A stretch of 64,000 bases of DNA. Origin: Minisyncoccota bacterium. GTDB lineage: Bacteria; Patescibacteriota; Minisyncoccia; Phycocordibacterales; UBA9973. The notes beneath the pieces are model-generated. The model was not told where the DNA came from, made no database searches, and saw only the letters and a list, made by a program, of their open reading frames with translations. How positions within the stretch are numbered: the stretch's first letter is position 1; each line of letters starts with the position of its first letter. The position numbers and the translations under genes were made by a program. This document shows positions 1-64,000 of the stretch, piece after piece. The stretch covers positions 114,116 to 178,115 of the forward strand of contig JBAZVG010000001.1 in NCBI GenBank assembly GCA_041661005.1, given 5' to 3'.

Positions 1-1
1 T

Positions 2-451
2 CCGATACAGGAAGAAATTCTGAAAAATACGGGGGTATTCAATATCTCCATTCAAATAGAAGAAGACAAAGATGCGCTTTTATCATTTCGTCACATTCCG
101 GGACTGATTGCCTTTAAATCTACACTAAGAAAAGACAATACAGTCATCGGAATAGGGTCATCTATAGGAGTGCTCAACAGATTGAACAAATTTGTGGAGA
201 GAACCGTTTTATTCACTAAAAATGCCAGTCTTATTGATGGATTTATGAGATCTATTAGAATTCTCGATGCTCTATATGTCAATCCCAATAATCAGAACGA
301 TATTGGCATAGCAGAAGGAGTAGATGAACCGGCTTCCGAAAAACAAAGGAGCTACCTAAAAAGTCTCTTAGGTTCTGAAGCCGATGAGGATGAAATAAAT
401 GCTTTAACAAAAGATCAAGCCTCAGAAAGAATTCAGGAGCTGGTGAATTAA
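2..451 (+). CDS. hypothetical protein, 5' end probably beyond the window
   Basis: The listed ORF 170..451 starts at GTG, but the same frame stays open back to nt 2 (in-frame ATG at 71). No recognisable motif. Confidence 0.35.
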   Translation, partial: PIQEEILKNTGVFNISIQIEEDKDALLSFRHIPGLIAFKSTLRKDNTVIGIGSSIGVLNRLNKFVERTVLFTKNASLIDGFMRSIRILDALYVNPNNQNDIGIAEGVDEPASEKQRSYLKSLLGSEADEDEINALTKDQASERIQELVN

Positions 452-473
452 TTATCAACATTAACTTAAAATC

Positions 474-704
474 ATGACAAATATAGCAATAGCTGGTGCA
501 GATATACCTCGCCATTCTTTCTTCTTGGACGAAACCGATGAGCCAGGTATGGCTACGAGCCATCAGAAAAGAACCATTTACCGTCTCTTGTGCGAAGGAA
601 TGGAAGACGGAGAAGGTCGAGAAGTAAATATTAATCAGATTCCATACGTTTCAGAGGATGAAGCTAGAATATGGATTAACGAGCTCGAAAATTCTATTTG
701 GTAA
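474..704 (+). CDS. hypothetical acidic protein (76 aa)
   Basis: ORF-track ORF. A strong hairpin plus T-tract terminator follows immediately. Confidence 0.35.
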   Translation: MTNIAIAGADIPRHSFFLDETDEPGMATSHQKRTIYRLLCEGMEDGEGREVNINQIPYVSEDEARIWINELENSIW

Positions 705-718
705 ATAGATATACATTG

Positions 719-754
719 AAACGGTGGGTCCTATTTTGGACTCACCGTTTTTTT
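719..754. terminator. bidirectional rho-independent terminator
   Basis: AAACGGTGGGTCC-tatttt-GGACTCACCGTTT (13-bp stem, one mismatch) followed by TTTTTTT. It sits between convergent ORFs. Confidence 0.6.
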
Positions 755-757
755 GTG

Positions 758-967
758 CTACTTTAATTTTGAACGAGGAGATCTATTTACCGGCTTTAGA
801 CTCATTTTAATTTCCTGGGCTTTTGCCTGAACTCCTGCTACTGGTCTTTGAAGTTTCAAACCAATAACTCGAGTTGGCACTTTCCCTCCCATACTTTTTA
901 ATTGCTTTACTTCGGTAGGGGTCCAAGCTTGACCAGACCTTGCTATGTATTTTGGTAGTTTTGCCAT
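758..967 (-). CDS. hypothetical basic protein (69 aa)
   Basis: ORF-track ORF. Lys/Arg-rich, with no recognised motif. Confidence 0.3.
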   Translation of the reverse strand: MAKLPKYIARSGQAWTPTEVKQLKSMGGKVPTRVIGLKLQRPVAGVQAKAQEIKMSLKPVNRSPRSKLK

Positions 968-1264
968 AAATTTTAAGTATTGTAGTTTTTTTACTGAGTT
1001 CGACGATTCTCTTCTACTCTCTGTATTATAATGCCGTAAAATAGATTTTGCTATTTATTCCCGATATTCCATTTGTGTGTTGTGTGGGTATATCTGTGTT
1101 TGTACATAAATCTCTTATGTGGCTTATCCTGTGGATACAAATGCTTTTCTTGTTGCGGTCTTGCCCGCAGACGCTTTGATACGAAATTATACGAACGGAA
1201 GCCAGTAAAAAGGTTTTTAAAGTGGTTAAGGAATGTCATATTAATTTTTTAACAAATCTTTTTA

Positions 1265-3502
1265 TTACACAGCAACTAAATCTTTCTCGACACGCTTAAG
1301 TAACACGGCATTCGTTGCAACAATTATTGAAGATATACTCATAAGAAGTGCTGCGAATTCTGGACGGAGCATAATCCCAAACCCCGGATACAAAATTCCA
1401 CCAGCAATAGGAATTGCAAGCACATTATAAATTGAAGCCCAAAAAAGATTTTGTTTCATCTTAAGTACTGTTGCTTTACTCAAAGTAATAGCCCGAAGTA
1501 TGTCTAATGGGTCCGACTTCATAAGAACCACTTTTGCTGTCTCAATAGCAACATCTGTACCCGCGCCTATGGCGATACCTACATCTGACTGAGCTAAAGC
1601 AGGCGCATCATTAACCCCGTCTCCAACCATTGCTGTAAATTTACCCTCATCTTGAAGCTTCTTTACATATTTCTCCTTGTCTTCAGGCAACACCTCAGCA
1701 AAAACTCTGTCTATACCAAGTTCACGACCGACAGCTTCAGCTACCTTTTTATGATCACCCGTAATCATAGCAACTTCGATCCCAAGTTGTTTCAACTTTT
1801 CTACTGCTTTTTTAGCGTTGGGTTTAACAGTATCAGCCGCGGCAACAGCTCCAGCCAGTTTTCCATCTACAGCAATCAAGCTTAGAGTTTTTCCCTCACT
1901 TGCTAAGCGATCTAATGCTTCTCTGGCGTTACCAATTTCAACTTTATTATCGGTTAAAAGTTTTTCTTTCCCTGCCAGAATAATCTGGCCATTAATTATT
2001 GCTCTAAGTCCGTAACCCGCGATAGATTCAAATTTACTGATTGATATAAGCGGAGTAGCGCCTTGTCGTTCCGCCTCTTCCATTATCGCTTTAGCTAACG
2101 GATGGTTAGACCCAGCCTCTACGCTTGCTTCATAATTCAAAATATCTCTTTCAGTAAATCCATTGAAAGTAACCACATCCGTTACTTTCGGTTTCCCCTC
2201 TGTGAGTGTACCTGTTTTATCTAAAACTATTGCTTGAATTTTTGAAACTTGCTCAAGAGTTGGTGCATCTTTTATAAGAATATTATGTTTTGCCCCAAGC
2301 CCAGTGCCCACAGCCACAGCTGTCGGCGTAGCAAGTCCAAGTGCATCAGGGCAAGCGATCACAACCGTTGCTATTGCAAAAGAAAGTGCTAATAGAAATG
2401 TTGAGCCTGCTACAAAATACCAAATAATAAAAACTAGGAGTCCGGATCCTACGGCCGCAATAACTAAGTACTTCGCAAATCTATCAGCTAATCTTTGTCC
2501 TGGCGCTTTTGAGTTTTGTGCTTGTTCAACCATCGCTACAATTCGAGCAAGAGCAGTATCTTTGCCAATTTTTGTTGCTTTAAATTTTACTGAGCCAGTA
2601 ATATTGATAGATCCACCAATTACTTGATCTCCAATATTTTTAGAAGTAGGAATTGACTCTCCAGTAACTAATGATTCATCAATAGCAGTTTCGCCCTCTA
2701 TAATTTCCCCATCAACAGGAACTTTATCTCCTGGCTTAAGAATAATAATATCCCCCAATTGTATGTCTGATGTAGAAACAAGTATTTCTTTGCCATCTTT
2801 AAAAACTCTAGCTTGAGGTGGAACAAGATTAAAAAGTGCCTGTAGAGCATCTGTCGTCCCACGACGAGATTTCATTTCCATCCAATGACCAAAGAGGACG
2901 AAAGTAATGAGCATAGCAGCTGCTTCATAGTATGAATCTCTGCTACCGATTAAAGTTAATAAAATACTGAAGCCATAAGCTGCACTAATACCAACGGCGA
3001 TAAGCACCGCCATGTTGAGCAGTTTATTTTTTAAAGCATAGTATGTTGAGTAAAGAAAAATCCACCCAGAGTAAAAGAATACTGGTGTTGTTAAAATAAA
3101 AAGAAGCCACGGAATAGGTAGCGGTGACGGAAGATTAAGTTTTAAATATTCAGTTCCTAGTGGAGAATATAAAATTATTGGAATCGTAAGTAAAAGCGAA
3201 AAAAAGAATTTGTTACGAATATCTATTTCCATGAGACGAGCCATTTCTCGTCCTGCTAAACCTGTGTGGTCCATGCCCATAGTCATAGACATACTCATTT
3301 TAAATTTCTGCCAAAATCCCATTTTAGACTGATTCTCCATTGAATGTCCCGCGTGAGTATCATGATTAGTTTTAACTTCTTCTTTTTTAACAAGTACCAT
3401 TCCACACTTAGGACAAACACCTGGCTTATCAGAAAGAACTTCTGGATGCATTACGCAGGTATATATTGTTTTCTCTTTTTCTGTTATGTGATTGTGTTCC
3501 AT
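1265..3502 (-). CDS. heavy-metal (Cu+/Ag+-type) translocating P1B-type ATPase
   Basis: N-terminal CPKCGM metal-binding ribbon. TM helix with a CPD (CPx) motif, DKTGTLT phosphorylation site, GDGVNDAP hinge motif, 745 aa. Confidence 0.9.
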   Translation of the reverse strand: MEHNHITEKEKTIYTCVMHPEVLSDKPGVCPKCGMVLVKKEEVKTNHDTHAGHSMENQSKMGFWQKFKMSMSMTMGMDHTGLAGREMARLMEIDIRNKFFFSLLLTIPIILYSPLGTEYLKLNLPSPLPIPWLLFILTTPVFFYSGWIFLYSTYYALKNKLLNMAVLIAVGISAAYGFSILLTLIGSRDSYYEAAAMLITFVLFGHWMEMKSRRGTTDALQALFNLVPPQARVFKDGKEILVSTSDIQLGDIIILKPGDKVPVDGEIIEGETAIDESLVTGESIPTSKNIGDQVIGGSINITGSVKFKATKIGKDTALARIVAMVEQAQNSKAPGQRLADRFAKYLVIAAVGSGLLVFIIWYFVAGSTFLLALSFAIATVVIACPDALGLATPTAVAVGTGLGAKHNILIKDAPTLEQVSKIQAIVLDKTGTLTEGKPKVTDVVTFNGFTERDILNYEASVEAGSNHPLAKAIMEEAERQGATPLISISKFESIAGYGLRAIINGQIILAGKEKLLTDNKVEIGNAREALDRLASEGKTLSLIAVDGKLAGAVAAADTVKPNAKKAVEKLKQLGIEVAMITGDHKKVAEAVGRELGIDRVFAEVLPEDKEKYVKKLQDEGKFTAMVGDGVNDAPALAQSDVGIAIGAGTDVAIETAKVVLMKSDPLDILRAITLSKATVLKMKQNLFWASIYNVLAIPIAGGILYPGFGIMLRPEFAALLMSISSIIVATNAVLLKRVEKDLVAV

Positions 3503-3515
3503 AATTTTTATTTAA

Positions 3516-3692
3516 TTAGTTCTCTTTATTACTTTCGACAGCATATTTTATAATATCTAAATTGCAACTTTGATGTTCTTTGCACCACGCTTCACATTTT
3601 TCCGCCCATTCCCTTTCTTTATAGTATAAACCGCACTCAGGACATTGAAAGAGTTCCCCGTTGATTTTATTATTATCATTTTTAGAATTCAT
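3516..3692 (-). CDS. small zinc-ribbon protein (58 aa), not in the ORF track
   Basis: Hand-translated: MNSKNDNNKINGELFQCPECGLYYKEREWAEKCEAWCKEHQSCNLDIIKYAVESNKEN. CPxC...CxxxC pattern. Sits tightly between the ATPase and the next gene. Confidence 0.4.
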   Translation of the reverse strand: MNSKNDNNKINGELFQCPECGLYYKEREWAEKCEAWCKEHQSCNLDIIKYAVESNKEN

Positions 3693-3702
3693 ACATTTAT
3701 GT

Positions 3703-4443
3703 TTATGTTAATTTTTTCCAGGTAATATGCTCATATATACTCGACCATAAAAAACCGAAACTAAAAGCAAACAAGAGTTCCTCTAGTGGAATTCCAATAA
3801 CTAAAATTCCGGAAATGGCTTTAAGATTCCAAACCTGTTCAACATAACCAGGTGAAATTGCAATAAGTGTTAAAAAGTAGAAAAAATAAAGAATTAAAAA
3901 AATAAATGCGCTTGTAATCATTTTTTTCTTTAAATCTGGTCTGCAATACCATGTAGCTAGTCCACCAAGAATCATAGCAATAATTGCCGAATGCAAAGAA
4001 TTTAAATTTGTTGTAATTAAGAGTAAAATAAGAATTATTGGCGTGGATATAAGTATCCACATATGAAATTTATGCCTGGGTGAATGGTGATCTTTCATTG
4101 GCATAGGGATATCCTGCCTGTGAAAAATTTTATTGTATAAAATAATTGCAATACCTCCGATACCAAAAGAAAAAATCAAACTTTCTATATCGAATCCTGT
4201 TCGTAAGGTAAGATTAAATAAAGATGGCGGAGACCAATATGATGGCACAAAGAGGGGCTCAGTGAGACCAAGAAGCGATGTCCATAGACTAACTATCAGC
4301 ATCTCTTTTCTGGCCTTTTTAGAATCGAGAGAAGCATAAATAACTAGCCAAATCGCAACTAATATTAAGCTCCATATTAACCATATATATTGCATGTAAT
4401 TTATATTAAAGCTGCCAAGTAAAACTTCTGACAACATCACCAA
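3703..4443 (-). CDS. polytopic integral membrane protein (246 aa)
   Basis: Multiple hydrophobic helices. No catalytic motif recognised. Confidence 0.5.
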   Translation of the reverse strand: MVMLSEVLLGSFNINYMQYIWLIWSLILVAIWLVIYASLDSKKARKEMLIVSLWTSLLGLTEPLFVPSYWSPPSLFNLTLRTGFDIESLIFSFGIGGIAIILYNKIFHRQDIPMPMKDHHSPRHKFHMWILISTPIILILLLITTNLNSLHSAIIAMILGGLATWYCRPDLKKKMITSAFIFLILYFFYFLTLIAISPGYVEQVWNLKAISGILVIGIPLEELLFAFSFGFLWSSIYEHITWKKLT

Positions 4444-4870
4444 TACTAGAAATTTTTAATTCCACAGACTTCGGGGCAGGTGTTATCTGATTAAATATTA
4501 ACACACCTTCTCTGTGATGTCCTCCGACTGGTCCATCCCAGCTAAGCGGTTTATATTCTTTTCCTTGGTCATCCACAAGTACGGCAATTTTTGTCATATC
4601 TTGATTCAATTCAACAGAATGAGTGTTCATGCCGACATCAAATTTCCATTCTTTAGAATTTGGTGATAAATCTATTGGAGTAACAACCACAGTTACATTG
4701 GCTTGTTCTTCCGTCTTTGTTTCCCAACCTTGCTTAGTAGTAGTTACTTGCTGATTCGCTTGATTAGCAACGGGAGTTATTTGTTTTGCGGGACCGCCAC
4801 GATAAAAAAAGAGGAATCCTCCCAGAAAAGCAAGAGCCAATGTGAGTATTGTTAATGTTTTGTTATTCAT
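4406..4870 (-). CDS. membrane-anchored or secreted hypothetical protein (154 aa)
   Basis: N-terminal hydrophobic helix, then a soluble domain. Its stop overlaps the start of the upstream gene. Confidence 0.5.
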   Translation of the reverse strand: MNNKTLTILTLALAFLGGFLFFYRGGPAKQITPVANQANQQVTTTKQGWETKTEEQANVTVVVTPIDLSPNSKEWKFDVGMNTHSVELNQDMTKIAVLVDDQGKEYKPLSWDGPVGGHHREGVLIFNQITPAPKSVELKISSIGDVVRSFTWQL

Positions 4871-5307
4871 GATCTTTTTCTTATTTTAATAATTCTGCTT
4901 ATCATATACACAATACCGGCAACGTTAAAGAAAATTCCTACCCAGAATAACTTGACTTGATACTGTGCGACAAAAGTAACGAGTCCAGTCACGCCAAGAA
5001 TAGGCAATAAATTAACCAAATAATGCGCGCAACAAGAAATCATGGCCGCAGTAGAAGTGGTTCCAGACACTCCAATCACTTTCCCCATACCTTGTGTACT
5101 ATGTACTATATTTTTAATGTATTGATATAGTGTAATTTGAATACCGAAACCTACAACCAGACTAACTATGAAATACCAGTAGTCCGCAAACTGACTCTGA
5201 GCAAATACCCAACCCGACACGAAGGTAAGAACTGAGAAATAAATTGCAAGTAAAATTAGGCTTGCAAGTATTCCATATAAGATTGATTTTGTAGTGTTAT
5301 TGAACAT
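4867..5307 (-). CDS. small integral membrane protein (146 aa, about 4 TM)
   Basis: Hydrophobicity pattern. Start/stop coupling (ATGA) with the downstream gene. Confidence 0.5.
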   Translation of the reverse strand: MFNNTTKSILYGILASLILLAIYFSVLTFVSGWVFAQSQFADYWYFIVSLVVGFGIQITLYQYIKNIVHSTQGMGKVIGVSGTTSTAAMISCCAHYLVNLLPILGVTGLVTFVAQYQVKLFWVGIFFNVAGIVYMISRIIKIRKRS

Positions 5308-5313
5308 ATTAAT

Positions 5314-5484
5314 TTAATGACAACAACTTCCTCCAGAATGTTTTGATTGTTCTTCAGCCCTTTTACCGTATTCTTCTTTACAATTTTCTGAACAGAATTT
5401 TTTACCAGATTTTTCGGGATAATCTTTTCCTTTTTCCAGTTCCATTTTACAAACAGGACACTTTTCTTTAAATATATTAAACAT
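5314..5484 (-). CDS. small YHS/TRASH-type metal-binding protein (56 aa), not in the ORF track
   Basis: Hand-translated: MFNIFKEKCPVCKMELEKGKDYPEKSGKKFCSENCKEEYGKRAEEQSKHSGGSCCH. CPVCxM...FCSxxC resembles the YHS/TRASH fold. C-terminal HSGGSCCH tail. Confidence 0.5.
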   Translation of the reverse strand: MFNIFKEKCPVCKMELEKGKDYPEKSGKKFCSENCKEEYGKRAEEQSKHSGGSCCH

Positions 5485-5507
5485 AAATTTATTATTTTAA
5501 TTAACTG

Positions 5508-6134
5508 TTAATTTTTCAATTTAGGAATAAAAGCGGGTGTTTTATTCACATATTCATTCCATTGATCTCCGAATTCTTTTTGAGAATCCTTTTCTTCACT
5601 TTTAGCAAGCCGTGTATACATCCATACAAGAATTGGAAACATAATAAGAGTGAGGAGTGTTGGCCATTGCAAGAAAAAACCGAACATAATTATCACAAAG
5701 CCTACATATTGTGGATGACGAATGCGAGCATATGGACCAGTGACAGCTAGAGTATGTTCACTTTGAGCTTTATAAAGCACTTTCCAAGCTTTAGAGAGAA
5801 GCGTAAAGCCATAAATAATCAGAATATAGCTTGCTATGTGAAATGGTCCAAAGTGCGGATCACCACCCCAACCGAAGAAATCCTCAAAAAGATGTCCCGA
5901 ATTATGTGCCAAGAAATCAATATTAGGGAATTTTACAGAGAGCCACGGATAAAGAAAATATATTGTTAACGGAAATCCATACATCTCTGTAAATAGGGCA
6001 ACAATGAATGCTGAGAATCCTCCGAATGATCGCCAATCTCGAGAAGTCTTTGGTTTAGTAAAACTAAATGCAAAGATTATGAAGACCAGCGAATTTATAA
6101 TGACGAGTGGCCAAAGGCCGTAAGAGTTTTCCAT
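5508..6134 (-). CDS. ICMT/PEMT-family (NnrU-like) membrane methyltransferase-like protein
   Basis: RIRHPQYVGF motif and the hydrophobic topology typical of isoprenylcysteine carboxyl / phospholipid methyltransferases. Confidence 0.55.
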   Translation of the reverse strand: MENSYGLWPLVIINSLVFIIFAFSFTKPKTSRDWRSFGGFSAFIVALFTEMYGFPLTIYFLYPWLSVKFPNIDFLAHNSGHLFEDFFGWGGDPHFGPFHIASYILIIYGFTLLSKAWKVLYKAQSEHTLAVTGPYARIRHPQYVGFVIIMFGFFLQWPTLLTLIMFPILVWMYTRLAKSEEKDSQKEFGDQWNEYVNKTPAFIPKLKN

Positions 6135-6143
6135 AGTATTTTT

Positions 6144-6308
6144 TTAGTGACAACATCCATGACCTGAATGATCCTTCTTAGCATCTTTGTTTTCAGGTTC
6201 ATCTCCAATATGTTCTTCGTGTTTACCGTGCTTACCGCGCATCATAAAGAAATGTATTAGCGGACACAAAATGACCAGAAGAGCAATAATTATCCATTGA
6301 GACATAAT
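6144..6308 (-). CDS. small membrane protein with a His/Cys-rich C-terminal tail
   Basis: Start taken at the internal MSQW Met to avoid overlap with the upstream gene. One TM helix, then ...HGKHEEH...DHSGHGCCH, the same HSGxxCCH tail as ORF 5314..5484. Confidence 0.4.
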   Translation of the reverse strand: MMSQWIIIALLVILCPLIHFFMMRGKHGKHEEHIGDEPENKDAKKDHSGHGCCH

Positions 6309-6312
6309 AATT

Positions 6313-6576
6313 TTATTTATTAATATTAATAAGACTTGAATTGTGCATCCATACGAAATAGGAGGCAAAAATCCAAGCAAAGACAAACAAATCAATTGCG
6401 CCAATAATAACCCCGCTCACCGTTCCCCAAGTAAAGCCGGGGAGAAGTCCGAAAAGAGAATGGTGCAGTTGCGCCGCTGTTCCAGACAGAAGCGCGCCAT
6501 AGATCAGGCAAAGCACATAAAAAATTCCTGTGCCAAGAACACATTTCCAGCCGTATTTTTTTAATGATAGTTCCAT
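6313..6576 (-). CDS. small integral membrane protein (87 aa)
   Basis: Hydrophobic ORF from the ORF track. Confidence 0.4.
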   Translation of the reverse strand: MELSLKKYGWKCVLGTGIFYVLCLIYGALLSGTAAQLHHSLFGLLPGFTWGTVSGVIIGAIDLFVFAWIFASYFVWMHNSSLININK

Positions 6577-6627
6577 AAATTTAGAATTAAATTTTTTAAT
6601 AATCTAATAATTTTAATCTTTTATTAC

Positions 6628-7254
6628 TTATTTATACCAATTCTTATACCAATTTTGCATTTCTTCTATTTCTTTTGATTGTGATTCAGTAATATTATTG
6701 GCAAGTGTTAACATTTCTGGTCTATTTGTCCCGGCTTTTAGCATTTGCGCCATTATAATAGCTAATTGATGATGAGGAATCATGTTTTCGATAAATGCTT
6801 TATCAAAATCAGTTGCGTTTTCTAATACTTGAGTATCTTGCTGATTTCCAACCATATGCATTCCTCCATATGACATCATGCCACCCATCATTGAGTACAC
6901 ATTTCCGGTTTTAACATCTCCGCCAAACCAACTTTTATACCATGCCTGCATTTCTATTACTTCTTTTTCTTGAGCACTAATAATGTTTTGAGCAAGAGTA
7001 TTAATTTCTGGCCTTTTTGCTTTTTGCAAGGCAAGCTTTGCCATCGCTATAGCTCCATCGTGATGCGGAATCATCTGCTCAATAAAATGCTCGTCTATGT
7101 TATTCATCATCCCAACTGTTCTGCCTGGAGTTATGTTGTTCGAGTTATTTACTCCCCACATCATTGATCTATATTGCCCTGTAGAGCTTAACAACAAAAC
7201 AATGACTGCCCCGATCAATATTCCTCCGGCTCCAAACGCAATTTTGTCATTCAT
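6628..7254 (-). CDS. DUF305 (ferritin-like, copper-resistance-associated) protein with two repeats
   Basis: Two copies of the MIPHH...AI.MA...EMQ.WYK.W signature. N-terminal TM anchor. Confidence 0.8.
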   Translation of the reverse strand: MNDKIAFGAGGILIGAVIVLLLSSTGQYRSMMWGVNNSNNITPGRTVGMMNNIDEHFIEQMIPHHDGAIAMAKLALQKAKRPEINTLAQNIISAQEKEVIEMQAWYKSWFGGDVKTGNVYSMMGGMMSYGGMHMVGNQQDTQVLENATDFDKAFIENMIPHHQLAIIMAQMLKAGTNRPEMLTLANNITESQSKEIEEMQNWYKNWYK

Positions 7255-7272
7255 ATTTTTTCAATTAATCTA

Positions 7273-7464
7273 TTAATTTTCTCCTACATACATGTCAGGA
7301 TCACTCACAAAATGACCTTTGCATACATCAGAACAGAAGTAATATTCTTTGCCCTCATGCTCGAAAGCATGCGTAACATCGCTCATATTAAGCTCCATAC
7401 CGCACACAAGGTCAAAAACCTTTCTTGATTTTTCGTCTTGATTTTCGACAGGTAATTTTCCCAT
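7273..7464 (-). CDS. YHS-domain metal-binding protein
   Basis: DLVCGM...YYFCSDVCKGHF, the classic YHS/TRASH signature. Confidence 0.75.
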   Translation of the reverse strand: MGKLPVENQDEKSRKVFDLVCGMELNMSDVTHAFEHEGKEYYFCSDVCKGHFVSDPDMYVGEN

Positions 7465-7467
7465 AAA

Positions 7468-7851
7468 CTATTTTGCGTTATTGATAATGTTTTGAATAAT
7501 CTGGTCAATTTCTTTCGGCAAAGTACCTAATTGTGCTTTGGGAAAAAATTGCGACAAAATGATTGGACGCATGCCGGAAATAAAAGTTTGCCCATCTTTA
7601 GTATAAACGTTAATTTTGCAAGGCAAGCAAAGGCCAATCTTTATATCGGCTTGCAAGATAGAGTAAGCGGACTTCGCATTACAAAACTCAATAATCTTCA
7701 TCGGTTCAATAGTAAATCCTTTCTCGGCTAAAGTTTTATGCACATTGTGAATATAGAGTACCCGAAAACCGGCTTTAACCGTTTCTTCTTGCACACTTTC
7801 GACTGCCTCGTCAAAAGTTTTCGTTGTAGTTAAGGTGTAATCAAATTCCAT
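7468..7851 (-). CDS. DUF302 domain protein
   Basis: Size and conserved pattern (FDEAVESV...AGF.VLYIHNVH...) typical of DUF302. In an operon with the YHS protein. Confidence 0.7.
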   Translation of the reverse strand: MEFDYTLTTTKTFDEAVESVQEETVKAGFRVLYIHNVHKTLAEKGFTIEPMKIIEFCNAKSAYSILQADIKIGLCLPCKINVYTKDGQTFISGMRPIILSQFFPKAQLGTLPKEIDQIIQNIINNAK

Positions 7852-7874
7852 ATGTTTCTTATGTTAAATTATAA

Positions 7875-8114
7875 TTAGTTGCCTAAATCTTTCTTCTTTT
7901 CCTCAAATTCTTTTTTATCTATTTCGCCCTTGGCATATCTTTCTTTTAGAATATCGAGGGCTTTTTTACTATCGGTCTCATTTAATCTATTGCTGCGAAC
8001 AAGCCAAACAATAAAATAAATAACTGCTGCCCAGAATAGAATCATCATGATTCCACCGCCGAACCAACCCATCATATTACCCCAACCCCAACCATTATAT
8101 ATTCCGTACATCAT
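7875..8114 (-). CDS. SHOCT-domain membrane protein
   Basis: Gly/Trp-rich TM segment, then C-terminal [22 protein letters not shown] (SHOCT). Confidence 0.7.
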
Positions 8115-8122
8115 AATATATT

Positions 8123-8395
8123 TTATTTATTTGATAATGCGTATAGATCTACAAGTTCTTTGATAGCTTTGCCTTCTTGTTTTGTGTCATTAAGCATATG
8201 CTTTACGTGACTACTAAGATGATTTGCCAAAAGAACTCTATCCATACTTTTAAGTGAAAGTTGTATTGATCTCGACTGTGTTATTAAATCAATACAATAC
8301 TTTTCCTCTTCTATGGCCTTTATGAGACCATCAGTTTGACCACGAATTATTCTTGCTCTGTGGAGTGCTTTCTTTTTTAGTTTTTGATCTAACAT
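8123..8395 (-). CDS. metal-sensing transcriptional repressor, CsoR/RcnR/FrmR family
   Basis: [28 protein letters not shown]...ANHLSSHV matches the DUF156 helical-bundle repressor signature (Cys/His metal ligands). Confidence 0.8.
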
Positions 8396-8481
8396 ATGTA
8401 AGTTTTATAATTTAGTAATTAGGTTCGACCTTTCCTATACTCTATACCCCCACCCCCTATTTGTCAACTTAGGGAATTTGC

Positions 8482-9012
8482 TTAAACTGGAGCTTTTTCT
8501 GGAGCTCTATCATTGTTCGTTTCAATGAATTCCTTGATTTTCGTTTCATCAATAGTCTGAAGCTTTAGAAGATAACCCCACGATGTTAAAGCAACTGGAA
8601 CATCAAGATCCTTGCGTGCTAGCATTATTTTCTTCCCGGAAGAACTATTAAATGCTTCCGTAATTTTATCCACATCACTTTGATCCAATCCTTCTCTATA
8701 CCAAACTACTACTGCGCCATGTTCCATGCTATGAAGTAGAAGCTCGTCAGGAGTTGATTCATCTTTAATTCCTGCTCCTGCTGTATCGACCCAATGCGGT
8801 CCAGAGGTTGGAGGGTTTGAATTGTATATTGCATGTGTTGCGCCACGAGCAACATGTTGACCGCCCAAATCAGGCATCTTTTCCCCCATCATAGGTTGAC
8901 TAAGTCTTGCGGTAGTAGCAGTCGCATTGCTACTAGATAACCATGTTCCACTGACTATAATAACTAATGTTAATAATCCAATCCCTATAAATACTTTATG
9001 TTCTGTTTTCAT
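8482..9012 (-). CDS. DUF3105 domain protein (membrane-anchored)
   Basis: NSNPPTSGPH...HSMEHGAVVVWY motif. N-terminal TM helix. Confidence 0.65.
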   Translation of the reverse strand: MKTEHKVFIGIGLLTLVIIVSGTWLSSSNATATTARLSQPMMGEKMPDLGGQHVARGATHAIYNSNPPTSGPHWVDTAGAGIKDESTPDELLLHSMEHGAVVVWYREGLDQSDVDKITEAFNSSSGKKIMLARKDLDVPVALTSWGYLLKLQTIDETKIKEFIETNNDRAPEKAPV

Positions 9013-9032
9013 AATATTTTTTATTTAATCTA

Positions 9033-17894: not shown

Positions 17895-19976
17895 ATGCAA
17901 ACAATAAATAAAAACTTAATAACACAGGAAGAATTCATAATGCTCTTCCCCAACACTCGATTCCGCTATATACACGACGTGAATGGATCAACCATACAAG
18001 GCAACAACATTCTTGATATGTCTTGGAATGAAAAAGGATATGGCATCTTTTTTACAGTCAATGGATTTCCATCTACCGGCAAAGCAGATCAGTCACAATT
18101 ATTATCTTTGAATGGTAATTACGTTGATTTCGACGTTGATGCCAAATTTCCACAGGAAGAAAAAGAAAAGCTTATAAAGGAAGCAATTATGTCTGGCATA
18201 GAAGCAGGGATACCAACTCCAACAATTATAAACCGCACTCAAAAAGGAGCTCACCTAATTTGGCTTTATACTGAAATACTTAAACCCACACTTGAGAATA
18301 TTGCAAAATGGAAGGATGTGCAGAAACGATTAGTCCATTGTTTTAATGGCGATACAGCGGCTACAGACCCCTCTAGGGTGCTTCGTATGCCTTATAGCCT
18401 ACACTTAAAGGATCCTAATAACCCCTTTGAAATAAAAGTGATGTCGTATAAGCCAGAGGCAAGATGTACGCTTGAAGAATTAGAAATGACAGTACCTAGA
18501 TATTCTGAAAATGAAGTTGACAAGGATAAGATATCTGCAATTGAGTTATTGCTAAAAGGTGTACCCATAGGAAAAGGCTTACGACATGGTGCGTTAGCGC
18601 AGATAGCAGGGTTATTTCTTAAAGGAGCAGACACGCCAGAGAAGGTTGAAATTGCAAGAATGAATTATTACGACTGGGATAAAAAAGTTGTAGGTTCACC
18701 AGAGAGATTTGAAGAACGCAAGAAGGAATTAGATAATACCTTTAATGGAATACTTAAACGTGAGGTGTCAGGTGAAGATACGGAAATAAAAACTAAGTTC
18801 GATATTGCAAACAGACCGCGTCTTTGGACTATCGGAGAAATTCTAGAACACGATTTCGGTGAAGAAGAATGGCTTGTAGATTCGTTAATCTCTAAACAAG
18901 GAATGATGGCACTCTCCGGCAATCCAGGAGACTTTAAAACCTGGGTAACAATCCACATCGCACTTTGTGTATCACGCAATCTTCCAGTATTTGGCAAGTT
19001 CCAAGCGACACAAGGAAGTGTTTTGATTATAGACGAAGAAGACCATTTACGACTTCTAAAGAGACGTTTAGAGCTACTCGGAGCAAAAGAAGCGGATAAT
19101 ATTCATTATCTCTCACAGAGTGGTATTAAGATTGATATAGAGGTAGTCCGAGATATGATCTTAGATATCGTTAATGAGAAAAATATAAAACTTGTTATAT
19201 TCGATTCGCTTATTCGAGTCCACGGACAAGAAGAAAACGATGCAGGAGGTATGGCAAAAGTATTTAACAGCTTCCAGAAAATAATTACAGCAGGAGCATC
19301 CATTCTCTTTACTCATCACCACAGAAAACAACAACAAGGGCAAAAAGCAAACACCGGACAAAGTATGCGAGGTTCGTCTGATATTTTAGCGGCAGTAGAT
19401 TGTCATATCACTATCGAGAAAAAAAGTGAAGAAGAAGATCGTCTTATTCTTCGACAAACGAAATTACGTCAAGGTGAATTACTTCCGCCTTTTGAGATAT
19501 CTATTCTTAAAAGTGAATTAGGCCCATCGGGTTTTGAATTTGTTGGTGATTTTGATGAAAAGAAGAAAAAAGCTGAAGAAGCTTCTGATGCAGTAGTGAT
19601 ACTACTTGCGGAAGGGATGAAGAATCGTCCAGAAATTATCGAGCTCCTAAAGGATGATGATTATGGCAGAGATATAGCGGATCGAGGGATAAAAATTGCA
19701 GAAGAAGCAGGTAAAATTGAGAAAGTTCCAAAAGATGAGGTGCCAAAAGGAGACAGAAAAGCATATTACAGACTTCCTTGGTTGTTCTCTATTAGAGATG
19801 TTCCAAACGAGCTTCCTGCTTCCTTACCCCCTATAGAGGGAGAAAAACAGGAAGATGTCCAAAATGAGCCATTCGAAGAGGTCGAGAGGGACAAGGATGG
19901 CATTGAGATTCCCCAAAAATTACCCGGACAACCGCCCGAAGCGCATGAAACCGACTCTGACCAAAGAAGCTTCTAA
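17895..19976 (+). CDS. replicative primase-polymerase (PrimPol-like N-terminus) fused to a RepA/DnaB-like P-loop (AAA_25-type) domain
   Basis: N-terminal DFDVD and GAHLIW (PrimPol-like acidic and His motifs). C-terminal SGNPGDFKT P-loop, VIFDSLIRV Walker B, HHHRKQ. Confidence 0.6.
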   Translation: MQTINKNLITQEEFIMLFPNTRFRYIHDVNGSTIQGNNILDMSWNEKGYGIFFTVNGFPSTGKADQSQLLSLNGNYVDFDVDAKFPQEEKEKLIKEAIMSGIEAGIPTPTIINRTQKGAHLIWLYTEILKPTLENIAKWKDVQKRLVHCFNGDTAATDPSRVLRMPYSLHLKDPNNPFEIKVMSYKPEARCTLEELEMTVPRYSENEVDKDKISAIELLLKGVPIGKGLRHGALAQIAGLFLKGADTPEKVEIARMNYYDWDKKVVGSPERFEERKKELDNTFNGILKREVSGEDTEIKTKFDIANRPRLWTIGEILEHDFGEEEWLVDSLISKQGMMALSGNPGDFKTWVTIHIALCVSRNLPVFGKFQATQGSVLIIDEEDHLRLLKRRLELLGAKEADNIHYLSQSGIKIDIEVVRDMILDIVNEKNIKLVIFDSLIRVHGQEENDAGGMAKVFNSFQKIITAGASILFTHHHRKQQQGQKANTGQSMRGSSDILAAVDCHITIEKKSEEEDRLILRQTKLRQGELLPPFEISILKSELGPSGFEFVGDFDEKKKKAEEASDAVVILLAEGMKNRPEIIELLKDDDYGRDIADRGIKIAEEAGKIEKVPKDEVPKGDRKAYYRLPWLFSIRDVPNELPASLPPIEGEKQEDVQNEPFEEVERDKDGIEIPQKLPGQPPEAHETDSDQRSF

Positions 19977-20133
19977 GGAATTAACAGCAATTCTGCAAAA
20001 ACAGTTCAAAAACAGCTCTATGACCTTCCCAGACGAATTAATTGAAGATCTCGGTTTAACATTACTTAATTTAGCAGTTATATCGCTTAAAAGAAGACTT
20101 AAAATCAACAGGCAAAATGACATTGAAAAATAG
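19945..20133 (+). CDS. small hypothetical protein just upstream of the recombinase (possible regulatory/directionality factor)
   Basis: Overlapping ORF 19855..20133 trimmed to an internal Met. A 12-bp perfect inverted repeat hairpin (20195..20243) follows it. Confidence 0.25.
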   Translation: MKPTLTKEASKELTAILQKQFKNSSMTFPDELIEDLGLTLLNLAVISLKRRLKINRQNDIEK

Positions 20134-20247
20134 AAATAATGGTATAATAGGTATGCCAGATCGAAGTAATAATAAAATTATTATTTATAAAAGTGGGGTA
20201 ACAACTACTTCGGTCTGGCGATTGAGGTTAAAGTTGTTACCCCGCTT

Positions 20248-21978
20248 TTGTTAAAAACTATGAAAAAACAAGATGAAAAAATTAAATATGGTGAATACCT
20301 CAGAAAATCTTCCGAAGACGAAGATAGGCAGATTAATTCTATTGAAGATCAGCAACGCGAACTTGATGCAATAGCGTTAAAAGAAAAACTTAATATTGTA
20401 ATTAAATATCCTGGAGAATCTCAAAGTGCCCATCATCCTGGTAGGTCTATTTTTGCAGATGCAATTAAAGATATTGAACTGGGGAAAATAAATGCTCTTT
20501 TTGTCTGGCACGCTAATAGGCTTTCTAGAAATCCAATTGATACGGGAATGATTATTTATCTTATGGACATAGGAAAACTTAAGGAAGTTAAAACAACAAC
20601 TAGAACTTATTACAATACTTCCAGTGATAAACATTATTTAAGCCAGGAACTTAGTAACTCTAAGAAAGATAGCGATGATAAGAGTGAAGTGGTTAAAAGA
20701 GCATTGGAAGGACGCGCTATTCGTGGCCTTCCAAGTGGAGTCTCGAAAGTTGGTTTTCTAAATGACATGACAGAAGAAAAAGGCAATAGAAAATGGATTG
20801 TGGACAAAATTCGTTTTCCTCTCGTTAAACAACTCCTTGAAAGAATGCTAACTGGAAGATATTCTCCGGCACAAATATATAGATATGCAAAAGATGACTT
20901 AAAACTTACAACCACACCGAGAAAAAGAGAAGGTGGCAAACCTGTAGCTTTTTCATATGTTTATACATTATTGAGAGACCCCATTTTTGCAGGTTTCTTC
21001 TCCCATAATGGTAAAAGATACGAATTAGACAAAAGACTCCCTCGCGCTATAACTGAAGAAGAATATTGGAAAATACAGGCAATGCTTGGATCAAAAGGCA
21101 GACCACAACCCTCAAAACATGAAGGCCTGTATAACCATTTTCTATCTTGTGGAGAATGCAAGGGTCGCATGTCTCCCGATTTTAAATTTCAGTTAATATG
21201 TCCTGTCTGTAAATTGAAATTTTCCTGCATAAATATGGATAAATGCCCAAAATGTAAGACCAAAACGAATACAATGACCGATCCAACCTATTGTTCTTAT
21301 GTGTATTATTACTGCATCAATAATAAAAAACATAGATCAGTATGTCCATCTAGTACAATTGAACAAAAGAGAATTGAAACAGCTGTTTATGACAAATTTA
21401 CTAATGAAATCTGCATCAGTAAGGAACTTTCAGATTGGTGTTTGAAGAATCTTTCTATCATCAAAGACACGGAAATTCAAGATGAGTCAGCTATAAAAAC
21501 ATCACTAGATGAACAAGAAATTCAAGTGAAGAAAAAATTAAATAATCTACTTAGTTACAGAATTAAAAAGCAGGATATTACGTCAGAACAAGAAGAAATT
21601 TTCGAGGCTCAAGAGAAAGAATTACAGCAAGAATGGTCCGATATTAAGCAAAGAAAAAATGTCAAAATTGACTGGTATAGTGAAGCTGCCAAAGAATTTA
21701 ATTTAATGACTGAAATAGAAGATACCCTCAAAAATGGCACTCCTGCAGAGAAAAAAGAACTCTTTTATGAATTGCGTTCGAACCTAACTGTTAGCGAGAA
21801 AAACCTTATTGTTATCAACAGAAAATCAATAAATGCCTTCGCAGAATGTATCCTACGTGCTAAATCTGAAAACAGAGCGTTCGAACCTAGAAATAATTTT
21901 CCTAGCTTTACAAACAAAAGCTCAAAAGAAAAAACAGAGGTTTTCGCCTCTGTAATTCCTACTCTGCTCCGGGGGTAG
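20248..21978 (+). CDS. large serine recombinase (resolvase/invertase catalytic domain plus recombinase and zinc-ribbon domains)
   Basis: N-terminal YLRKSSEDEDRQINSIEDQQRE (catalytic Ser/Arg motif). CGECKGRM...CPVCK...CPKCKTK zinc ribbons. Coiled-coil C-terminus. The stop lies inside the tRNA-Asn 3' end. Confidence 0.85.
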   Translation: MLKTMKKQDEKIKYGEYLRKSSEDEDRQINSIEDQQRELDAIALKEKLNIVIKYPGESQSAHHPGRSIFADAIKDIELGKINALFVWHANRLSRNPIDTGMIIYLMDIGKLKEVKTTTRTYYNTSSDKHYLSQELSNSKKDSDDKSEVVKRALEGRAIRGLPSGVSKVGFLNDMTEEKGNRKWIVDKIRFPLVKQLLERMLTGRYSPAQIYRYAKDDLKLTTTPRKREGGKPVAFSYVYTLLRDPIFAGFFSHNGKRYELDKRLPRAITEEEYWKIQAMLGSKGRPQPSKHEGLYNHFLSCGECKGRMSPDFKFQLICPVCKLKFSCINMDKCPKCKTKTNTMTDPTYCSYVYYYCINNKKHRSVCPSSTIEQKRIETAVYDKFTNEICISKELSDWCLKNLSIIKDTEIQDESAIKTSLDEQEIQVKKKLNNLLSYRIKKQDITSEQEEIFEAQEKELQQEWSDIKQRKNVKIDWYSEAAKEFNLMTEIEDTLKNGTPAEKKELFYELRSNLTVSEKNLIVINRKSINAFAECILRAKSENRAFEPRNNFPSFTNKSSKEKTEVFASVIPTLLRG

Positions 21979-22038
21979 GGATCGAACCTACGACCAATCG
22001 CTTAACAGGCGACCGCTCTACCGCTGAGCTACCCCGGA
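21967..22038 (-). tRNA. tRNA-Asn (anticodon GTT)
   Basis: Hand-folded on the minus strand: TCCGGGG-TA-GCTC-AGCGGTA-GAGC-G-GTCGC-CTGTTAA-GCGAT-TGGTC-GTAGG-TTCGATC-CCTAC-CCCCGGA-G. 7/4/5/5-bp stems. No CCA encoded. Confidence 0.85.
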
Positions 22039-22042
22039 ATGT

Positions 22043-22282
22043 TTATAATGTTTTCAAAAATTCTTTACCCGAACCCGATTTAAGCTTTTTCTCTAACACT
22101 CGGGCATCTTGTCTTGTTCCGGTGGATTGTTTATAAATCAAGCGCCAAGGCTTGAATGCGCGAGTAGATTTCGTATCGCTTGAATTATGTTCCAGTAATC
22201 TTCTTTCTGGATTACTACTTAATCCTACATAAATTCGTCCATCTTTTTCGCTTTTTATTGCATACACAAAATAGATTGCCAT
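22043..22282 (-). CDS. GIY-YIG nuclease family protein (79 aa)
   Basis: MAIYFVYAIKSEKDGRIYVGLSSNPERRLLEHN is the GIY-YIG signature (YhbQ/Slx1-like). The gene ends 5 nt from the tRNA 5' end. Confidence 0.8.
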   Translation of the reverse strand: MAIYFVYAIKSEKDGRIYVGLSSNPERRLLEHNSSDTKSTRAFKPWRLIYKQSTGTRQDARVLEKKLKSGSGKEFLKTL

Positions 22283-22299
22283 GGAATTATTATACTATA

Positions 22300-22393
22300 G
22301 CGACCGCTCCCTGCCTGCCGGCAGGCAGGTACCGCTGAGCTACCCCCGCCTCGCGTCGGCGAGCCTTGCGAGTCGAGGCGGGCCGGAATGTTT
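22300..22393 (-). repeat. duplicated tRNA-Asn 5' half (positions 1 to about 31 plus 5' flank) interrupted by two GC-rich palindromes
   Basis: gcgaccgctc/taccgctgagctacccc/ggaatgttt matches 22009..22045. Inserts are CCTGCCTGCCGGCAGGCAGG (22310..22329) and CGCCTCG...CGAGGCG (22347..22383). Confidence 0.7.
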
Positions 22394-22501
22394 CGAATTT
22401 TTTAAAGAACTTTTATCATATTAACAGAATTCGGCTAAAAAACAATGTTTTCTAAATTATTTTTTGCTTTTATTGGCAATAAGGTTTAGAATATAAATTA
22501 T

Positions 22502-22705
22502 ATGGTCTTCAATATAGCCAAGCATTTATCTTCAAAACATTGTAGTACCTGTCATGGCGAGGGGGATGGGTTCAAATGTCCAAAGTGTGGATATGTGACA
22601 GCCCAACATGACCCTCTGCATTTCAATCAATGCCGAGAAAAATCAATGGTGCAAGTAAAATGCAAGAAATGCGAAGAAGCAGAGAGTAATTGCAAATGTA
22701 GCTAA
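22502..22705 (+). CDS. small Cys/His-rich protein (67 aa)
   Basis: CSTCHG...CPKCG...CKKCEEAESNCKC. Probably zinc-binding. No family assigned. Confidence 0.4.
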   Translation: MVFNIAKHLSSKHCSTCHGEGDGFKCPKCGYVTAQHDPLHFNQCREKSMVQVKCKKCEEAESNCKCS

Positions 22706-22713
22706 TATAAAAA

Positions 22714-23241
22714 ATGGAAAAATTAAAATTTATTTTATTTTCGATTGTTACCTTGTCCTTAGTGGGGCTCGTTGGATATTGGGCTGTCACCACCTTACAA
22801 TCAGGCGCTGAATACAAGACGGGTCAAAAGATAGAACAGCTAGAAAGGGAAAATGAAAATTTGAAAGATGAAGTGGAGAAACAAAAGAATAAGATCAGCC
22901 TCCTAGAATCTAAGCTAAAAGTGCCTGAGCCGATTACAGAAAAAGATCCGGAGCCGGTCAAGACAATTGTGTATAAATATCAGAACCTGATAAATGAATT
23001 GCAGAAAATGGCGGATGGCAATGTGTTTTTGAAACAAAAGTCCCTCGGTGGAAATGTGGGCACAGTGCAAAAATTCTTGAATATTTACAACAATACTTCA
23101 TCCAGAGTGGACAATGATTATGGCGCAGGCACGGCAAAATTAGTGGCAGATTTTCAGAAAGCTTCTGGGGTAAATGCTGATGGTGAAGCCGGCAAAAACA
23201 CTTTCCTCAAGATGATCGATTGGCTAAAAAAGCAGAAGTGA
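22714..23241 (+). CDS. membrane-anchored coiled-coil protein with a C-terminal peptidoglycan-binding (PG_binding_1-like) domain
   Basis: N-terminal TM helix, heptad region, GTVQKFLN...DNDYGAGTAKLVADFQKASGVNADGEAGKNTF. Confidence 0.6.
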   Translation: MEKLKFILFSIVTLSLVGLVGYWAVTTLQSGAEYKTGQKIEQLERENENLKDEVEKQKNKISLLESKLKVPEPITEKDPEPVKTIVYKYQNLINELQKMADGNVFLKQKSLGGNVGTVQKFLNIYNNTSSRVDNDYGAGTAKLVADFQKASGVNADGEAGKNTFLKMIDWLKKQK

Positions 23242-23300
23242 TGTAGTATCTATTTTGAAACGGTAAACGGTAAACAATAAACAAGGAAAGGAAGGGCATC

Positions 23301-23672
23301 ATGCTCGTTCTCTCGCGTAAACTCAACCAAAGCATTGTCATCGATGGTCAGATCTTCGTGAAGATTCTCGATATCGATCGCTATGTCGTCAAACTAGGTA
23401 TCCATGCGCCCGCGCAAACATCGGCGCCCCGGGAGGAGTTTCTCGAACTCAACGAAAGCACCCTCATTGATGGTCAGATAGTGGTGAAGATTGTCTGCAT
23501 CGATCGCAGAACCGTCAAGCTGGGCGTCCAGGCGCCCGCGGAGGTCCCAGTTGATCGTGAGGAAGTTCATGAAAGGAAAATCAGGGAAAGGACGGGTCAA
23601 GAGGCAATCAACAGGAATAAGCCAGCAAGAGATGGGCTGGTTAAGTGTCCTTTTACAGGGGCACTGGGATGA
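23301..23672 (+). CDS. csrA: tandem-duplicated (single-chain) carbon storage regulator CsrA
   Basis: Repeat 1 MLVLSRKLNQSIVIDGQIFVKILDIDRYVVKLGIHAP...PREEF. Repeat 2 LNESTLIDGQIVVKIVCIDRRTVKLGVQAPAEVPVDREEV. Both match the CsrA consensus MLILTRR..E.I.IGD.I.V.VL...G..VRLGI.AP.EV.V.REE. Local GC is far above surrounding DNA. Confidence 0.75.
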   Translation: MLVLSRKLNQSIVIDGQIFVKILDIDRYVVKLGIHAPAQTSAPREEFLELNESTLIDGQIVVKIVCIDRRTVKLGVQAPAEVPVDREEVHERKIRERTGQEAINRNKPARDGLVKCPFTGALG

Positions 23673-23681
23673 GGGTTTGTG

Positions 23682-23722
23682 GGGCGGTTCGTTCACTGGA
23701 CGATCCGCCCTCATTTTATTTT
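23682..23722. terminator. terminator hairpin after csrA
   Basis: GGGCGGTTCG-ttcactgga-CGATCCGCCC followed by TCATTTTATTTTT. Confidence 0.5.
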
Positions 23723-24780
23723 TAAAAAATTCTGTAAAAAAAAGAAAAAATATTAATCAGTGGTGACAGAATATAATCAAACCACTTTGGCTTGTAAGTC
23801 TTGTAATCAAATAAAATAGAATCTTTTTTCCATCCAGACGCGATAGCTGAAAGCTTGGAAACCTCTTTCAAATCTTTAAAAAATATACCAACTTCCGAAT
23901 TAAAATCAAAAGATAAAAAATCCAGATTCTGCGACCCGACCATGGCTTCTTTTCCGTCTATAATTACGGCTTTTGCGTGGTTCATCTTTTTTTCCAGATA
24001 AAATTTGATGCCTAGTTTTGAGAGCTTGTAGATATAAAAATAATTCACGCGGTCAGAAATAAAATGGTCAGTGTGTTTTGGCGCTAATACTTCTACATTT
24101 ACCCCTTTCAACACTGCCTGATGGAGAGCCGCTCGTAGCCAGCGTTTAGGTATGAAATACGGGGTAATCAGGACGATATGGTTTTCCGCTTCGTTTAGAT
24201 ATTTTTTGTAAATTCTCTTAAAGTGGAATTTTTTTCTAACAGGGGAGTGTTCCACTATCCAAGTGTTCATGTTTGTTTTTATATTTTTTATATTTTTTAA
24301 TTGCAATGAGGGATCTCTGCCTCCAGCGTTTAGGTAAGATTTTTTAAAAGATTCAACAACTTTTCCCACCAATCTGCCTTTTATCCTGACCATCAAATCA
24401 TTCCAAAATCTGGAAGTCTGGTAGAAATTCACTCCTCCGATAAATGCGACGCAATCGTCCACCACCAAGACCTTCCTATGCATGCGATGAAGCAAGTAGG
24501 ATAGGGAAAGCACCTCTACTCCGGATTCTTCTAGTTCGAGAATCTCACTGGTTTTTAAATCAGCGCTTCCAAAAGAATCTATTATCAATTTGACTTGCAA
24601 GCCGAGCCTCGCTTTTTTCTTCAGCAGATGAAAGAAATTAAATTCCCCCATATCTTTCTGAAAGATATACATTTCCAGATAAATGGATTTTTTGGCGTTT
24701 GATATTGCCTCAAACATCACTTTCCACGCCTTTTCCGAATTTGTGAAAAACTTGTAATTCATAGCCTGTATTATACACAA
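23722..24780 (-). CDS. phospholipase D / cardiolipin synthase family protein
   Basis: Two HKD motifs (HRKVLVVDD and HAKAVIIDG...GSQNLD). Confidence 0.8.
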   Translation of the reverse strand: MCIIQAMNYKFFTNSEKAWKVMFEAISNAKKSIYLEMYIFQKDMGEFNFFHLLKKKARLGLQVKLIIDSFGSADLKTSEILELEESGVEVLSLSYLLHRMHRKVLVVDDCVAFIGGVNFYQTSRFWNDLMVRIKGRLVGKVVESFKKSYLNAGGRDPSLQLKNIKNIKTNMNTWIVEHSPVRKKFHFKRIYKKYLNEAENHIVLITPYFIPKRWLRAALHQAVLKGVNVEVLAPKHTDHFISDRVNYFYIYKLSKLGIKFYLEKKMNHAKAVIIDGKEAMVGSQNLDFLSFDFNSEVGIFFKDLKEVSKLSAIASGWKKDSILFDYKTYKPKWFDYILSPLINIFSFFYRIF

Positions 24781-24835
24781 GTTAATAGATATGCTATAAT
24801 GGAAAAATTATACAAATAATAAACACACAACATAT

Positions 24836-24961
24836 ATGGCAAAAAGAGGCACGACACTTAGTCCTAAAAATAGATCCAGACATTCTCATAAGACCAAGAA
24901 GCGATTGGCGATCAAGAAGCTGATGCTCGACAAGAAATCTTCAAGAAAGAAGACTCGATAA
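24836..24961 (+). CDS. very small basic protein (41 aa), not in the ORF track
   Basis: MAKRGTTLSPKNRSRHSHKTKKRLAIKKLMLDKKSSRKKTR, preceded by extended -10 TGCTATAAT (24791..24799). No SD. Identity uncertain. Confidence 0.3.
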   Translation: MAKRGTTLSPKNRSRHSHKTKKRLAIKKLMLDKKSSRKKTR

Positions 24962-25000
24962 ACCGCTATTGATTTTCAAAAATTGTGATATAATAGAGGT

Positions 25001-25675
25001 ATGGAAAGTATAAAAAATTATAGTTTGTGGATTTTAGGTTTCGCTCTATTCATTTTTTCTCTTATCTTTTTTCTATCTGCGCGGGATTTTTCGAAACAGG
25101 GATCTTTTGTAGAGGTTAAGGGACTGTCAGAAAAGATAGTCAAGGCAGATGTCGCTATTTGGTCTATGAATTTTGAAGTTAAATCCAATAATATTGATTT
25201 GCTTTATTCTGAGATAGAAAGAAATACTTCCGCAATTAAATTGTTTCTAAAAGAGAAAGGATTTGAAGAATCAGAAATAAATGTTGCTCCGGTTAATATT
25301 TATCAAGATACATACAAAGATGCGCTATTCAGATACAATTCAAATACTCAGTTGTCCGTCTATACCAAAAAAGTTGATCTAGTTCGATCTGCATCCAGAG
25401 ATACTTTGCTATTGGTCAAAAAGGGAGTTACCCTAAATCAAAATTCTATTGATTTCAAATTTTCGGATATAAATAGTGTTAAGCCAGAAATGTTGGCTGA
25501 GGCTATTAAAAATGCAAAACAATCAGCGCTTCAGTTTGCGCAAGAGTCCGGTTCCAGTCTAGGATCTGTGTCTCGAGGCAATCAAGGAGTCTTTGACATT
25601 ACCGACAAAGATCCCGGTTCTCCTGAATATAAGAAAATACGCGTAGTTTCCAGTTTGAGATTTTTATTGAAGTAG
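25001..25675 (+). CDS. SIMPL/DUF541-family periplasmic protein (membrane-anchored)
   Basis: N-terminal TM helix. C-terminal LAEAIKNAKQSALQFAQESGSSLGSV resembles the SIMPL domain. Confidence 0.5.
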   Translation: MESIKNYSLWILGFALFIFSLIFFLSARDFSKQGSFVEVKGLSEKIVKADVAIWSMNFEVKSNNIDLLYSEIERNTSAIKLFLKEKGFEESEINVAPVNIYQDTYKDALFRYNSNTQLSVYTKKVDLVRSASRDTLLLVKKGVTLNQNSIDFKFSDINSVKPEMLAEAIKNAKQSALQFAQESGSSLGSVSRGNQGVFDITDKDPGSPEYKKIRVVSSLRFLLK

Positions 25676-25699
25676 CGAGGGTATTGTTTGGCAACTGAC

Positions 25700-26179
25700 A
25701 TGCAGAAGAAATCTACATTAATAAAAAATAAAAAAGGAAAAAAGAAGATAGTGATGGTCTCTGGAGGATTTGATCCTGTTCACATCGGCCATGTGCGCAT
25801 GTTTGAAGAAGCGAAAAAGCTTGGCGATGAGTTGGTGGTCGTCTTAAACAATGATAATTGGCTGAAATTAAAGAAGGGATATGCTTTTATGCCCGAACAC
25901 GAACGTAAAGAAATCATTGAGGCGTTTGAAGCAGTTGATCGGGTTATTTTAAGTGGTCATGAGGAAAACACAAAAGATATAAGTATTAGCAAAGAAATAC
26001 GAGCTCTTCGTCCACATATTTTTGCCAAAGGAGGTGATCGGCATGTTGGGAACATACCGTCTCCTGAAGTGTTGGTTTGCAATGAGATAGGTTGTGAAAT
26101 AGTGAATGATATTGGTTTTGGTGGTAAGGTTCAAAGTTCGTCGGACTTGGTAAAGAAAGCGCAGAAGAATAAAAAATAA
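25700..26179 (+). CDS. cytidylyltransferase-fold nucleotidyltransferase (RfaE domain II / glycerol-3-P cytidylyltransferase-like)
   Basis: VMVSGGFDPVHIGHVRMFEEAKKLGDELVVVLNND (HxGH motif) ... RPHIFAKGGD. The listed ORF begins at 25688 (TTG); the ATG is at 25700. Confidence 0.7.
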   Translation: MQKKSTLIKNKKGKKKIVMVSGGFDPVHIGHVRMFEEAKKLGDELVVVLNNDNWLKLKKGYAFMPEHERKEIIEAFEAVDRVILSGHEENTKDISISKEIRALRPHIFAKGGDRHVGNIPSPEVLVCNEIGCEIVNDIGFGGKVQSSSDLVKKAQKNKK

Positions 26180-26181
26180 AA

Positions 26182-26253
26182 CTTGTCCCGTACTAAATTT
26201 TTTGGCAAAACAAATGGTCAATATTATTAACAATTTAAAATTTTAGTACTGGG
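26182..26253 (+). repeat. 72-nt structured intergenic repeat, copy 1, abutting the start codon of the HAD gene
   Basis: Near-identical to 56549..56620. Internal inverted repeat GTACTAAATTTT...AAAATTTTAGTAC. Ends ...TACTGGG then ATG. Confidence 0.6.
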
Positions 26254-27048
26254 ATGAAAATTTCGAACTTTGAAAAACTTACAGATAAAGATTTGATTGT
26301 TTTTGACTTAGATGGAACTTTGACTGAGACTAAATCCAATTTAGAACAAGATATGTCTGAAGCGCTTACGTCCCTTCTTAAGGAAAAAAAAGTTGTTGTT
26401 ATTGGAGGCGGTAATTATAAACAGTTTAAAAAACAATTTATAAAATATCTTAAATGTCCACGTCATTTGTTGTCACGTCTTTTCCTTTTTCCTACCACAG
26501 CAACCTCTTTCTATCGTTATAGTAATGGTTGGAAAAAAGTGTATGAATTTGTGCTTTCGAAGCGTGATATAATAATGATTAGAAAAGCGTTTCGCGATGT
26601 GTTTAAAGAAATAAATTACATTCAGCCGAAAAAAGTCTACGGCAAAGTTTTAGAAGATAGAGGAACACAGTTTACATTTTCCGCGCTTGGACAAGACGTC
26701 GTCACTATACTTGGGAAAAATGCTGGTGTGCGTTTAAAAAAAGAATGGACTCGTAAAAACACTCCATTGAAATTAAAAATCGCGGCTTTAATGCAAGAGC
26801 GCCTGCCACATCTAGAAGTTCATGCTGCTGGCTTTACCTCAATTGATATAACAAAAAAAGGTGTTGATAAACAATACGGAATGAATCAGATTAAAAAATA
26901 TCTTCATATATCCATCAAAAATATGCTTTTTATTGGTGATGCTATTTTTCCTGGTGGTAATGATTATGCGGTAACCAAAACTGGTGTGGATTACATGAAG
27001 GTTAAAGGACCTAGAGAAACTAAAGCAATAATTCGCAATATCTTATAA
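26254..27048 (+). CDS. HAD-superfamily hydrolase (HAD-IIB / phosphomannomutase-like)
   Basis: FDLDGTLTETKSN motif I, C-terminal GDAIFPGGNDYAV. Confidence 0.65.
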   Translation: MKISNFEKLTDKDLIVFDLDGTLTETKSNLEQDMSEALTSLLKEKKVVVIGGGNYKQFKKQFIKYLKCPRHLLSRLFLFPTTATSFYRYSNGWKKVYEFVLSKRDIIMIRKAFRDVFKEINYIQPKKVYGKVLEDRGTQFTFSALGQDVVTILGKNAGVRLKKEWTRKNTPLKLKIAALMQERLPHLEVHAAGFTSIDITKKGVDKQYGMNQIKKYLHISIKNMLFIGDAIFPGGNDYAVTKTGVDYMKVKGPRETKAIIRNIL

Positions 27049-27117
27049 AATGAAATTATTTGGTTTGGTCAAGAGATTGTTTATTTCTATAATTATGCGA
27101 TAATATTCTTTAATAGT

Positions 27118-27462
27118 ATGAAAACACTTGTTGTAAAAAAACCTTGGGGTCAATTTGATCAATTCACGCATAATGAAGTTACAACCGTAAAAGTTCTCTC
27201 AATCAATCCAAACACTTCTTTGAGCTTACAATATCACAATCATCGAGACGAGTTCTGGCGAGTTCTCTCTGGACATCCGGTTTTAACCATTAGTGAAAAG
27301 AAAATTAATGCTAATCCTGGCGATGAGTTTATGATTAAAAAGTTAGAAAAACATCGAATTGAAGCTAAAGATGACGCTGTGCAGATGTTAGAAATATCTT
27401 ATGATGATAATTTTGATGAAAATGATATTATTAGGTTAGAAGATAAATATGGCCGAGTCTAA
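27118..27462 (+). CDS. cupin-fold mannose-6-phosphate isomerase-like protein
   Basis: KPWGQFDQF...LSLQYHNHRDEFWRVLSG (type II PMI cupin signature). Confidence 0.7.
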   Translation: MKTLVVKKPWGQFDQFTHNEVTTVKVLSINPNTSLSLQYHNHRDEFWRVLSGHPVLTISEKKINANPGDEFMIKKLEKHRIEAKDDAVQMLEISYDDNFDENDIIRLEDKYGRV

Positions 27463-28633
27463 AAAGAAAATAAAAATTACTCACTCTCGGAGACTGAACG
27501 GCTCTGGGTCCAGACTAAACAAGTCGGGGAAAATTAATATTGTTGTCAAAAAAAAGATAACAAGAAAAAAACCGATACGCAAGACAAAGAAAAAGGTTTC
27601 TGTTCTTAGTCTTAAAAGATCGGATAAAAATCCTATTATTGAACCAGTTGGTCATAGATACTGGGAATCGAAAGCAACCTTCAATCCTACTGCCATTTAC
27701 CATGATGGTAAGGTGCACATTGTCTATCGAGCAATTGGGGACAGCGATATCTCAGTTTTGGGATATGCAAAAAGTGATGATGGAAATAATATTATTGAAC
27801 ATTCAAAAGAATTGGCTTTCTATCACCATCACAAATTAGCTTTTAAAAAGCCGGACAAAAAAAGCAAGGAAAATATGCCTCCCATTATTTATTCTTCCGG
27901 TGGTGGCTGGGGTGGCGGATGTGAGGACCCACGGCTTACACTTTTAGGCGACCAAGTGTATATGATCTACACGGCTTTTGATGGGTGGGGATCTGTGCGA
28001 ATGGCAATGACCTCCATAAGTTTGGATGATTTTATTTCGAGACGTTGGAATTGGAAACTCCCGGTATTGATTTCTTCTCCCGGACAAATACATAAAAATT
28101 GGGTGCTTTTCCCGGAAAAAATAAAAGGCAAATATGCAATTCTTCACAGTATTTCTCCTAAAATAATGATAAATTATTTTAAATCTTTAGATGAACTCGA
28201 TGGAGATAATTTCATATACAGTGTTCATCAAGGCAGTCCTTTGTGGGGGTCTCGAGACAAGTTTATCCGAGGTGTTGGGCCTTCACCTCTAAAGACAAAA
28301 TATGGCTGGCTAGTTTTATATCATAAAATGGAGAAACATGATTCCCATAGATATAAACTATGGGCAATGATTTTAGACGCAAAAGATCCAACAAAGATTC
28401 TATATAATTCCAATCAACCTATTCTTGAACCAGATGAATGGTATGAAAATGAAGGATATAAGGGAGGGGTGGTGTATTCTTGCGGAGCAGTTATTAAAGA
28501 CGAAAAGTTGTTTGTATATTATGGCGGTGCCGATAAAGTTTCTTGTGTTGCCACGGCTGACCTCGATAAATTTTTGAAAGAGTTGATGTATTCCGGCGGG
28601 GGAGTTGTAAAAAGTAAAAAAATTAAAGCATAG
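27449..28633 (+). CDS. GH130-family glycosidase/phosphorylase with a ~60-aa Lys-rich N-terminal extension
   Basis: FNPTAIYHDGKVHIVYRAIGD...GGCEDPRLT...YTAFDG (GH130/DUF377 motifs). The N-terminus is extremely basic (K/R-rich). Confidence 0.7.
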   Translation: MAESKKKIKITHSRRLNGSGSRLNKSGKINIVVKKKITRKKPIRKTKKKVSVLSLKRSDKNPIIEPVGHRYWESKATFNPTAIYHDGKVHIVYRAIGDSDISVLGYAKSDDGNNIIEHSKELAFYHHHKLAFKKPDKKSKENMPPIIYSSGGGWGGGCEDPRLTLLGDQVYMIYTAFDGWGSVRMAMTSISLDDFISRRWNWKLPVLISSPGQIHKNWVLFPEKIKGKYAILHSISPKIMINYFKSLDELDGDNFIYSVHQGSPLWGSRDKFIRGVGPSPLKTKYGWLVLYHKMEKHDSHRYKLWAMILDAKDPTKILYNSNQPILEPDEWYENEGYKGGVVYSCGAVIKDEKLFVYYGGADKVSCVATADLDKFLKELMYSGGGVVKSKKIKA

Positions 28634-28636
28634 TCT

Positions 28637-30592
28637 ATGTTTGTTGTAAAAAGATATCATCATAACCCAATTCTAGTTCCAGATAAAGACCATTACTGGG
28701 AGGCATTTGCGACTTTTAATATGAGCGTTATTAAAGCGGGCAAAACGTTTTATGGCGTTTATCGCGCTATCTCCGCGGTAGACAGGATGCGCACACCCGA
28801 ACGGATTTCAATAATAGGCATTGGAAAAAGCAAAGACGCATTAAATTTTGACGAGCGGACGCCTTTTATAGTTCCCACGGAGGACTGGGAAAAATATGGT
28901 TGCGAAGATCCGCGTGTTACTTATTTTGAAGGGAATTATTACGTATTTTACACGGCTCTTTCCAAGTATCCGTTCGAAGCGGGCGGAATCAAAGTCGCGG
29001 TCGCTGTTTCAAAAGATTTAAAAAAAATTAAGGAACGGCACTTGGTGACGCCCTTTAACGCAAAGGCAATGACTCTTTTCCCGGAACGCATCAATGGGAA
29101 GATCACAGTGGTTCTCTCGGTTAACACAGACATGCCTCCTACAAAAACTGCGATAGCGCAATTCGATAAAATCGAAGAATTATGGGATTCAAAATTCTGG
29201 GAGAAGTGGTATAAAGAGATAGACAAACATATTTTTGATTTAAAAAGAACTCCTTATGATCATATCGAAGTCGGAGCTCCGCCTGTCAAAACTCCCAAGG
29301 GTTGGCTTTTAGTATATTCGCATATTCAAAATTACTTTTCTTCCCCTGAAAATCTAGATCGTATATTTGGGGTTGAAGTGGCTGTGCTGGATTTTGATAA
29401 TCCACTCAAGATTTTGGGACGAACCAGCGGTCCGATATTTTCTCCTCGTGAATCCTATGAACTTTTGGGTTATGTTCCTGATGTAGTTTTTCCAATGGGC
29501 GCAATTTTGAAGAAATCTACTCGCCAACTTGCAGGCGGGGATATGCTTTATGTTTATTATGGAGCATCAGATATGACAGGTTGTGTAGCCCATGTGAGCT
29601 TGAATGATCTTCTAGGCACCATAATGGAAGATGCGGGCTCGCGTTGGCATTTCAAACGTTTCGAAAAAAATCCAATAATTGCGCCGAACAAACAACATTC
29701 TTGGGAAGCCAGAGCTACTTTTAATCCTGCTGTTTTGAGAATACACAACAAGACGCACATATTGTATCGAACTCTCTCAGATGACAATACGTCTTTTATC
29801 GGTTATGCGTCTACCAAAGACGGTGTGACTATTGATGAAAGATTGGGAGAGCCTATATATGGACCGAGAGAAGATTTTGAATCAAAAAAAATAGCTGGGG
29901 GGAATTCAGGCTGTGAGGATCCGCGACTTACAAAAATTGGGAAAACTATTTATATGTGCTATACAGCATTCGACGGCATTAGCCCGCCTCGAGTCGCCAT
30001 AACTTATATTTCAGAAAAAAACTTTTTACAACAAAAATGGGATTGGGAAAAACCCGTTTTGATTACTCCCGCTGGTTTTGACGATAAAGATACTTGCATT
30101 TTTTCTGAGAAAATAAAAGGTCAGTATTTTTTCTTACATCGTGTTGGTAGTGAAATATGCGGAGATTATCTAAAGTCGCTTGATTTCAAGAAAGAGACTG
30201 TCAAAAAATGTATTCGAATAATCGGACCAAGAATCAATAGCTGGGATAGTTCCAAAGTTGGCATCTCTGCGCCACCGATGAAGACAAAACATGGATGGTT
30301 GCTTCTTTATCATGGCGTTTCAAAAAGTCACAACACTTATCGTATTGGAGCAGTTCTGCTCGATCTAAAGGATCCGACCATAGTCCTCGCGCGCACTACT
30401 GACCCGATTTTTGAACCAAAAGAGCCGTATGAAAAAACAGGGATAGTTAACAATGTTGTCTTTCCATGTGGAATGGCTGTAAAAGATGGATTGCTCTATA
30501 TTTACTATGGCGGGGCGGATATGGTGGTAGGAGTTGCGACCATAGAACTCGATGTTGTCTTGAGAGCTCTTATGAGAAATGTAAAAAAATAG
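28637..30592 (+). CDS. tandem double GH130-domain protein (651 aa)
   Basis: Two complete GH130 units, each with FNxxV...YR, GCEDPR and YTAFDG motifs (at about aa 1-320 and 330-651). Confidence 0.7.
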   Translation: MFVVKRYHHNPILVPDKDHYWEAFATFNMSVIKAGKTFYGVYRAISAVDRMRTPERISIIGIGKSKDALNFDERTPFIVPTEDWEKYGCEDPRVTYFEGNYYVFYTALSKYPFEAGGIKVAVAVSKDLKKIKERHLVTPFNAKAMTLFPERINGKITVVLSVNTDMPPTKTAIAQFDKIEELWDSKFWEKWYKEIDKHIFDLKRTPYDHIEVGAPPVKTPKGWLLVYSHIQNYFSSPENLDRIFGVEVAVLDFDNPLKILGRTSGPIFSPRESYELLGYVPDVVFPMGAILKKSTRQLAGGDMLYVYYGASDMTGCVAHVSLNDLLGTIMEDAGSRWHFKRFEKNPIIAPNKQHSWEARATFNPAVLRIHNKTHILYRTLSDDNTSFIGYASTKDGVTIDERLGEPIYGPREDFESKKIAGGNSGCEDPRLTKIGKTIYMCYTAFDGISPPRVAITYISEKNFLQQKWDWEKPVLITPAGFDDKDTCIFSEKIKGQYFFLHRVGSEICGDYLKSLDFKKETVKKCIRIIGPRINSWDSSKVGISAPPMKTKHGWLLLYHGVSKSHNTYRIGAVLLDLKDPTIVLARTTDPIFEPKEPYEKTGIVNNVVFPCGMAVKDGLLYIYYGGADMVVGVATIELDVVLRALMRNVKK

Positions 30593-30605
30593 AAATAATG
30601 TGCGT

Positions 30606-31049
30606 TTATTTAGCGACTGTCAATGAAGTTGCTTTTTCAATCGCTTCAGTGAGTTTATCTATTGAAAATGGTTTCTCTAGAAATACACCTCCCAAATCGC
30701 TAACATTTTTTTTAAGCTTATCATCGGGTTTACCTGAAATAAAGACTGTAGGTAGTTCTTTAAAACGATCATCTGTGCGAATATTTTTGAGGGCATCTAT
30801 GCCATTCATCACAGGCATATTATTGTCGGTAATAATAAGGCTGAATTCTCCAGGTTTTGCCTTATCAAGTCTCTCTACGAGTTCTTTTCCATTTGCTACT
30901 TCCTCAATAGTACAACCCATCGTTCTTAAGACCATGCTAATCATTCTTCTGATCATCTCTTCATCATCGGCTACAAGAACATTTAAATTTAGCATCTCTT
31001 TTGTTTCTTTTGATGGGGGGGTTGGTATTTTCGTTTCAAAATCAAGCAT
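30606..31049 (-). CDS. stand-alone response-regulator receiver domain (CheY-like)
   Basis: VLVADDEEMIRR...IITDNNMPVMNGIDAL...K (phospho-accepting Asp pocket). Confidence 0.75.
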   Translation of the reverse strand: MLDFETKIPTPPSKETKEMLNLNVLVADDEEMIRRMISMVLRTMGCTIEEVANGKELVERLDKAKPGEFSLIITDNNMPVMNGIDALKNIRTDDRFKELPTVFISGKPDDKLKKNVSDLGGVFLEKPFSIDKLTEAIEKATSLTVAK

Positions 31050-31078
31050 GCCTTAATAATATATGATATAATATTAAT

Positions 31079-31480
31079 ATGCAAATAAATTTATTGGGGA
31101 AAAACATTGAATTGACTGAGGCTATCAAAGATTATGTTTTGAAAAGAATTACTAATTTAGAAAAATTGCTTTCTAATATTGAAAAGAGCGGAGGGGAAAT
31201 CAAAGTCGCTTTTGAAGTCGGTAAGAGCACCCATCATCATAAAGGAGGAGAGGTTTTTCATGCGGACTGTCTGATAAAAATAGATGGTAAAGAATTTTAT
31301 TCTAGCGCTGATAAAGAAGATTTATACCAAGCGATAGATGCCTTGAAAGACAGTCTCTATAGTGAAATAAACAAAAACAAGGATCGCAGGCAAACGCTCC
31401 TCCATCGTGGAGCTCGTAGTATCAAAAAAATGATGAAAGGCCTCTCAAGAAGGAATCCTTTTACTTCGAAGGAAAATTAA
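31079..31480 (+). CDS. hpf: ribosome hibernation-promoting factor (RaiA/HPF family)
   Basis: MQINLLGKNIELTEAIKDYV...IKVAFEV...HADCLIKIDGKEF. Confidence 0.75.
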   Translation: MQINLLGKNIELTEAIKDYVLKRITNLEKLLSNIEKSGGEIKVAFEVGKSTHHHKGGEVFHADCLIKIDGKEFYSSADKEDLYQAIDALKDSLYSEINKNKDRRQTLLHRGARSIKKMMKGLSRRNPFTSKEN

Positions 31481-31482
31481 AG

Positions 31483-31860
31483 ATGAGTAGTATGGATAGT
31501 AGAATAATTATTTTAGATCACAGGATTACAATAGGGGAAGTCAAGAAATTGGCCGATTTTTGGTATGGAACAATGATAAAGGGTGCTGTAGATATAGAAG
31601 GAGGTAGGGTTGCTTTAGGTGGAGATTATCACATTGAAGATTCCGAGTTATTAACTAGCACAGGTTCTAAATTTGAAGATGTTTGGGGGTTTAATATCCG
31701 TTTTGAGGAAAATAGTGACGGAGTTTTAGAATTTGATTCTATGGTGAATATAAAACCAAATTTTGGAAATCGTTCTAGAAATATAAACAATGAAGAAATA
31801 ATCAAAAAGGCCACTGAGACTATTGATAAATTTATTGCAATAAAAATAGATAGTAAATAA
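31483..31860 (+). CDS. hypothetical protein (125 aa)
   Basis: ORF coupled to hpf. Confidence 0.4.
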   Translation: MSSMDSRIIILDHRITIGEVKKLADFWYGTMIKGAVDIEGGRVALGGDYHIEDSELLTSTGSKFEDVWGFNIRFEENSDGVLEFDSMVNIKPNFGNRSRNINNEEIIKKATETIDKFIAIKIDSK

Positions 31861-31862
31861 TT

Positions 31863-32156
31863 ATGGAAAAGAATTCACTTTTTTATATGGCAAATATTTA
31901 CCCTGAAATAGGCAGACTTTTTTCTTTTTTTGATTCAAATAAAATTGAAGCTGCAAGGAATGCCCAGATTCGCGCGCTTGGTATAGTCGATAAAATATTA
32001 TCTTTTCAAGATATCAAACCTGCTGGGCGGGAAGAATGGAATGTAATAAAGAATTTTATTCTTGGTTATAATAAAATAGATGCATACGAAAGAACTATTT
32101 TAGAAAAATACGCTGAACCTTTTTCGTATAAATTCATGAATCAGTATAAACAATAA
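31863..32156 (+). CDS. hypothetical protein (97 aa)
   Basis: ORF coupled to the preceding gene. Confidence 0.4.
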   Translation: MEKNSLFYMANIYPEIGRLFSFFDSNKIEAARNAQIRALGIVDKILSFQDIKPAGREEWNVIKNFILGYNKIDAYERTILEKYAEPFSYKFMNQYKQ

Positions 32157-32219
32157 AATTATACTAAAATACATATATCAGCTATAGCATAAATAGGTAA
32201 ATTAGAATATTAAACTTGA

Positions 32220-33140
32220 TTAATTTTTCCAGTCTGTTTCTTTGCCGTTTTCAGGTATGACTTTTTTAATTATGAATTGTTTACTCCGAGCTCCGTCGAG
32301 GGGATTATCTATAAGTTCCGCATCAGTGATTATGATTCTTTTGTCATTCCTGAAAAAGAAAGTTCTAGGCCAAGAGGCATAAGCTCTGAATTTGTTGTAA
32401 TTCGTAATTGCATCGGAATTTAAATCTATGAGCCCATCTTCTTTCTTGATTTTTTTACAATAAGTCGCTTTTTGTTCATCTTGTGGAGTTGTTTTTATTT
32501 TTCCGGCAGTAAATTCTGGTAAAGTTTTAACTAAAAGTTCTGCGCCGAGCTTTATGAGACGTTTACGCAAATCTGGAGCTTTTTCATGGGGTAGGATCGG
32601 AACGTTTTCTTGTGCGATGATCTGTCCTCTATCTATTTTGAATGCCATTTTTTGTATTGAAATTCCTGTTTCCGTATCGCCATTTAATATAGCAGATTCA
32701 ACCGGAGAGGCTCCGCGATATTTTGGTAGGAGCGAATAGTGGATATTTATTGAGCCTAGTTTTGGCATATTTATAATCTTTTCCGGTATTATTTTTCCGT
32801 AGGCGACTACGATAAACAAGTCGGAGATATTTTGCTCACCACGAAAATTTTCTGCTGAAAATTTTCTCTGTCCGTCGCCGTCGCTCCTACCAAGGGTTCT
32901 CAAAACATCTCCGATTTGTTTATCGTCCAAAATACTTTCCGGCTGAATATATGGAATTTTATTTTCTATTGCCCAAGTTTTTACAGGTGGGGGAGTAACG
33001 ATCATTTTGCGTCCTTGAGGTTTGTCCGGCGATGTGACGATAAGCGAAGGCGTAAAGCCATTTTGTTTTAGTATTTCCAAAGTTTCGGAAGCGACATCCG
33101 GTGTTCCCCAAAACACGAAATTTAATTTATTCATATTCAC
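32220..33140 (-). CDS. fmt: methionyl-tRNA formyltransferase
   Basis: FWGTPDVASETLEIL... INIHYSLLPKYRGASPV (formyltransferase motifs). Confidence 0.85.
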   Translation of the reverse strand: MNMNKLNFVFWGTPDVASETLEILKQNGFTPSLIVTSPDKPQGRKMIVTPPPVKTWAIENKIPYIQPESILDDKQIGDVLRTLGRSDGDGQRKFSAENFRGEQNISDLFIVVAYGKIIPEKIINMPKLGSINIHYSLLPKYRGASPVESAILNGDTETGISIQKMAFKIDRGQIIAQENVPILPHEKAPDLRKRLIKLGAELLVKTLPEFTAGKIKTTPQDEQKATYCKKIKKEDGLIDLNSDAITNYNKFRAYASWPRTFFFRNDKRIIITDAELIDNPLDGARSKQFIIKKVIPENGKETDWKN

Positions 33141-33156
33141 TTTATAACTTTATAAA

Positions 33157-33717
33157 CTATTTCGGAACTTCTTCTGCTATATCTTTTGCATGATCGATGA
33201 AGAGTATGCCCTTTAGGTGGTCTGTCTCATGTTGAAATATTTGCGCGAGCAGTCCTGACGCGCCTCTGGTAAATTTCTTGCCGTTTTCGTCGTAGGCCAC
33301 GATAGTCGCTTTTGTGGATCTCCATGTTTTGCCATAAAGGGGGCGGACAGAGAGGCATCCCTCCGGCATCCATTCTTTTTCACGAGAAAGTTTGGAAATT
33401 TTTGGATTTATAAAAATCAAGTCGTTTATTTCTTTTTCTTCTTCTACCTTACTTACCAGATTGTTTTCATTCAACAGCAAGTTCTCCTCTTCTTTTTTGA
33501 TAAAATTTTTGGCAAATACTTTTCCAGATACAACGAAAATTTTCAATGCATACCCTATCTGTGGCGCCGCTATCGCCACGCCGTCGCTCTGGCTTTTGAG
33601 AGCTTCAGACATTTCTTTCAGTATTTTTTTTATTTTAGCTGTTTTGATGTCGCTGATCGGCACTTCTTCTGCTATTTGACGCAAGACTTTTTCATTTTTT
33701 TGAAGGATTTTTTTCAT
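33157..33717 (-). CDS. def: peptide deformylase
   Basis: GVAIAAPQIG, EGCLSVRP, QHETDHLKG motifs. Confidence 0.85.
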   Translation of the reverse strand: MKKILQKNEKVLRQIAEEVPISDIKTAKIKKILKEMSEALKSQSDGVAIAAPQIGYALKIFVVSGKVFAKNFIKKEEENLLLNENNLVSKVEEEKEINDLIFINPKISKLSREKEWMPEGCLSVRPLYGKTWRSTKATIVAYDENGKKFTRGASGLLAQIFQHETDHLKGILFIDHAKDIAEEVPK

Positions 33718-33782
33718 GGTTTTGTTTTGTCACCACAACCTTGTCTCAACCTGAACTTACTTAATGTGTTATTTTGTATTCT

Positions 33783-35081
33783 TTATTTCAGCTCTTTAAG
33801 ATATTCCAAAAGTTTGTCTAATTTTATGGTGTCCTGGGAACGATTGCCCATATTTCGCACTATTACAGAATTATCTAATGCTTCTTTGACCCCAAAAATA
33901 AGCGCATAAGGGATATCGAGCTTCTCAGCAATTGCCAACTGAGAGCCCAGACTATCTTTGGAGAGCGATTGGGCGATGGGCATGTGGGCTTTACGCAGTG
34001 TTTCAATTATATTCAGACTTTTTAATTTTGCTTCAGAGCCAAGCTGGATGAAATAAATCTTTGGTTTCTTCAATATACGGGGCGCAAGTTTTTTGTACCA
34101 AGATGATTCCACTATTCTATCTACTCCCATAGAAAACCCCACTGCTGGAACGTCCTTTTTCCCGCCTATTTGGCGAGCCAAATAATCATATCTACCTCCG
34201 GATGCTATCTGCACTGGGGGTTCTTCTTCTTTATTGTTTTTTGCATACACTTCGAAAACCGTGCGAGTATAGTAAGAAAGTCCACGCACCAGATTCTTGT
34301 TTATGTTATAGCCTATGTTCATTTCTTCTAAGTATTCTAGAACTTCTTTAAAATGTTTTTTACAGGAAGGGCAAAGGAATGAAACTGAATCAGGAGCGTT
34401 CTCATTTATCTCTTTAGTCTTTTCTTCTTTGGAATCTAAAATGCGCAATGGATTTATCTTTAGACGCTCGCGGTCTATCGGAGCTAGATCACTTATGTGT
34501 TTTCTGTAATAATTTGTAAGTTCTTTAACATATCCATTTCTGCATTCTTTGTCGCCGATTGAGTTTATTTCTATTGAAATATCTTGAGCACCAGCTTCTT
34601 CTAGAATAGTTACGCCTGTTTTGATCACCAATGCGTCCATGATGCTTTTATCATTGCCGAGTGAATCCAGATCAAATTGCCAAAATTGCCTATAACGTCC
34701 GGCTTGTGGCCTGTCGTGTCTAAAGACTGGTCCATATTGGTAGAGCATTACCGGCTGGGGCATTGTCTGCATTCCATTTTCTATATAAGCGCGCATCAAC
34801 GGCGCAGTGTGTTCAGGTCGAAGCGCTAAATGATCTCCGCCTTTGGTTTTTAGTGTATACATTTCCTTGTCTATGATGTCAGTGCCTTCTCCTATACTGG
34901 TGGTGAAAATTTCTTCATGTTCCATGAGGGGAGTGTCGATTGGTCTAAAACCGTAATACACCGCTATTTCTTGCGCTTTTTCAAAAAATCCCTGAAAAGC
35001 ATAGTATTCCCCATTCATCAAATCTCTCATGCCTTTTGGTGAAGAAATTTCTTGAAGTTTGCTTTTAGCTGTTTTTTTCAT
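33783..35081 (-). CDS. hisS: histidyl-tRNA synthetase
   Basis: Class II aaRS motifs, RPEHTAPLMRAY, GGRYDYLARQIGGKKDVPAVGFSMGVDRI. Confidence 0.85.
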   Translation of the reverse strand: MKKTAKSKLQEISSPKGMRDLMNGEYYAFQGFFEKAQEIAVYYGFRPIDTPLMEHEEIFTTSIGEGTDIIDKEMYTLKTKGGDHLALRPEHTAPLMRAYIENGMQTMPQPVMLYQYGPVFRHDRPQAGRYRQFWQFDLDSLGNDKSIMDALVIKTGVTILEEAGAQDISIEINSIGDKECRNGYVKELTNYYRKHISDLAPIDRERLKINPLRILDSKEEKTKEINENAPDSVSFLCPSCKKHFKEVLEYLEEMNIGYNINKNLVRGLSYYTRTVFEVYAKNNKEEEPPVQIASGGRYDYLARQIGGKKDVPAVGFSMGVDRIVESSWYKKLAPRILKKPKIYFIQLGSEAKLKSLNIIETLRKAHMPIAQSLSKDSLGSQLAIAEKLDIPYALIFGVKEALDNSVIVRNMGNRSQDTIKLDKLLEYLKELK

Positions 35082-35094
35082 AATTGATTTTTTA

Positions 35095-35721
35095 TTATTT
35101 GTCGTTTGTTTGCTGATAATCGCCCGGCAACACGCTCATCTTATTTATAGGAAATAATCGCAGAAATGCTCTTCCGACGAGGAGGTCTCTTTTTACCGCA
35201 CCCCAATATCTTGAATCAGAACTTCCGCTTCTGTTGTCGCCCATTACAAAATATTCATCATTTTTTAATTCAACATGTGTCATGTTGTTTGCGATATTTT
35301 TTACGTAAGGCTCATTGAGCGTAAATCCTTCTTCGTATTTTTTGTTAGTTATAGTCACCACATTGCCTTTTATATCCACTGTTTCATTTGGAAGACCGAT
35401 TATTCTTTTAATGAAAAATTTAGTCTGATCATTTGGGTATTTGAAGACCACCACGTCATCTCTTTTTGGATTGCCAAATTTATAAGATATTTTATCTACT
35501 ATCAAATAGTTTGCATTCTCAAAAGTTGGAATCATTGAACTTCCAGAAACTATGAATGGTCCTGCGATGAAAACACGAATGGGAACAACGATGATCAACG
35601 CAATCATGGCAAAACGCGCAAGTTCCCAAAATGACTGCTCGGTTGAGCGCGGTTTTTCTAATGTTTCACTTATTTCGTCTTTCATAAACAATAATATAGC
35701 ATAAAAAAGTATTGACAGCAT
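35095..35721 (-). CDS. lepB: signal peptidase I
   Basis: GSSMIPTF, KRIIGLPNE, MGDNRSGSSDSRYWG boxes. Confidence 0.85.
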   Translation of the reverse strand: MLSILFYAILLFMKDEISETLEKPRSTEQSFWELARFAMIALIIVVPIRVFIAGPFIVSGSSMIPTFENANYLIVDKISYKFGNPKRDDVVVFKYPNDQTKFFIKRIIGLPNETVDIKGNVVTITNKKYEEGFTLNEPYVKNIANNMTHVELKNDEYFVMGDNRSGSSDSRYWGAVKRDLLVGRAFLRLFPINKMSVLPGDYQQTNDK

Positions 35722-35783
35722 GCCACAGTTTGTTTCGTAATTAAAATTTGCTCGGAAATAGTTTTTAGTGTAGAATTGTTTCT

Positions 35784-36314
35784 ATGAAAATTGTTGTTGG
35801 TTTAGGAAACCCTGGAACTGAATATGAAAATACCAGACACAATACTGGACGTATTATGGTTGGTTTGGTTGAAAAGAAGTTGGAAGACAAATTAAAAATA
35901 AAATTTATTACTCCAGATACTTTTATGAATAATTCTGGCCGTGCCATAACACCTTTCGTAAAAGTAAAAAAAGATTTAAAAGATCTTGTGGTTATTTATG
36001 ATGATATTGATTTACCGTTAGGAAAAATAAAAATTTCTTTCAATCGATCTTCCGGCGGACATAATGGACTTAATTCTGTTATCAAGGCTCTAAAAAGCGA
36101 AGAATTTTTGCGAATACGCGTGGGTATATCTCCAGCCACCCCAAAAGGCGTGGTCAAAAAACCGAAAGGGGAGAAAGCAATGCTTAATTTCTTACTAGGG
36201 GAATTCAAAAAATCAGAATTAGAAACTCTCAAAAAACTTTCCAAAAAAATTACGGAAGCAGTGGAAATCATTTTTACCGAAAGCAAAGAAAAAGCGATGT
36301 CTCTCTATAATTAG
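35784..36314 (+). CDS. pth: peptidyl-tRNA hydrolase
   Basis: MKIVVGLGNPGTEYENTRHNTGRIMV. Confidence 0.85.
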   Translation: MKIVVGLGNPGTEYENTRHNTGRIMVGLVEKKLEDKLKIKFITPDTFMNNSGRAITPFVKVKKDLKDLVVIYDDIDLPLGKIKISFNRSSGGHNGLNSVIKALKSEEFLRIRVGISPATPKGVVKKPKGEKAMLNFLLGEFKKSELETLKKLSKKITEAVEIIFTESKEKAMSLYN

Positions 36315-36322
36315 TTTTTGAA

Positions 36323-36502
36323 TTACGGATTATCATCTCTAAGATTTTCTTCTTGTTGTTCTATAAAAAATAATTTTTCTTTTGCGCTTAGTGTCAAACC
36401 TTGCTGTCTTTTAGCGCGAATAATCTCAGCCATTTTTATGCGTTTTTGTTCATCTAATTGTTCCTGCGAGGGGACTGTCTTTCTTTCTATTTTTTCTTTC
36501 AT
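36323..36502 (-). CDS. small hypothetical protein (59 aa) downstream of dnaE, not in the ORF track
   Basis: Hand-translated MKEKIERKTVPSQEQLDEQKRIKMAEIIRAKRQQGLTLSAKEKLFFIEQQEENLRDDNP. Preferred over the plus-strand ORF 36318..36560. Confidence 0.3.
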   Translation of the reverse strand: MKEKIERKTVPSQEQLDEQKRIKMAEIIRAKRQQGLTLSAKEKLFFIEQQEENLRDDNP

Positions 36503-36531
36503 TTTTGAAAATAAAATTATTAATAAAAAAT

Positions 36532-39500
36532 CTAGACCTCTTTTACTGCTTCTATTATGATGCTTTTTTCGCCATTACGCAAAGAAATTTTTCCTGAAAT
36601 GGCGATGCATTTTTCAGCAACCAAAATATCCACTGACTCTTTAAATATAGAAGGGAAAGCTACGGCTTCTATCGAACCAGTCAAATCGGCAATTTTTAAG
36701 AATGCCATTCTCTCATTATTTTTTGTTACGACCTGTCTCGAATTTTCAATTATTCCGGCGATAGTTATTTGTATTCCATTGCCTACATTTTCTTTTATTT
36801 TTTTAATATTCATATCTCTGCTTTCTAATTTCTCACGAAGGCGATCAAGCGGATGTCCGGAAATATATAGTCCTAACAATTCTTTTTCCCAAAGTAATTT
36901 TTCTGATTGATTTGCATTTAGCGCCGGTTGGAGATTGAAAGATGGAGTTTGAGTTTTTAGGTTTCCAAAAAGGGAAGTTTGATTTTCGTTTTGTTTATTT
37001 ATTTCGTGATTATATAAGAGCATGTTTTCCAAATTTACAAGCATTACTCCGCGATCGCTCCATTCATCCATGCATCCGGATTTGATTAAGGCCTCCATAG
37101 ATTTTTTGTTTAAATTTTTATGTTTAATTCTATCTAAAAAATCGGAGATGGACTTGAATTTTCCATTTAGTTTTCTTTCCGCAATAATAGAATCAGAGAT
37201 GTCAGTTCCTAAATTTTTTATTGTATAAAATCCGAATCTTATTTTTTCGCTTTTGTTCTCACTGCTCACTGGTCGACTTGAATCTTTAGGCAGGCAAGTA
37301 AATCCTCCATAACTTTCATTGATATGCGGAGGCAGAACAGGAATTTCCATATTTTTGCATTCTTTGATTATTTCAGATATTTTTTCCACGTCTCCGGACT
37401 CTGCGGTCAAGATGGCCGCCATATATTCCACTCCATAATTTGCTTTCATGTAGGCTGTCTGATAGGCGACCTTGCCATAGCTCGCGGCATGCGCTTTGTT
37501 GAATCCATAAGCTTGAAACGGTTCAAAAAGTTTCCAAAGTTTTTCAGCGAATTCTGGCGTTTGCCCGTTTGAAATAATTCCTTTAGTGAATTTTTCTCTT
37601 TGAGCCGCCATTTCTTTTGGTATTTTCTTACCAACGGCTTTACGAAATTTATCTGCTTCTTCCCAATTATAGCCGGCAAGTTCTATGGCGCAAAAAAGGA
37701 GGTCGTCTTGATAAACAATAAGTCCATAAGATTCTTTCAAGAATTTTTTCATTCGCGGATCTAAATATTTCACAAGTTTTGGGTTGTGTTTTCGTTTGAT
37801 GTATTCAGGGATAGATTCCATCGGACCCGGACGATACAAAGCAACCATCGCATTGATATCGTGAATAGATGTCGGTTTCAATTCCTTTAGATATCGGGTC
37901 ATGCCAGAACCATTTAATTGAAATAATCCTTCGGTTTGTCCGGAAGCTAGCAGTGCAAAAGTTTTTCTATCATCGAGTGGGACACGCTCTATGTCGATGT
38001 TGATGTTATAAAATCTTTTTACCAGACTTACCGCATCGGCCAGAATCGACAAATTTCTGATTCCTAGAAAATCAAACTTCAGAAGTCCTGCCTCCTCAAT
38101 GTTATACATATCGTACTGAGTAATTATTTTATTTTCTCCCTTAGGATCGTATTGAAGTGGAACATATTCTACGAGTGGCAATGGCGAGATGACGACTCCA
38201 GCGGCATGCACAGAAATGTGTCTGACACATCCCTCGAGTTTTTTTGCTAAGTCTATTATCTTTTTCGTATCCTTTTCCGTTTTATATGCTTCCTTAAATT
38301 CGCTAACTATTTCCATTGCGTGGTTTATGGTCATCGGCATGCCTTGGGAACCCATTGGAATCATTTTGGAAAGTCTGTCGCCGACGGCGTATGGATACCC
38401 GAGCGCGCGAGCTACGTCTTTTACCGCGCCACGTGCCATCATCGTGCCGAAAGTTCCGATTTGAGCTACATGATTCTCGCCGTATTTCTTTTTTACATAT
38501 TCAATCATTTCATCTCGCCTATTGTCAGCAAAATCCATATCAATATCCGGTGGCGATGGACGGAATGGATTCAAAAATCTCTCGAAGGGCAGTTTGTATT
38601 CTATCGGATCGACGTTGGTAATTCCGAGCAGATATGTCGCCATTGATCCAGCGACTGAACCTCTGATTGTTGTTAAAATTCCGTTTTCTTTGGCATGTCT
38701 TAATAGATCGCCAACTACTAGAAAATACGGCGCATACCCTTTGTCTTTAATGACTTTCAATTCATACTCTACGCGTTCTTTAATTTCAGGTGTTTCTTCC
38801 AAATTTAATCTTTTGAAACCATCATATGTGAGCTCTCGGAGTTTCTCGTCATAATTTTTTCCGTCGGTAACTTTAAAATCGGGAAAAACCCATCGCCCAA
38901 GCTCAAGTTCTAAATTGCACATGTCTGCCACTTTCATTGTATTTTCCACTGCCTCTGGAATGTCTTTAAAAATTTCCAGCGCTTTTTTTGTATCAATAAA
39001 AGAAAAATCATCATCAGAGAATTCAAATTTAGCTCCGTCCTTCACATCACCCTGAGTGTTTATCTGGAGGAGAGTGTGGTGCGCGTCATGATCATCACTG
39101 CACGGATAATGCGAATCTTGCGTTCCGACAACTCCGATATTGTGTTTTTTAGCTAGCTTGATTAAAGTTTCTCGAACTATTTTGTCATTTTCTACTGAGG
39201 GGTGGTGTTGGATTTCTATAAAATAATTTTCTTTGCCGAAGATAGCTTGATATTCTAAAACGAGTTCGTCGGCTTTGCTTAAGTCGCCTAAGACAGGCTC
39301 TCCGCCTGTCCGGCCGACCAATCCTTTGGATTGGTTTAGGCCTTTTAAAACTGTTTGCGACAGTTCTCCACCTAGACATCCCGATAGGGCAATGATGCCT
39401 TTTGAATATTGCCTCAGTATTTCTTTGTCCATTCTCGGCTTGTAATAATATCCTTCTAGGTTTGCGAGAGTGACCAGTTTAATTAAATTTTTGTATCCTT

Positions 39501-39804
39501 CCAGATTTTTTGCGAGCAAAGTCAGGTGATAATATCTTTTTGTGCCTCCGGCTTCTATCGCCCTATCTTTGCGATTCCCAGCTGTCATATATGCTTCTAC
39601 TCCGATGATCGGTTTGATGCCTTCTTTTTTAGCAAGTTTATAAAATTCAATCGCGCCATACATATTGCCGTGGTCAGTGATGGCCATTGCCGGCATTCCA
39701 GACTTCTTTGCGAGTGCCATCAAATCCTCAAGCTTCGAAAGCCCGTCTAGAAGGGAATAGTGTGAGTGAGTATGCAAATGGACGAATTTCAGTTCTTTTT
39801 CCAT
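36532..39804 (-). CDS. dnaE: DNA polymerase III alpha subunit
   Basis: N-terminal PHP HLHTHSHYSLLDG, polymerase core motifs, 1090 aa. Confidence 0.9.
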   Translation of the reverse strand: MEKELKFVHLHTHSHYSLLDGLSKLEDLMALAKKSGMPAMAITDHGNMYGAIEFYKLAKKEGIKPIIGVEAYMTAGNRKDRAIEAGGTKRYYHLTLLAKNLEGYKNLIKLVTLANLEGYYYKPRMDKEILRQYSKGIIALSGCLGGELSQTVLKGLNQSKGLVGRTGGEPVLGDLSKADELVLEYQAIFGKENYFIEIQHHPSVENDKIVRETLIKLAKKHNIGVVGTQDSHYPCSDDHDAHHTLLQINTQGDVKDGAKFEFSDDDFSFIDTKKALEIFKDIPEAVENTMKVADMCNLELELGRWVFPDFKVTDGKNYDEKLRELTYDGFKRLNLEETPEIKERVEYELKVIKDKGYAPYFLVVGDLLRHAKENGILTTIRGSVAGSMATYLLGITNVDPIEYKLPFERFLNPFRPSPPDIDMDFADNRRDEMIEYVKKKYGENHVAQIGTFGTMMARGAVKDVARALGYPYAVGDRLSKMIPMGSQGMPMTINHAMEIVSEFKEAYKTEKDTKKIIDLAKKLEGCVRHISVHAAGVVISPLPLVEYVPLQYDPKGENKIITQYDMYNIEEAGLLKFDFLGIRNLSILADAVSLVKRFYNINIDIERVPLDDRKTFALLASGQTEGLFQLNGSGMTRYLKELKPTSIHDINAMVALYRPGPMESIPEYIKRKHNPKLVKYLDPRMKKFLKESYGLIVYQDDLLFCAIELAGYNWEEADKFRKAVGKKIPKEMAAQREKFTKGIISNGQTPEFAEKLWKLFEPFQAYGFNKAHAASYGKVAYQTAYMKANYGVEYMAAILTAESGDVEKISEIIKECKNMEIPVLPPHINESYGGFTCLPKDSSRPVSSENKSEKIRFGFYTIKNLGTDISDSIIAERKLNGKFKSISDFLDRIKHKNLNKKSMEALIKSGCMDEWSDRGVMLVNLENMLLYNHEINKQNENQTSLFGNLKTQTPSFNLQPALNANQSEKLLWEKELLGLYISGHPLDRLREKLESRDMNIKKIKENVGNGIQITIAGIIENSRQVVTKNNERMAFLKIADLTGSIEAVAFPSIFKESVDILVAEKCIAISGKISLRNGEKSIIIEAVKEV

Positions 39805-39848
39805 TTTTCAATAATAGCACTTTTTTATGTTTTTGATATAATATGAAT

Positions 39849-40922
39849 ATGCGAAAAATAAAAATTGGAATTAACGGGTTTGGCAGGATAGGTAGAGCTT
39901 TTTTGAAAGTGGCTTGGGATAGACCAGAGATTGAAATAGTGGCGGTGAATGATTTGGGGTCCGTCGAAAACATGGCTTACTTACTTAAATACGATAGTGT
40001 GTATAGAGAATGGACTCATCCCGTGCGAGCAAGCTCTAACGGGACAAGTGAAAATTATATCGAGATAGGTGATAAGAAGGTCAAAGTTTTGGCAGAGAAA
40101 GATCCGAGCAGGCTTCCATGGAAAGATTTGGGTGTGGATGTGGTTGTGGAATCAACAGGACTTTTTACAACATATGACAAGGCAAAAGCGCATCTAGATG
40201 CCGGCGCAAAAAAAGTTGTCATTTCTGCTCCCTTTGCCGCGCCGAAGCTTGGAGCGGAGGTGGGCGCCTATGCCGAAGGCTACGACGTCCCGAAGGGTGA
40301 GACAATTTTGCTTGGTGTGAATGAAGAAAAGTTCGGCACTTGTGATATTACTTCCAATGCATCCTGCACCACGAATGCAGCTTCGCCATTCATTGCGATT
40401 TTAGACGAAGCTTTAGGTATCGAGAAAGCAATTTTAAATACCGTGCATGGTTACACCGCGAGCCAATCCATCGTCGATGGACCAAATAAAAAAGATTTTC
40501 GTGAAGGTCGCGCGGCAGCGCAGAATATCGTGCCTTCTTCTACTGGTGCGGCTATCGCTGTGACGAAAGCATTTACGAAACTTGAAGGTCTTTTTGATGG
40601 TATCTCGATGCGAGTGCCGGTGCCAGCGGGGTCAATCGTTGACATTACTTTCATTTCCAAGAAAGACACAACCAAAGAAGAAGTAAATGAAATTCTCAAA
40701 AAAGCATCAAAGGAAAAAAGATGGGAGGGGATTTTTAGTGTTACAGAAGAAGATCTTGTTTCAAGTGATATCCTAGGTAGCCCGTATGGATCTATCGCTG
40801 ACTTGAAATTAACTCGGGTTGTCGGAGGAAATTTGATAAAAGTAATGGGTTGGTATGACAACGAAATGGGGTATACATATACGCTCGTTGAACATGTAAT
40901 TAAAGCAGGGAGATTAATCTAA
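39849..40922 (+). CDS. gap: glyceraldehyde-3-phosphate dehydrogenase (type I)
   Basis: IGINGFGRIGR, SNASCTTN active site. Extended -10 TGATATAAT (39834..39842) sits 6 nt before this ATG, so the leaderless start at 39849 is preferred over the listed 39843. Confidence 0.85.
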   Translation: MRKIKIGINGFGRIGRAFLKVAWDRPEIEIVAVNDLGSVENMAYLLKYDSVYREWTHPVRASSNGTSENYIEIGDKKVKVLAEKDPSRLPWKDLGVDVVVESTGLFTTYDKAKAHLDAGAKKVVISAPFAAPKLGAEVGAYAEGYDVPKGETILLGVNEEKFGTCDITSNASCTTNAASPFIAILDEALGIEKAILNTVHGYTASQSIVDGPNKKDFREGRAAAQNIVPSSTGAAIAVTKAFTKLEGLFDGISMRVPVPAGSIVDITFISKKDTTKEEVNEILKKASKEKRWEGIFSVTEEDLVSSDILGSPYGSIADLKLTRVVGGNLIKVMGWYDNEMGYTYTLVEHVIKAGRLI

Positions 40923-40926
40923 CACC

Positions 40927-41112
40927 ATGAAAACACCAACTAATAAATTGTTACTTATTATTTTGATTGTTAGTCTTCTAATCAATGTATATGTAGTGAT
41001 TGGAATTGGATTCGCCAACGAACATTTGCGTAATTGTGATGAAAGTCAACCAGCTAGTATTCCATGTAAGGATAGAGTTGTACTGGACATAATAACTTGG
41101 CCACTTAACTAG
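40927..41112 (+). CDS. small hydrophobic ORF (61 aa) inserted between duplicated gap 3' ends
   Basis: ORF-track ORF. One TM helix. Confidence 0.3.
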   Translation: MKTPTNKLLLIILIVSLLINVYVVIGIGFANEHLRNCDESQPASIPCKDRVVLDIITWPLN

Positions 41113-41190
41113 TATGGTATGACAACGAAATGGGGTATACGTACACATTAGTGGAGCATGTTATTAAAACTGGTGGGAGTATAAAATAAT
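41113..41190 (+). repeat. degenerate duplicate of the gap 3' end (encodes WYDNEMGYTYTLVEHVIKTGGSIK*)
   Basis: About 80% nt identity with 40849..40922 over roughly 60 nt, in the same frame. Confidence 0.6.
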
Positions 41191-41192
41191 TT

Positions 41193-41441
41193 ATGAAAAT
41201 ACAAAAGAACATCGTTATTTCTTTTATAATGTTATTAATTCAGTTTGCCATTATTTGGATTCCAGAATTCTTAAGTTTTACGATACCGCAAAAAATAGGT
41301 ACGATTTTATTTTGGATTTTTGGAGTAATATCTCTTATCTTCGCTCTGATTTCTCTCATTAAAAGGGAGGCCGCATCAGGAGTTGGAATTATACTTTTGG
41401 AATTTCTGTTCTTCTACTGGTTTGTATTGATGGGTAGGTAA
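41193..41441 (+). CDS. small membrane protein (82 aa)
   Basis: Three hydrophobic segments. Confidence 0.4.
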   Translation: MKIQKNIVISFIMLLIQFAIIWIPEFLSFTIPQKIGTILFWIFGVISLIFALISLIKREAASGVGIILLEFLFFYWFVLMGR

Positions 41442-41460
41442 TTTAGATACTTCCCTTGTC

Positions 41461-41850
41461 ATGTCTAAAGATTTCAAAGATTGGCATATTGAGAAAAGTG
41501 ATTTGCATGAAAATAAAGTTCGGGCATTTTTTCATGAGCGAGAAGTTTGGTTTGCTTCAATTGGGGTAAATATTGGTTTCGAACAAGATGGTAAACATGA
41601 AAAGTTTCTGCGGCCTATAATTGTTGTAAAGAAATTCAATAACGAGGTATGTTGGGGAATACCAACAACAAAGAAAAATAAAAAGGGTAAATATTATTTT
41701 TCTTTTGAATACAAGGAAGGAGAATCTACAACTGTCATTCTTTCACAACTAAGACTTATTGATAGTAAGCGTCTAGATTATAAGATAGGTTCCATGAAAG
41801 AAAGTGATTTTACTGAAATGAAAAAGCGCCTTATGTCATTTCTGAAATAA
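41461..41850 (+). CDS. MazF/PemK(Kid)-family toxin-like protein
   Basis: REVWFASIGVNIGFEQDGKHEKFLRPIIVVKKFNN....IPTT aligns with the Kid/MazF GEIWLVSLDPTAGHEQ.G.RPVLIVT..FN....PVTS core. C-terminal RLIDSKRL also aligns. Confidence 0.55.
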   Translation: MSKDFKDWHIEKSDLHENKVRAFFHEREVWFASIGVNIGFEQDGKHEKFLRPIIVVKKFNNEVCWGIPTTKKNKKGKYYFSFEYKEGESTTVILSQLRLIDSKRLDYKIGSMKESDFTEMKKRLMSFLK

Positions 41851-42024
41851 AGCGCTCTTTCTCTTTTGACCCCTTTCGGGGAGGGCCGAAGCCATTTGTA
41901 CAGTAAGTATATCATACGAACGGACGAAAAGTCAAGGTTATCCACAGTCCTCCCATTTTGTCCTTTAGTTGCTATATAAAACCCTTCTTTATAAACTTTC
42001 AAAAATGTTATCAACAAGAGTGTA

Positions 42025-42053
42025 TTGACCTAGGGCAATATTTTTGGTATGAT
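42025..42053 (+). promoter_or_regulatory. sigma-70-type promoter for infA
   Basis: TTGACC - 17 nt - TATGAT, 11 nt upstream of the infA ATG. Confidence 0.5.
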
Positions 42054-42064
42054 TTTACGACCAA

Positions 42065-42310
42065 ATGAGTGATCTGAAAAATGATAAAATTTTAGTGGCG
42101 CGGGGGATTGTCACTGAAGCATTGCCATCTACTTTGTTTAGAGTACGAATGGAAGACAAAAATACGAGTGGAGTGGAAGAAAAAAAAGAAATTTTGGCGT
42201 ATCTTTCAGGAAAAATGCGCATGCACAGAATCAAAGTTTTAATAGGGGATGCGGTTGAAGTAGTGCTCGATCCATACGGCGGAAAAGGAAGAATCGTTAA
42301 AAGATTGTAA
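42065..42310 (+). CDS. infA: translation initiation factor IF-1 (with a short insertion)
   Basis: S1-like: GIVTEALPSTLFRVRMED...ILAYLSGKMRMHRIKVLIGDAVEVVLDPY. Confidence 0.8.
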   Translation: MSDLKNDKILVARGIVTEALPSTLFRVRMEDKNTSGVEEKKEILAYLSGKMRMHRIKVLIGDAVEVVLDPYGGKGRIVKRL

Positions 42311-42479
42311 GGGGGTTGTATTATTTTTAATAATAGTGTATTATATAATTCATAGTTTGTATTTGATTTAAAAAAAATAATAGTATTGAAAAATAAGGGT
42401 GTTTTCCTTGTTTTTTGTTTTTAATAAATAATCAATCATATATACAGTAGCGAAAACACTAGAGTGTAAATTTTAAAAA

Positions 42480-42590
42480 ATGAAAATTAAATCGGCGGTA
42501 AAAAAAATTTGTGATAATTGTAAAATGGTTAAAAGAGCCAGACATTTAAGAATAACTTGCTCTAATCCTAAGCATAAACAAAAACAATAA
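42480..42590 (+). CDS. rpmJ: 50S ribosomal protein L36
   Basis: Hand-translated [36 protein letters not shown] (36 aa). Not in the ORF track. Confidence 0.85.
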
Positions 42591-42596
42591 TAATTT

Positions 42597-42977
42597 ATGA
42601 GAATTCTTGGAATCACAGTGCCAGACGAGAAGAGACTTGAAATTGGTTTGACCTGCCTTTATGGTATTGGTGTTTCAAAAGCTCGCCAGATTTTAGATCA
42701 GTCAGGTATCGATCGGGGCCGTCGCGCAAAAGATTTAACTTTAGAGGAAGAAAATAAAATTCGCGTTATTATCGAAAAAATTTTAATAGAAGGAAATCTG
42801 AAAAGAGAAATATCAGCCAATATCAAGAGATTGAAAGATATAAAAAGTTATCGAGGTGTTCGTCATATAAAGAGGTTGCCAGTTCGCGGACAGAGAACGA
42901 AGACAAATTCAAGGACTGTCAGGGGTAATGTGCGAAAGACGATGGCATCAGGTAAGAGAAAAGAAAGCAAGACATAA
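42597..42977 (+). CDS. rpsM: 30S ribosomal protein S13
   Basis: MRILGITVPDEKRLEIGLTCLYGIG. Confidence 0.9.
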   Translation: MRILGITVPDEKRLEIGLTCLYGIGVSKARQILDQSGIDRGRRAKDLTLEEENKIRVIIEKILIEGNLKREISANIKRLKDIKSYRGVRHIKRLPVRGQRTKTNSRTVRGNVRKTMASGKRKESKT

Positions 42978-42979
42978 AA

Positions 42980-43411
42980 ATGACAAAAACCAAAACCACA
43001 ACTGAAGAAGCCAAACCTGAAGTAGAAGAGGTCAAGAAGGTTGCCCCAAAAACACCAAAGAAGAAAGTAACTTCCGGCATCCTTTCTATCGACGCTACCT
43101 TTAATAATACCAAAGTACTTTTTGCGGACAAAATAGGTAATACTTTATTCTGGTCAAGCGCGGGAAGTCTGGGTTTCAGAGGAGCAAAGAAAGGAACACC
43201 ATTTGCGGCTTCAAAGGTTGGCGATGTTATCGGGAGCAAGGCTGCGATACTTGGAGTCAAAGATGCGGATGTGGTGGTTCTCGGAGTCGGGTCTGGACGC
43301 GAGCCTGCAATCAGAGCTTTTATGGCTCACGGAATTGAAATTACTTCCGTTTGCGATGCTACTCCGGTGCCTCACAATGGACCAAAAGCCAAGAAGCCTA
43401 GAAGAGTATAA
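42980..43411 (+). CDS. rpsK: 30S ribosomal protein S11
   Basis: GILSIDATFNNTKVLFADKIGNTLFWSSAGSLGFRGAKK. Confidence 0.9.
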   Translation: MTKTKTTTEEAKPEVEEVKKVAPKTPKKKVTSGILSIDATFNNTKVLFADKIGNTLFWSSAGSLGFRGAKKGTPFAASKVGDVIGSKAAILGVKDADVVVLGVGSGREPAIRAFMAHGIEITSVCDATPVPHNGPKAKKPRRV

Positions 43412-43430
43412 TTTTTTATAACTAAAATCT

Positions 43431-44036
43431 ATGATATCAAAACCAAAATTTAAAATTTGCAGAAGGCTAGGTCCAGGAGTTTACGACAAATGTCAAACTT
43501 CTAAGTTTACAGTTGCGTATTCGAAAGGCAGTTCTCTTACTGCGCGACGCCCAAAAGCTCCTTCTGAATATGGAGCGCAACTTATTGAAAAACAAAAAAT
43601 ACGATTTTCATATGGTGTGACTGAACGTCAACTTTCAAATTATGTCAAAAAAGCCATCAGTAGCAAGGGTTCCGGCGCGGCGGCTATGCTTTATGAAGTG
43701 CTTGAATTCCGTCTTGACAACGCTATTTACAGAATGGGTCTCAGCCCTAGCAGACGTGCGGCCAGGCAGATGGTTTCTCATGGGCATTTTATTGTTAATG
43801 ACAAAAGAGTCACTATTCCTTCATACGAATTAAAATCCGGAGATGTTGTAAAAATCCGCGAGGGGTCCAAGGCAAAGAAAATTTTTGATAATATATCTGA
43901 GAAAATTAAAGATTACAATCCTCCAGCATGGATAACTTTCACCACTGCCGGCATGGAGGGGCGTATTTTAGATAAACCAAAAAACACAGAAAGCTTCATT
44001 GATTTGAATGCGGTTCTTGAGTTTTATAGTCGTTAA
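43431..44036 (+). CDS. rpsD: 30S ribosomal protein S4
   Basis: S4 domain SRRAARQMVSHGHFIVNDKRVTIPSYELKSGDVV. Confidence 0.9.
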   Translation: MISKPKFKICRRLGPGVYDKCQTSKFTVAYSKGSSLTARRPKAPSEYGAQLIEKQKIRFSYGVTERQLSNYVKKAISSKGSGAAAMLYEVLEFRLDNAIYRMGLSPSRRAARQMVSHGHFIVNDKRVTIPSYELKSGDVVKIREGSKAKKIFDNISEKIKDYNPPAWITFTTAGMEGRILDKPKNTESFIDLNAVLEFYSR

Positions 44037-44101
44037 ATTTATCCGTTAAAAGCGGACAATTATTATTAAAATTAATTAAAAGCTAACTTTTTACAAAAAT
44101 T

Positions 44102-45091
44102 ATGTCTGAATATAAAATAGTTATGCCCTCCAAGCCTCGTGTCGTAGTCGAGGAAGGAAATAAGGGAGTATTTGAAATAGATGGTCTGTATCCCGGGTAT
44201 GGTCATACGTTGGGAAATAGTCTCCGAAGAATCATTCTTTCTTCCTTGCCGGGCGCTAGCATCACATCAATCAAGATTGATGGAGTAAATCATGAATTTC
44301 AAACTCTTGACGGGATAAAAGAAGACGTAATTGTTATGATTTTAAACTTGAAAAAGATTCGTTTGAAAATGATATCTGACGAGCCTCAAGTAGTGACTCT
44401 TTCCATCAAAGGCCCAAAAGAGGTCACGGCGGGAGATCTAAAAACAGGTGGACAGGTAGAAGTTTTGAATCCAGAACTTCACATTGTAGAAGTTACCGGC
44501 AAAATTAATTTAAATATTGAAATGAGAATAGAAAAAGGACTCGGGTTTATACCTAAAGAAATTTTTCAAAAAGAAAAAGTTGATGTCGGCACTATCGCTG
44601 TTGACGCTATTTTCACTCCGGTTCGTCGAGTTTCTTATGAGGTTGAGAACATGCGTGTTGGAGACAAGACTAATCACAATCGCCTGAGGATTTCGATTGA
44701 GACAGACGGCACACTCTCTCCGCGCGAAGCTCTTTCACGATCTATCGAAATCATGATCAATCAATTGAAAGCTATTGTTGATTTCAAAGAACCGATTCCA
44801 ACCCTTGAAGAGACGGAAACTCGCGCCACTGATGATTCTCAAGACAGCGCAAAAGAAGATACGGACGCAAAGAAAGGTGATGCCTTTGCTGATGTTTTAA
44901 AGACCAGAATCGACAGTCTGGATCTTTCCACCAGAACATTAAACGCTTTGACTGGCGCGAATATTCGCACCTTGGGAGGGTTAGCTCGAAAGAAAAGGGA
45001 AGATCTGCTTGAAGTTGAAGGTATCGGCGAAAAAGGAATTTCTGAGATTAAGAAAATTCTCAGCAAATTCGGCCTAAATTTAAAAGAGTAA
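44102..45091 (+). CDS. rpoA: DNA-directed RNA polymerase alpha subunit
   Basis: Position in the r-protein operon. N-terminal dimerisation and C-terminal helix-hairpin-helix region (LDLSTRTLNAL). Confidence 0.9.
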   Translation: MSEYKIVMPSKPRVVVEEGNKGVFEIDGLYPGYGHTLGNSLRRIILSSLPGASITSIKIDGVNHEFQTLDGIKEDVIVMILNLKKIRLKMISDEPQVVTLSIKGPKEVTAGDLKTGGQVEVLNPELHIVEVTGKINLNIEMRIEKGLGFIPKEIFQKEKVDVGTIAVDAIFTPVRRVSYEVENMRVGDKTNHNRLRISIETDGTLSPREALSRSIEIMINQLKAIVDFKEPIPTLEETETRATDDSQDSAKEDTDAKKGDAFADVLKTRIDSLDLSTRTLNALTGANIRTLGGLARKKREDLLEVEGIGEKGISEIKKILSKFGLNLKE

Positions 45092-45111
45092 TGAGTATTT
45101 AAGAGAATAAC

Positions 45112-45465
45112 ATGCGACACAGCAATAACAAAAGAAAATTTGGCAGAGTTAGAAAAGTGAGAATTGCCTTGATCAATTCTTTGGCGCTCAATTTGATCGT
45201 GCGTGGGAAGATAAAAACTACAGAGCCGAAAGCAAAAGAATTAAGGCCTTTTATTGAAAAGATTGTGACTAATGCAAAAAAAGGAAGCATGGCTGCTCGT
45301 CGTCTGATAATTTCTCAGCTTTCAAACAGACGTCCTGAGGTCAAGAAACTTTTTGATGTGATTGCGCCAAAATATAAAGAGAGAAGTGGAGGATATACCA
45401 GAGTTTTAAAGTTGGGTGCCAGAAAGTCCGATGGCGCTAAAATGGCGATAATAGAATTTGTATAA
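45112..45465 (+). CDS. rplQ: 50S ribosomal protein L17
   Basis: MRHSNNKRKFGRVRKVRIALINSLA. Confidence 0.9.
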   Translation: MRHSNNKRKFGRVRKVRIALINSLALNLIVRGKIKTTEPKAKELRPFIEKIVTNAKKGSMAARRLIISQLSNRRPEVKKLFDVIAPKYKERSGGYTRVLKLGARKSDGAKMAIIEFV

Positions 45466-45838
45466 AATTTTTATGAAAAATGTTAAAACACAAAAAGAAA
45501 TAATAATCGATAGCAGCGGACGGACGCTTGGTCGTGTTGCCAGTGAAGTTGCGATGTCTCTGATGGGCAAGACTAAGGCTACTTTTGAACGCAACAAATA
45601 TTGTGGCATGCCTGTAAAAGTTGTGAATGCCTCAAAACTTAGCATTACTCCTAAAAAATTGGAATCGATTTATCATACGAGATATTCAGGTATTCCGGGA
45701 GGTTTGCGTATTGTAAAAGGAACAGAAACAGCCGAAAAAATGGGATTATCCGAGCTGGTAAAACTTGCGACTTATCAAATGTTGCCTTCGAACAAGTTGC
45801 GAAGAGTAATGATGAAAAATTTAAAAGTAGAAGACTAA
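45458..45838 (+). CDS. rplM: 50S ribosomal protein L13
   Basis: IIDSSGRTLGRVASEVAMSLMGK. Confidence 0.85.
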   Translation: MYKIFMKNVKTQKEIIIDSSGRTLGRVASEVAMSLMGKTKATFERNKYCGMPVKVVNASKLSITPKKLESIYHTRYSGIPGGLRIVKGTETAEKMGLSELVKLATYQMLPSNKLRRVMMKNLKVED

Positions 45839-45847
45839 TAAAAAAGA

Positions 45848-46276
45848 ATGGATAAAGAAACAAAAAAAGAAAAATATATTGAGGCGGTGGGAAGACGAAA
45901 AACTTCAACTGCGAGAGTTCGCATTTTTGAATCTTCCAAGGCGGTTTTTTCAGTGAACGGAATTGACAGCAAAGAATATTTTAAAACAGAAGGCGAGCGT
46001 CGTTTGGTTTTAGATCCAATGATAAAAGGTTTAAAGACGGAACCAGGCAAGACGAGTTCAAAATGGAATGTGGAAGTGCACGTAAAAGGTGGCGGAGTGC
46101 ATAGTCAAGCGGAAGCAATCAGGCATGGGCTTTCCCGCGCGCTTGCGGAATTTAATCCTGAAAACCGCGGAGAATTGAAAGATTTAGGATTTTTAAAGCG
46201 CGATCCTCGTGCTAAGGAACGTCGCAAATTCGGACTCAAGAAAGCTCGCAAGGCGCCTCAGTGGTCAAAGAGATAA
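45848..46276 (+). CDS. rpsI: 30S ribosomal protein S9
   Basis: GRRKTSTARV...VKGGGVHSQAEAIRHGLSRAL...RDPRAKERRKFGLKKARKAPQWSKR. Confidence 0.9.
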   Translation: MDKETKKEKYIEAVGRRKTSTARVRIFESSKAVFSVNGIDSKEYFKTEGERRLVLDPMIKGLKTEPGKTSSKWNVEVHVKGGGVHSQAEAIRHGLSRALAEFNPENRGELKDLGFLKRDPRAKERRKFGLKKARKAPQWSKR

Positions 46277-46294
46277 AATTTTCAAAATATCTTT

Positions 46295-46415
46295 TTAAGG
46301 GGTTTGGCGAGCGACGGCGAGCCAATTTCAGGATTTTTTAAGCTTCAAAAAATCCGTACCGGCAAAAAGATTATTTTGAGAATTTTACTTAGATGTTTTT
46401 TATGCTAAAATAACC
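46295..46415 (+). promoter_or_regulatory. conserved upstream element (GC hairpin plus GGATTTTTT-N7-AAAAAATCC inverted repeat) and extended -10 for grpE
   Basis: The identical 34-mer CAGGATTTTTTAAGCTTCAAAAAATCCGTACCGG (46329..46362) also occurs, inverted, at 55986..56019. Flanks are conserved over about 90 nt. TGCTAAAAT lies 6 nt before the grpE ATG. Confidence 0.55.
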
Positions 46416-46417
46416 TT

Positions 46418-47050
46418 ATGTCAGACGAAGAAACCAAAAAACCTGAAGAAAATAAACCCCTCGAGGTTGCTCGGGACGATTCTACTGAATCGGATGATTC
46501 AGAAGTTGTGGATGTTGTCTTTAACGAAGACGGGGAGGAAGATCTCAAGAAAACTCTTAAGAAACTAAGGGAAGATTTGAAAGTATGCAAAAAAGAAAAA
46601 GAAGAATATCTAACTGGCTGGCAAAAAGAACGGGCGGAGTTTGCTAATTATAGAAAAGGGGAAGATGATCGAAAAGCTATGTTTTCAGAATCAATGCGCG
46701 AACGCATACTGACCAGATTTCTGACTGTATCGGATAGTTTCAACATGGCTTTTGCCAATAAAGAGGCGTGGGAAAAGGTAGATGAAAATTGGAGAAAAGG
46801 CGTAGAATATATTTATGGACAGATGAATACTGTGTTTGAAGAATATGGGGTAAAAGAAATAGGAGAGGTCAATGAAACATTTGATCCAAATATTCATCAG
46901 TCCATGGAAGTTACACCGACTGACAAAAAAGAAAATGACCATAAGGTCTCGACTGTAATCCAAAAGGGATACAAGCTCGGCGAACGTGTCATACGTCCGG
47001 CGAGAGTGAATGTTTATGAATACAGAGAAGAACATAAGTCTGAAAAATAA
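46418..47050 (+). CDS. grpE: nucleotide exchange factor GrpE
   Basis: WQKERAEFANYRKG (like the GrpE QAEFENYRKR segment). C-terminal FDPNIHQSMEV...QKGYKLGERVIRPARVNV. Confidence 0.8.
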   Translation: MSDEETKKPEENKPLEVARDDSTESDDSEVVDVVFNEDGEEDLKKTLKKLREDLKVCKKEKEEYLTGWQKERAEFANYRKGEDDRKAMFSESMRERILTRFLTVSDSFNMAFANKEAWEKVDENWRKGVEYIYGQMNTVFEEYGVKEIGEVNETFDPNIHQSMEVTPTDKKENDHKVSTVIQKGYKLGERVIRPARVNVYEYREEHKSEK

Positions 47051-48689
47051 TATCTGTGAGCATTGCAAACAGAATTTCTCGATAGGAGAAGGAGAATTTT
47101 CTTTATATCAAAAAGTTGGCATCGAATTGCCGACTTTGTGCTTTTTCTGTCGAATAAAATTACATTTTTCTTTTTGGTATTTCGGAAAATTTAGGAAAAG
47201 TAAATCAGATCTTTCGGGGGAAAGTTTGATTACTGTTTTGCCGGAAAAAAATAAATATCCTATATATACTTTAAATGAATGGCATGGTGATAAGTGGAAT
47301 CCGATGGATTACGGAATGGATTACAATCCAGACACTTCGTTTTTAGAACAAATTCAAAATTTACAGGAAAAAGTCCCTCATCCTCACCAAAATGGATCTA
47401 AAAATACAAACTGTGATTATTGCGATGATGTTTGGAATTCTAAAAATTGCTATTTATCTCGCTCGATGGAGAAATGTGAAGATTTGTTTTATTCATACCG
47501 TAATTTAGGAGTTAAGAATTCCATAGATATGAATGTTTGTTTTGATTCAGAAAAATGCTATGACTGCGGAGACTGCCACCATTCATACAAACTTTTTTAC
47601 TCAAGACACTCACGAGATTGCATAGATTCAAGTTTTTTATACGACTGTCGTAATTGCCAAAATTGTTTTATGTCTTGGAATCTTCGAAATAAACAGTACT
47701 GTATAGAAAACAAGCAATATACTAAAGAAGAATATGAAGAAAAACTAAAATCATATAATCTAGAATCCTATAAATCAATTCAGTTTTTTAAAAAACGTTT
47801 TGAAGAAATAGCACAGAAAGAAGTAGTTCATAGGCAAAATTTCAATTTTAAAAATTACAATTCAGACGGAAATTATCTTTTTGATACGAAAAATTGTCAC
47901 AATTGTAATACAGTCAATGAATCCGAAGATTGTCGAAATTGCGTGAGAGGAATTAGTGAAAAATCTAATATTGATGCGAATGGCGTTTGGTATTCTGAAT
48001 TGGCGGGCAATTGCGTTGGCTGTGTTAATGCCTACGCTATTAAATACAGCATGTGGTCTTCCTCTCGTTATTCTGAATATTTAGATTTATGTATTGAATG
48101 CGAATATTGCTTTGGTTGCGTCGGCTTAAAGAAAAAGAAATATTGTATTCTAAACAAGCAATATGACAAACAAGAATATGAAACTCTGAAAAATAAAATC
48201 ATTGGAGATATGAAAAATAGCGGAGAATACGGCAAGTTTCTGCCTTATTCTATGAGCGCCGGACCTTTTAATTTTTCTACCAGTTTTCTTTATTTTCCGG
48301 AAACCAAAAAAGAAGATATCTTAAAACTCGGCGGTTATTGGGAGGATGTTAACGAAAGTCATATAGACGGAATGCTTACAAGTGAACTGCCTGATGATAT
48401 AAAAGATGTACCAGATATCATTATCACTCAAGCGCTTATTTGTCCGGAAACTGGCTGGCGGTTTAATATTGCTCAAAATGAGCTTATTTTTTACAAGGAA
48501 AACAATATTCCACTTCCACGATATCATTTTGATGTTCGCACAAAAAATAGTTTAAAATATTTAACTATTTTGCAATCCTATCCATATATCTGTTTCTATT
48601 GCAAGAAAGATATAGAAGCATATTATTTACCGGAGTGGGGATATGAGAAAATTGCCTGCGAAGAATGTTATAAACAAAATATAGCTTGA
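47010..48689 (+). CDS. cysteine-rich repeat protein, paralog 1 of 4 (559 aa), with N- and C-terminal zinc-ribbon modules
   Basis: N-terminal CEHCKQNFSI...LCFFCR. Many CxxCxxC(F/V)GC repeats. C-terminal NELIFYKENNIPLPR..C..CK. The start overlaps grpE's end in another frame, so the true start is uncertain. Confidence 0.7.
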   Translation: MFMNTEKNISLKNNICEHCKQNFSIGEGEFSLYQKVGIELPTLCFFCRIKLHFSFWYFGKFRKSKSDLSGESLITVLPEKNKYPIYTLNEWHGDKWNPMDYGMDYNPDTSFLEQIQNLQEKVPHPHQNGSKNTNCDYCDDVWNSKNCYLSRSMEKCEDLFYSYRNLGVKNSIDMNVCFDSEKCYDCGDCHHSYKLFYSRHSRDCIDSSFLYDCRNCQNCFMSWNLRNKQYCIENKQYTKEEYEEKLKSYNLESYKSIQFFKKRFEEIAQKEVVHRQNFNFKNYNSDGNYLFDTKNCHNCNTVNESEDCRNCVRGISEKSNIDANGVWYSELAGNCVGCVNAYAIKYSMWSSSRYSEYLDLCIECEYCFGCVGLKKKKYCILNKQYDKQEYETLKNKIIGDMKNSGEYGKFLPYSMSAGPFNFSTSFLYFPETKKEDILKLGGYWEDVNESHIDGMLTSELPDDIKDVPDIIITQALICPETGWRFNIAQNELIFYKENNIPLPRYHFDVRTKNSLKYLTILQSYPYICFYCKKDIEAYYLPEWGYEKIACEECYKQNIA

Positions 48690-48749
48690 GGATTTTAATT
48701 TATACCTGCCCGCAATGCTACGCATAGCGTTGCAGGCGGGTGAAAAAAT

Positions 48750-50465
48750 ATGAACAAAGACTGTAAGAATTGTAAGACAACTTTTGAAATAACCAATGAA
48801 GATATGGGTTTTTACGAACGTATTAAAGTTCCACCGCCGACGTGGTGTCCGATATGTCGCCAACTTCGTCGTTATGCATGGAGGAACGAACGAGTTTTGT
48901 ATAGACGAAATTGCGACCTTTGCGGGAAGAGCACAGTGACCATTTATTCTCCGAACAAGCCATACAAAGTTTACTGCGTAGATTGCTGGTGGGGAGATGA
49001 TTGGGATTTTTCTTCATACGGACGGGATTTTGATTTTTCCCGATCTTTTTTTGAGCAATTTGCTGAATTACAGCGTGAAGTGCCTCGCATGGCGTTCTTG
49101 AACAAGAGAAGCGTTAATTCTGAATACACAAACCATTCTGGAGATAATAAGAATGTTTATCTTTCTTTTACAACTTTTTACAGCGAGAATGTTATGTATA
49201 GCACTTGGATAAGGACGTCGCAAGATTGTATGGATTGCAGTTTTATTTATGATAAAGGGGAACGTCTGTATGAAACGATGGATTCTCGTTATTCGTATCA
49301 ATGTCAATATGGGATCTTTTTAAAAGATTGTTCAACTTGTTATTATTGTTATGATTGTCATGGGTGCAATGAATGTTTTATGTCTTCGAATTTACGCAAC
49401 AAAAGTTATGTTTTTAAAAATAAACAATACTCTCGTGAAGAATATCTAAAAAAGAAAAAAGAATATGAATTATGTTCTTTTGTGACGAGAGAAGGATTGA
49501 ATAAAGAATTTAAAGATTTATTGGAACAAAGCGCTATTCATCGTTATGTTGTCAGCGAAAGGAGTATTAATTCCAGTGGATCTTTGCTCTATGATTGCAA
49601 AAACGTCATTGATTCTTTTGAGATGGATAGAAGCGAGGATTGTAAATATGTCTATGGAGGTATTGAAACAAAAGATTGCATGGATCTATATCATGTGGGT
49701 TGGAATACAGAACTTTGTTACGAGTGTCATGGATGTACGCGTCTTTCCAACTGTCAATTTTGTCACTTATGTTATGACGGTATGAATATTTTTTATTCCG
49801 ATACTTGTCAGAATAGTCAAAATCTTTTTGGCTGTGTAAGCGTGAAAAAAGGCGAGTATATGATTTTCAATAAAAAATATAATAAAACTGATTATGAAGT
49901 TTTGAAAGCAAAAATTATTGAACATATGAAAAAGACGGGGGAATATGGAGAATTCTTTCCACCAGAAATCGCTCCGGTGTATTACAATGAGACACAAGGT
50001 AACCTCTATATGCCTATGAAAAAAGAAGAAATTTTAGCAAAAGGCTGGCATTGGGAAGACAATATCCCCGGAACTTTTGGCAAGGAGACAATCTCAAGTG
50101 CAGATATTCCCGACAGAATAGAAGATGTGCCAGATAGTTATTTGACTGAAATTTTTTCTTGTATGGATTGCTCTAAAAATTACAACATAACCCAAAATGA
50201 GCTTATTTTTTATAGGAAAGAAAATATTCCATTTCCAAGACGATGTCCAAATTGTCGTTATGGAAGAAGATTTGACCTCCGACCGATGAGAAAACTTTGG
50301 CACCGTAAATGTATGTGTGACCCGACTTCGCAAAGCTCTGACGGGCGTGGTAAAAATCACTTTCATGGAGAGAAAAAATGTGAAGTTGAATTTGACACCT
50401 GTTATGCGCCGGATAGGTCGGAAAAAGTGTACTGTGAGACCTGTTATAACAAAGAAGTTTATTAA
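48750..50465 (+). CDS. cysteine-rich repeat protein, paralog 2 (571 aa)
   Basis: CKNCKTTFEITNEDMGFYERIKVPPPTWCPICR. Central CYYCYDCHGCNEC. C-terminal NELIFYRKENIPFPRRCPNCR...VYCETCYNKEVY. Confidence 0.8.
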   Translation: MNKDCKNCKTTFEITNEDMGFYERIKVPPPTWCPICRQLRRYAWRNERVLYRRNCDLCGKSTVTIYSPNKPYKVYCVDCWWGDDWDFSSYGRDFDFSRSFFEQFAELQREVPRMAFLNKRSVNSEYTNHSGDNKNVYLSFTTFYSENVMYSTWIRTSQDCMDCSFIYDKGERLYETMDSRYSYQCQYGIFLKDCSTCYYCYDCHGCNECFMSSNLRNKSYVFKNKQYSREEYLKKKKEYELCSFVTREGLNKEFKDLLEQSAIHRYVVSERSINSSGSLLYDCKNVIDSFEMDRSEDCKYVYGGIETKDCMDLYHVGWNTELCYECHGCTRLSNCQFCHLCYDGMNIFYSDTCQNSQNLFGCVSVKKGEYMIFNKKYNKTDYEVLKAKIIEHMKKTGEYGEFFPPEIAPVYYNETQGNLYMPMKKEEILAKGWHWEDNIPGTFGKETISSADIPDRIEDVPDSYLTEIFSCMDCSKNYNITQNELIFYRKENIPFPRRCPNCRYGRRFDLRPMRKLWHRKCMCDPTSQSSDGRGKNHFHGEKKCEVEFDTCYAPDRSEKVYCETCYNKEVY

Positions 50466-50517
50466 AATGTTTACTTTATCCAACTAAATTACTTTACTTA
50501 ACTAAAGTAGACAAAAA

Positions 50518-52284
50518 ATGGAATATAAGAATGAAAATAGAATATGTCAAAATTGCAAGAAAGACTTCACCATCGAGCCGGAGGATTTTAATTTTTACGA
50601 AAAGATGAAAGTTCCTCCACCGACTTTTTGTCCACTTTGTCGGGCAGAAAGAAGAGCGACTTTTAGAAATGAGAGAAAACTTTTTAAGGTCAAGGATGTC
50701 TTGACCGGGAGAGGTATCTTCTCACTTTTTCCTGATGAGGCTGGAAACAAATCTACCACGGAGGAAGAGTGGTTCAGTGATAATTTTGATGCTATGGAGT
50801 ATGCTCGGGATTATGATTTTTCAAAAAACTTCTTTGAACAACTGTTTGAATTAAAAAAAGAAGTGCCGGTTTTTTCTTTGAGGGTAGAATTTATGGTGAA
50901 TAGTCCATATAGCGCAAATGCGACTGCTCTTAAAAACTGCTACCTATGTTTTAATTCTAATACTTCTGAAGATTGCATGTATGGTAATGCCACTGATTTT
51001 AGCAAAGATTGTATCGACAATTCTCATATCAGTCAATCGGAGCGATGTTATGAATGTTTTTGGTTGAGACATTGTTACCAATGTTATTTTACAATAATGT
51101 GTGGAGATTCACATAATATGTGGTTTTCTCGAGATTGTCATGGGTGTAATGATTGTTTTGGGTGTATAAATTTAACAAAAGCGTCGTATTGTATTTTTAA
51201 CAAGAAATATTCTAAAGAGGATTATCAAAATAAAATTGCAAAGATGGGCTTAAATACAATTTCTGGATTAAAAAAGGCGCGAGAAAAGTCCAGAATTTTT
51301 TGGCAGAGTCATATAAGACGATATCAACAAGGTACAAAAAATTTAAACTCAACTGGTTCGTATGTAACAGATTGCAAAAATGTGAATGACAGTTTTTTAA
51401 TACGAGAAGGGGAAAATATGAAATACTGCCAGTATTTACAAGTTCCGAGAAACAAAGATTGTTATGATGCTTTTGCTTGGGGAGCAAACATGGAAATGCA
51501 TTATGAGACTTGTCTTTCTGGTGGAAATACTTTCAATATGAAATTTTGCGATAATTGTTGGCCAAATTGTAGAAACCTTGAGTATTGTGCGCACATGTTC
51601 AGTTCTTCTGATTGTTTTGGTTGTGTTGGATTAAAGAAAAAACAATATTGTATTTTCAACAAGCAGTATGAAAAAGAAAAATATTTTGAGATGGTTGAAA
51701 AAATAAAAAAACACATGGATGAAGTACCCTATTATGATAAAAAAGGCAATATGTATAAATATGGGGAATTTTTCCCGATCGAACATTCACAATTTGGATA
51801 TAATAATTCGACCGCTATTCAGTATTTTTCAATGACAAAAGAGAAAGCAAAAGAAAACGGTTATTTATGGATTGATGTTCCTCGTGGTGAATATAAAATT
51901 ACAAAAAAAGCATCAGAACTTGTGGAATCAATTGACGGAGTTACTGATCAAATTTTAAAAGAAGTTGTCGAATGTGAAAATTGTAAAAATCCGTATCGTA
52001 TTTTAGAAAACGAATTTATATTTTACAAAAAAGAGAATCTTCCACTTCCGACAATGTGTCATGAATGTAGATTTGAGAGAAGAATCGCGGATAGACTGAA
52101 ATTTGAATTATATGAAAGATCTTGCATGTGTACTGGGAAAACTGATAACACTGGAATTTATGAAAATACTACAAAGCATATTCATGGTAATGAACTCTGT
52201 GGGGAAGAATTTAAAACAGGATATTCTCCCGACCGCCCAGAAATAGTTTACTGCGAGAAATGTTATCAGCAGGAGGTTTACTAA
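50518..52284 (+). CDS. cysteine-rich repeat protein, paralog 3 (588 aa)
   Basis: MEYKNENRICQNCKKDFTIEPEDFNFYEKMKVPPPTFCP... ends SPDRPEIVYCEKCYQQEVY. Confidence 0.8.
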   Translation: MEYKNENRICQNCKKDFTIEPEDFNFYEKMKVPPPTFCPLCRAERRATFRNERKLFKVKDVLTGRGIFSLFPDEAGNKSTTEEEWFSDNFDAMEYARDYDFSKNFFEQLFELKKEVPVFSLRVEFMVNSPYSANATALKNCYLCFNSNTSEDCMYGNATDFSKDCIDNSHISQSERCYECFWLRHCYQCYFTIMCGDSHNMWFSRDCHGCNDCFGCINLTKASYCIFNKKYSKEDYQNKIAKMGLNTISGLKKAREKSRIFWQSHIRRYQQGTKNLNSTGSYVTDCKNVNDSFLIREGENMKYCQYLQVPRNKDCYDAFAWGANMEMHYETCLSGGNTFNMKFCDNCWPNCRNLEYCAHMFSSSDCFGCVGLKKKQYCIFNKQYEKEKYFEMVEKIKKHMDEVPYYDKKGNMYKYGEFFPIEHSQFGYNNSTAIQYFSMTKEKAKENGYLWIDVPRGEYKITKKASELVESIDGVTDQILKEVVECENCKNPYRILENEFIFYKKENLPLPTMCHECRFERRIADRLKFELYERSCMCTGKTDNTGIYENTTKHIHGNELCGEEFKTGYSPDRPEIVYCEKCYQQEVY

Positions 52285-52336
52285 AATGTTTACTTTATCC
52301 AACTAAATTACTTTACTTAACTAAAGTAGATAAAAA

Positions 52337-54094
52337 ATGGAATATAAGAATGAAAATAGAATATGTCAAAACTGCAAGAAAGATTTCACCATCGAGCCGG
52401 AGGATTTTAATTTTTACGAAAAGATGAAAGTTCCTCCACCGACTTTTTGTCCGGAGTGCAGATTGCAACGCAGAATGGTCTGGCGTAATGATTGGCACTT
52501 ATTTAAGAAAAAAGATGCACGAACAGGTGAAGAGATTTTCTCCTTTTTACCCGAAGAAAGTCCTGCAAAAATTTATGACAGGGATTACTGGATTTCTGAC
52601 GCCTGGGATCCTATGAAACATGGTCGTGATTATAATTTTTCTAGACCATTTTTTGAGCAATTTAAAGAATTACTCTATGAAGTGCCCCTTCCAGCTCATT
52701 CCATGTTTGATATAGTTAATTGTCAGTATTGTACTAATGCTAATAATATTAAAGGCTGTTATCTGGTTCGAGGAGCTTCTTTTACAGAAGATTCCGCTTA
52801 TCTTATTTGGGATCAGGAATCAAAGCAATGTCTTGATAGTCATATGACTAATAAATGTGAATTGAGTTATGGAAATGTTGACACTTCCACTTGTTATAGA
52901 ACTTTTTTCTCAGTTGATTGTGAAAGTTCTCAAGAATTAATTTTATGTAAAGATTGTGTAGGATGTAATAGTTGCATCGCTTCAATTAGTTTACGAAATA
53001 AATCGTATTGTATTTTTAATGTTCAATATACGAGAGAAGAATATTTAGAAAAATTGAAATCTTTTCACCTAGGTTCAGACAAAGCTTTTCAGAATTTTAA
53101 AAATAAAGCATATAAACATTGGTTGAAATATCCGCAGAAGTTTATTCATAGTCGTCAGAATGTAAATGTTTCCGGAGATTATATTTATGAATCCAAAAAT
53201 GCCCGTGGTTGTTATAGGGTAAGGGAATTAGAAGACTGTAAGTTTGTACAGAATATTTTGATTGGTCCAGCTAAAGATTGTTATGACTATGCGAATTTTG
53301 GCGACAATGCAGAACTTATTTATGAATCGTTAATTGTTGGAAGGGGAGTATCTAATGTCAAATTCTCCACTCAAGCAGTTTCTAATATAAAAAATCTCAC
53401 ATATTGCGTTTTTTGTTTTCCTTCGAATTCAGATTTGTTTGGTTGTGTTTCTTTGCGTAATAAACAGTATTGTATTTTTAATAAACAATACACAAAAGAG
53501 GAATACGAAAAACTTATTCCAAAAATTATTAAACACATGAGTGAAATGCCATTTATTGATAAAAATGGGAGGGTCTATAAATATGGAGAATACTTTCCAA
53601 GTGAATTAACCTATCTTCCTTATAGAGCAACTGCTTCTTATGAATGGTTTCCATTGGATGAGCAAGAGGCAAAGGAAAAAGGATTTTTGTGGTATGAAAC
53701 CGCAAAACAAAATCATAAAATTACTTTAAAAAATAAAGACATTCCAGATGATATTAAAGATGTTGATGAAAGTATCCTTAACCAAATCATTGAATGTGTC
53801 CACCAAGAATCTTGCGAGCATGAATGTACCGGCGCTTTTCGGGTAATCAAAATGGAATTTGATTTTTTGAAGAGAATGAATATTCCATTACCTCGTCTAT
53901 GCACAAATTGTCGTCATTATGAACGTCTTGTGCTTAGGAATCCGCCGAGGTTTTATAATCGAGAGTGTATGTGTAATAAAAACAACCATACACATCATCA
54001 AGGAAAATGCACTACAGAATTTGAAACTTCATATGCTCCAGATAGGCCAGAAATAGTCTACTGCGAGAAATGCTACCAGCAGGAGGTTTATTAG
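52337..54094 (+). CDS. cysteine-rich repeat protein, paralog 4 (585 aa)
   Basis: First 39 aa and last 19 aa identical to paralog 3. Central region diverged. Confidence 0.8.
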   Translation: MEYKNENRICQNCKKDFTIEPEDFNFYEKMKVPPPTFCPECRLQRRMVWRNDWHLFKKKDARTGEEIFSFLPEESPAKIYDRDYWISDAWDPMKHGRDYNFSRPFFEQFKELLYEVPLPAHSMFDIVNCQYCTNANNIKGCYLVRGASFTEDSAYLIWDQESKQCLDSHMTNKCELSYGNVDTSTCYRTFFSVDCESSQELILCKDCVGCNSCIASISLRNKSYCIFNVQYTREEYLEKLKSFHLGSDKAFQNFKNKAYKHWLKYPQKFIHSRQNVNVSGDYIYESKNARGCYRVRELEDCKFVQNILIGPAKDCYDYANFGDNAELIYESLIVGRGVSNVKFSTQAVSNIKNLTYCVFCFPSNSDLFGCVSLRNKQYCIFNKQYTKEEYEKLIPKIIKHMSEMPFIDKNGRVYKYGEYFPSELTYLPYRATASYEWFPLDEQEAKEKGFLWYETAKQNHKITLKNKDIPDDIKDVDESILNQIIECVHQESCEHECTGAFRVIKMEFDFLKRMNIPLPRLCTNCRHYERLVLRNPPRFYNRECMCNKNNHTHHQGKCTTEFETSYAPDRPEIVYCEKCYQQEVY

Positions 54095-54096
54095 TG

Positions 54097-55146
54097 TTAT
54101 TCTTCGATTTTTGGTTTTTCTATTTCAAGCAAGGAAAGTTCTGGCGAAGAGCCGGCGATGCGGAGGACGTCTTTATCTATTTTCTTTAATTCTTTATTTG
54201 AAGCATTGTAATGATTCACAACGGTGCCTAAAGCGTTTCCTAATTTGTTGTGGTATTCGTCATAAGATTTTAGGTGCTTACCCAAGTCTTCTACCTTTTT
54301 TATTATTTCTTTTGCGGATTCCTCTATTTTTAAGGCTTTGAGTCCCTGTAGAACAGTCTGTAAATATGCCAAAAATGAAGTGGGGGAAGTGATGATAACT
54401 TTATATTTTCCAGCCGCGCGTTGAATTAGATTTTCCGCATTTTCTTCAGTGGAACCTACTTTGTTCGTTAGAAGATCATAATAAATAGCTTCGTGGGGGA
54501 TAAACATGAAAGCGAAATCCGTCGTGCCCTTTGTTGGTTGGATGTATTTGGCGGTTTCCGTGATTCTATTTTTCAAGTCATTTACGAAAATAGTTTCTAA
54601 TCTCTTTTTTTCTGCGACATCTCTTTCTTCCACCATTTTATTATAATTCTCCAGCGAAAATTTTGAATCTATCGGAATGATTTTGTCTTTTACAAAAACG
54701 ACAGCATCTACAATAGTCCCGTCAGGAAAAGGATACTGCATTTGATAACTTCCGGGTGGTAAGACATTTTTTAAAACTGTTTCCAGATAATATTCGCCCA
54801 GTATTCCGCGTTGTTTTGGATTTTTCAAAATATTTTCCAAGCTTTGCAATTGGTCGGCGAAAGAAATGACTTGCTTGTTTGTCTCATCCAGTCTAGTAAG
54901 CCTTTCCGTCACATCGCGAATTATTTTATTTGATTCAGAGGAGTGAAATTGCAGGCTTTCTCGCACTTGTTTGTGAGATTCCCCGATCTTGCTGTCCACT
55001 GTTCTTGAGAGTTCGTTTATCTGAGTTAAAATAAGATTCAGTCCAGTATTATCTTTGCTTTCACTTTCTTTTTTCCTGTTAAGTAAAAAATAAATGACGA
55101 TACCCCCTATCAAAATCACGATTATGATTGTTAAGATATTTTCCAT
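54097..55146 (-). CDS. rmuC: DNA recombination protein RmuC family
   Basis: N-terminal TM helix, coiled coil, and the FAFMFIPHEAIYYDLL motif typical of RmuC. Confidence 0.7.
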   Translation of the reverse strand: MENILTIIIVILIGGIVIYFLLNRKKESESKDNTGLNLILTQINELSRTVDSKIGESHKQVRESLQFHSSESNKIIRDVTERLTRLDETNKQVISFADQLQSLENILKNPKQRGILGEYYLETVLKNVLPPGSYQMQYPFPDGTIVDAVVFVKDKIIPIDSKFSLENYNKMVEERDVAEKKRLETIFVNDLKNRITETAKYIQPTKGTTDFAFMFIPHEAIYYDLLTNKVGSTEENAENLIQRAAGKYKVIITSPTSFLAYLQTVLQGLKALKIEESAKEIIKKVEDLGKHLKSYDEYHNKLGNALGTVVNHYNASNKELKKIDKDVLRIAGSSPELSLLEIEKPKIEE

Positions 55147-55158
55147 GCTTTTATTTTA

Positions 55159-55938
55159 TCATGATTTCCCTAAATAGTGTTTCAATGTATAAATCCAATC
55201 TTCGTCTATCTGATCGCTCTCGAGTTTTTGAGCGAGAAGCCATTCTAGATAACCCCTGTCTACTTTTGCTACGTCTTCTATTTTTTTGCTATTGTGTTTG
55301 CCGAAGCCAAAAGTTCGCAAGAGAGAAGGATGTGAGGAAATTTCCACCATTTTTTCTATTGCTTCGTCTTCCCTAAACGCCTCACTAGAGGCGTCGGGCG
55401 ATCCGACTTTGTCGGATTTAGCCTCTTCTATAATTTTTTTCTTTAGTCTTTCATATAGTTTTTCTAAAACTAAAACATCTCCCATGGCATCATGTGCCGT
55501 TGCGTCTATTTCTATTTCTAACAGATATCGTAAGTATTGCAGATTGTATTTTTCCATTTTTCCTTCTTTATCCAAATGTCTAGCGAGTCTGAGCGTGCAG
55601 ATAAATCTCTTCGGTTCGATACCTTCCTTTTTTATCATAATCAAATCAAAAGGCGCATTGTGAGCCACAACGATAGAGTTTTTATCTTCGAAAAGTTTCT
55701 TTATTTTTTCCAAATCGCCACTTTCATGAAAAGATGGTTTATCAACCACCATTTTGTTTGAAATATGATGCACGGCGGAAGCTTCTGGGGGTATTTTAAT
55801 CGGGGGCTTGTAAAGCCCGACAAAACTTTCATCCTCTGCCCCGCCTGTGGCGGGGTAAATCTTATAAGCAATCTGGCAAAGAAAATCTTTTTCCGTATTG
55901 CCTGTGGTTTCCGTATCAAAAAATATTATCTTTGTCAT
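55159..55938 (-). CDS. DEDD-family 3'-5' exonuclease (DnaQ/epsilon-like) with a C-terminal extension
   Basis: IIFFDTETTG (Exo I), VVAHNAPFD (Exo II), ATAHDAMGD (Exo III-like). Confidence 0.75.
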   Translation of the reverse strand: MTKIIFFDTETTGNTEKDFLCQIAYKIYPATGGAEDESFVGLYKPPIKIPPEASAVHHISNKMVVDKPSFHESGDLEKIKKLFEDKNSIVVAHNAPFDLIMIKKEGIEPKRFICTLRLARHLDKEGKMEKYNLQYLRYLLEIEIDATAHDAMGDVLVLEKLYERLKKKIIEEAKSDKVGSPDASSEAFREDEAIEKMVEISSHPSLLRTFGFGKHNSKKIEDVAKVDRGYLEWLLAQKLESDQIDEDWIYTLKHYLGKS

Positions 55939-55959
55939 AGTGCTATTTTAACATATTTT

Positions 55960-56050
55960 TTAATCTTTTTCGCCACAATTCTTCTCCGGTACGGATTTTT
56001 TGAAGCTTAAAAAATCCTGAAGTTCTCGTCCCGTCGGACTCGAAACCCCT
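55960..56050 (-). promoter_or_regulatory. second copy (opposite orientation) of the conserved hairpin upstream element, serving the exonuclease gene
   Basis: CCGGTACGGATTTTTTGAAGCTTAAAAAATCCTG at 55986..56019 is the reverse complement of 46329..46362. On the minus strand TGTTAAAAT lies 6 nt before the ATG at 55938. Confidence 0.55.
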
Positions 56051-56094
56051 GCGAAAAGTTATGGCTCAACGATTTTTTATGTTATAATGAGTCT

Positions 56095-56544
56095 ATGTTG
56101 CATGAACAAATAAAAAGTGGAATAAAAGAGGCGATGATAGCAAAAGATGCTTTGCGTCTGAAAGCATTTCGAGCGATGTCCGCTGCTTTTACCAATGAAC
56201 TTGTCGCAAAGAATCGAAAACCTCAAGAAATGCTCAAAGATGAAGAAGCAATTGCAGTAATCACTAAACTTGCAAAACAAAGAAAAGACTCTATTGAGCA
56301 ATTCAAAAAGGGAAATAGGGAAGATTTGGTGAAGGAGGAAGAAGCTGAGCTTGCCATTCTTGAAACTTATTTGCCGAAGATGATGGATAAAAGTGAAGTT
56401 GAAAAAATTGCTCGTCGAAAAAAGGAGGAATTGTCTATCACGGATGCTACTAAAAAGGGCATGTTGATGTCTGCTTTGATGAAGGACTTGAAAGGTAAAG
56501 CTGACGGAAGTCTAGTCAAAGAAGTCGTAGAAGGTTTATTCTAA
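56095..56544 (+). CDS. yqeY: GatB/YqeY-domain protein
   Basis: IKEAMIAKDALRLKAFRAMSAAF... Extended -10 TGTTATAAT lies 6 nt before the ATG. Confidence 0.7.
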   Translation: MLHEQIKSGIKEAMIAKDALRLKAFRAMSAAFTNELVAKNRKPQEMLKDEEAIAVITKLAKQRKDSIEQFKKGNREDLVKEEEAELAILETYLPKMMDKSEVEKIARRKKEELSITDATKKGMLMSALMKDLKGKADGSLVKEVVEGLF

Positions 56545-56548
56545 GTTG

Positions 56549-56620
56549 CTTGTCCTGTACTAAATTTTTGAGTGAAACAAATGACCATAATTATTAACAA
56601 TTTAAAATTTTAGTACTGGG
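56549..56620 (+). repeat. 72-nt structured intergenic repeat, copy 2, abutting the start codon of the DedA-like gene
   Basis: CTTGTCCTGTACTAAATTTTTGAGTGAAACAAATGACCATAATTATTAACAATTTAAAATTTTAGTACTGGG, then ATG. Confidence 0.6.
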
Positions 56621-57223
56621 ATGCATACAGTTAATCTTTTAACCAGCTTAGTTGAGAATCATCAGATCTTGGCGTATGCGGTTATTTTTTTAGGACTTAT
56701 TTTCGAAGGTGAGTTTATTGTCATTTCTGTCGGGATTTTGGCGCATCTCGGCGCTTTAAATTTTTGGTTTTCTTTCCTTTTTATTATTCTGGGCGCGATG
56801 TCTAAAACTTTTTTAGGATATGCATTAGGGGAATTTTTGTTTAAAAAATTTAACCATCATAGATTTTTTCAGTACATTCAAAAACGGGTATACAATACTT
56901 TACCTAAATTCAAAATCAAACCCTTTTGGTCAGTTTTTGTTTCCAATTTCATAGTGGGAGTGAATTATTTGGTGGTTATATTTTGCGGTTATGAAAAGAT
57001 AGATTATAAAAAATTTTTAAAAGCGGAGATTTTGGGTAAAATGATTTGGGCTCCGTCTTTGTTGTTTCTAGGATATTTTTTTGGATACACTGCGTTTCAT
57101 ATCAGTCGTGAAATCTGGAAATTTTCGATGGTGATTGTAATTCTTTTCGTATTATTTATCTTTTTTGACAAATTAATCAGCTGGGCGTATGGTATTTTTG
57201 AAGAATTTTATGACAAAGACTAA
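56621..57223 (+). CDS. DedA/VTT-family membrane protein
   Basis: Multiple TM helices, GYALGEFL-type motif. Assignment is tentative. Confidence 0.5.
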   Translation: MHTVNLLTSLVENHQILAYAVIFLGLIFEGEFIVISVGILAHLGALNFWFSFLFIILGAMSKTFLGYALGEFLFKKFNHHRFFQYIQKRVYNTLPKFKIKPFWSVFVSNFIVGVNYLVVIFCGYEKIDYKKFLKAEILGKMIWAPSLLFLGYFFGYTAFHISREIWKFSMVIVILFVLFIFFDKLISWAYGIFEEFYDKD

Positions 57224-58130
57224 GATAAAAAAAATAATTAAAACATTGGTCACACACGACGGATCTTTTCATGCCGATGATATTTTTGCTGCCACGACGC
57301 TTTCAATCTTACTCGAAATTAGAGGGGAGAATTTCGAGATAATTCGCACGAGAGATGAGGAAATAATAAATAAAGGTGATTATATTTTTGATGTGGGAGG
57401 GATATACGATGAACAATTAAACAGATTTGACCATCACCAAATAGGTGGAGCGGGGAAACGAGAAAACGGCATAATATATTCTTCTTTTGGTCTTGTTTGG
57501 CAGAAATTTGGTGTAGAAATAGCAGGTGAAAAAGAAATAGCTGATTTTATTGAACAAAAAATCGTGATTCCAGTGGATGCAAATGATAATGGAATTGATT
57601 TATATAAAACCAATTTTATGAACGTATCGCCATATACTTTGCAGGATGTTTTTGCAATTTTTTCTCCGACTGCGCTGGAAGATTTAGAAAAAGACGAACA
57701 ATTTAAAAAGGCACTTGCTTTGGCGAAAGAAATCTTAGCGAGAGAAATAAAAAAAGCTAAGGATCAAATAGAAATCACAAAAATTATTAAAGGTTTTTAT
57801 GAAAAATCAAAAGATAAAAGAGTGGTTGTGATAGATGAGCCGAAGGTTTCCAGATACGAAATTTGGGACGCATTGCAGAGTTTTCCAGAGCCCCTTTTTG
57901 TCGTCTATGGTGACAATGAAGATTGGTCTGTTGTGGCTATGAGAAAAGAAGAAAATAGTTTTGGTAACAGAAAAGATTTTCCAAAAACATGGGCAGGATT
58001 AAGAAAAAAAGAATTACAGAATATAACTGGAGTTTCTGACGCTGTTTTTTGTCATAAAAATTTATTTTTGTCTGTGGCAAAATCCAAAGAGGGGGCTATT
58101 AGATTAGCAGAGTTGGCATTAGTAGTATAA
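57210..58130 (+). CDS. MYG1/UPF0160-family metal-dependent hydrolase
   Basis: THDGSFHADDIFAATTL matches the H.G.FH.DE..A signature. Start trimmed to MTKTK to limit overlap. Confidence 0.6.
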   Translation: MTKTKIKKIIKTLVTHDGSFHADDIFAATTLSILLEIRGENFEIIRTRDEEIINKGDYIFDVGGIYDEQLNRFDHHQIGGAGKRENGIIYSSFGLVWQKFGVEIAGEKEIADFIEQKIVIPVDANDNGIDLYKTNFMNVSPYTLQDVFAIFSPTALEDLEKDEQFKKALALAKEILAREIKKAKDQIEITKIIKGFYEKSKDKRVVVIDEPKVSRYEIWDALQSFPEPLFVVYGDNEDWSVVAMRKEENSFGNRKDFPKTWAGLRKKELQNITGVSDAVFCHKNLFLSVAKSKEGAIRLAELALVV

Positions 58131-58176
58131 GATGTAAAAGTAAAGAATTTATCCTTATTTTTACATCTTAAAAACC

Positions 58177-59220
58177 ATGGCATTCATCGATGAAATAAAA
58201 ATATATGCAGAGGCGGGGCAGGGAGGAAGCGGTGTTGTACGTTGGCATCGGCAGAAATTTGAACCGAAAGGTGGACCTGCGGGGGGAGATGCCGGACGGG
58301 GCGGAGATTTTTATGTGCGAGCTGTTCGTGATGTGCATATACTTTTAAAATACAAAGCAAAAAAAAGTTTTATTGCCGGCAGAGGAGAAGACGGGGGAAG
58401 TAAAAGTTTACATGGGAAAAATGGAGAAGATTTTATTTTGGAATTGCCAATTGGTTCAAAAATTACAAATTTGGATACAGACGAGCAGTGGCAATTAATA
58501 AATGAAGGCGAAACGATTTTGCTTTTAAAAGGCGGATATGGAGGTTTTGGTAATGAACATTTTAAAAGTTCGGTGAATACAACTCCGCACGAATCAAATG
58601 TCGGAGGAGCTGGCGAGAAGGGAAATTTTAAAATAGAATTAGAGCTTTTTGCCGATATTGGATTTGTTGGGCTCCCCAATGCGGGCAAGTCTTCTCTTTT
58701 AAACGCGCTGACGAATGCTGATGCAAAAGTGGGGGACTATCCTTTTACAACACTTGACCCGAATCTGGGGGATCTTCATGGTTATATCATTGCCGACATC
58801 CCTGGAATCATCGAAGGGGCATCAGAAGGCAAAGGTCTTGGAGTTAAATTCTTACGTCACATCAAGCGCACCAAAATGATCGCGCATTTAGTGTCTTTCG
58901 AAAATCCGAACATGATGAAAAGCTACAAGGAGATTCGTAAAGAATTAAAAAAATACGACGAAAATTTAAATCTGGGCGAGGAAGGTCTGTCGGCAAAAGA
59001 AGAAATAATCATTTTAACAAAGTCTGATGTTGTAGATGACCCCAAAATCGTTGCTAAAAAAGTTGTAGAATTTAAGAAATTAAAAATGCTTGCCCCGGCC
59101 AGCAAAGGCGGGGTTTTTACGTTGTCTTTATTTGATGATAAAATGGTAAAAAAGTTCAGCGATGCACTAGTGAAGATTTTGAAGCCTCGCCCGTCAGGCT
59201 ATGGCCGAGGGAAAAAATAA
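58177..59220 (+). CDS. obg: GTPase Obg
   Basis: Gly-rich Obg fold (AEAGQGGSGVVRWHRQKF...GGPAGGDAGRGGD) and G1 motif GLPNAGKSSL. Confidence 0.9.
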   Translation: MAFIDEIKIYAEAGQGGSGVVRWHRQKFEPKGGPAGGDAGRGGDFYVRAVRDVHILLKYKAKKSFIAGRGEDGGSKSLHGKNGEDFILELPIGSKITNLDTDEQWQLINEGETILLLKGGYGGFGNEHFKSSVNTTPHESNVGGAGEKGNFKIELELFADIGFVGLPNAGKSSLLNALTNADAKVGDYPFTTLDPNLGDLHGYIIADIPGIIEGASEGKGLGVKFLRHIKRTKMIAHLVSFENPNMMKSYKEIRKELKKYDENLNLGEEGLSAKEEIIILTKSDVVDDPKIVAKKVVEFKKLKMLAPASKGGVFTLSLFDDKMVKKFSDALVKILKPRPSGYGRGKK

Positions 59221-60688
59221 ATTATATAAGATTATGGAAAAAAAATATTATCCCACAATTGGTCTTGAAATACATGCGGAATTAAAGACGCAAACAAAAA
59301 TGTTTTGCGCCTGCAAGAATGATCCCGATGAGGAGAAGCCGAATGTGAATATTTGTCCGGTGTGCATGGCGCATCCTGGAGCATTGCCAGTAATAAACAA
59401 GAAAGCCATAGAAAATGTGATAAAAGTCGGACTTGCAGTTGAAGGCAAAATTGCAGATTTCACTGAATTTGACCGCAAGAACTATTTTTATCCCGATATT
59501 CCAAAAGGTTACCAGATTTCTCAATATAAATATCCGATAGTCTCTGGTGGATGTCTCGCTGGTTTTGACATTACCCGCGTGCATCTGGAGGAAGACACTG
59601 CAAACAATAAACATATTGATGGGGACGCTTCGACTTCGCTCAGTGCAGGCTTTTCTTTAATTGATTTTAATCGCGCGGGTGTGCCTCTAATGGAGCTCGT
59701 GACAGAACCTCACACATTTGAAAGCGCAGAAGAGGCTGCCAATATTAGCACGAAATTTGCAAAAGAGTTCCAACTTCTGCTTTTATATCTTTCCGTGTCG
59801 TATGCAAACATGGAAAAGGGGGAAATGCGCGTAGAGGCTAATATTTCTATTTCCACAGATCCCAAAAAATTAGGCACAAAAGTAGAAGTAAAAAATTTAA
59901 ATTCTTTTCGAAGTGTTGAGCGTGCTATAAAATATGAGCTTGATCGAATGACGGAACTTTTGAAAACTGACAAAGGTGCTGAAATAATCCAAGAGACTCG
60001 TGGCTGGGATGAAAGCAAGGGAAAAACTTTTTCCCAGAGAAAGAAAGAAGGAAGCGCGGATTATAGATATTTTCCAGAGCCTGACCTGCCAAAGTTGAAA
60101 CTTCACGAGGCTTTTGATTTGGAAAAAATGAAACAAGAGTTGCCAGAATTGCCAGTGGCGAAACGCGCAAGATATAAAAAAGATTTTGGAATCAAGGACG
60201 AAGATATTGAAATATACATCAATGATCCAGAGCTAGCAAAATGGTTTGAGGATGTGGCAATAATTTTAAAGGATGTGGATGCGATAAGGCTTGCTTCCAA
60301 CTATGTAACTTCGGATTATATGGGACTTAAAAAATCTAACCCAGAAGTAAAACTTACTAAGCCTGATAATTTTGCTGAACTAATTAAAATGGCTAAGGGA
60401 GGATATGTTTCTTCTCGGGTTGCCAAAGACATTTTGGCAATGATTGTTGTGCATGATGAATCTCCAGAAGAAATTGCAAAAAGAGAAGGATTGTTGCAAA
60501 CAAGCGATACAGGCGCACTCAAACAAATCGCGCAAAAAATTATTGATGCCAATCAGAAAGTTGTGGCTGACTATAAAGGAGGCAAAGAACAAGCTTTGAT
60601 GTCTTTGGTTGGGCAAATCATGAAAGAAACCAAAGGCTCCGCTAATCCAAAAATAGCGAAAGAATTATTAATTGAGCTTTTAAAATAA
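59201..60688 (+). CDS. gatB: Asp-tRNA(Asn)/Glu-tRNA(Gln) amidotransferase subunit B
   Basis: YYPTIGLEIHAELKTQTKMFC...NICPVCMAHPG, C-terminal YqeY-like domain. Confidence 0.9.
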   Translation: MAEGKNKLYKIMEKKYYPTIGLEIHAELKTQTKMFCACKNDPDEEKPNVNICPVCMAHPGALPVINKKAIENVIKVGLAVEGKIADFTEFDRKNYFYPDIPKGYQISQYKYPIVSGGCLAGFDITRVHLEEDTANNKHIDGDASTSLSAGFSLIDFNRAGVPLMELVTEPHTFESAEEAANISTKFAKEFQLLLLYLSVSYANMEKGEMRVEANISISTDPKKLGTKVEVKNLNSFRSVERAIKYELDRMTELLKTDKGAEIIQETRGWDESKGKTFSQRKKEGSADYRYFPEPDLPKLKLHEAFDLEKMKQELPELPVAKRARYKKDFGIKDEDIEIYINDPELAKWFEDVAIILKDVDAIRLASNYVTSDYMGLKKSNPEVKLTKPDNFAELIKMAKGGYVSSRVAKDILAMIVVHDESPEEIAKREGLLQTSDTGALKQIAQKIIDANQKVVADYKGGKEQALMSLVGQIMKETKGSANPKIAKELLIELLK

Positions 60689-61689
60689 TGAATCCAGAAA
60701 TTTTAAAAAATACAATTACTCGTTTATTAACACCCCCAAAGGGAATTCTTGCCATTGATGAAAGTCTGCCTACTTGTAATAGACGTTTTGAAAAACTTGG
60801 CGTAGCGACAACCGAAGAAAAAAGAAGAGAATACCGCGAACTTTTAATAAATGCGCCAGAGATTGAAAAATATATTTCTGGATATATTCTTTTTGACGAG
60901 ACGATTGGGCAGAAAACTAAAAATGGCGAAAGTTTTGTTTCTGTCTTGCAATCAAAGGGGATAGAAGTCGGCATCAAGGTTGACGCTGGAACTATGGATT
61001 TTTCGGAACATGCCGGAGAAAAAATCACTAAAGGACTTGAGGGATTAGATGAAAGATTGAAAGAATACAAGAAGCTGGGTGCGACTTTTACAAAGTGGCG
61101 AGCAGTTTATACCATCGGAGAACATACTCCTTCAGAAGATTGCATGAGGGAAAATGCAATACTTTTTGCAAAATATGCAAAGCTATGCCAAGAAAATGAT
61201 ATTGTGCCGATTGTTGAACCTGAAGTTTTGATAGATGGGAATCATACGATAGAAAAATGTTATGAAGTGACGGCTCGCAACTTAGATGTGATTTTTTTAG
61301 AGTTAAGTAGACAAAATATTTTTCTTCCGGGAATTATTTTAAAAACAAGCATGGTCCTTCCCGGAATTGATACAGAGGTTGCTGTATCTAACACAGAAAT
61401 AGCGCAAAATACTATCAGATGTCTCAAAGAAAAAGTTCCAGACACGATCGGCGGAATTGTATTTCTCTCTGGTGGACAAGATGATGAAGAGGCGACAAAA
61501 AATTTAAATGCTATGCACAAATTAGGACCTCTTCCTTGGCAACTCACCTTTTCTTACGGACGAGCAATTCAAAACCCTGCTTTAGAGGCTTGGGCTAAAA
61601 ATTCAAATGATATCGAAGGTGCTCAGAAACTTCTTTTACAAGCTGCGGAAAATAATAGTTTGGCAAGTGTTGGAAAATATGAAAAATAA
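60688..61689 (+). CDS. fba: fructose-bisphosphate aldolase, class I
   Basis: GILAIDESLPTCNRRFEKLG... Lys Schiff-base region IILKTSMV. Class I fold. Confidence 0.75.
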   Translation: MNPEILKNTITRLLTPPKGILAIDESLPTCNRRFEKLGVATTEEKRREYRELLINAPEIEKYISGYILFDETIGQKTKNGESFVSVLQSKGIEVGIKVDAGTMDFSEHAGEKITKGLEGLDERLKEYKKLGATFTKWRAVYTIGEHTPSEDCMRENAILFAKYAKLCQENDIVPIVEPEVLIDGNHTIEKCYEVTARNLDVIFLELSRQNIFLPGIILKTSMVLPGIDTEVAVSNTEIAQNTIRCLKEKVPDTIGGIVFLSGGQDDEEATKNLNAMHKLGPLPWQLTFSYGRAIQNPALEAWAKNSNDIEGAQKLLLQAAENNSLASVGKYEK

Positions 61690-61694
61690 ATAAA

Positions 61695-63494
61695 GTGAAA
61701 GAAGAAATTAAAAAATTTTTCAAAGGAGAAGTGGAGGATGATGAAGAAACATTGATAAAATATTCGCATGATGCGAGTCTTTTAGAGGTGCGACCGCAGA
61801 TGGTTGTTTTCCCGAAAGATTCGGAAGATGTGAAGAATTTAGTGAAATGGGTCAATGAAAATAAAAATAAATATGACGGGCTTTCTATTACGGCGAGATG
61901 CGCGGGGACGGATATGTCTGGCGGGGCGATCGGCGAATCTATAATCTTGGATTTTACTCGGCATATGAATAAATTGATTGGCGGACCATTGCCGATAGAT
62001 GATTCATACACAAAAAAACGCAACAGAAAAAACAACAAAATTGGAAATTATCCCTTAGTGCCTTCATACATTACTGTCCAGCCTGGTATGTTTTACAGGG
62101 ATTTTGAAAAAATAACTTTAGAGAAAGGATTGATTTTGCCGTGTTATACAGCTTCAAAGAGTTTGAACGCCATGGGCGGAATGTATGGCAATAATTCTGC
62201 CGGAGAAAGAACTCTAAAATATGGCAAGATGGAGGACTATATTTTAGAAGCGAAAGTTGTTTTTACAGATGGCAATGAATACGTAGTTAATCTTCTTAAT
62301 AAAATCGAATTGAGTAAAAAGATTACCCAGAATGATTTTGAAGGAAATGTCTATAAAAATATTTTTAATTTAATAAATGGAAATCAATCAGAAATAAAAC
62401 TTGCAAAACCAAATGTGCACAAAAACTCGGCTGGTTACTACATATGGAATGTAATACAAAATAATGTTTTTGATTTAAATAAACTTCTTGTTGGTTCACA
62501 GGGGACTTTGGGCATCGCTACGGAAATTACTTTTAAATTAATACCCGAAAATAAACATTCAAAGCTTGTGGTTATTTTTATGAATGATTTAGCGCCTCTT
62601 GGTCGTCTTGTAGACGAGATTTTAATGCTCAATCCAGAAACGCTCGAGACATATGACGACAAGACAATGAAATTGGCGGTCAAATTTTTCCCGAATTTTT
62701 TGAAGAATAAAGGTTTTTTTAGAATGGTTAAATTCATGTGGAGCTTTTTGCCAGAAGCTTTTATGATGATCACTGGCGGTTTCCCTAAATTAATTCTTTT
62801 GGCTGAATTTGCTGGAGAGAACGAAGAAGATGTAAATAAAAAATGCGAAGTCTTAAAATCAAGATTGAAAATTTTTAATCCCGACGTAAAGTCGGGACCC
62901 CGACCTAATGCGTCGGGGTTAAAAGTTTATATTACAAAAAATCAAACGGAAGCAGGCAAGTATTGGGACATCCGAAGAGAGAGTTTTGCACTACTGCGAA
63001 AACATGTGAAAGGCAAGCGCACTGCGCCGTTTATCGATGATATCATCGTCCGTCCTGAATTCTTGCCGAAGTTTCTGCCGGAATTGAATGGTATATTAGA
63101 CAAATACAATTTGATTTTCACATTGGCAGGGCATGCCGGAGACGGAAATTTTCATATTATTCCATTGATGGATTTCAAACGTCCGGATACCGCAAAAATC
63201 ATAATGGAACTTTCTGAAAAAGTATACGATCTGGTAGCTAAATATCACGGATCGATTACAGCTGAGCACAATGACGGCATCATTCGCACCCCATATCTCG
63301 GGAAGATGTATGACAGAGAAATAATCAAAATTTTTGCAAAAATTAAAGAAGTTTTCGATCCAAAAAATATTTTTAATCCTGGTAAAAAAGTTCCCACTGC
63401 TTCTATGGGTGGCCCCGCCGTTGGCGGGGCAGGCACAAAAGAATATATAGTCTCGCATATTGCGGTGGAACACAAAACCTTACATAAGGTTTAG
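61695..63494 (+). CDS. FAD-linked oxidase (GlcD / D-lactate dehydrogenase-like FAD-binding oxidoreductase)
   Basis: PCMH-type FAD-binding segment (VVFPKDSEDVKNLVKW...ITARCAGTDMSGGAIGESIILDF), 599 aa. Confidence 0.7.
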   Translation: MKEEIKKFFKGEVEDDEETLIKYSHDASLLEVRPQMVVFPKDSEDVKNLVKWVNENKNKYDGLSITARCAGTDMSGGAIGESIILDFTRHMNKLIGGPLPIDDSYTKKRNRKNNKIGNYPLVPSYITVQPGMFYRDFEKITLEKGLILPCYTASKSLNAMGGMYGNNSAGERTLKYGKMEDYILEAKVVFTDGNEYVVNLLNKIELSKKITQNDFEGNVYKNIFNLINGNQSEIKLAKPNVHKNSAGYYIWNVIQNNVFDLNKLLVGSQGTLGIATEITFKLIPENKHSKLVVIFMNDLAPLGRLVDEILMLNPETLETYDDKTMKLAVKFFPNFLKNKGFFRMVKFMWSFLPEAFMMITGGFPKLILLAEFAGENEEDVNKKCEVLKSRLKIFNPDVKSGPRPNASGLKVYITKNQTEAGKYWDIRRESFALLRKHVKGKRTAPFIDDIIVRPEFLPKFLPELNGILDKYNLIFTLAGHAGDGNFHIIPLMDFKRPDTAKIIMELSEKVYDLVAKYHGSITAEHNDGIIRTPYLGKMYDREIIKIFAKIKEVFDPKNIFNPGKKVPTASMGGPAVGGAGTKEYIVSHIAVEHKTLHKV

Positions 63495-63564
63495 GGCTTG
63501 TCCCGTATCAAGCTTTGTTTTGGTTCGGGATTGCTTTTTTAAATTTTTTCTATATACTGTTACC

Positions 63565-64000
63565 ATGTTTGTAATTAAAGCTGAAAAAAGAGGTTTGGAT
63601 GCAAAATTGGGCATCTTAAGAAATTCTGGAAAGATTCCTGCCGTATTTTACGGCGCCGGAAAAGAGACTACCTCCGTCTCTATTTCAAATGTTGAATTTA
63701 AAAAAGTCTGGAGAGATGCTGGAGAGTCTTCTGCCGTAAAAGTTGCGATGCCGGATGGTGATATCAATGTGCTTATTCATGAAGTGCAGGTTGATCCGGT
63801 GACAGATGAGCCGATACATGTGGATTTTTTGGTCATAGATATGAAGAAGAAAATACGAGTTAAAGTTCCGATTATCTTTGAAGGCGTATCAAATGCGGTC
63901 AAGAGTGGAATCGGAAATCTTGTTAAAGTGCTTCATGAAATTGAAATCGAAGCTCTGCCTGCTGATCTACCGCACAATCTGAGCGTTGATATATCAAAAC
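63565..64000 (+). CDS. rplY: 50S ribosomal protein L25 / general stress protein Ctc (3' end beyond window)
   Basis: MFVIKAEKRGLDAKLGILRNSGKIPAVFYG... Confidence 0.8.
   Translation, partial: MFVIKAEKRGLDAKLGILRNSGKIPAVFYGAGKETTSVSISNVEFKKVWRDAGESSAVKVAMPDGDINVLIHEVQVDPVTDEPIHVDFLVIDMKKKIRVKVPIIFEGVSNAVKSGIGNLVKVLHEIEIEALPADLPHNLSVDISK

What the first reader, a model, noticed from the sequence alone, without database searches (positions are those of the whole stretch)
22009..22393. GIY-YIG nuclease gene flanked by 37-bp direct repeats of the tRNA-Asn 5' half; the distal repeat is split by two GC-rich palindromes
The segment gcgaccgctc-taccgctgagctacccc-ggaatgttt (tRNA positions 1 to about 31 plus 6-7 nt of 5' flank, 22009..22045) recurs at 22300..22393. 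The second copy is interrupted by CCTGCCTGCCGGCAGGCAGG (a perfect 20-nt palindrome) and by a 37-nt CGCCTCG...CGAGGCG hairpin, both far more GC-rich than the genome. Between the repeats lies only the 79-aa GIY-YIG ORF. This looks like the footprint of a small GIY-YIG mobile cassette, or a decayed integrative element that targeted the 5' half of tRNA-Asn. The large recombinase element sits on the other side of the same tRNA. The hairpin inserts may be independent miniature palindromic elements. The tRNA's native upstream region has been displaced by the insertion, so its promoter context has changed.
Basis: seen in the sequence. Interest (0 to 1): 0.6.

Follow-up and report, generated by a model that had tools for sequence, protein, structure and literature searches.

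The report
tRNA-gene parasite: mini GIY-YIG nuclease plus palindrome
The tRNA-Asn gene of this candidate-phyla bacterium has been invaded by a tiny selfish cassette (a 79-residue Slx1-like GIY-YIG nuclease gene plus a 20-base palindrome), and the same palindrome recurs unchanged beside this nuclease family at tRNA genes across several bacterial phyla, a partnership I could not find described in the literature I could search.

Summary
A 79-aa GIY-YIG ORF (22043-22282, minus strand) lies between the intact tRNA-Asn (21966-22038) and an upstream copy of its leader plus positions 1-31. That copy is split by a perfect 20-nt palindrome (PAL, 22310-22329) and a 38-nt hairpin (22347-22384).

It is not a decayed integrase element or a tRNA paralog. 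In 80 homologous loci from CPR, Bacteroidota and other phyla, 71 have the gene beside a same-strand tRNA (Asn, Arg, Lys, Leu, Thr, Pro). Seventy carry the same PAL, cleanly inserted into a partial tRNA copy, mostly at TA|G.

Among 74 alleles sharing this exact tRNA-Asn core, 48 are empty, 14 carry footprints and 12 carry a GIY gene. A syntenic relative has an empty site.

The upstream stub keeps the native promoter. The nuclease is under strong purifying selection (dN/dS about 0.07-0.11), yet PAL is identical where synonymous sites are saturated. Three GIY clades at this tRNA each have their own hairpin.

Best reading: a mobile, homing-like cassette that rebuilds the tRNA it interrupts, with the palindrome as its cis partner. 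The movement mechanism is inferred, not shown. PAL also occurs without the nuclease in GC-rich viral contigs, which is unexplained.

The parts
21966..22038 (-). Intact tRNA-Asn (GTT). In the proposed model its 5' part (positions 1-21) came in with the cassette and its 3' part is host-derived.
   Evidence: ARAGORN; Rfam RF00005, 70.2 bits.
21934..21953 (-). Terminator-like hairpin plus T-run just after the tRNA 3' end.
22039..22042 (-). 4-nt spacer (ACAT) between the GIY stop codon and tRNA position 1. It is part of the duplicated leader AAACAT.
22043..22282 (-). 79-aa minimal GIY-YIG nuclease gene of the Slx1/UPF0213 type, same orientation as the tRNA.
   Evidence: Pfam PF01541, E=1.7e-15. PDB profile hits UPF0213 EF2693 (7e-9) and SLX1. 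AF2 pLDDT 94.4, best fold match Slx1 6seh at TM 0.72. dN/dS 0.07-0.11 against relatives.
22283..22299 (-). 5' UTR with a conserved TAGTATAAT (-10-like) box between the tRNA stub and the ATG.
   Evidence: Conserved in the window, L082, L084 and L085. The sigma-70 consensus scan did not call it.
22300..22309 (-). B': copy of tRNA positions 22-31 (GAGCGGTCGC). It travels with the cassette.
   Evidence: Exact repeat D7. In L085, B' matches this sequence rather than the local tRNA.
22310..22329 (.). PAL, the perfect 20-nt palindrome CCTGCCTGCCGGCAGGCAGG, cleanly inserted at tRNA 21|22 (GGTA|GAGC).
   Evidence: The same sequence is present in 70 of 80 homologous loci, with 61 of 95 copies exact. DNA hairpin -8 kcal/mol.
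22330..22346 (-). Stub: copy of tRNA positions 4-21 (GGGGTAGCTCAGCGGTA).
   Evidence: Exact repeat D4.
22347..22384 (.). hp2, a 38-nt GC-rich imperfect hairpin (core CGCCTCG...CGAGGCG, 22347-22380) inserted in the acceptor 5' strand (TCC|GGGG).
   Evidence: It recurs at the same site in L123 and L201 with its interior inverted, and in degenerate form in L218; all three lie beside clade-C GIY genes.
22385..22393 (-). Stub: native leader AAACAT plus tRNA positions 1-3 (TCC).
22394..22450 (-). Native tRNA-Asn promoter/leader region (TTGTTTTTT..TTCTGTTAATATGATAAAAGTTCTTT..), now driving the stub.
   Evidence: It aligns with the region directly upstream of the tRNA in empty alleles L167 and L153.

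Best explanation
The locus holds an intact copy of a small selfish cassette that lives inside tRNA genes.

What it is:
- The cassette reads, in the tRNA's direction: [palindrome PAL] - [short piece of the tRNA from the insertion point onward, B'] - [-10-like box] - [79-aa Slx1-like GIY-YIG nuclease gene] - [few-nt leader plus the tRNA 5' part up to the insertion point, A].
- It sits at the D-loop/D-stem junction (position 21|22, GGTA|GAGC). Its own A part fuses with the host's 3' part and rebuilds a working tRNA-Asn.
- The host's original promoter, leader and 5' part are left upstream as a dead stub capped by PAL.

How it probably works (inferred):
- The nuclease, acting as a dimer and recognising DNA structure rather than a long sequence, breaks or nicks an unoccupied tRNA gene at a loop/junction position, usually TA|G.
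- The break is repaired from an occupied copy, using tRNA homology on both sides. This copies the cassette in, as in homing.
- Repeated events at the rebuilt tRNA give tandem arrays. Recombination between the repeats gives loss and footprints.
- The clade-specific palindrome is the cassette's cis partner. It is either the nuclease's handle or recognition site, or a plug that destroys the target in the stub.
- The palindrome also cuts the flanking direct repeats into blocks too short for efficient deletion.

The second hairpin (hp2) is the signature of a different GIY clade. It is most likely a relic of an earlier occupant, or a hairpin that moved on its own.

Shown: the anatomy, the recurrence, the polymorphism, the selection on the protein and on PAL, and the link between hairpin type and clade. 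Inferred: the cleavage site, the repair pathway and the role of the palindrome.
For: Anatomy and recurrence:
- Of 80 homologous loci, 60 have a same-strand tRNA 0-140 nt downstream and 11 have one just upstream.
- Partial copies of that tRNA lie on the other side of the gene.
- PAL (3 or fewer mismatches) is in 70 of 80 loci. 87 of 95 copies lie within 150 nt of the ORF, 61 are exact, and 62 are inserted at TA|G. Removing PAL restores the tRNA sequence exactly.
- PAL-encoded peptides (LPAGRQ, PACRQA, CLPAGR) occur in miscalled extensions of 31 of 255 family proteins.
- The family has 4,175 clusters at 50% identity with E<=1e-10.

Mobility:
- Among 74 distinct alleles with the identical 45-nt tRNA-Asn core, 48 are pristine, 14 carry footprints, 10 have a GIY gene upstream and 2 have one downstream.
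- L153 is syntenic with the window (PLD and PG-binding genes) and empty.
- There are two copies at two tRNA-Arg-ACG genes of one genome (L021, L022).
- L054 holds a tandem array with period 337, 3.9 copies and 99% identity.

Host versus element parts:
- The native promoter motif lies upstream of the stub.
- B' plus TAGTATAAT plus the ORF is conserved as a unit. B' in L085 differs from its own tRNA at 5 of 10 positions.

Selection:
- dN/dS is 0.07-0.11 with pS 0.61-0.77, yet PAL is 20/20 identical in all four relatives.
- Catalytic Y7, Y18, R28, H32 and E64 are invariant.

Cognate hairpins at the same tRNA-Asn:
- Clade A carries PAL at position 21|22.
- Clade B (5 of 5) carries TCCGCCAGCTGGCGGA after position 9.
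- Clade C (3 of 3) carries hp2 in the acceptor strand.

Protein and repeat structure:
- The protein is a bare Slx1/UPF0213 nuclease domain.
- PAL shortens the longest exact repeat block from a median of 27 nt to 21 nt. Blocks of 30 nt or more fall from 23 of 52 loci to 4 of 52.
Against: - No cleavage, excision or transfer has been observed. Everything about movement is inferred from static sequences.
- The rebuilt tRNA keeps the presumed target, so a tRNA-cutting nuclease would attack its own locus. Arrays fit this, but it is a cost.
- A 79-aa domain without a DNA-binding module is an unlikely sequence-specific homing enzyme.
- Exact PAL also occurs in 35 mostly GC-rich viral contigs with no family nuclease or tRNA nearby. 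PAL therefore does not strictly need this gene in cis.
- Stubs with several hairpins at different positions (L005, L054, L037) and solo hairpins require hairpin-only moves that the simple homing model does not give.
- Strong purifying selection and co-orientation with the tRNA would also fit a host-useful gene.
- No family member was found on sequenced plasmids or cultured phages, so the route of horizontal spread is unknown.
- The element-borne nature of B' rests on one clear case (L085). In most loci both stub halves are identical to the local tRNA.
Confidence: 0.6

Rival explanations
1. The hairpins are independent miniature palindromic elements (REP/MITE-like) that happen to accumulate in dispensable DNA such as the tRNA stub. 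The GIY gene plays no part in their spread, and they play no part in the GIY gene's spread.
For: - Exact PAL is found in 35 viral contigs without the nuclease, against 0 and 0 for two composition-matched control palindromes.
- No recurrent nuclease lies next to PAL in those contigs.
- Solo hairpins and multi-hairpin stubs exist.
- hp2 occurs in both orientations.
- The window stub carries hp2 although no clade-C GIY gene is in the 64 kb.
Against: - 87 of 95 PAL copies in 432 kb of GIY loci lie within 150 nt of the ORF.
- The single PAL in the 64-kb window sits here.
- Hairpin type matches GIY clade in 5 of 5 and 3 of 3 cases at one and the same tRNA.
- PAL is invariant while neighbouring synonymous sites are saturated.
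- Pristine tRNA-Asn alleles lack hairpins.
Confidence: 0.15
2. The GIY-YIG protein is a host-useful factor tied to tRNA biology (tRNA gene stability, processing or quality control), co-transcribed with the tRNA. The tRNA duplication and hairpins are expression or processing signals (5' stabiliser, insulator) rather than marks of mobility.
For: - Strong purifying selection on the protein.
- Constant co-orientation with the tRNA and tight spacing to it. In other clades the ORF even uses the tRNA's U8-A9-G10 as its stop codon.
- The hairpins lie in what would be the 5' UTR.
- The literature notes fusions of prokaryotic Slx1-like domains to a TrmH-like tRNA methyltransferase and to COG4123 methyltransferases (PMC1564403).
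Against: - The distribution is patchy. Only 12 of 74 alleles of the identical tRNA carry a GIY gene, 14 show decay footprints, and a syntenic empty site exists.
- The elements sit at different tRNAs in different lineages.
- Tandem arrays of up to 4 identical copies exist.
- An RNA-stabilising hairpin would not need an invariant 20-nt sequence. A control palindrome of equal stability is absent from viral contigs.
- No PADLOC defence match was found.
Confidence: 0.12
3. The arrangement is a local accident: a tandem partial duplication of tRNA-Asn, or a remnant att repeat left by an integrase-type element that once used the tRNA 5' half, with an unrelated GIY ORF trapped between the copies.
For: - Direct repeats of a tRNA segment flanking foreign DNA are the classic signature of integrative elements.
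- A large serine recombinase element abuts the same tRNA.
Against: - Only 257 nt (22043-22299), holding one 79-aa ORF and its 5' UTR, separate the repeats, and no recombinase is among them.
- The recombinase element is on the 3' side and varies independently of the cassette (L122, L183 versus L082, L084, L085).
- No second copy of the tRNA 3' end exists in the window.
- The identical architecture and palindrome recur in more than 70 unrelated loci.
Confidence: 0.03

Closest known systems
Free-standing GIY-YIG homing endonuclease genes of T-even phages (the Seg proteins, e.g. SegB in the T4 tRNA gene cluster; PMC2330249) and intron-encoded I-TevI
   Same: - A selfish GIY-YIG nuclease gene placed among or next to tRNA genes.
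- Presence/absence polymorphism.
- Spread is thought to occur by break-induced copying from the occupied allele, with co-conversion of flanks.
   Different: - Seg proteins and I-TevI are 200-250 aa and carry a separate sequence-reading DNA-binding domain. This protein is a bare 79-aa catalytic domain of the Slx1/UPF0213 branch; the match to TIGR01453 is far below its cut-off.
- Those elements carry no conserved palindrome.
- They do not duplicate part of the target gene to rebuild it.
- They live in phages, whereas this family was not found in cultured phages.
Slx1 structure-specific endonuclease and bacterial UPF0213 (YhbQ-type) proteins
   Same: - Closest sequence and fold: 1ywl and 1zg2 (UPF0213), and Slx1 6seh at TM 0.72 and 27% identity.
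- Slx1 cuts branched and stem-loop DNA. That would suit a hairpin- or cloverleaf-directed enzyme.
   Different: - Slx1 needs Slx4 and has a RING domain.
- It serves host genome maintenance and is not linked to tRNA genes or to a cognate palindrome.
- The activity and substrate of the protein studied here are untested.
REP/REPIN palindromes and their RAYT transposases (from my own knowledge, not tested here)
   Same: A short GC-rich palindrome family is paired with a single-copy nuclease gene that the palindromes flank. The palindrome type tracks the enzyme clade.
   Different: - RAYTs are HUH/Y1 transposases, not GIY-YIG nucleases.
- REPINs are dispersed in tens to hundreds of copies between genes. 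Here the hairpins cluster at the nuclease's own tRNA locus, with one copy in 64 kb.
- The insertion sites here are inside tRNA-derived sequence.
tRNA-targeting integrative elements (integrase-mediated islands that regenerate the tRNA from an element-borne copy)
   Same: The element carries a piece of the tRNA, so the gene stays intact after insertion. This leaves a direct repeat of a tRNA segment.
   Different: - Those elements use tyrosine or serine recombinases and usually the 3' half of the tRNA.
- They are kilobases long.
- This cassette has no recombinase, uses the 5' part, is about 0.3 kb, and caps the displaced stub with a palindrome.
Mobile GC-rich palindromic clusters of yeast and other fungal mitochondrial DNA (from my own knowledge, not tested here)
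   Same: Short GC-rich hairpins scattered in AT-rich genomes that also hold many GIY-YIG homing genes. The clusters show clean insertion at short preferred targets.
   Different: - They occur in organelles and have different sequences.
- No demonstrated one-to-one link with a nuclease clade is known.
- They are not confined to tRNA stubs.

Membership tests
GIY-YIG nuclease superfamily (Pfam PF01541) | GIY...YIG motifs plus conserved Arg, His/Tyr and Glu in an alpha/beta catalytic domain of about 80 aa. | tested here: met
   Pfam E=1.7e-15, 57.5 bits against a cut-off of 22.6. Y7, Y18, R28, H32 and E64 are invariant in 40 sequences. The AF2 model has pLDDT 94.4.
Slx1 / UPF0213 (YhbQ-type) branch of GIY-YIG | Closest sequence and fold similarity is to Slx1 and UPF0213 rather than to UvrC or I-TevI, and the C-terminal Asn motif is absent. 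| tested here: met
   Profile against PDB: 1ywl at 7e-9, 1zg2 at 7e-7, SLX1 at 4e-4, I-TevI at 1.6e-3. Foldseek: Slx1 6seh at E=7e-4 and TM 0.72; UvrC only at E=0.6.
Slx1 / UPF0213 (YhbQ-type) branch of GIY-YIG | Structure-specific cleavage of branched or stem-loop DNA. | not testable with these tools
   This needs biochemistry.
Homing endonuclease genes (free-standing GIY-YIG type) | Presence/absence polymorphism at an otherwise conserved site, including empty alleles in close relatives. | tested here: met
   48 pristine, 14 footprint and 12 occupied among 74 alleles of the identical tRNA core. L153 is a syntenic empty site.
Homing endonuclease genes (free-standing GIY-YIG type) | Site-specific cleavage of the empty allele, with the occupied allele immune because the insertion disrupts the site. 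| not testable with these tools
   Cleavage is untested. The stub's site is interrupted by PAL, but the rebuilt tRNA keeps an uninterrupted site, so immunity is at best partial.
Homing endonuclease genes (free-standing GIY-YIG type) | A separate DNA-binding domain (NUMOD, HTH or zinc finger) giving a long recognition sequence. | tested here: not met
   The 79 aa are entirely catalytic domain (Pfam stretch 4-72; secondary structure). The match to TIGR01453 (group I intron endonuclease) is 19.6 bits against a cut-off of 56.
Integrase-mediated tRNA-targeting integrative element | A recombinase gene lies inside the element, bounded by att direct repeats of the tRNA. | tested here: not met
   Only the GIY ORF lies between the repeats. 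The serine recombinase (20248-21978) is on the other side of the tRNA and varies independently.
REP/REPIN-RAYT-like palindrome-nuclease pairs | Palindrome type co-varies with the nuclease clade, and palindromes flank the nuclease gene. | tested here: met
   Clade A carries PAL, clade B carries TCCGCCAGCTGGCGGA (5 of 5) and clade C carries hp2 (3 of 3), all at the same tRNA. The sample is small.
REP/REPIN-RAYT-like palindrome-nuclease pairs | An HUH/Y1 transposase, and palindromes dispersed genome-wide between genes. | tested here: not met
   The enzyme is GIY-YIG. There is one PAL in 64 kb, and 87 of 95 copies lie within 150 nt of the gene. Whole genomes could not be scanned.
Group I intron with an encoded endonuclease in a tRNA gene | A ribozyme core interrupts the tRNA, with the ORF inside the intron. 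| tested here: not met
   Rfam finds only the tRNA in 21700-22700. Group I introns do occur separately in the anticodon loop of some related tRNA-Asn genes (L068).

The most novel reading that the evidence does not exclude
The stub is not debris but a guide module. Transcribed from the strong native tRNA promoter, or extruded as single-stranded DNA, it would work as follows:
- The clade-specific hairpin is the handle bound by the minimal GIY-YIG dimer.
- The tRNA-derived arms on either side (A and B') pair with the target strand.
- This pairing places the cut exactly where the two arms meet, at the TA|G junction.

That would make this a hairpin-guided, programmable minimal nuclease, and PAL-type hairpins its portable handles. 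It would explain four things:
- why the hairpin always sits between two contiguous target halves;
- why the hairpin is invariant while the arms follow the local tRNA;
- why stubs hold several hairpins;
- why a bare 79-aa domain can be target-specific.
Probability: 0.1. Interest if true: 0.95.

Novelty: new variant of a known kind. Interest (0 to 1): 0.74.

Why it matters
If the reading holds, thousands of small 'GIY-YIG family protein' genes in CPR, Bacteroidota and other bacteria are not orphan repair genes. They would be a coherent class of tRNA-gene parasites with a defined anatomy and a cis-acting palindrome.

- It offers a tractable system for asking how a bare Slx1-like nuclease domain finds a target. 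Isolates such as Cyclobacterium, Pedobacter and Algoriphagus carry these cassettes.
- It gives a candidate for a very small structure- or hairpin-directed nuclease.
- It shows a way for a mobile element to sit inside an essential gene without killing it: the element brings a replacement half-gene and takes over the gene's promoter.

There are practical consequences for annotation and assembly:
- pseudo-tRNA stubs;
- ORFs wrongly extended through PAL (peptides LPAGRQ, PACRQA);
- contigs that break at the repeat.

The invariance of a 20-nt palindrome across phyla, and its separate presence in GC-rich viral contigs, is an open puzzle worth following.

Tried and rejected
- **Known RNA families.** The Rfam E-value scan of 21700-22700 finds only the tRNA. 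No ribozyme or known motif covers the stub or hairpins. The RNA fold of the stub is not more stable than shuffles (z = -1.0).
- **Defence system.** PADLOC gives only sub-threshold noise. PHROGs gives generic 'homing endonuclease' at 5e-5.
- **Carriage on plasmids or cultured phages.** No tblastn match.
- **Literature.** Eight searches found nothing on a link between this family and tRNA genes or palindromes; they included the PAL sequence itself, GIY-YIG with tRNA/palindrome/Bacteroidetes/Patescibacteria, and UPF0213/YhbQ/COG2827. The 2006 superfamily survey mentions only methyltransferase fusions.
- **A nuclease partner for PAL in viral contigs.** No family HMM hit lies in any ORF of the 35 loci except L117. 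Clustering ORFs within 600 nt of PAL gives structural proteins, not nucleases. Flanking direct repeats there are inconsistent.
- **Is the B' side more foreign than the A side?** Left and right mismatch counts against the local tRNA are similar (73 versus 92 over 81 copies). The test is uninformative.
- **Are the bases next to PAL better conserved than distal stub bases?** The mapping step biased this test, so I discarded it.
- **Second att site for the serine-recombinase element.** No other copy of the tRNA 3' end exists in the window.
- **The idea that the sequence upstream of the stub is a relic of an older GIY ORF 3' end.** I rejected this. That sequence is the native promoter and leader shared with empty alleles.
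Full report
**1. The observation**

The window is AT-rich (36% GC). Its GIY-YIG protein is 100% identical to one from an 813-kb Candidatus Paceibacterota (CPR) contig.

- ARAGORN and Rfam find one tRNA in the window, tRNA-Asn(GTT), at 21966-22038 on the minus strand.
- Read in the tRNA's direction, the region runs: native-looking promoter region (22450-22394); AAACAT-TCC; a 38-nt GC hairpin; GGGGTAGCTCAGCGGTA; CCTGCCTGCCGGCAGGCAGG; GAGCGGTCGC; TATAGTATAATAATTCC; ATG...79-aa ORF...TAA; ACAT; then the intact tRNA.
- The repeat finder reports the exact 10-nt and 17-nt blocks and the CCGGAATGTTT block, plus both inverted repeats.
- The palindrome occurs once in 64 kb. None is expected by chance even with three mismatches.
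- A second, independent assembly (L001) has the same sequence and ends inside the repeat.

The tRNA begins at TCC, so the duplicated segment is 6 nt of leader plus positions 1-31. PAL lies at position 21|22, and the second hairpin lies in the acceptor 5' strand.

**2. The gene**

- The ORF is a GIY-YIG domain and nothing else (Pfam E=1.7e-15).
- A profile of 40 homologues hits UPF0213 proteins (1ywl, 1zg2) and SLX1 in the PDB.
- The AlphaFold model is confident (pLDDT 94.4). Its best structural match is the Slx1 nuclease domain (6seh, TM 0.72).
- The catalytic residues are invariant.
- Against its three closest relatives (82-85% aa identity), dN/dS is 0.07-0.11, while synonymous sites are near saturation (pS 0.61-0.77). 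The protein is therefore maintained by selection.

**3. The same architecture recurs widely**

A scan of one genome per species returned 531 relatives, of which the best 80 loci were kept. The hosts are:
- CPR groups;
- many Bacteroidota, including isolates of Cyclobacterium, Pedobacter, Algoriphagus, Litoribacter and Cognataquiflexum;
- Ignavibacteriales, Omnitrophota and a Brevinematales bin.

What these loci show:
- In 60 loci a same-strand tRNA starts 0-140 nt after the ORF. In 11 the tRNA lies just before it.
- The tRNAs are Arg-CCT (30), Asn-GTT (20), Leu (9), Lys (4), Arg-ACG (4), Arg-TCG (2), Thr and Pro.
- Four of the nine loci without a tRNA call have a tRNA-Asn interrupted in the anticodon loop. 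One of these has a confirmed group I intron (L068, RF00028, 83.9 bits).
- On the other side of the ORF lies a partial copy of the same tRNA.
- In 70 of 80 loci that copy contains the very palindrome seen in the window. There are 95 copies with 3 or fewer mismatches; 61 are exact and 87 lie within 150 nt of the ORF. Five further loci hold indel variants.
- Removing the 20 nt restores the tRNA sequence exactly, with no target duplication.
- 62 of 95 insertions are at TA|G. They fall at loop or junction positions of the cloverleaf: 9|10, 14|15, 21|22, 26|27, the variable loop and the T-loop.
- A profile search of 1.8 billion representative proteins gives 4,175 clusters at E<=1e-10.
- 31 of the 255 proteins fetched contain PAL translated in one of its three frames within miscalled extensions, often next to translated tRNA sequence.

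**4. Mobility**

I scanned metagenomes for the exact 45-nt core of this tRNA-Asn (109 loci).
- Among 74 distinct alleles with at least 450 nt upstream, 48 have the tRNA directly behind a conserved promoter/leader motif and nothing else.
- 14 have a duplicated 5' stub without a GIY gene (footprints), 10 have a GIY gene upstream and 2 have one downstream.
- L153 shares the window's upstream PLD and peptidoglycan-binding genes and has an empty site.
- L167 and L153 align with the window's promoter region straight into their intact tRNA.
- It follows that the window's stub is the original 5' end with the native promoter. The intact tRNA now lies about 350 nt further on.

Other signs of activity:
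- two copies at two tRNA-Arg-ACG genes in one Sunxiuqinia genome (L021, L022);
- tandem arrays of two to four units, for example 337-nt units at 99% identity in the complete genome of Cyclobacterium xiamenense.

**5. What belongs to the element**

- In the window's clade (window, L082/L228, L084, L085) the block GCGGTA-PAL-GAGCGGTCGC-(N2)TAGTATAAT-...ATG is conserved. The more distal stub decays in L082 and L084.
- In L085 the 10 nt after PAL match this consensus and not the local tRNA (5 of 10 differ). This suggests that PAL, B' and the ORF moved together into a different tRNA-Asn allele. It is one clear case.
- In most loci both stub halves equal the local tRNA. That fits recent insertion or ongoing gene conversion.

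**6. Hairpins are clade-specific**

At the identical tRNA-Asn:
- clade A (the window's type) carries PAL at 21|22;
- clade B (5 of 5) carries TCCGCCAGCTGGCGGA after TCCGGGGTA;
- clade C (3 of 3) carries hp2, or a degenerate form of it, in the acceptor strand.

In each clade the hairpin is followed by a short tRNA piece, a TATAAT-like box and the ORF.

The window's second hairpin is hp2. It recurs at the same site in L123 and L201 with its asymmetric interior inverted. The window has only a clade-A gene. hp2 is therefore either a relic of an earlier clade-C occupant or a hairpin that moved by itself.

**7. PAL is specific, and not only a stable hairpin**

- Exact PAL is present in 35 IMG/VR contigs (42 copies).
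- Two composition-matched palindromes give 0 and 0. One of them, folded here, has the same predicted stability as PAL.
- Only one of these viral loci (L117) is a typical GIY/tRNA cassette.
- The others are mostly GC-rich, with PAL in intergenic hairpins, often after structural genes. Twice it lies inside tRNA-Met-like sequence (L110, L087).
- No family nuclease occurs anywhere on these loci.

This is unexplained, and it limits the claim that PAL depends on the GIY gene.

**8. Mechanism**

Shown:
- a bare Slx1-like nuclease under selection;
- a cognate palindrome at the boundary between host stub and element;
- regeneration of the tRNA;
- gain, loss and amplification.

Inferred:
- The nuclease breaks or nicks an unoccupied tRNA gene at a junction position. 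A structure-specific enzyme could recognise the cloverleaf-like folding of the non-template strand of a heavily transcribed tRNA gene.
- Repair from an occupied copy, with homology in A on one side and the tRNA body on the other, copies in [PAL-B'-GIY-leader-A].
- B' is short (10 nt here). The right-hand end must therefore pair with the intact tRNA, which forces co-transfer of the gene.
- PAL may serve as the enzyme's handle, as a plug that spoils the site in the stub, or both.
- PAL also fragments the direct repeats. The longest exact block between the repeats has a median of 21 nt with PAL and 27 nt without. Blocks of 30 nt or more occur in 4 of 52 loci with PAL and 23 of 52 without. In the window the figures are 17 nt against 36-37 nt. 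This should slow deletion by recombination.

Weak points:
- self-targeting of the rebuilt tRNA;
- hairpin-only moves;
- PAL without the gene in viruses;
- no known vehicle for horizontal spread.

**9. Comparison with known systems**

- By function the cassette most resembles free-standing GIY-YIG homing genes such as T4 SegB (PMC2330249).
- It fails one defining feature of that family: it has no DNA-binding domain. Its catalytic domain also belongs to the Slx1/UPF0213 branch.
- The hairpin-enzyme pairing resembles REP/RAYT, but with a different enzyme class and local rather than dispersed hairpins.
- Regeneration of the tRNA from an element-borne piece resembles integrative islands, but no recombinase is involved.
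- The 2006 survey of the superfamily records prokaryotic Slx1-like proteins and their fusions to TrmH-like and COG4123 methyltransferases. It records nothing on tRNA genes or palindromes.
- None of eight literature searches found a description of this arrangement. The library covers open-access papers and preprints only, so prior description elsewhere cannot be excluded.

**10. Verdict**

- The finding is real.
- The integrative-element alternative is wrong.
- The hairpins are companions of the cassette rather than bystanders.
- The locus is one member of a very large family that appears undescribed in the literature I could search.
- I rate it a new variant of a known kind (selfish nuclease genes) and of high interest, with the mechanism of movement still open.

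Noticed in passing
window 12658-21978 (+): An apparent integrated element abuts the tRNA's 3' end. It holds a large serine recombinase (20248-21978, overlapping the tRNA by 13 nt), a 693-aa AAA_25 primase/helicase-like protein (17895-19976), a 1001-aa SMC/AAA_21 protein (12658-15663) and a small protein with a Pol-beta thumb domain. GC drops to 0.30-0.32 at 12-17 kb. Relatives L122 (91% identity) and L183 (82% over 1.4 kb) share the recombinase flank, but most tRNA-Asn alleles do not. No second copy of the tRNA 3' end was found in the window.
   Followed up: partly
L129, L131, L135, L146, L150, L151, L178, L200 (about 125 nt directly upstream of tRNA-Asn): A conserved module of about 125 nt lies between a duplicated TCCGGGGTAG stub (behind the native promoter) and the intact tRNA-Asn. 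It occupies the same niche as the GIY cassette but has no ORF. RNAalifold gives a cloverleaf-like fold of 45 pairs, 7 of them with compensatory changes. There is no Rfam match. Its 3' end is an inverted copy of tRNA positions 4-17. It may be a non-autonomous derivative, a fold-back repair scar or a structured RNA.
   Followed up: partly
L086-L120 (IMG/VR contigs): The exact 20-nt palindrome occurs 42 times in 35 mostly GC-rich viral contigs, without the GIY gene. Up to 6 copies occur on one 29.5-kb contig. It often lies after capsid- or tail-like genes, and twice it lies inside tRNA-Met-like sequence (L110, L087). Two composition-matched control palindromes gave no hit.
   Followed up: partly
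L068 3267-3550; also L041, L071, L005 downstream of the GIY gene: Some CPR tRNA-Asn genes next to GIY cassettes are themselves interrupted in the anticodon loop. L068 has a confirmed group I intron (RF00028, 83.9 bits). The interruption explains why ARAGORN missed these four tRNAs; no Rfam intron reached threshold in L041, L071 or L005.
   Followed up: partly
L123, L156, L179, L201, L210, L218 (GIY ORF ends at tRNA position 10): In other GIY clades the ORF ends ...I-P-G-stop, reading ATT CCG GGG TAG. The gene overlaps the first 10 nt of the tRNA and uses the conserved U8-A9-G10 as its stop codon. RNase P processing of the tRNA would therefore leave the mRNA without a stop codon.
   Followed up: no
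window 23301-23672 (+): A 123-aa ORF holds two tandem CsrA domains (Pfam CsrA, two stretches, E=3e-28). It also has unusually GC-rich stretches for this genome (23419-23438, 23518-23551).
   Followed up: partly
window 22502-22705 (+): A 67-aa cysteine-rich (zinc-ribbon-like) ORF lies between the tRNA promoter region and the peptidoglycan-binding gene. It is present in the close relative L200, which lacks the GIY gene. The aligned segment of the syntenic locus L153 stops at this ORF's 3' end and leaves only about 136 nt before the tRNA, so L153 appears to lack it. No family match beyond a weak zinc-ribbon hit.
   Followed up: partly
window 55833-55857, 59092-59113, 63406-63436: There are other short GC-rich hairpin-like sequences in the AT-rich window, for example CCCCGCCTGTGGCGGGG and GCCCCGCCGTTGGCGGGGC. 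They are unrelated in sequence to PAL or hp2.
   Followed up: no
L005 2860-3000; L054 3215-3340; L037 2910-3000: Some stubs carry three to five different or repeated GC hairpins at successive junction positions of one tRNA fragment. This implies repeated hairpin-only insertions.
   Followed up: partly

What the first reader, a model, noticed from the sequence alone, without database searches (positions are those of the whole stretch)
26182..26253. Conserved 72-nt structured element ending exactly at a start codon (copy 1; copy 2 at 56549..56620)
Two intergenic segments are about 90% identical: CTTGTCC(C/T)GTACTAAATTTTT..AAACAAATG..CA.TA.TTATTAACAATTTAAAATTTTAGTACTGGG, followed by ATG. One precedes a HAD hydrolase gene and the other a DedA-like membrane protein. 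They contain a long imperfect inverted repeat (GTACTAAATTTT / AAAATTTTAGTAC) about 45 nt apart, whose right arm overlaps the ribosome-binding region and start codon. This fits a cis-regulatory RNA or thermosensor-like structure occluding translation initiation, a shared promoter cassette, or a miniature inverted-repeat element that landed in 5' UTRs.
Basis: seen in the sequence. Interest (0 to 1): 0.5.

Follow-up and report, generated by a model that had tools for sequence, protein, structure and literature searches.

The report
Start-codon hairpin repeat of Nomurabacteria
The two look-alike segments belong to a large, apparently undescribed family of 72-base hairpin elements in Nomurabacteria (tiny groundwater bacteria) that is inserted exactly in front of start codons and buries them in a long stem, which matters because these bacteria otherwise start translation on leaderless or unstructured messages.

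Summary
Window 26182-26256 and 56549-56623 are 88% identical, end in the ATG of a HAD/PMM-like gene and a DedA gene, and fold into a long hairpin. They are not a local duplication. A pattern scan found at least 119 matches, about 118 of them true copies, in at least 57 Candidatus Nomurabacteria/Paceibacterota genomes, upstream of 81 unrelated, mostly housekeeping, gene families. In 116 of 119 copies the ATG lies exactly 4 nt after the right arm. The 22-23 bp helix ends in UGU paired with AUG, and two GUG starts carry a compensating C. A subfamily has three consecutive compensatory pairs in the arms. Orthologous filled and empty alleles at three sites show a discrete 71-72 nt unit placed between the +1 of a leaderless promoter (or 1-4 nt after an upstream stop) and the ATG, with no target-site duplication. 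Presence is patchy among relatives, yet retained copies stay about 76-90% identical. The host shows no Shine-Dalgarno usage. Best reading: a co-transcribed leader or intercistronic hairpin that gates translation start, opened by the upstream ribosome or by RNase III-type cleavage. That mechanism is inferred, not shown. Main rival: a selfish element that homes to start codons. No Rfam family matches and no paper was found.

The parts
26181..26253 (+). Element copy 1 (loop type B), from the conserved first base A(0) at 26181 to the last G before the ATG
   Evidence: CM R1 81.4 bits. The upstream stop TAA at 26177-26179 lies 1 nt before A(0).
26184..26203 (+). 5' strand of the copy 1 helix: UGU-CCC-GUACUAAA-UUUU...
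   Evidence: MFE and centroid fold; the pairs are 97-98% kept across the family.
26237..26256 (+). 3' strand of the copy 1 helix: AAAA-U-UUUAGUAC-U-GGG-AUG, with bulged U at 26250 and start codon at 26254-26256 inside the helix
   Evidence: The helix ends at the G of the AUG, with no covariation beyond it.
26254..27048 (+). Downstream gene of copy 1: HAD-superfamily / phosphomannomutase-like hydrolase
   Evidence: PF08282 at 6e-15 and PF03332 at 5e-9. Short-read contigs of the same gene break inside the repeat.
25688..26179 (+). Upstream co-directional gene of copy 1 (cytidylyltransferase-like). Its stop is 1 nt before the element.
   Evidence: PF01467.
56548..56620 (+). Element copy 2 (loop type B). 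Position 0 is G instead of A. CCU replaces CCC, giving a U.G pair.
   Evidence: CM R1 84.7 bits. The stop TAA at 56542-56544 lies 3 nt before position 0.
56551..56569 (+). 5' strand of the copy 2 helix
   Evidence: MFE equals centroid, -18.7 kcal/mol, z = -4.0.
56604..56623 (+). 3' strand of the copy 2 helix, including the start codon at 56621-56623
56621..57223 (+). Downstream gene of copy 2: DedA/VTT-domain membrane protein
   Evidence: PF09335. The orthologous YqeY-DedA junction is occupied in only about 6 of 41 relatives.
56095..56544 (+). Upstream co-directional gene of copy 2: YqeY-like protein, itself with a leaderless-type promoter (TGtTATAAT + 6 nt + ATG)
   Evidence: PF09424.

Best explanation
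The two segments are members of a lineage-wide family of about 72-nt palindromic elements in Candidatus Nomurabacteria/Paceibacterota (CPR). Each copy is a discrete unit sitting exactly between the last non-coding base and the start codon. That base is either the +1 of a leaderless-type promoter or lies 1-4 nt after the stop of the upstream gene. The element is transcribed with the downstream gene. On the + strand RNA it folds into a 22-23 bp hairpin: UGUCCC-GUACUAAA-UUUU(GAUUA) against (UAAUU)AAAA-U-UUUAGUAC-U-GGGAUG. The last three pairs are UGU with AUG, so the start codon is buried. The host uses no Shine-Dalgarno sequence and normally initiates on leaderless or unstructured A/U-rich starts. 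The most likely function is therefore a post-transcriptional gate on translation start and mRNA processing. Under this model the AUG becomes usable only when the helix is opened. In intercistronic copies the ribosome terminating 1-4 nt upstream could open it. In all copies double-strand-specific cleavage (RNase III is encoded in this lineage) could open it and would leave a leaderless or near-leaderless mRNA. Shown here: family membership, exact placement, the conserved and co-varying helix that includes the AUG, unit-wise gain and loss, and purifying selection on retained copies. Inferred: that it acts as RNA, that A(0) is the transcription start, and the opening or cleavage step.
For: Family and placement:
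- There are at least 119 pattern matches in GTDB species genomes, nearly all Nomurabacteria/Paceibacterota. About 118 are true copies with a bimodal nhmmer score.
- In 116 of 119 the ATG is exactly 4 nt after the right arm and opens a long ORF.
- The downstream proteins fall into 81 unrelated families: FtsA, PilC, Obg, NusG, RpoD, SecY, ribosomal proteins, ATP synthase subunits, tRNA synthetases and others.

Structure:
- 97.2-97.9% of cells are paired. Registers slid by 1-3 columns give at most 52%. 0 of 500 shuffles reach the observed covariation.
- All 30 one-sided changes are G.U to A-U or G-C type. This favours the + strand as single-stranded nucleic acid.
- U-A becomes C-G together with a GUG start in L016 and L057.
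- The variant-2 subfamily (GUUAGAAA / UUUCUAAU) shows three consecutive compensatory pairs.
- The helix stops exactly at the G of the AUG.

Transcription as a leader:
- At the Obg and exonuclease sites, empty alleles read TGnTAnAAT + 6-7 nt + ATG. Filled alleles have the same flank followed by the element. The usual -10 to +1 spacing therefore points at A(0).
- 15 of 36 copies without an adjacent upstream gene have TANNNT 5-8 nt before A(0), 9 of them with an extended TG.

Host translation: SD-like motifs occur at 4 of 65 starts (background 8.2%). Leaderless-type promoters occur at 13 of 65 (background 7.8%).

Intercistronic copies: the upstream stop lies 0-8 nt, mostly 1-4 nt, before A(0) in 74 of 81.

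Selection: loops are about 76% identical between any two copies, with no within-genome homogenisation (0.768 against 0.759). Copies at orthologous genes are slightly closer (0.794 against 0.755, p = 0.002).

RNase III: a gene with the signature ERLEFLGD is in L036, and CPR are reported to retain rnc (PMC12641178).

Related hairpin: a short hairpin with the same base module and AUG forms the 3' part of a cobalamin riboswitch in L074.
Against: - No transcript data exist. The TSS, any processing and the effect on translation are all inferred.
- Only about 30% of copies have a recognisable -10 at the right distance.
- A few copies follow a terminator-like hairpin with no visible promoter. That would fit an internal promoter.
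- The element is dispensable. The closest relative (DedA 93% identical) lacks it, and most orthologous junctions are empty.
- The arm sequence, not just the pairing, is nearly invariant. A plain hairpin would not require this, so a sequence-specific partner (protein, nuclease or transposase) is implied but unidentified.
- Arm invariance in the main sample is partly forced by the search pattern.
- The L063/L124 allele keeps only the right half, still well conserved.
Confidence: 0.5

Rival explanations
1. It is a selfish mobile palindromic DNA element (like a REPIN, a MITE or an IS200/IS605-derived element) that homes to the position immediately 5' of start codons, that is, 3' of CAT on the other strand. 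It has no host function. It is tolerated because the hairpin is harmless or is removed from the RNA. Its sequence is conserved for recognition by a mobilising enzyme.
For: - Filled and empty alleles have identical flanks at three sites, with a clean 71-72 nt difference.
- Presence is patchy on the DedA tree.
- There are tens of copies per genome, about 8 per 140 kb of unbiased DNA.
- The arms are terminal inverted repeats.
- Partial-deletion remnants occur, in L130/L149 and L124.
- The sequence, not only the structure, is conserved.
- Covariation between left-end position 5 and the first base of the start codon is also what guide-target pairing of Y1 transposases would give.
- Y1/RAYT-like genes exist in two element-bearing genomes.
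Against: - There is no target-site duplication.
- No cognate transposase was found. The RAYT-like gene in L102 is flanked by a different hairpin, ATCGTTAGG...CCTAACGAT.
- There is no excess similarity among copies within a genome.
- All DedA-site copies are loop type B, and 4 of 5 Obg-site copies share the rare ATGTCG subtype. This points to old vertical copies with later losses rather than repeated recent insertion.
- Old copies are still 76-90% identical, so they are under selection in place.
- None of 119 copies lies in other neutral intergenic positions.
Confidence: 0.25
2. It is a portable promoter cassette. An internal -10 (TAAAAT, 12 nt before the ATG) drives a near-leaderless transcript, and the inverted arms act as an operator for a DNA-binding regulator.
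For: - TAAAAT is kept in about 108 of 117 copies.
- Type B has ATGACC-16-TAAAAT, a 9/12 match.
- Some copies directly follow terminator-like hairpins.
- The half-copy alleles retain exactly the promoter-proximal half.
- Most copies (81 of 117) have no separate intergenic space for a promoter.
Against: - No promoter-like site is scored in copy 1.
- Type A, the commonest, has no -35 and no TG extension.
- TAAAAT lies 12 nt from the ATG, whereas this organism's leaderless promoters have 6-7 nt.
- Canonical promoters sit immediately upstream with their +1 at A(0). This would be an odd coincidence for a self-contained promoter.
- G.U-type variation and pairing with the AUG are not explained by a DNA operator.
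Confidence: 0.08
3. It is the binding site of a global RNA-binding protein. The 3' end AGUACUGGGAUG resembles the CsrA SELEX consensus RUACARGGAUGU, and the window encodes a tandem two-domain CsrA.
For: - CsrA gene at 23301-23672 (PF02599, 2 domains, 3e-28), with a GGA-rich leader.
- Consensus taken from PMC4347634.
- The near-invariant arm sequence implies a sequence-specific partner.
Against: - The ACA that is 100% conserved in SELEX is ACU or ACC here.
- The GGA is base-paired rather than in a loop.
- csrA was not found in 1.08 Mb from at least 57 element-bearing genomes. This is a weak test.
- The csrA gene lies next to a serine recombinase and a tRNA, suggesting an island.
Confidence: 0.05
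4. It is an RNA thermometer that melts to expose the start codon at higher temperature.
For: The AUG is occluded by a stem containing G.U pairs, a U/U mismatch and a bulge. There is a weak sub-threshold Rfam hit to a thermometer family (15.6 bits against 51.5 needed, E = 5.4).
Against: The predicted stability is about -20 kcal/mol at 37 C and -32 to -37 at 10 C. The hosts are groundwater and sediment organisms. The regulated genes are constitutive housekeeping genes.
Confidence: 0.03
5. It is a simple local duplication with no wider meaning.
For: Only two copies occur in this window.
Against: There are at least 118 copies in at least 57 genomes at fixed phase with start codons.
Confidence: 0

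Closest known systems
REP / REPIN elements (E. coli REP/BIME; Pseudomonas REPIN-RAYT systems)
   Same: Both are short palindromic repeats that form hairpins. Both occur at tens of copies per genome, have a conserved master sequence, vary in presence at orthologous sites, are co-transcribed with neighbours, and persist in a lineage for a long time.
   Different: Every copy here abuts a start codon in one orientation, whereas REPs lie mostly 3' of genes. The sequence is conserved across at least 57 species. The RAYT-like gene examined is flanked by an unrelated hairpin.
Correia / NEMIS elements (CREE) of Neisseria
   Same: Both are inverted-repeat elements inserted next to genes and transcribed into mRNA hairpins. 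In CREE those hairpins bind RNase III and are cleaved or protected by it, which alters expression of adjacent genes (PMC2649163 abstract).
   Different: By my recollection CREE are about 100-155 bp, make a TA duplication, create promoters and bind IHF at variable distances from genes. This element is 72 nt, has no duplication, and lies exactly at the ATG.
RNase III processing hairpins of phage T7 early mRNA and the lambda N leader (established knowledge, not tested here)
   Same: Both are leader or intercistronic hairpins of about two helical turns with a small internal loop or bulge. In the phage cases cleavage separates cistrons and frees an occluded initiation region.
   Different: Cleavage has not been shown here. 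This family is chromosomal, multi-copy and gained or lost as a unit. The occluded feature is the AUG itself, not an SD.
Translational-repressor hairpins: RNA thermometers (fourU, ROSE) and riboswitch expression platforms
   Same: The start region is sequestered in a stem. In L074 a cobalamin riboswitch ends in a short hairpin with the same base module, UGUCCCGUA...UACUGGGAUG.
   Different: This stem is far too stable for a thermometer. No ligand-binding aptamer is present. The genes served are diverse housekeeping genes.
Putative mobile promoters / Rickettsia palindromic elements (recalled, not tested)
   Same: In both, homologous short cassettes are found at many unrelated genes, with precise placement relative to coding sequence.
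   Different: There is no convincing internal promoter, and the element is never inside the ORF.

Membership tests
Any Rfam 15 RNA family | Covariance-model score at or above the family's gathering threshold | tested here: not met
   At the gathering threshold the window gives only tRNA-Asn. In E-value mode on 26100-26320 the best hits score 12-17 bits against thresholds of 51-95.
MITE (miniature inverted-repeat transposable element) | Terminal inverted repeats | tested here: met
   CCCGTACTAAATTTT pairs with AAAATTTTAGTAC(T)GGG.
MITE (miniature inverted-repeat transposable element) | Target-site duplication flanking the element | tested here: not met
   Filled and empty alleles differ by the element alone. 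Examples are L147 against L114, L149 against L134, and window/L150 against L026/L133. At most there is a 1-nt 'A' ambiguity.
MITE (miniature inverted-repeat transposable element) | Multiple dispersed copies with filled and empty orthologous sites | tested here: met
MITE (miniature inverted-repeat transposable element) | A related autonomous element or transposase sharing the ends | tested here: not met
   No IS200/IS608 homologue was found in 1.15 Mb. Two RAYT-like genes were found, but the ends of the one in L102 are unrelated. The sample is small, so this is a weak negative.
REP/REPIN-RAYT system | The RAYT gene is flanked by the cognate REP/REPIN | tested here: not met
   The L102 RAYT-like gene (PF01797, 36 bits) is flanked by ATCGTTAGGTCTTGCCTAACGAT hairpins. 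L034 has no element within 400 nt of its gene.
REP/REPIN-RAYT system | Within-genome population clustered around a genome-specific master sequence | tested here: not met
   Loop identity is 0.768 within genomes and 0.759 between genomes. Types A and B coexist in most genomes.
RNA thermometer | Marginally stable stem over the initiation region that melts in the physiological range | tested here: not met
   Predicted -17.5 to -21 kcal/mol at 37 C and -13 to -16 at 45 C. This is prediction only.
Sigma-70 promoter cassette | -35 and -10 hexamers at 16-18 nt spacing inside the element, with +1 before the ATG | tested here: inconclusive
   None is scored in copy 1. Copy 2 has one 9/12 match. Type A lacks a -35 and a TG extension. 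The TAAAAT is conserved but also forms part of the stem.
RNase III processing signal | About 20+ bp of mostly Watson-Crick helix, and cleavage by RNase III | not testable with these tools
   Helix length is met, at 22-23 bp with a 1x1 loop and one bulge. An RNase III gene is present in L036. Cleavage cannot be tested in silico.
CsrA/RsmA target | GGA in a single-stranded loop within an A(N)GGA / RUACARGGAUGU context, usually at two sites | tested here: not met
   The GGA of GGGAUG is paired with UCCC. ACA is replaced by ACU or ACC. A second GGA occurs only in some type A loops.
Integron attC site | RYYYAAC ... GTTRRRY core sites in that order on an imperfect palindrome with extrahelical bases | tested here: not met
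   Read directly from the sequence. The arms are GTACTAAA...TTTAGTAC, or GTTAGAAA...TTTCTAAT in variant 2, so the order of the core-like words is reversed and they do not fit the consensus.

The most novel reading that the evidence does not exclude
This would be a start-codon-homing mobile hairpin. The 72-nt element inserts precisely at the +1/ATG junction of leaderless and coupled genes. It survives because the host's double-strand RNase excises it from the transcript, regenerating a leaderless mRNA. Functionally it would be an 'RNase-spliced' leader parasite, or a domesticated device that puts many housekeeping genes under one nuclease-dependent switch in SD-less CPR bacteria.
Probability: 0.2. 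Interest if true: 0.9.

Novelty: new variant of a known kind. Interest (0 to 1): 0.72.

Why it matters
CPR/Patescibacteria are uncultivated and their gene-expression signals are almost unknown. This window shows an SD-less, largely leaderless start-site grammar. It also shows a conserved 72-nt element that converts leaderless or tightly coupled starts into fully structured leaders at dozens of housekeeping genes per genome, across at least 57 species.

If the hairpin gates translation or is processed, it is a lineage-wide post-transcriptional control layer and a new structured-RNA family. If it is selfish, it is a mobile element with single-nucleotide targeting of start codons and no target-site duplication, which implies an unknown insertion and excision mechanism.

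Either way the questions are directly testable with 5'-end mapping in metatranscriptomes and in vitro RNase III assays. The element also explains assembly breaks in these MAGs.

Tried and rejected
- **Rfam.** Searches at the gathering threshold and in E-value mode found no family.
- **IMG/VR viral contigs.** The scan gave 4 matches, all chance, with no CCC or GGGATG flanks and the wrong lengths.
- **Literature.** Searches on Nomurabacteria, Parcubacteria, Patescibacteria or CPR combined with leaderless, SD, RNA motif or MITE found nothing on this element.
- **Internal promoter or terminator.** The scans gave no convincing promoter and no terminator in either copy.
- **Helix extending into codon 2.** Position Y2 shows no correlation with N+4 (p = 0.33).
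- **Frame relation between upstream stop and ATG.** None: 30/28/23. This rules out frameshift or readthrough ideas.
- **Concerted evolution or recent intragenomic copying.** Rejected.
- **RAYT/Y1 transposase as mobiliser.** Such genes exist in two genomes, but the ends of the one in L102 are unrelated.
- **CsrA as partner.** The resemblance to the SELEX consensus is imperfect, and csrA was not seen in other loci.
- **Alternative 5' hairpin CCCGUA/UACGGG as a switch.** It occurs only in type A and is only -7.4 kcal/mol against -20 for the main fold. Not pursued.
- **RNAalifold and CM alignments.** Neither placed the variant-2 arms in structural register. The three compensatory pairs are therefore read directly from the sequences, not from the pair-count tables.
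- **Short hairpins sharing the base module.** These include window 63497-63541, a terminator-like hairpin. They are probably a separate class.

Full report
**1. Observation**

Including the ATG they share 66 of 75 bases (88%), and all differences lie in the apical part. Their end motifs occur exactly twice in the window, against about 0 expected in shuffles. A covariance model run without filters finds no further copy in the 64 kb.

As + strand RNA they fold into one long hairpin, at -17.5 and -18.7 kcal/mol with z = -3.3 and -4.0. The reverse strand folds less well. The downstream genes are a HAD/PMM-like hydrolase and a DedA/VTT protein. The upstream genes are a cytidylyltransferase-like protein and YqeY. 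Their stop codons lie 1 and 3 nt before the first element base.

**2. A large family, not a duplication**

Nearly all are Candidatus Nomurabacteria/Paceibacterota MAGs, some labelled Saccharibacteria or Patescibacteria.

The unforced flanks are as conserved as the forced arms: tA-C-Y-TGTCCC on the left and Y-GGG-ATG on the right. nhmmer scores are bimodal, giving about 118 true copies in about 1 Mb. At least 57 genomes carry exact-arm copies, up to 6 each in a truncated sample. In DNA fetched without reference to the element, the density is about 8 copies per 140 kb. That suggests tens of copies per genome.

There are two main loop types. Type A reads ...UGAUUACGGGGCAUAAAGAUAAAGAUUAUUAAUU... 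and type B reads ...UGAGUAAAACAAAUGACCACUAUUAUUAACAAUU.... Both window copies are type B. The two types coexist within genomes.

Rfam has no matching family. I found no paper describing the element.

**3. Position relative to genes**

- In 116 of 119 copies the ATG is exactly 4 nt after the right arm and opens a real ORF.
- The downstream proteins fall into 81 unrelated families, mostly housekeeping: FtsA, PilC, Obg, NusG, RpoD, SecY, ribosomal proteins S2/S9/S14/S16/S21/L5/L15, ATP synthase subunits, ClpB, DnaB, tRNA synthetases, MetK, Tgt, UvrC and others. This is not a metabolic regulon.
- In 81 of 117 copies a co-directional gene ends just upstream. In 74 of these the stop lies 0-8 nt, mostly 1-4 nt, before the conserved first base A(0). 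There is no frame relation to the ATG.
- Of the 36 copies without such a neighbour, 15 have TANNNT 5-8 nt before A(0). Nine of those have an extended TG, and several have a full TTGACA-17-TGnTAGAAT.

**4. The host's start-site grammar**

The window's genes do not use Shine-Dalgarno sequences. SD-like words occur at 4 of 65 starts, against 8.2% at random ATGs. By contrast, 13 of 65 starts have a -10 hexamer 5-8 nt upstream, 7 of them as TGnTAnAAT + 6 nt + ATG (background 7.8%). This is the signature of leaderless mRNAs. Internal genes are preceded by A/U-rich sequence.

**5. Filled and empty alleles: the element is a discrete unit at +1/ATG**

A protein-based metagenome scan for DedA relatives gave 43 loci chosen without regard to the element. 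Three sites could be compared.

- **YqeY-DedA junction (the site of window copy 2).** Most relatives have TAA + 3-15 nt + ATG. Only L146 (full), L154 (variant) and L124/L125/L162 (right half only) carry the element, plus L026 and L114 from the genome scan. The closest relative, L122 (93% protein identity), lacks it. L130 and L149 keep an ACTTGT/ATTTGT remnant. On a DedA tree presence is scattered, yet all these copies are loop type B.
- **MYG1-Obg junction.** Empty alleles read ...gcggTAGAATcgtaaga|ATGGCA. Filled alleles read ...gcggTAGAATcgtaaga|ACCTGTCCC...TACTGGG|ATGGCA. L147 against L114 shows this, as does L149/L153 against L134. The window's own Obg gene (58177) is empty. Four of five filled alleles share the rare ATGTCG loop subtype.
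- **RNase T-like exonuclease gene (window 55159-55938, minus strand; empty).** The window, L150 and L154 read TGnTAAAATagcact|ATG. L026 and L133 have the variant-2 element at the identical flank.

In every case the difference is the 71-72 nt element alone, with no target-site duplication. The normal -10 to +1 spacing, which points at the A of the ATG in empty alleles, points at A(0) in filled alleles. I infer that the whole element is transcribed as the 5' leader. This is established promoter geometry applied to these sequences, not a measured TSS.

Site-specific subtypes argue for old, vertically inherited copies followed by repeated clean or partial losses. Recombination between filled and empty alleles, or site-specific re-insertion, cannot be excluded.

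**6. Structure and selection**

The type A consensus folds into a 22-23 bp helix, about -20 kcal/mol at 37 C and about -35 at 10 C:
- (U)GUCCC pairs with GGGAU(G).
- GUACUAAA pairs with UUUAGUAC.
- UUUUGAUUA pairs with UAAUUAAAA.
- There is one U/U 1x1 loop, one bulged U or C, and a 23-nt A-rich apical loop.

On the alignments 97.2-97.9% of cells pair, slid registers give at most 52%, and 0 of 500 shuffles reach the observed covariation. Variation is scarce, partly because the search fixed the arms. What varies is informative:
- All 30 one-sided changes interconvert G.U with A-U or G-C.
- The pair between left position 5 and the first base of the start codon is U-A in 113 copies. It is C-G in the two copies that start with GUG.
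- Variant 2 (GUUAGAAA / UUUCUAAU; L006, L025, L026, L046, L133, L072) replaces three consecutive pairs by compensatory changes, while keeping the ACUUGUCCC and GGGAUG ends.
- The helix stops exactly at the G of the AUG. There is no covariation with codon 2.

Any two copies are about 76% identical in the loop, whichever genomes they come from (0.768 within genomes, 0.759 between). Copies at orthologous genes are slightly closer (0.794 against 0.755, p = 0.002). Retained copies therefore evolve under purifying selection rather than by recent copying.

**7. Mechanism**

Shown: a conserved, orientation-specific hairpin that includes the AUG. It is placed at single-nucleotide precision, in an organism that relies on leaderless or unstructured initiation.

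Inferred: with about -20 to -35 kcal/mol the AUG cannot be spontaneously accessible, so translation needs active opening. Two routes fit the anatomy.
- In intercistronic copies, a ribosome terminating 1-4 nt before the helix would unwind its base. This is classical translational coupling by unfolding.
- In all copies, including those whose transcript would begin at A(0), double-strand-specific cleavage could open the helix. A helix of two turns with a small internal loop matches known RNase III signals (phage T7, lambda N; Neisseria CREE, PMC2649163). An RNase III gene is present in L036, and CPR are reported to retain rnc, RNase J and PNPase (PMC12641178). Cleavage near the base would leave a leaderless or near-leaderless mRNA, the form this host translates anyway.

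A 5'-terminal stem with only 2-3 unpaired bases would also protect against 5'-end-dependent decay. That is established for other bacteria but untested here.

I put 0.5 on an RNA-level, cis-acting role in translation start and mRNA processing, and about 0.3 on the RNase III step specifically.

**8. Rivals**

- **Selfish start-codon-homing element (0.25).** This explains the clean filled and empty alleles, the terminal inverted repeats and the sequence conservation. Against it: no duplication, no cognate transposase (the RAYT-like gene in L102 has unrelated ends), no within-genome similarity excess, and site-specific subtypes.
- **Internal promoter with operator (0.08).** This is weak for type A, and the spacing is wrong for this host's leaderless promoters.
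- **CsrA site (0.05).** The window encodes a tandem CsrA, and AGUACUGGGAUG resembles RUACARGGAUGU (PMC4347634). However the ACA is not kept, the GGA is paired, and csrA looks island-borne and was not seen elsewhere.
- **Thermometer (0.03).** The stem is too stable.
- **Simple duplication.** Refuted.

**9. Comparison with known systems, and novelty**

The element works most like an RNase III or translational-coupling leader hairpin. It looks most like a REP/REPIN or Correia-type palindromic repeat. It fails the defining tests for a MITE (no duplication), for REPIN-RAYT (no flanking association, no genome-specific master sequence), for a thermometer and for any Rfam family.

Several features are, to my knowledge, not described together:
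- single-nucleotide placement at the start codon;
- inclusion of the AUG in the helix;
- conversion of leaderless starts into structured leaders;
- conservation across at least 57 CPR species.

I rate it a new variant of a known kind (palindromic repeats that are co-transcribed), with interest 0.72.

**10. Verdict**

The mechanism remains to be tested by 5'-end mapping and RNase III assays.

Noticed in passing
window 23301-23672 (+), with 20248-21978 (+) and 21966-22038 (-): A single ORF encodes two tandem CsrA domains (PF02599 x2, 3e-28), effectively a fused dimer. Its leader is GGA-rich (AAGGAAAGGAAGG) and it looks more G+C-rich than its surroundings (by eye, not measured). It lies next to a large serine recombinase and tRNA-Asn, so it may be an integrated island.
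   Followed up: partly
window, all gene starts (e.g. 25001, 31079, 35784, 36532-, 46418, 54097-, 55159-, 56095, 63546): There is no Shine-Dalgarno usage: 4 of 65 starts, against an 8.2% background. Many first genes have TGnTAnAAT + 6 nt + ATG, which indicates leaderless mRNAs. Internal genes have A/U-rich upstream sequence.
   Followed up: yes
window 55939-55950 (-) and 58130-58176 (+): These are empty alleles of sites that carry the element in relatives. The exonuclease gene start reads TGtTAAAATagcact|ATG and is filled by variant 2 in L026 and L133. The Obg start is filled in L026, L114, L134, L151 and L124/L077.
   Followed up: yes
window 63497-63541 (+): A terminator-like hairpin, CTTGTCCCGTATCAAGC-TTTG-TTTTGGTTCGGGAT followed by TGCTTTTTT, shares the GUCCCG/CGGGAU base module with the element. 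It is followed by a leaderless L25/Ctc-like gene (by inspection of its N-terminal sequence; ATG at 63546).
   Followed up: partly
L074 1732-1908 (-); also L008, L048, L064, L094: A cobalamin riboswitch (RF00174, 42.9 bits) is followed by a short hairpin, GUGUCCCGUAGUGAGCUUUGCUCUACUACUGGGAUG. It has the same base module and AUG as the element. Similar short hairpins occur in four other genomes, some followed by T-runs.
   Followed up: partly
L102 2262-2921 (+); L034 7021-7776 (+): Two Y1 (IS200-like) transposase genes have 'REP-associated tyrosine transposase' as their best NCBIfam match. The L102 gene is flanked by inverted ATCGTTAGGTCTTGCCTAACGAT hairpins, a second and unrelated palindromic repeat in these genomes.
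   Followed up: partly
L063 ~526-571 (-), L124/L125/L162 upstream of 2501: These are half-copies. Only the right half of the element (CTATTATTAACAATTTAAAATTTTAGTACCGGG|ATG) remains. The YqeY reading frame runs into it, and the sequence is still fully conserved.
   Followed up: partly
window 47010-54094 (+): Four tandem paralogous genes of about 560-590 aa contain repeated Cys-rich motifs. The genes at 50518 and 52337 share an almost identical upstream 45 nt (one base differs).
   Followed up: no
window 40851-40909 and 41115-41173 (+): The 3' end of the gene at 39843-40922 is duplicated at 83% identity, just before the small ORF at 41193-41441.
   Followed up: no
L037 ~3690-3722, L041 ~840-873: The promoter driving an element-bearing TrpR/YerC-like gene (family judged from its sequence by eye) contains a perfect 16-bp palindrome, ACTAAAGTACTTTAGT. 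It is built from the same words as the element arms (ACTAAA, GTAC, TTTAGT).
   Followed up: no
L001 1-23, L002 1-53: Independent short-read assemblies of the same HAD gene break inside the element. This is consistent with the repeat collapsing assembly graphs in these MAGs.
   Followed up: partly

What the first reader, a model, noticed from the sequence alone, without database searches (positions are those of the whole stretch)
47010..54094. Tandem array of four large paralogous cysteine-rich zinc-ribbon proteins immediately downstream of grpE
Four consecutive genes (559, 571, 588 and 585 aa) share one architecture. The N-terminal module is C..C.xxF.I...D..FY....VPPPT.CP.CR followed by RNERxLYxRxCDxCGK...VYC..CWW.D.WD and YxRDYDFS..FFEQ. 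The central region has about 15-20 short repeats built on CxxCxxCxGC / C.DC.GCN.C with recurring NLRNK.YCIFNKQY.KEEY units. The C-terminal module mirrors the N-terminus (NELIFYKKENIPLPR.C..CR.xRR...R...L..R.CMC ... PDRPEIVYCEKCYQQEVY). With roughly 60-70 Cys per protein, no signal peptide and no catalytic motif I recognise, they are most likely multi-zinc (or Fe-S) binding proteins. Four tandem copies of such a large gene is extravagant in a streamlined genome. The position right after grpE (instead of dnaK/dnaJ) and the Cys-rich repeats recall the DnaJ zinc-finger domain, but the match is not close.
Basis: seen in the sequence. Interest (0 to 1): 0.8.

Follow-up and report, generated by a model that had tools for sequence, protein, structure and literature searches.

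The report
Zinc-finger-capped beta-solenoid paralog array
Four neighbouring genes after grpE encode an unannotated family of zinc-finger-capped beta-solenoid proteins, about as conserved as ribosomal proteins, that forms tandem arrays across Paceibacteria (ultra-small CPR bacteria), often mixed in with the DnaK/DnaJ/GrpE chaperone genes and orphan VirD4-like ATPases, so it may mark an undescribed cellular machine.

Summary
The four ORFs are real and sit exactly where stated. They are full-length paralogs, 31-45% identical. The Cys count is wrong: 33-39 per protein, not 60-70.

The terminal Cys quartets are kept or lost as sets, as metal sites would be. The solenoid Cys mostly swap with Ser or Val, as core residues would.

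The family is large (5050 50%-identity clusters). All named records are Patescibacteria of the Paceibacteria type. It lies in same-strand arrays of up to 8 full-length ancient paralogs. Orthologs are about as conserved as ribosomal proteins.

In many genomes the arrays are interleaved with grpE, dnaK, dnaJ and two VirD4/TraD-like ATPases. One of these ATPases carries the same zinc finger.

Function is unknown. My best inference is non-enzymatic scaffold or adaptor subunits that work with Hsp70 and these ATPases. There is no detectable homology to DnaJ.

The parts
46384..46411 (+). sigma-70-like promoter candidate (TTTACT-16-TAAAAT with TG) in the 141-nt S9-grpE spacer. It is the likely start of a grpE-A-B-C-D transcription unit (inferred).
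   Evidence: (consensus scan only)
46418..47050 (+). grpE, the nucleotide-exchange factor of DnaK. Its 3' end overlaps the start of paralog A.
   Evidence: Pfam GrpE E=4.9e-38. 70-73% identical to the grpE of L001, L018, L020 and L026, each of which is also followed directly by a family gene.
47010..48689 (+). Paralog A (559 aa; NCBI starts it at 47016, giving 557 aa, MFA6076633.1). This is the 'after-grpE' orthogroup. It keeps N-site I and a plain CxxC-x18-CxxC at the C-terminus but has lost C-site I.
   Evidence: Orthologs are 56-81% identical and sit directly after grpE in L001, L018 and L026. In L020 the gene after grpE is not an A ortholog (30%).
48703..48742 (+). Strong hairpin in the A-B spacer, with no U tract after it. 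Role unknown (RNA stability or processing?).
   Evidence: -26.9 kcal/mol, z=-4.4, 0 of 200 shuffles fold as well
48750..50465 (+). Paralog B (571 aa, MFA6076634.1). It has the fullest zinc set: N-site I, N-site II (C55/C58/C76/C79, nt 48912-48986), C-site I and C-site II.
   Evidence: (zf_Tbcl_2 aa 48-80, E=1.1e-3). AF2 model pLDDT 88.7, pTM 0.87.
50518..52284 (+). Paralog C (588 aa, MFA6076635.1). It is the type with the most database relatives. In other genomes this type usually sits just after the long VirD4-like ATPase.
   Evidence: AF2 model pLDDT 87.7, pTM 0.89.
50545..50787 (+). Paralog C, N-terminal treble-clef zinc module (aa 10-90). C10/C13/C38/C41 are followed by an Arg-rich helix.
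   Evidence: BFVD 'zinc-ribbon domain' phage proteins superpose at 0.8-1.4 A over 42-47 columns.
50902..51225 (+). Paralog C, beta-solenoid 1 (aa 129-236). It has 8-9 coils of 12 residues with inward C/S at coil positions 1, 4, 7 and 10, and ends in the conserved cap ...SYCIFNKKYSKEDY.
51325..51684 (+). Paralog C, beta-solenoid 2 (aa 270-389). It is homologous to solenoid 1 and ends in FGCVGLKKKQYCIFNKQYEKEKY.
   Evidence: hhalign probability 99.5%. The AF2 B model shows the EEEE--E--E-- periodicity.
51973..52281 (+). Paralog C, C-terminal double zinc module (aa 486-588). It comprises C486/C489/C514/C517 and C536(C538..H554xH556)C561/C579/C582.
52337..54094 (+). Paralog D (585 aa, MFA6076636.1). 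It is the most conserved of the four: 89.6% identical to its ortholog in L001.
50463..50633 (+). Copy 1 of a ~170-nt near-identical tract: the stop codon of B, the 52-nt spacer and the first 116 nt of C.
52282..52452 (+). Copy 2 of the tract: the stop codon of C, the spacer and the first 116 nt of D. About 98% identical to copy 1, although C and D are only ~44% identical as proteins. This looks like a recent gene-conversion or recombination footprint.

Best explanation
**What it is (shown)**
- The four genes are ancient, non-redundant paralogs of a large, unannotated protein family. All named records that carry it are Patescibacteria of the Paceibacteria type.
- Each ~68-kDa cytoplasmic protein is a rigid, apparently non-enzymatic body made of two narrow four-sided beta-solenoids. 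The coils have 12 residues, with a small Cys/Ser side chain pointing inward every third residue.
- The body is capped at both ends by homologous treble-clef Zn(Cys)4 finger modules. There are 2 to 4 such sites per protein, plus a possible lumenal Cys4 ring.

**How it most likely works (inferred)**
- The paralogs are co-expressed from same-strand arrays. They act as distinct subunits or adaptors of a cytoplasmic multi-protein assembly.
- They are functionally tied to the DnaK-DnaJ-GrpE system and to two orphan VirD4/TraD-like hexameric ATPases. The genes for all of these are interleaved with the arrays in many genomes.
- The zinc fingers are docking modules. The same CxxC-x17-CxxC finger sits on the long ATPase. 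The solenoids provide a stiff spacer or interaction surface.
- In this genome only the grpE-proximal part of that supercluster lies in the window.
For: **Architecture**
- Alignment and hhalign of sub-blocks.
- Two independent AF2 models: pLDDT 87.7 / pTM 0.89 and pLDDT 88.7 / pTM 0.87.
- In the central region Cys occur almost only at lags that are multiples of 3. Across 196 family members, C+S frequency is 0.50 in one register against 0.09 and 0.03 in the other two.

**Zinc sites**
- The quartets are 87-100% conserved and lost all-or-none (phi 0.93-1.0). Solenoid Cys are not coupled (phi <=0.43).
- zf_Tbcl and zf_Tbcl_2 are the only recurrent Pfam hits in 54 diverse members.

**Cytoplasmic location**
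- No TM segment or signal-like N-terminus.

**Ancient, constrained paralogs**
- 0 of 164 proteins has an in-locus paralog above 60% identity. The best hit lies in another genome for 157 of 164.
- Window versus L001: A 81%, B 75%, D 90% identical. For comparison S4 is 82%, RpoA 86%, S9 87% and GrpE 73%.

**Context**
- In the 81 loci, family genes within a locus are always on one strand.
- A VirD4-like ATPase is present in 31 loci and directly adjacent in 18. dnaJ is in 14 loci, dnaK in 13 and grpE in 5 (all 5 adjacent).
- A recurrent order is grpE-[F]n-PaaX<-dnaK-x-ATPaseL-[F]n-ATPaseS-dnaJ.
- ATPaseL carries TIGR04272 / zf_Tbcl_2 above cut-off.

**Literature**
- 5,713 VirD4-like T4CP homologues were found in Patescibacteria, and only 148 lie near virB4, so they are unexplained orphans (PMC12102498).
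Against: - There is no direct evidence of any physical interaction, of co-transcription or of metal content.
- Roughly half of the loci (43 of 81) show neither chaperone genes nor the ATPase within 10 kb. One single copy sits inside a purine operon (L005).
- Synteny among related genomes is not independent evidence.
- No CIRCE heat-shock operator is present in the window.
- High conservation and paralog non-redundancy are also compatible with several independent functions rather than one complex.
- I could not inspect model coordinates, so the finger geometry and the 'Cys4 ring' are inferred from sequence register only.
Confidence: 0.4

Rival explanations
1. Nucleic-acid-binding proteins. The Arg-rich treble-clef fingers bind DNA or RNA. 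The proteins work with the DNA-translocase-like (VirD4/TraD/HerA/FtsK-type) ATPases in DNA uptake, segregation or processing, or else in RNA or ribosome-related tasks.
For: - Each first finger runs into a conserved basic helix (CRxxRRxxxRNER).
- The partner ATPases are most similar to DNA-pumping coupling proteins: TraD, VirD4, CedD, HerA.
- The array in the window follows the S13-S11-S4-rpoA-L17-L13-S9 cluster.
Against: - Overall pI is 5.9-6.6, not basic.
- No known nucleic-acid-binding family matches.
- The ribosomal neighbourhood comes from grpE's position and is absent in most loci.
Confidence: 0.2
2. Translocated cargo. The paralogs are substrates that the orphan VirD4-like coupling ATPases, with the 450-aa membrane protein often found upstream, export or inject into host cells. 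DnaK/DnaJ/GrpE would act as secretion chaperones. The logic resembles T4SS effectors, or T7SS substrate arrays next to FtsK-like ATPases.
For: - Tight, same-strand adjacency to two T4CP-like ATPases in 18 loci, and a membrane protein upstream in 7.
- No Sec signal would be needed for such a route.
- Episymbiotic lifestyle of cultured Paceibacteria (PMC10936435).
Against: - Orthologs are about as conserved as ribosomal proteins. That is unusual for effectors or surface proteins facing varied hosts.
- Zinc-stabilised rigid folds are poor translocation substrates.
- The ATPases are mostly not near virB4 (PMC12102498).
- Arrays also occur without any ATPase nearby.
Confidence: 0.13
3. Metal or redox proteins. 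The Cys-lined solenoid lumen stores or buffers Zn, Cu or Fe, or carries Fe-S clusters, or acts as a thiol redox buffer or holdase in the manner of Hsp33 or the DnaJ zinc centre.
For: - 33-39 Cys per protein.
- One fully conserved turn of four inward Cys (C207/C210/C213/C216 all Cys in 105 of 196 members), extended to six in B.
- CutA1 ('divalent ion tolerance') lies next to arrays in 7 loci.
- Chaperone gene context.
Against: - Most solenoid Cys are only 20-75% conserved, swap with Ser/Val/Ile and are not coupled.
- 6% Cys is far below metallothioneins.
- No Fer4, SPASM or rubredoxin profile hit.
Confidence: 0.07
4. Divergent DnaJ-type co-chaperones by homology, replacing dnaJ next to grpE.
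For: Position after grpE and CxxC-rich sequence.
Against: - No J domain or HPD motif, no DnaJ_CXXCXGXG and no DnaJ_C hit, even at E<=1.
- A bona fide dnaJ with its own zinc-finger region is present in the same superclusters of related genomes.
Confidence: 0.03
5. Artefact: a mis-assembled repeat, or pseudogenes.
For: None, beyond the ~170-nt near-identical tract shared by the B/C and C/D junctions.
Against: - The ORFs are intact.
- Identical proteins are on an 813-kb contig in NCBI and JGI.
- There are thousands of full-length homologs from independent assemblies.
- Paralogs differ throughout their length.
Confidence: 0.01

Closest known systems
Pfam zf_Tbcl (PF13451) and zf_Tbcl_2 (PF23477; NCBIfam TIGR04272, CxxC-x17-CxxC): 'probable treble clef' zinc fingers of unknown function
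   Same: - The N- and C-terminal modules have the same CxxC...F.I...D..FY....P.P..C..CR and CxxCG...(F/Y).P....P.(V/I)YC..C patterns.
- 9 and 10 of 54 family members hit these HMMs, with best E values of 2e-7 and 2e-5.
- Phage 'zinc-ribbon domain' proteins superpose at about 1 A.
   Different: - Those families are short domains, either stand-alone or appended to other proteins.
- Here two pairs of them cap a ~400-residue double solenoid.
- The window proteins themselves score below the Pfam cut-offs: 19.1 bits against 27, and 14.9 against 24.
- The domains have no known function, so the match explains little.
Narrow 12-residue Cys-rich beta-helix of the Tenebrio molitor antifreeze protein (1ezg), and other antifreeze or ice-binding solenoids
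   Same: - 12-residue coils with small inward residues every third position. TmAFP has TCTxSxxCxxAx (my own knowledge); here the pattern is C/S at coil positions 1, 4, 7 and 10.
   Different: - TmAFP is a secreted 9-kDa protein braced by disulfides, with a TxT ice-binding face.
- These proteins are cytoplasmic and ~68 kDa, have no TxT ladder, their Cys are exchangeable with Ser/Val, and they carry zinc-finger caps.
Curli subunit CsgA beta-solenoid (8c50), and left-handed beta-helix acyltransferases / gamma-carbonic anhydrases
   Different: - No sequence relationship: 7% identity, and Foldseek E>=0.26.
- Different coil length.
- No amyloid secretion context, no hexapeptide motif and no active-site residues.
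DnaJ (Hsp40) zinc-finger co-chaperones
   Same: Cys4 zinc centres, and genes embedded among grpE, dnaK and dnaJ.
   Different: - No J domain, no CXXCXGXG repeats and no C-terminal substrate-binding domains.
- Different finger type.
- A canonical dnaJ coexists in the same clusters.
Substrate or adaptor gene arrays beside FtsK/VirD4-type ATPases (T4SS coupling-protein clients; T7SS Esx/PE-PPE arrays). This is an analogy only.
   Same: Tandem paralogs, tightly linked and co-oriented with VirD4/TraD-like P-loop ATPases.
   Different: - No virB4 or channel genes were seen in these loci.
- The proteins are large, zinc-stabilised and extremely conserved.
- No secretion signal is known.

Membership tests
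DnaJ/Hsp40 | J domain with HPD motif (Pfam DnaJ PF00226) | tested here: not met
   No hit at E<=1 in any of the four proteins, nor in 54 family members at E<=0.01.
DnaJ/Hsp40 | Four CXXCXGXG repeats forming two zinc centres (PF00684) | tested here: not met
   No PF00684 hit. The Cys motifs are CxxC...CxxC knuckles 17-24 residues apart.
zf_Tbcl / zf_Tbcl_2 (PF13451 / PF23477 / TIGR04272) treble-clef fingers | Profile match above the curated cut-off | tested here: inconclusive
   Window proteins are sub-threshold: B scores 19.1 bits against 27, D scores 14.9 against 24. Other family members reach E=2e-7 and 2e-5. The linked ATPase passes TIGR04272 (47.8 bits against 36).
zf_Tbcl / zf_Tbcl_2 (PF13451 / PF23477 / TIGR04272) treble-clef fingers | Two CxxC knuckles at the family spacing (CxxC-x17-CxxC), conserved as a set | tested here: met
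   B has C55/C58-x17-C76/C79. Family-wide, the quartets are present or absent together, with phi 0.93-1.0.
Radical SAM / SPASM maturases | CxxxCxxC radical-SAM core and a SPASM/Fer4 auxiliary-cluster domain | tested here: not met
   No Radical_SAM, SPASM or Fer4 hit in Pfam or NCBIfam.
Ferredoxin-type Fe-S proteins | CxxCxxCxxxCP cluster motif / Fer4 profile | tested here: not met
   CxxCxxCxxC occurs once (C207-C216), without the xxxCP ending and without a profile hit. Actual metal content cannot be tested here.
Metallothioneins | Small protein, 15-30% Cys, no regular fold | tested here: not met
   559-588 aa, 5.6-6.8% Cys, and a confidently predicted fold.
Insect antifreeze beta-helix (TmAFP type) | 12-residue coils with inward Cys/Ser/Ala every third residue | tested here: met
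Insect antifreeze beta-helix (TmAFP type) | TxT ice-binding ladder, secretion signal, obligate cross-coil disulfide pairs, sequence or fold homology | tested here: not met
   [not shown]
Known anti-phage defence systems (PADLOC) | Profile match of the proteins or their partners to a defined system | tested here: not met
   No PADLOC hit for A-D. The ATPases give only generic HerA/mad8 P-loop similarity. Conservation at the level of ribosomal proteins also argues against this.
T4SS / T7SS secreted substrates | Demonstrated ATPase-dependent translocation; a recognised secretion signal | not testable with these tools
   Only gene adjacency to VirD4-like ATPases is seen.

The most novel reading that the evidence does not exclude
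The paralogs, the two orphan VirD4/TraD-like ATPases (one sharing their zinc finger) and the DnaK-DnaJ-GrpE genes together encode a previously undescribed machine that is found across Paceibacteria. It would be a hetero-oligomeric assembly of zinc-finger-capped beta-solenoid subunits, built or driven by hexameric ATPases and Hsp70. This would also explain why thousands of T4CP homologues in Patescibacteria are not linked to any type IV secretion system.
Probability: 0.3. Interest if true: 0.85.

Novelty: categorically new. Interest (0 to 1): 0.72.

Why it matters
Paceibacteria are among the most abundant and least understood bacteria, with genomes of about 0.6-1 Mb in which nearly every gene should count. 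This family takes up 7 kb in the window and as much as 14 kb elsewhere. It is kept about as constant as ribosomal proteins, has no annotation in any source I could query, and is wired into the Hsp70 operon.

If it is a structural or adaptor component working with the orphan VirD4-like ATPases, two things follow. Those ATPases, noted as unexplained in PMC12102498, gain a testable role. A major lineage-specific cell-biological system in CPR bacteria also comes into view. The fold itself, a cytoplasmic TmAFP-like Cys/Ser-cored 12-residue solenoid capped by treble-clef fingers, has no solved counterpart.

Tried and rejected
**Searches that found nothing useful**
- Pfam, NCBIfam, PHROGs and PADLOC scans of the four proteins gave only sub-threshold finger hits and one PHROG of unknown function (phrog_15341, E~1e-6, on the solenoid module).
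- PDB sequence and profile searches found nothing better than E=0.3, a LIM-like match.
- Foldseek against PDB found nothing below E=0.26.
- BFVD matched only the finger.
- afdb50 was not available.
- Phage origin is rejected: tblastn against INPHARED found nothing, and IMG/VR gave one marginal contig-end hit.
- A CIRCE heat-shock operator search found 0 matches.
- Rfam found only the tRNA-Asn.
- Five literature searches found no description of the family.

**Readings I rejected**
- Recent tandem duplication or diversifying expansion: no in-locus pair exceeds 60% identity.
- All central Cys as metal ligands or disulfides: there is no covariation among them.
- Defence island: the genes are too conserved and there is no PADLOC system match.

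**What I could not do**
- Inspect model coordinates.
- Run multimer predictions.
- Survey whole genomes for total copy number.
- Locate dnaK, dnaJ or the ATPases in the source genome outside the window.

Full report
**1. The observation**

ORF listing confirms four consecutive + strand genes at exactly the stated coordinates. I call them A, B, C and D.
- A: 47010-48689, 559 aa.
- B: 48750-50465, 571 aa.
- C: 50518-52284, 588 aa.
- D: 52337-54094, 585 aa.

The gene before them (46418-47050) is grpE (Pfam GrpE, E=4.9e-38). It overlaps A by 41 nt. Upstream lies the S13-S11-S4-rpoA-L17-L13-S9 cluster. Downstream, on the other strand, are RmuC and an ExoX-like exonuclease. No dnaK or dnaJ is in the window.

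The four proteins align over their whole length: A is 32-33% identical to the others, and B, C and D are about 38-45% identical to one another. They have no TM segment or signal-like N-terminus, pI 5.9-6.6, and about 15% aromatic residues.

- There are 33-39 Cys per protein, not 60-70.
- The second N-terminal finger (CDLCGK...VYCVDCWW) exists only in B.

The proteins are on record as MFA6076633.1-MFA6076636.1, all named 'hypothetical protein'. They come from an 813,355-bp contig of a Candidatus Paceibacterota MAG.

**2. Anatomy**

Profile-profile comparison of sub-blocks shows a nested duplication.
- The N-terminal ~80 residues are homologous to the C-terminal module (probability 98.7%).
- The centre consists of two homologous ~105-residue modules (probability 99.5%). 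Each ends in L(R/K)NKxYCIFNKQYxKEEY followed by a helix.

AF2 models are confident and predict one rigid body.
- C, with a 120-sequence alignment: pLDDT 87.7, pTM 0.89.
- B, with a 54-sequence alignment: pLDDT 88.7, pTM 0.87.
- In the model of B, the second central module has the DSSP signature EEEE--E--E--, which is a 12-residue coil.

The sequence shows the same periodicity.
- In C, residues 141-236 stack as eight 12-mers of the form C[YMI]x[C/G/N]xxxxxSx[D/N].
- In all four proteins, central-region Cys-Cys spacings are almost exclusively multiples of 3 (z up to 7.5, and 0-2 counts at other lags).
- Across 196 family members, Cys+Ser frequency in solenoid 1 is 0.50 in one register against 0.09 and 0.03 in the other two. 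It is 0.70, 0.50, 0.31 and 0.51 at coil positions 1, 4, 7 and 10.

I read this as a narrow solenoid with four inward-facing positions per 12-residue turn and a Cys/Ser core. The four-sided geometry is my inference from this register; I could not inspect the coordinates. The inward pattern is the same as in the Tenebrio antifreeze helix (my own knowledge of TCTxSxxCxxAx).

**3. Which cysteines are ligands?**

I used 196 full-length members collected from 81 loci and numbered positions as in C.
- N-site I (C10/C13/C38/C41) is 96-97% conserved.
- C-site I (C486/489/514/517) is all-Cys in 168 of 196 members and is lost as a set (phi 0.93-0.95).
- C-site II (C536...C561/C579/C582) is 99-100% conserved. 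115 of 196 members carry an optional CxC...HxH insertion.
- N-site II is all-Cys in 82 of 196 members; positions 63, 81 and 84 are kept or lost together (phi 0.99-1.0), while position 60 is Cys in 120 members.

That is the behaviour expected of Zn(Cys)4 sites.

The solenoid Cys behave differently. They are 20-75% conserved, are replaced by Ser/Val/Ile/Thr, and are barely coupled (phi <=0.43). They are core residues.

The exception is C207/C210/C213/C216. These are four consecutive inward positions, which is one full turn. All four are Cys in 105 of 196 members, and each is 77-96% conserved. This could be a lumenal metal site (inference).

Expected canonical zinc-site counts in the window are A 2, B 4, C 3 and D 3; the optional CxC...HxH insertion in B, C and D could add one more.

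**4. Database identity**

- Pfam, NCBIfam and PADLOC give nothing significant. There are only sub-threshold treble-clef finger hits (zf_Tbcl_2, zf_Tbcl, TIGR04272).
- Among 54 diverse members, these two finger families are the only recurrent hits (10 and 9 members).
- phrog_15341, of unknown function, weakly matches the solenoid module.
- PDB sequence and profile searches find nothing.
- Foldseek against PDB finds nothing below E=0.26.
- BFVD matches only the finger, to phage 'zinc-ribbon domain' proteins.
- All sources name the proteins hypothetical or uncharacterised.
- Five literature searches found no description.

**5. Distribution and evolution**

The family is very large.
- More than 6000 90%-identity clusters were hit in a capped search.
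- 5050 50%-identity clusters have E<=1e-3, and 2202 have E<=1e-30. The top 150 are 520-612 aa.
- At least 590 stretches occur in GTDB species representatives. All named ones are Patescibacteria of the Paceibacteria type (Nomura-, Staskawicz-, Lipton-, Jorgensen-, Giovannoni- and Sungiibacteria). A number of records are labelled 'uncultured Candidatus Saccharibacteria' and one is labelled Gammaproteobacteria; I could not verify these labels.
- The family is essentially absent from phage collections.

My own ORF and HMM survey of 81 loci shows the following.
- Family genes within a locus always share a strand.
- 50 loci have at least 2 full-length copies within about 20 kb, and the maximum is 8.

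The arrays are not recent expansions.
- No protein has an in-locus paralog above 60% identity (0 of 164). The median best in-locus identity is 43%.
- For 157 of 164 proteins the closest relative is in another genome.

Orthologs are very constrained. Window versus L001:

| Protein | Identity |
|---|---|
| A | 81% |
| B | 75% |
| D | 90% |
| S13 | 90% |
| S4 | 82% |
| RpoA | 86% |
| S9 | 87% |
| GrpE | 73% |

Array composition does change between genera. C has no ortholog in the L001 array. In the window, a ~170-nt tract (spacer plus the first 116 nt of the gene) is about 98% identical between the B/C and C/D junctions. This is a recombination or gene-conversion footprint.

**6. Context**

Unbiased clustering of neighbours gave these most frequent partners.

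| Partner | Loci (of 81) |
|---|---|
| VirD4/TraD/HerA-like P-loop ATPase (two size classes, ~490 aa and ~700 aa) | 31, directly adjacent in 18 |
| DnaJ | 14 |
| DnaK | 13 |
| PaaX_M-like regulator | 8 |
| CutA1 | 7 |
| Membrane protein, 196 aa | 7 |
| Membrane protein, ~450 aa | 7 |
| GrpE | 5, all directly adjacent |

- A recurrent co-directional order is grpE-[F]n-(PaaX<)-dnaK-x-ATPaseL-[F]n-ATPaseS-dnaJ-([F])-mem196, where [F] is a family gene. It is seen in L018, L016, L027, L081, L019, L007, L008, L026 and L001.
- L001 has five paralogs between grpE and dnaK.
- ATPaseL carries a CxxC-x17-CxxC finger (PF23477 E=2.8e-11; TIGR04272 47.8 bits against a cut-off of 36). Its motif (VPFKPEPGRPVYCKDC) mirrors the family's C-site II (YSPDRPEIVYCEKC).
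- The window holds only the grpE-proximal segment, followed by a synteny break.
- 43 of 81 loci show neither partner within 10 kb. One single copy sits inside a purine operon.
- PMC12102498 reports 5,713 VirD4-like T4CP homologues in Patescibacteria, of which only 148 lie near virB4. These ATPases are recognised orphans.

**7. Interpretation**

Shown:
- a cytoplasmic, zinc-finger-capped double beta-solenoid family;
- ancient, non-redundant paralogs under purifying selection about as strong as that on ribosomal proteins;
- recurrent tight linkage to Hsp70-system genes and to orphan T4CP-like ATPases that share the finger.

Inferred, with confidence about 0.4: the paralogs are non-enzymatic scaffold or adaptor subunits of a multi-protein assembly that works with, or is built by, DnaK/DnaJ/GrpE and the ATPases. 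The fingers would serve as docking modules.

Whole-length conservation of each paralog, together with deep divergence between paralogs, is the pattern seen in hetero-oligomers such as CCT or proteasome rings. That is an analogy, not evidence.

Rivals and their confidences:
- nucleic-acid binding with DNA-translocase-like ATPases (0.2);
- exported cargo of the ATPases (0.13);
- metal or redox function (0.07);
- DnaJ homology (0.03, effectively refuted);
- artefact (0.01).

**8. Verdict**

The 'multi-zinc' reading is right for the termini and mostly wrong for the repeats. The grpE link is conserved and meaningful, but it is not homology to DnaJ.

The family has no characterised relative and no solved structural counterpart. 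It is a strong candidate for a lineage-defining, unexplored system in CPR bacteria.

Noticed in passing
window 50463-50633 and 52282-52452: A ~170-nt tract (stop codon, identical 52-nt spacer and the first 116 nt of the next gene) is about 98% identical between the B/C and C/D junctions. As a result C and D share an identical 39-residue N-terminus, although they are only ~44% identical overall. This is a gene-conversion or recombination footprint. It may explain how array composition changes between genera.
   Followed up: partly
window 48703-48742: A strong hairpin in the A-B spacer (-26.9 kcal/mol, z=-4.4, 0 of 200 shuffles as stable), with no following U tract and no Rfam match. The B-C and C-D spacers lack it.
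   Followed up: partly
window 17895-22038: An AAA_25 (RepA/DnaB-like) ATPase (17895-19976) and a 576-aa serine recombinase (20248-21978) abut tRNA-Asn (21966-22038, minus strand). This is probably an integrated mobile element at the tRNA.
   Followed up: no
window 27449-30592: Two adjacent GH130 (mannoside phosphorylase-like) paralogs of 394 and 651 aa. The longer one has an extra ~350-residue N-terminal region.
   Followed up: no
L007, L008, L012, L016, L018, L019, L027, L039, L054, L076, L081 and others (for example L018 7801-9987 and 15078-16616): Orphan VirD4/TraD/HerA-like ATPases in two size classes bracket the family arrays. The long class carries a CxxC-x17-CxxC finger and a long low-complexity tail. 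A ~450-aa protein with an N-terminal TM region often precedes them. None of these has a specific family assignment.
   Followed up: partly
L001 18669-19223(-), L016 3017-3562(-), L018 3939-4511(-), L026, L027, L081: A ~180-aa PaaX_M-domain (Cas2-like) putative regulator is encoded divergently just upstream of dnaK in these genomes, where hrcA would usually be expected. No CIRCE element was found in the window. It may be the local regulator of the chaperone and array cluster.
   Followed up: no
L039, L048, L053, L054, L070, L075, L076: CutA1 ('divalent ion tolerance') genes sit directly next to family arrays in 7 loci. This is a possible hint of a metal connection.
   Followed up: no
L005 10001-11767: A single family copy (66% identical to C) is inserted between purL and purQ in a purine biosynthesis operon of another Paceibacteria genome. 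The family is therefore not always linked to chaperone or ATPase genes.
   Followed up: no

What the first reader, a model, noticed from the sequence alone, without database searches (positions are those of the whole stretch)
50463..52459. Gene-conversion block: about 175 nt (intergenic plus the first 39 codons) nearly identical between paralogs 3 and 4, and identical C-termini
The sequence AATGTTTACTTTATCCAACTAAATTACTTTACTTAACTAAAGTAGA(C/T)AAAAAATGGAATATAAGAATG...CCACCGACTTTTTGTCC is almost base-identical at 50463..50640 and 52282..52459. The last 19 residues (SPDRPEIVYCEKCYQQEVY) are also identical, while the central roughly 500 codons differ substantially. This is the signature of recent recombination or gene conversion at the cassette boundaries, or strong selection on the 5' UTR/N-terminus. 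The array is therefore actively evolving.
Basis: seen in the sequence. Interest (0 to 1): 0.5.

Follow-up and report, generated by a model that had tools for sequence, protein, structure and literature searches.

The report
Gene-conversion tract between tandem paralogs
Two neighbouring but otherwise very different copies of an uncharacterised cysteine-rich gene in a Paceibacteria (CPR) genome share a 177-base near-identical stretch (spacer plus first 39 codons) because one copy's start region was recently pasted over the other's; this is an ordinary kind of recombination, though it recurs at the same spot throughout this gene family.

Summary
The 5' observation is real. Window 50457-50633 and 52276-52452 are 177 nt with 4 mismatches, covering the last 3 codons of the upstream gene, a 52-nt spacer and codons 1-39 of paralogs P3 and P4. 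The rest of P3 and P4 is only 38% identical in protein. Silent sites and the non-coding spacer are homogenised. The same sites vary freely between genomes, so this is recent gene conversion, not selection (permutation P=1e-4). The "identical C-termini" are a different thing: 18 (not 19) identical residues, 84% nucleotide identity and background silent-site divergence. That motif is conserved in both orthologue groups, so it reflects purifying selection. The conversion is not a one-off. At least eight related Paceibacteria loci show the same junction homogenisation, and tract ends cluster at codon 39/40, where family-wide nucleotide homology stops. Near-identical strains of the sister species also differ by a swapped N-terminal module. 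P4 was probably the donor and P3 the recipient. The converted spacer carries a palindrome (TACTTTA-N6-TAAAGTA) that elsewhere lies between promoter and start codon of TrpR/YerC-like genes and upstream of purine genes, so it is probably an operator. The protein family (>6000 members, no Pfam family, no PDB fold match) remains of unknown function. Overall: a known process, newly documented in this family.

The parts
50457..50633 (+). Copy A of the homogenised tract: last 3 codons of P2 plus stop, the 52-nt spacer (50466-50517), and codons 1-39 of P3. Probable recipient copy.
   Evidence: 177 nt with 4 mismatches to copy B. The leader and spacer are of the P4/g5 type, unlike those of P3 orthologues.
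52276..52452 (+). Copy B of the tract: last 3 codons of P3 plus stop, the 52-nt spacer (52285-52336), and codons 1-39 of P4. Probable donor copy.
   Evidence: A spacer with the same palindrome and an (M/V)EYKxENxI leader precedes the P4 orthologue in the syntenic sister species.
47010..48689 (+). Paralog P1 (559 aa as ORF; the true start may be a few codons later). First member of the array, directly after grpE. Not involved in the conversion.
   Evidence: 81% identical to g1 of the sister species.
48750..50465 (+). Paralog P2 (571 aa). Only its last 3 codons lie in the tract.
   Evidence: 75% identical to g2 of the sister species. Its N-terminal block is 63% identical to that of P3 and P4.
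50518..52284 (+). Paralog P3 (588 aa). Its body belongs to an orthologue group found in many Paceibacteria (up to 81% aa identity), but not at this position in the sister species.
52337..54094 (+). Paralog P4 (585 aa). The sister species has an 89% identical orthologue at the corresponding array position.
50490..50509 (.). Perfect palindrome TACTTTA-CTTAAC-TAAAGTA, preceded by an overlapping degenerate copy at 50472-50491. Probable operator, carried inside the converted tract.
   Evidence: 4 sites in the window, 0.7 expected. Contexts in 84 metagenome contigs.
52309..52328 (.). Second copy of the same palindrome, with a degenerate copy at 52291-52310.
52228..52284 (+). C-terminal 18 codons plus stop of P3 (PDRPEIVYCEKCYQQEVY). 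Identical in protein to P4 54038-54094 but only about 84% identical in DNA. A conserved family motif, not part of the recent tract.
   Evidence: (D4).
48703..48742 (+). GC-rich hairpin in the P1-P2 spacer. A different kind of intergenic element; shown for contrast with the P2-P3 and P3-P4 spacers.
   Evidence: -26.9 kcal/mol, z -4.95. Its 37-nt core recurs in other genomes.

Best explanation
A short non-reciprocal homologous recombination event (gene conversion) copied one gene junction of the tandem array onto the neighbouring junction. The copied segment is about 177 nt: the end of the upstream gene, the spacer and codons 1-39 of the downstream gene. The most likely direction is from the junction in front of P4 onto the junction in front of P3. 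The tract is bounded on both sides by the only stretches conserved in DNA across the family. On the left this is the ...EVY-stop end of the preceding gene. On the right it is the N-terminal zinc-finger block, which ends at codon 39/40. Heteroduplex formation and resolution are presumably confined to that frame. As a result P3 now carries P4's spacer, including a palindromic probable operator, together with P4's start context and N-terminal half-finger, while keeping its own anciently diverged body.

Shown here: the tract, its silent-site and non-coding identity, its recurrence in the family, and the clustering of tract ends. Inferred: the recombination mechanism, the direction, and any regulatory consequence.
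For: - Tract: 177 nt with 4 mismatches, flanked by sequence whose protein identity is 38%.
- Silent and non-coding sites are homogenised: 36/39 third positions against a 60% background, and the spacer is 51/52 identical.
- These sites are not constrained. Between genomes, silent sites of the block are 51-55% identical and sequence upstream of the leader is 29-43% identical. The spacer has no general conservation.
- Phylogenetic incongruence: the P4 body is 85% identical in DNA to its orthologue in L080-L085. The block is 97-98% identical to P3 in the same genome but only 73/90 identical to that orthologue.
- Permutation test P=1e-4 for P3-P4 only.
- Recurrence: the 90-nt block is >=88% identical in 9 of 163 within-locus pairs against 0 of 1418 between-locus pairs. 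Tracts running into non-conserved upstream DNA occur in L031, L035, L001, L045 (three pairs), L002, L028 and others. Right ends cluster at +85 to +91 nt from the first Cys codon, exactly where family-wide DNA identity drops from 63-80% to about 52%.
- Strain level: P4 orthologues that are 100% identical from nt 546 onward differ by 17% in nt 32-119 and by a 79-nt insertion carrying a new leader.
- Direction: the closest P3 orthologues have an unrelated spacer and a 7-residue leader (12-14/27 nt identity). P4 and g5 of the sister species have the palindrome spacer and an (M/V)EYKxENxI leader (22-24/27).
Against: - There is only one assembly of this genome: a single 813-kb MAG contig. No reads were available, so the two copies have not been verified independently.
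- The direction is not proven. Some P3 orthologues elsewhere also have MEYK leaders. The window's junction resembles the sister species' g4->g5 junction at least as well as its g3->g4 junction, which implies earlier exchanges among junctions.
- The left flank (P2 against P3 C-terminal coding DNA) is only about 68% identical, which is poor homology for RecA-type pairing. The initiating homology may have been the N-terminal block alone.
- No recombination genes were linked to the event. The RmuC and ExoX-like genes next to the array are not conserved neighbours.
Confidence: 0.8

Rival explanations
1. Cassette movement by Campbell-type recombination. A circle carrying a junction plus the P3 body was excised by recombination between two junction repeats and then integrated by a single crossover into the junction in front of P4. 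This duplicated the junction in the same event that brought P3 to this position.
For: - P3 has no orthologue at this array position in the syntenic sister species, which carries a different paralog there.
- Array composition is variable across genomes.
- Junction repeats exist in many arrays, and direct repeats flanking a gene are what such an event leaves behind.
Against: - It requires P3 to have been flanked already by junctions nearly identical to P4's, yet P3 orthologues elsewhere have unrelated leaders and spacers.
- It also needs a separate loss of the paralog present in the sister species.
- It does not explain tracts between non-adjacent genes in other loci (L051, L045).
Confidence: 0.1
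2. No recombination. The spacer and the first 39 codons are kept identical by strong purifying selection on a regulatory DNA or RNA element and on the N-terminal peptide.
For: - The N-terminal zinc-finger block is the most conserved part of the protein, about 75% aa identity between any two members.
- The spacer holds a conserved palindrome.
Against: - Between genomes, silent third positions of the block are only 51-55% identical, and sequence upstream of the leader only 29-43%.
- Only 20 of the 52 spacer bases belong to the conserved palindrome.
- Other genomes have homogenised tracts with entirely different spacer sequences (L031, L001).
- There is no Rfam match and no significant RNA structure.
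Confidence: 0.03
3. Assembly artefact. The MAG assembler or polisher imposed one copy's sequence on the other, or built a chimera of strains.
For: - A single MAG assembly.
- Metagenome assemblies of related strains often break in or near this region: several cluster members are N-terminally truncated partial proteins.
Against: - The copies differ at 4 positions, and both reading frames are intact with orthologue-specific sequence resuming exactly after codon 39.
- If the true copies differed by the usual 15-25%, they would share no long k-mers to confuse an assembler.
- The same phenomenon is seen in at least eight independent assemblies from other projects. The N-terminal variant of the sister strain is reproduced identically in four independent assemblies, L082-L085.
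Confidence: 0.05
4. A dedicated site-specific cassette system, integron-like or shufflon-like, that uses the spacer palindrome as its recombination site.
For: - Same-orientation ORFs are separated by imperfect palindromes or hairpins.
- The central 6-nt spacer of the palindrome is inverted between the window and one junction of the sister species.
Against: - The tract extends 117 nt into the coding region and ends where homology ends, not at the palindrome.
- All array members are homologous full-length genes.
- No recombinase flanks the array; the neighbours are grpE upstream and RmuC and an exonuclease downstream.
- The same palindrome sits in promoter-to-ATG positions of unrelated single genes.
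Confidence: 0.02

Closest known systems
Concerted evolution by gene conversion between bacterial paralogs, e.g. Helicobacter pylori babA/babB/babC outer-membrane genes or Salmonella tufA/tufB (from general knowledge, not tested here)
   Same: - Short non-reciprocal tracts homogenise parts of paralogs in one genome, silent sites included.
- As in the bab genes, the gene ends are homogenised while the middle stays divergent.
- Paralogs look more alike within a genome than orthologues do between genomes, but only inside the tract.
   Different: - The paralogs here are anciently diverged (38% aa in the body) and each has conserved orthologues, so this is not antigenic or phase variation.
- The tract spans a gene junction (3' end, spacer, 5' end) in a head-to-tail array.
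- Its right end is fixed by the limit of family-wide homology inside a zinc finger.
- The host is a CPR/Patescibacteria lineage, for which full-text searches found no report of such tracts.
Silent-cassette antigenic variation systems (Neisseria pilE/pilS, Borrelia vlsE), from general knowledge
   Same: A tandem array of related sequences with conserved ends, and gene conversion between members.
   Different: - All four members are complete ORFs with start codons.
- The centres are not hypervariable; they are conserved with orthologues at 75-89% aa.
- The conserved ends are what is exchanged, not the variable centres.
- The proteins lack the hallmarks looked for: no signal-peptide-like N-terminus, since the N-terminus is a zinc finger.
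Integron gene-cassette arrays with attC sites, from general knowledge
   Same: Co-oriented ORFs separated by imperfect palindromes.
   Different: - No integrase is adjacent.
- The members are homologous to one another.
- The tract boundary lies inside the ORF.
- The palindrome also occurs in ordinary promoter regions of single genes.
Treble-clef zinc fingers (Pfam zf_Tbcl PF13451 / zf_Tbcl_2 PF23477) for the N-terminal module
   Same: - A CxxC-x24-CxxC spacing.
- The AlphaFold model shows a beta-hairpin knuckle plus the start of a helix.
- Weak Pfam hits (E 0.026 and 0.0011).
   Different: - The scores are below Pfam's gathering thresholds (14.9 against 24 bits; 19.1 against 27).
- The rest of the ~585-aa protein (a Cys-rich solenoid-like core and further C-terminal zinc ribbons) matches no Pfam, NCBIfam or PADLOC family and no PDB fold.
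Autoregulated TrpR-family (YerC/YecD-like) repressor operators, for the spacer palindrome
   Same: - A 7-6-7 palindrome lies between a sigma-70-type promoter (TTGACA-17-TATACT) and the ATG of PF01371 genes in about 20 distinct metagenome contexts, in either orientation.
- This is the classic layout of an autoregulatory operator.
   Different: - Binding was not tested.
- No TrpR-like gene lies in the window.
- In the window no promoter of at least 9/12 matches precedes the palindrome on the + strand.

Membership tests
Gene-conversion tract / concerted evolution between paralogs | A delimited tract of much higher identity than its flanks, with silent and non-coding sites included | tested here: met
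   177 nt at 97.7% identity against 38% aa identity in the body. Third positions are 36/39 identical against a 60% background, and the spacer is 51/52 identical.
Gene-conversion tract / concerted evolution between paralogs | Phylogenetic incongruence: the tract groups paralogs within a genome, while the rest of the gene groups orthologues across genomes | tested here: met
   The P4 body is 85% identical in DNA and 89% in protein to L080-L085 g4. The block is 96.7% identical to P3 but 73/90 identical to g4.
Gene-conversion tract / concerted evolution between paralogs | Statistical excess of the run length over permuted polymorphic sites (Sawyer-type test) | tested here: met
   Longest run 43 sites, P=1e-4 for P3-P4. 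The other five pairs have runs of only 7-9 sites; one (P1-P2) is nominally significant at P=0.036, two others fall at P=0.05-0.06. Empirical null from 13,216 between-genome pairs: 99th percentile 85.6%.
Gene-conversion tract / concerted evolution between paralogs | The identity is not explained by sequence constraint | tested here: met
   Between genomes, silent sites of the block are 51-55% identical, upstream DNA is 29-43% identical, and the spacer is not conserved.
Gene-conversion tract / concerted evolution between paralogs | Both copies are verified on single molecules or reads, i.e. not an assembly artefact | not testable with these tools
   There is one MAG assembly only and no read data. 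Indirect support comes from independent assemblies of relatives that show the same phenomenon.
Silent-cassette antigenic variation locus | One expressed gene plus truncated or promoterless silent cassettes, with hypervariable centres | tested here: not met
   There are four full-length ORFs with start codons. The centres are conserved with orthologues at 75-89% aa.
Integron cassette array | An adjacent IntI-type integrase, unrelated cassettes, and recombination breakpoints at attC | tested here: not met
   The checked neighbours are GrpE, RmuC and an ExoX-like exonuclease. The members are homologous. The breakpoint lies inside the ORF at codon 39/40. The rest of the window was not scanned for integrases.
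Pfam treble-clef zinc finger (PF13451 / PF23477) | A score at or above Pfam's gathering threshold | tested here: not met
   Best scores are 19.1 bits (cut-off 27) for P2 and 14.9 bits (cut-off 24) for P4. The predicted structure is compatible with a treble clef.
TrpR/YerC-type operator (for the palindrome) | A palindrome located between the promoter and the start codon of the regulator's own gene and of other regulon genes | tested here: met
   About 20 distinct contexts lie next to PF01371 genes with TTGACA-17-TATACT upstream. Others lie upstream of purD, purH, purQ-like and SpoU-methylase genes and about 14 family genes.
TrpR/YerC-type operator (for the palindrome) | The regulator binds the site, and the regulator is present in this genome | not testable with these tools
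   No homologue lies in the 64-kb window. The rest of the 813-kb genome was not available, and binding needs an experiment.

The most novel reading that the evidence does not exclude
The converted segment may not be just any stretch of homology. It may be a portable 'front-end module': a palindromic operator of a TrpR/YerC-like regulator, an ME(Y/H)K start context (possibly with an antisense promoter built from the Cys-Gln and Glu-Tyr-Lys codons), and the first half of a zinc finger. Gene conversion would repeatedly transplant this module between paralogs, and between strains, of a CPR-specific Cys-rich protein family. That would rewire which paralogs belong to a regulon that also contains purine-biosynthesis genes.
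Probability: 0.15. Interest if true: 0.55.

Novelty: new member of a known kind. Interest (0 to 1): 0.35.

Why it matters
- Homologous recombination between diverged tandem paralogs appears to be active in ultra-small Patescibacteria genomes. It leaves a reproducible footprint, with tract ends set by the limit of family-wide DNA homology.
- For annotators and evolutionary analyses, N-terminal sequences, start codons and upstream regions of this large family (>6000 proteins) cannot be used to infer orthology, and MAG assemblies will tend to break there.
- The two 177-nt direct repeats should make P3 prone to deletion.
- As a by-product, the tract points to a conserved palindromic operator that links these unknown-function proteins to a TrpR/YerC-like regulator and to purine genes. 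This is a testable handle on the function of a major CPR-specific protein family.

Tried and rejected
- **RNA element in the spacer or block:** there is no Rfam hit. The spacer fold is weak, -8.9 kcal/mol with z -1.9.
- **C-terminal conversion:** rejected on silent-site and between-genome controls.
- **Closer strains of the window genome:** exact-protein look-ups failed for P3 and P4 in the contig index. Neither the genome-contig scan nor the metagenome scan with the palindrome returned any contig more than 86% identical to the window array. Copy-number or deletion variants could therefore not be examined.
- **Donor of the L082-type N-terminal module:** not found within the fetched loci.
- **Literature:** full-text searches found nothing on this family, on gene conversion in Patescibacteria, or on YerC and purine regulation.
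- **Integron-like and antigenic-variation readings:** considered and rejected; see the membership tests.
Full report
**Context.** The window comes from a Candidatus Paceibacterota (Patescibacteria/CPR) MAG, on a single 813,355-bp contig with locus tags WC735_00995 to _01005. After rpoA, rplQ, rplM, rpsI and grpE come four co-oriented paralogs:
- P1, 47010-48689
- P2, 48750-50465
- P3, 50518-52284
- P4, 52337-54094

They encode Cys-rich proteins of about 560-590 aa that are 30-44% identical to each other. No Pfam, NCBIfam or PADLOC family reaches threshold. Homologues number in the thousands, almost all in Paceibacteria/Nomurabacteria MAGs and all annotated as hypothetical.

**The observation.** At an offset of 1819 nt, 50463-50633 and 52282-52452 differ at 3 of 171 positions. 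The maximal tract is 50457-50633 / 52276-52452, 177 nt with 4 mismatches. It covers the last three codons and stop of the upstream gene, the whole 52-nt spacer (51/52 identical) and codons 1-39 of P3 and P4. Identity collapses at codon 40, where each gene resumes the signature of its own orthologue group: LCRAERR in P3 and ECRLQRR in P4.

In the 39 codons, 36 third positions are identical, against about 60% at same-amino-acid codons in the remaining 519 aligned codons. Those remaining codons are 38% identical in protein. A Sawyer-type permutation of polymorphic sites gives a run of 43 sites (P=1e-4) for P3-P4. No other pair has a run longer than 9 sites.

**The C-terminus is a different matter.** Eighteen residues are identical, not 19. 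DNA identity is 84% and third-position identity is 11/17, which is background. Both orthologue groups end in ...PDRPEIVYCEKCYQQEVY in dozens of genomes. Among between-genome pairs with >=18/19 identical residues, 19% are at least as similar in DNA. This is purifying selection on a zinc-ribbon motif, not recent conversion.

**Constraint versus copying.** I extracted 171 family genes from 79 related genome loci plus the window, anchored on the invariant CxxC-x24-CxxC motif. Between genomes, DNA identity varies along the gene as follows:
- 63-80% from the first Cys codon to +90 nt
- about 52% after +90 nt
- 29-43% upstream of the leader

Silent third positions in the block are only 51-55% identical between genomes. 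The block is therefore conserved as protein, not as DNA, and the spacer is not conserved at all. The window's P3-P4 pair is 96.7% identical over the 90-nt block, whereas the 99th percentile of 13,216 between-genome pairs is 85.6%. Selection cannot explain the identity. Recent copying can.

**Recurrence.** Self-comparison of the related loci finds the same kind of tract in many independent assemblies. One example is L031: 171 nt at 97%, covering a completely different spacer plus 39 codons, with the same right boundary after PPPTFCP. Other examples are L035, L001, L002, L045 (three junctions), L021, L028, L036 and L051.
- The 90-nt block is >=88% identical in 9 of 163 within-locus pairs with diverged bodies, against 0 of 1418 between-locus pairs.
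- Right ends cluster at +85 to +91 nt, i.e. codon 39/40. This lies between the third and fourth Cys ligands of the N-terminal zinc finger and is exactly where family-wide DNA homology stops.
- Left ends run into the non-conserved spacer. In arrays with very short spacers they reach the conserved C-terminal coding end of the preceding gene (L045).
- Similar tracts at 3' ends plus downstream spacers exist as well (L001, L061, L073, L078).

The unit being homogenised is therefore the gene junction, framed by the two conserved gene ends.

**Strain and species comparisons.** The closest syntenic relatives (L080-L085) have grpE followed by g1 (P1 orthologue, 81%), g2 (P2, 75%), g3 (a different paralog, 43% to P3), g4 (P4, 89%) and g5 (another paralog), then a paaX-like gene and dnaK. 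P3 therefore has no positional orthologue there. The window also lacks g5 and dnaK and carries RmuC and an ExoX-like exonuclease instead.

Within the 90%-identity cluster of P4, proteins with virtually identical bodies carry three or four different N-terminal 40-residue modules. At the DNA level, L080 and L082 are 100% identical from nt 546 of g4 onward. They differ by 17% in nt 32-119. L082 also has a 79-nt insertion, flanked by TATGTCA, that brings a GC-rich hairpin and a new leader. That module recurs at about 80% identity in front of different paralogs in other genomes. The L082 variant is reproduced in four independent assemblies.

**Direction.** The closest P3 orthologues have unrelated spacers and 7-residue leaders (12-14/27 nt identity to the window leader). 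P4 and g5 of the sister species have the same palindrome-bearing spacer and an (M/V)EYKxENxI leader (22-24/27). This favours P4 as donor and P3 as recipient, at about 60% confidence. The window's junction resembles the sister species' g4->g5 junction (about 85%, with a two-site spacer) as much as its g3->g4 junction. Earlier exchanges among junctions are therefore likely.

**What the tract carries.** The spacer consists of a degenerate and a perfect copy of the palindrome TACTTTA-N6-TAAAGTA (50472, 50490; 52291, 52309). That is 4 sites in the window against 0.7 expected. The exact 20-mer occurs in 84 metagenome contigs, in these contexts:
- In about 20 distinct contexts it lies between a TTGACA-17-TATACT promoter and the ATG of a ~107-aa Trp-repressor-family (YerC-like) gene, in either orientation.
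- About 14 sites precede family genes, often as the entire spacer with a GTG start overlapping the palindrome.
- Others precede purD, purH, a purQ-like amidotransferase and a SpoU methylase.

Palindrome-associated family genes preferentially have ME(Y/H)K leaders: 9/14 plus the window, against 17/165 otherwise. I infer, but did not show, that the palindrome is an operator of the TrpR-like protein and that the conversion gave P3 the same control region as P4. There is no Rfam family and no convincing RNA structure in the block.

**Verdict.** The 5' observation is real and is best explained by a recent short gene-conversion event between adjacent paralogs (confidence 0.8). Rivals are Campbell-type cassette insertion through junction repeats (0.1), assembly artefact (0.05), constraint (0.03) and a site-specific cassette system (0.02). 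The process is of a known kind; comparable cases, from general knowledge, are the bab genes of H. pylori and tufA/tufB. What is new is its documentation in a large CPR-specific family, the reproducible tract boundary inside a zinc finger, and the operator lead. Literature searches found no prior description.

Noticed in passing
window 50490-50509 and 52309-52328; loci L086-L165: The spacer palindrome TTACTTTACTTAACTAAAGT is an exact 20-mer in 84 metagenome contigs. It lies between a sigma-70-type promoter and the ATG of TrpR/YerC-like genes (PF01371), and upstream of purD, purH, purQ-like and SpoU-methylase genes and of family genes. It looks like the operator of an undescribed Paceibacteria regulon.
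   Followed up: partly
window 50550..50522 and 52369..52341 (minus strand): A near-consensus antisense promoter-like site, TTGACA-17-TATATT (11/12), lies inside the converted block. Its -35 is built from the conserved Cys-Gln codons and its -10 from the Glu-Tyr-Lys leader codons. The palindrome follows 12 nt downstream on that strand. These were the only 11/12 matches in 8 kb. It could be chance in AT-rich DNA.
   Followed up: partly
window 26182-26256 and 56549-56623: A 75-nt intergenic repeat (88% identical) contains a long inverted repeat, CC(C/T)GTACTAAATTTT...AAAATTTTAGTACTGGG. It ends exactly at the ATG of two unrelated genes. There is no Rfam match.
   Followed up: no
window 48703-48742 (P1-P2 spacer): A strong GC-rich hairpin (-26.9 kcal/mol, z -4.95). 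Its 37-nt core is 100% identical in another genome (L010) and 92% identical in L073, L099, L125 and L165. It appears to be a dispersed REP-like hairpin element in Paceibacteria.
   Followed up: partly
L082 7931-8003 (also L083-L085); L031 9934-10000 and 12626-12677; L027, L003, L020, L071: A second conserved 'front-end module' is about 80% identical across genomes and sits in front of different paralogs. It consists of the hairpin CCnCGAACGAAAGCnAAGCTTCnTACGGGG, an A-rich stretch, and an ATG-(E/K)YKSQNVVCQNC leader. In L082 it was inserted at a TATGTCA microhomology, leaving the old leader as a non-coding remnant.
   Followed up: partly
window 46418-55938; L080 and L082: In the sister species the paralog array sits inside the grpE-dnaK heat-shock gene neighbourhood: grpE, five paralogs, a paaX-like gene, then dnaK. 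In the window, synteny breaks right after P4. RmuC (54097-55146, minus strand) and an ExoX-like exonuclease (55159-55938, minus strand) follow, and there is no dnaK anywhere in the 64 kb.
   Followed up: partly
window 47010-54094 (all four paralogs): The protein family is very large: more than 6000 database proteins at E<1e-100. Each protein contains an internal duplication; the motif ..C.GC..L..K.YCIFNKQY.KEEY occurs twice per protein (families D1 and D3). The family has no Pfam family and no PDB fold match despite a confident model.
   Followed up: partly
window 47010-47050: The P1 ORF as listed overlaps the end of grpE by 41 nt, and this exact 559-aa product is not in the protein collection. 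The annotated start is probably a downstream ATG. The sister-species orthologue starts MKKPENKICEHC.
   Followed up: no
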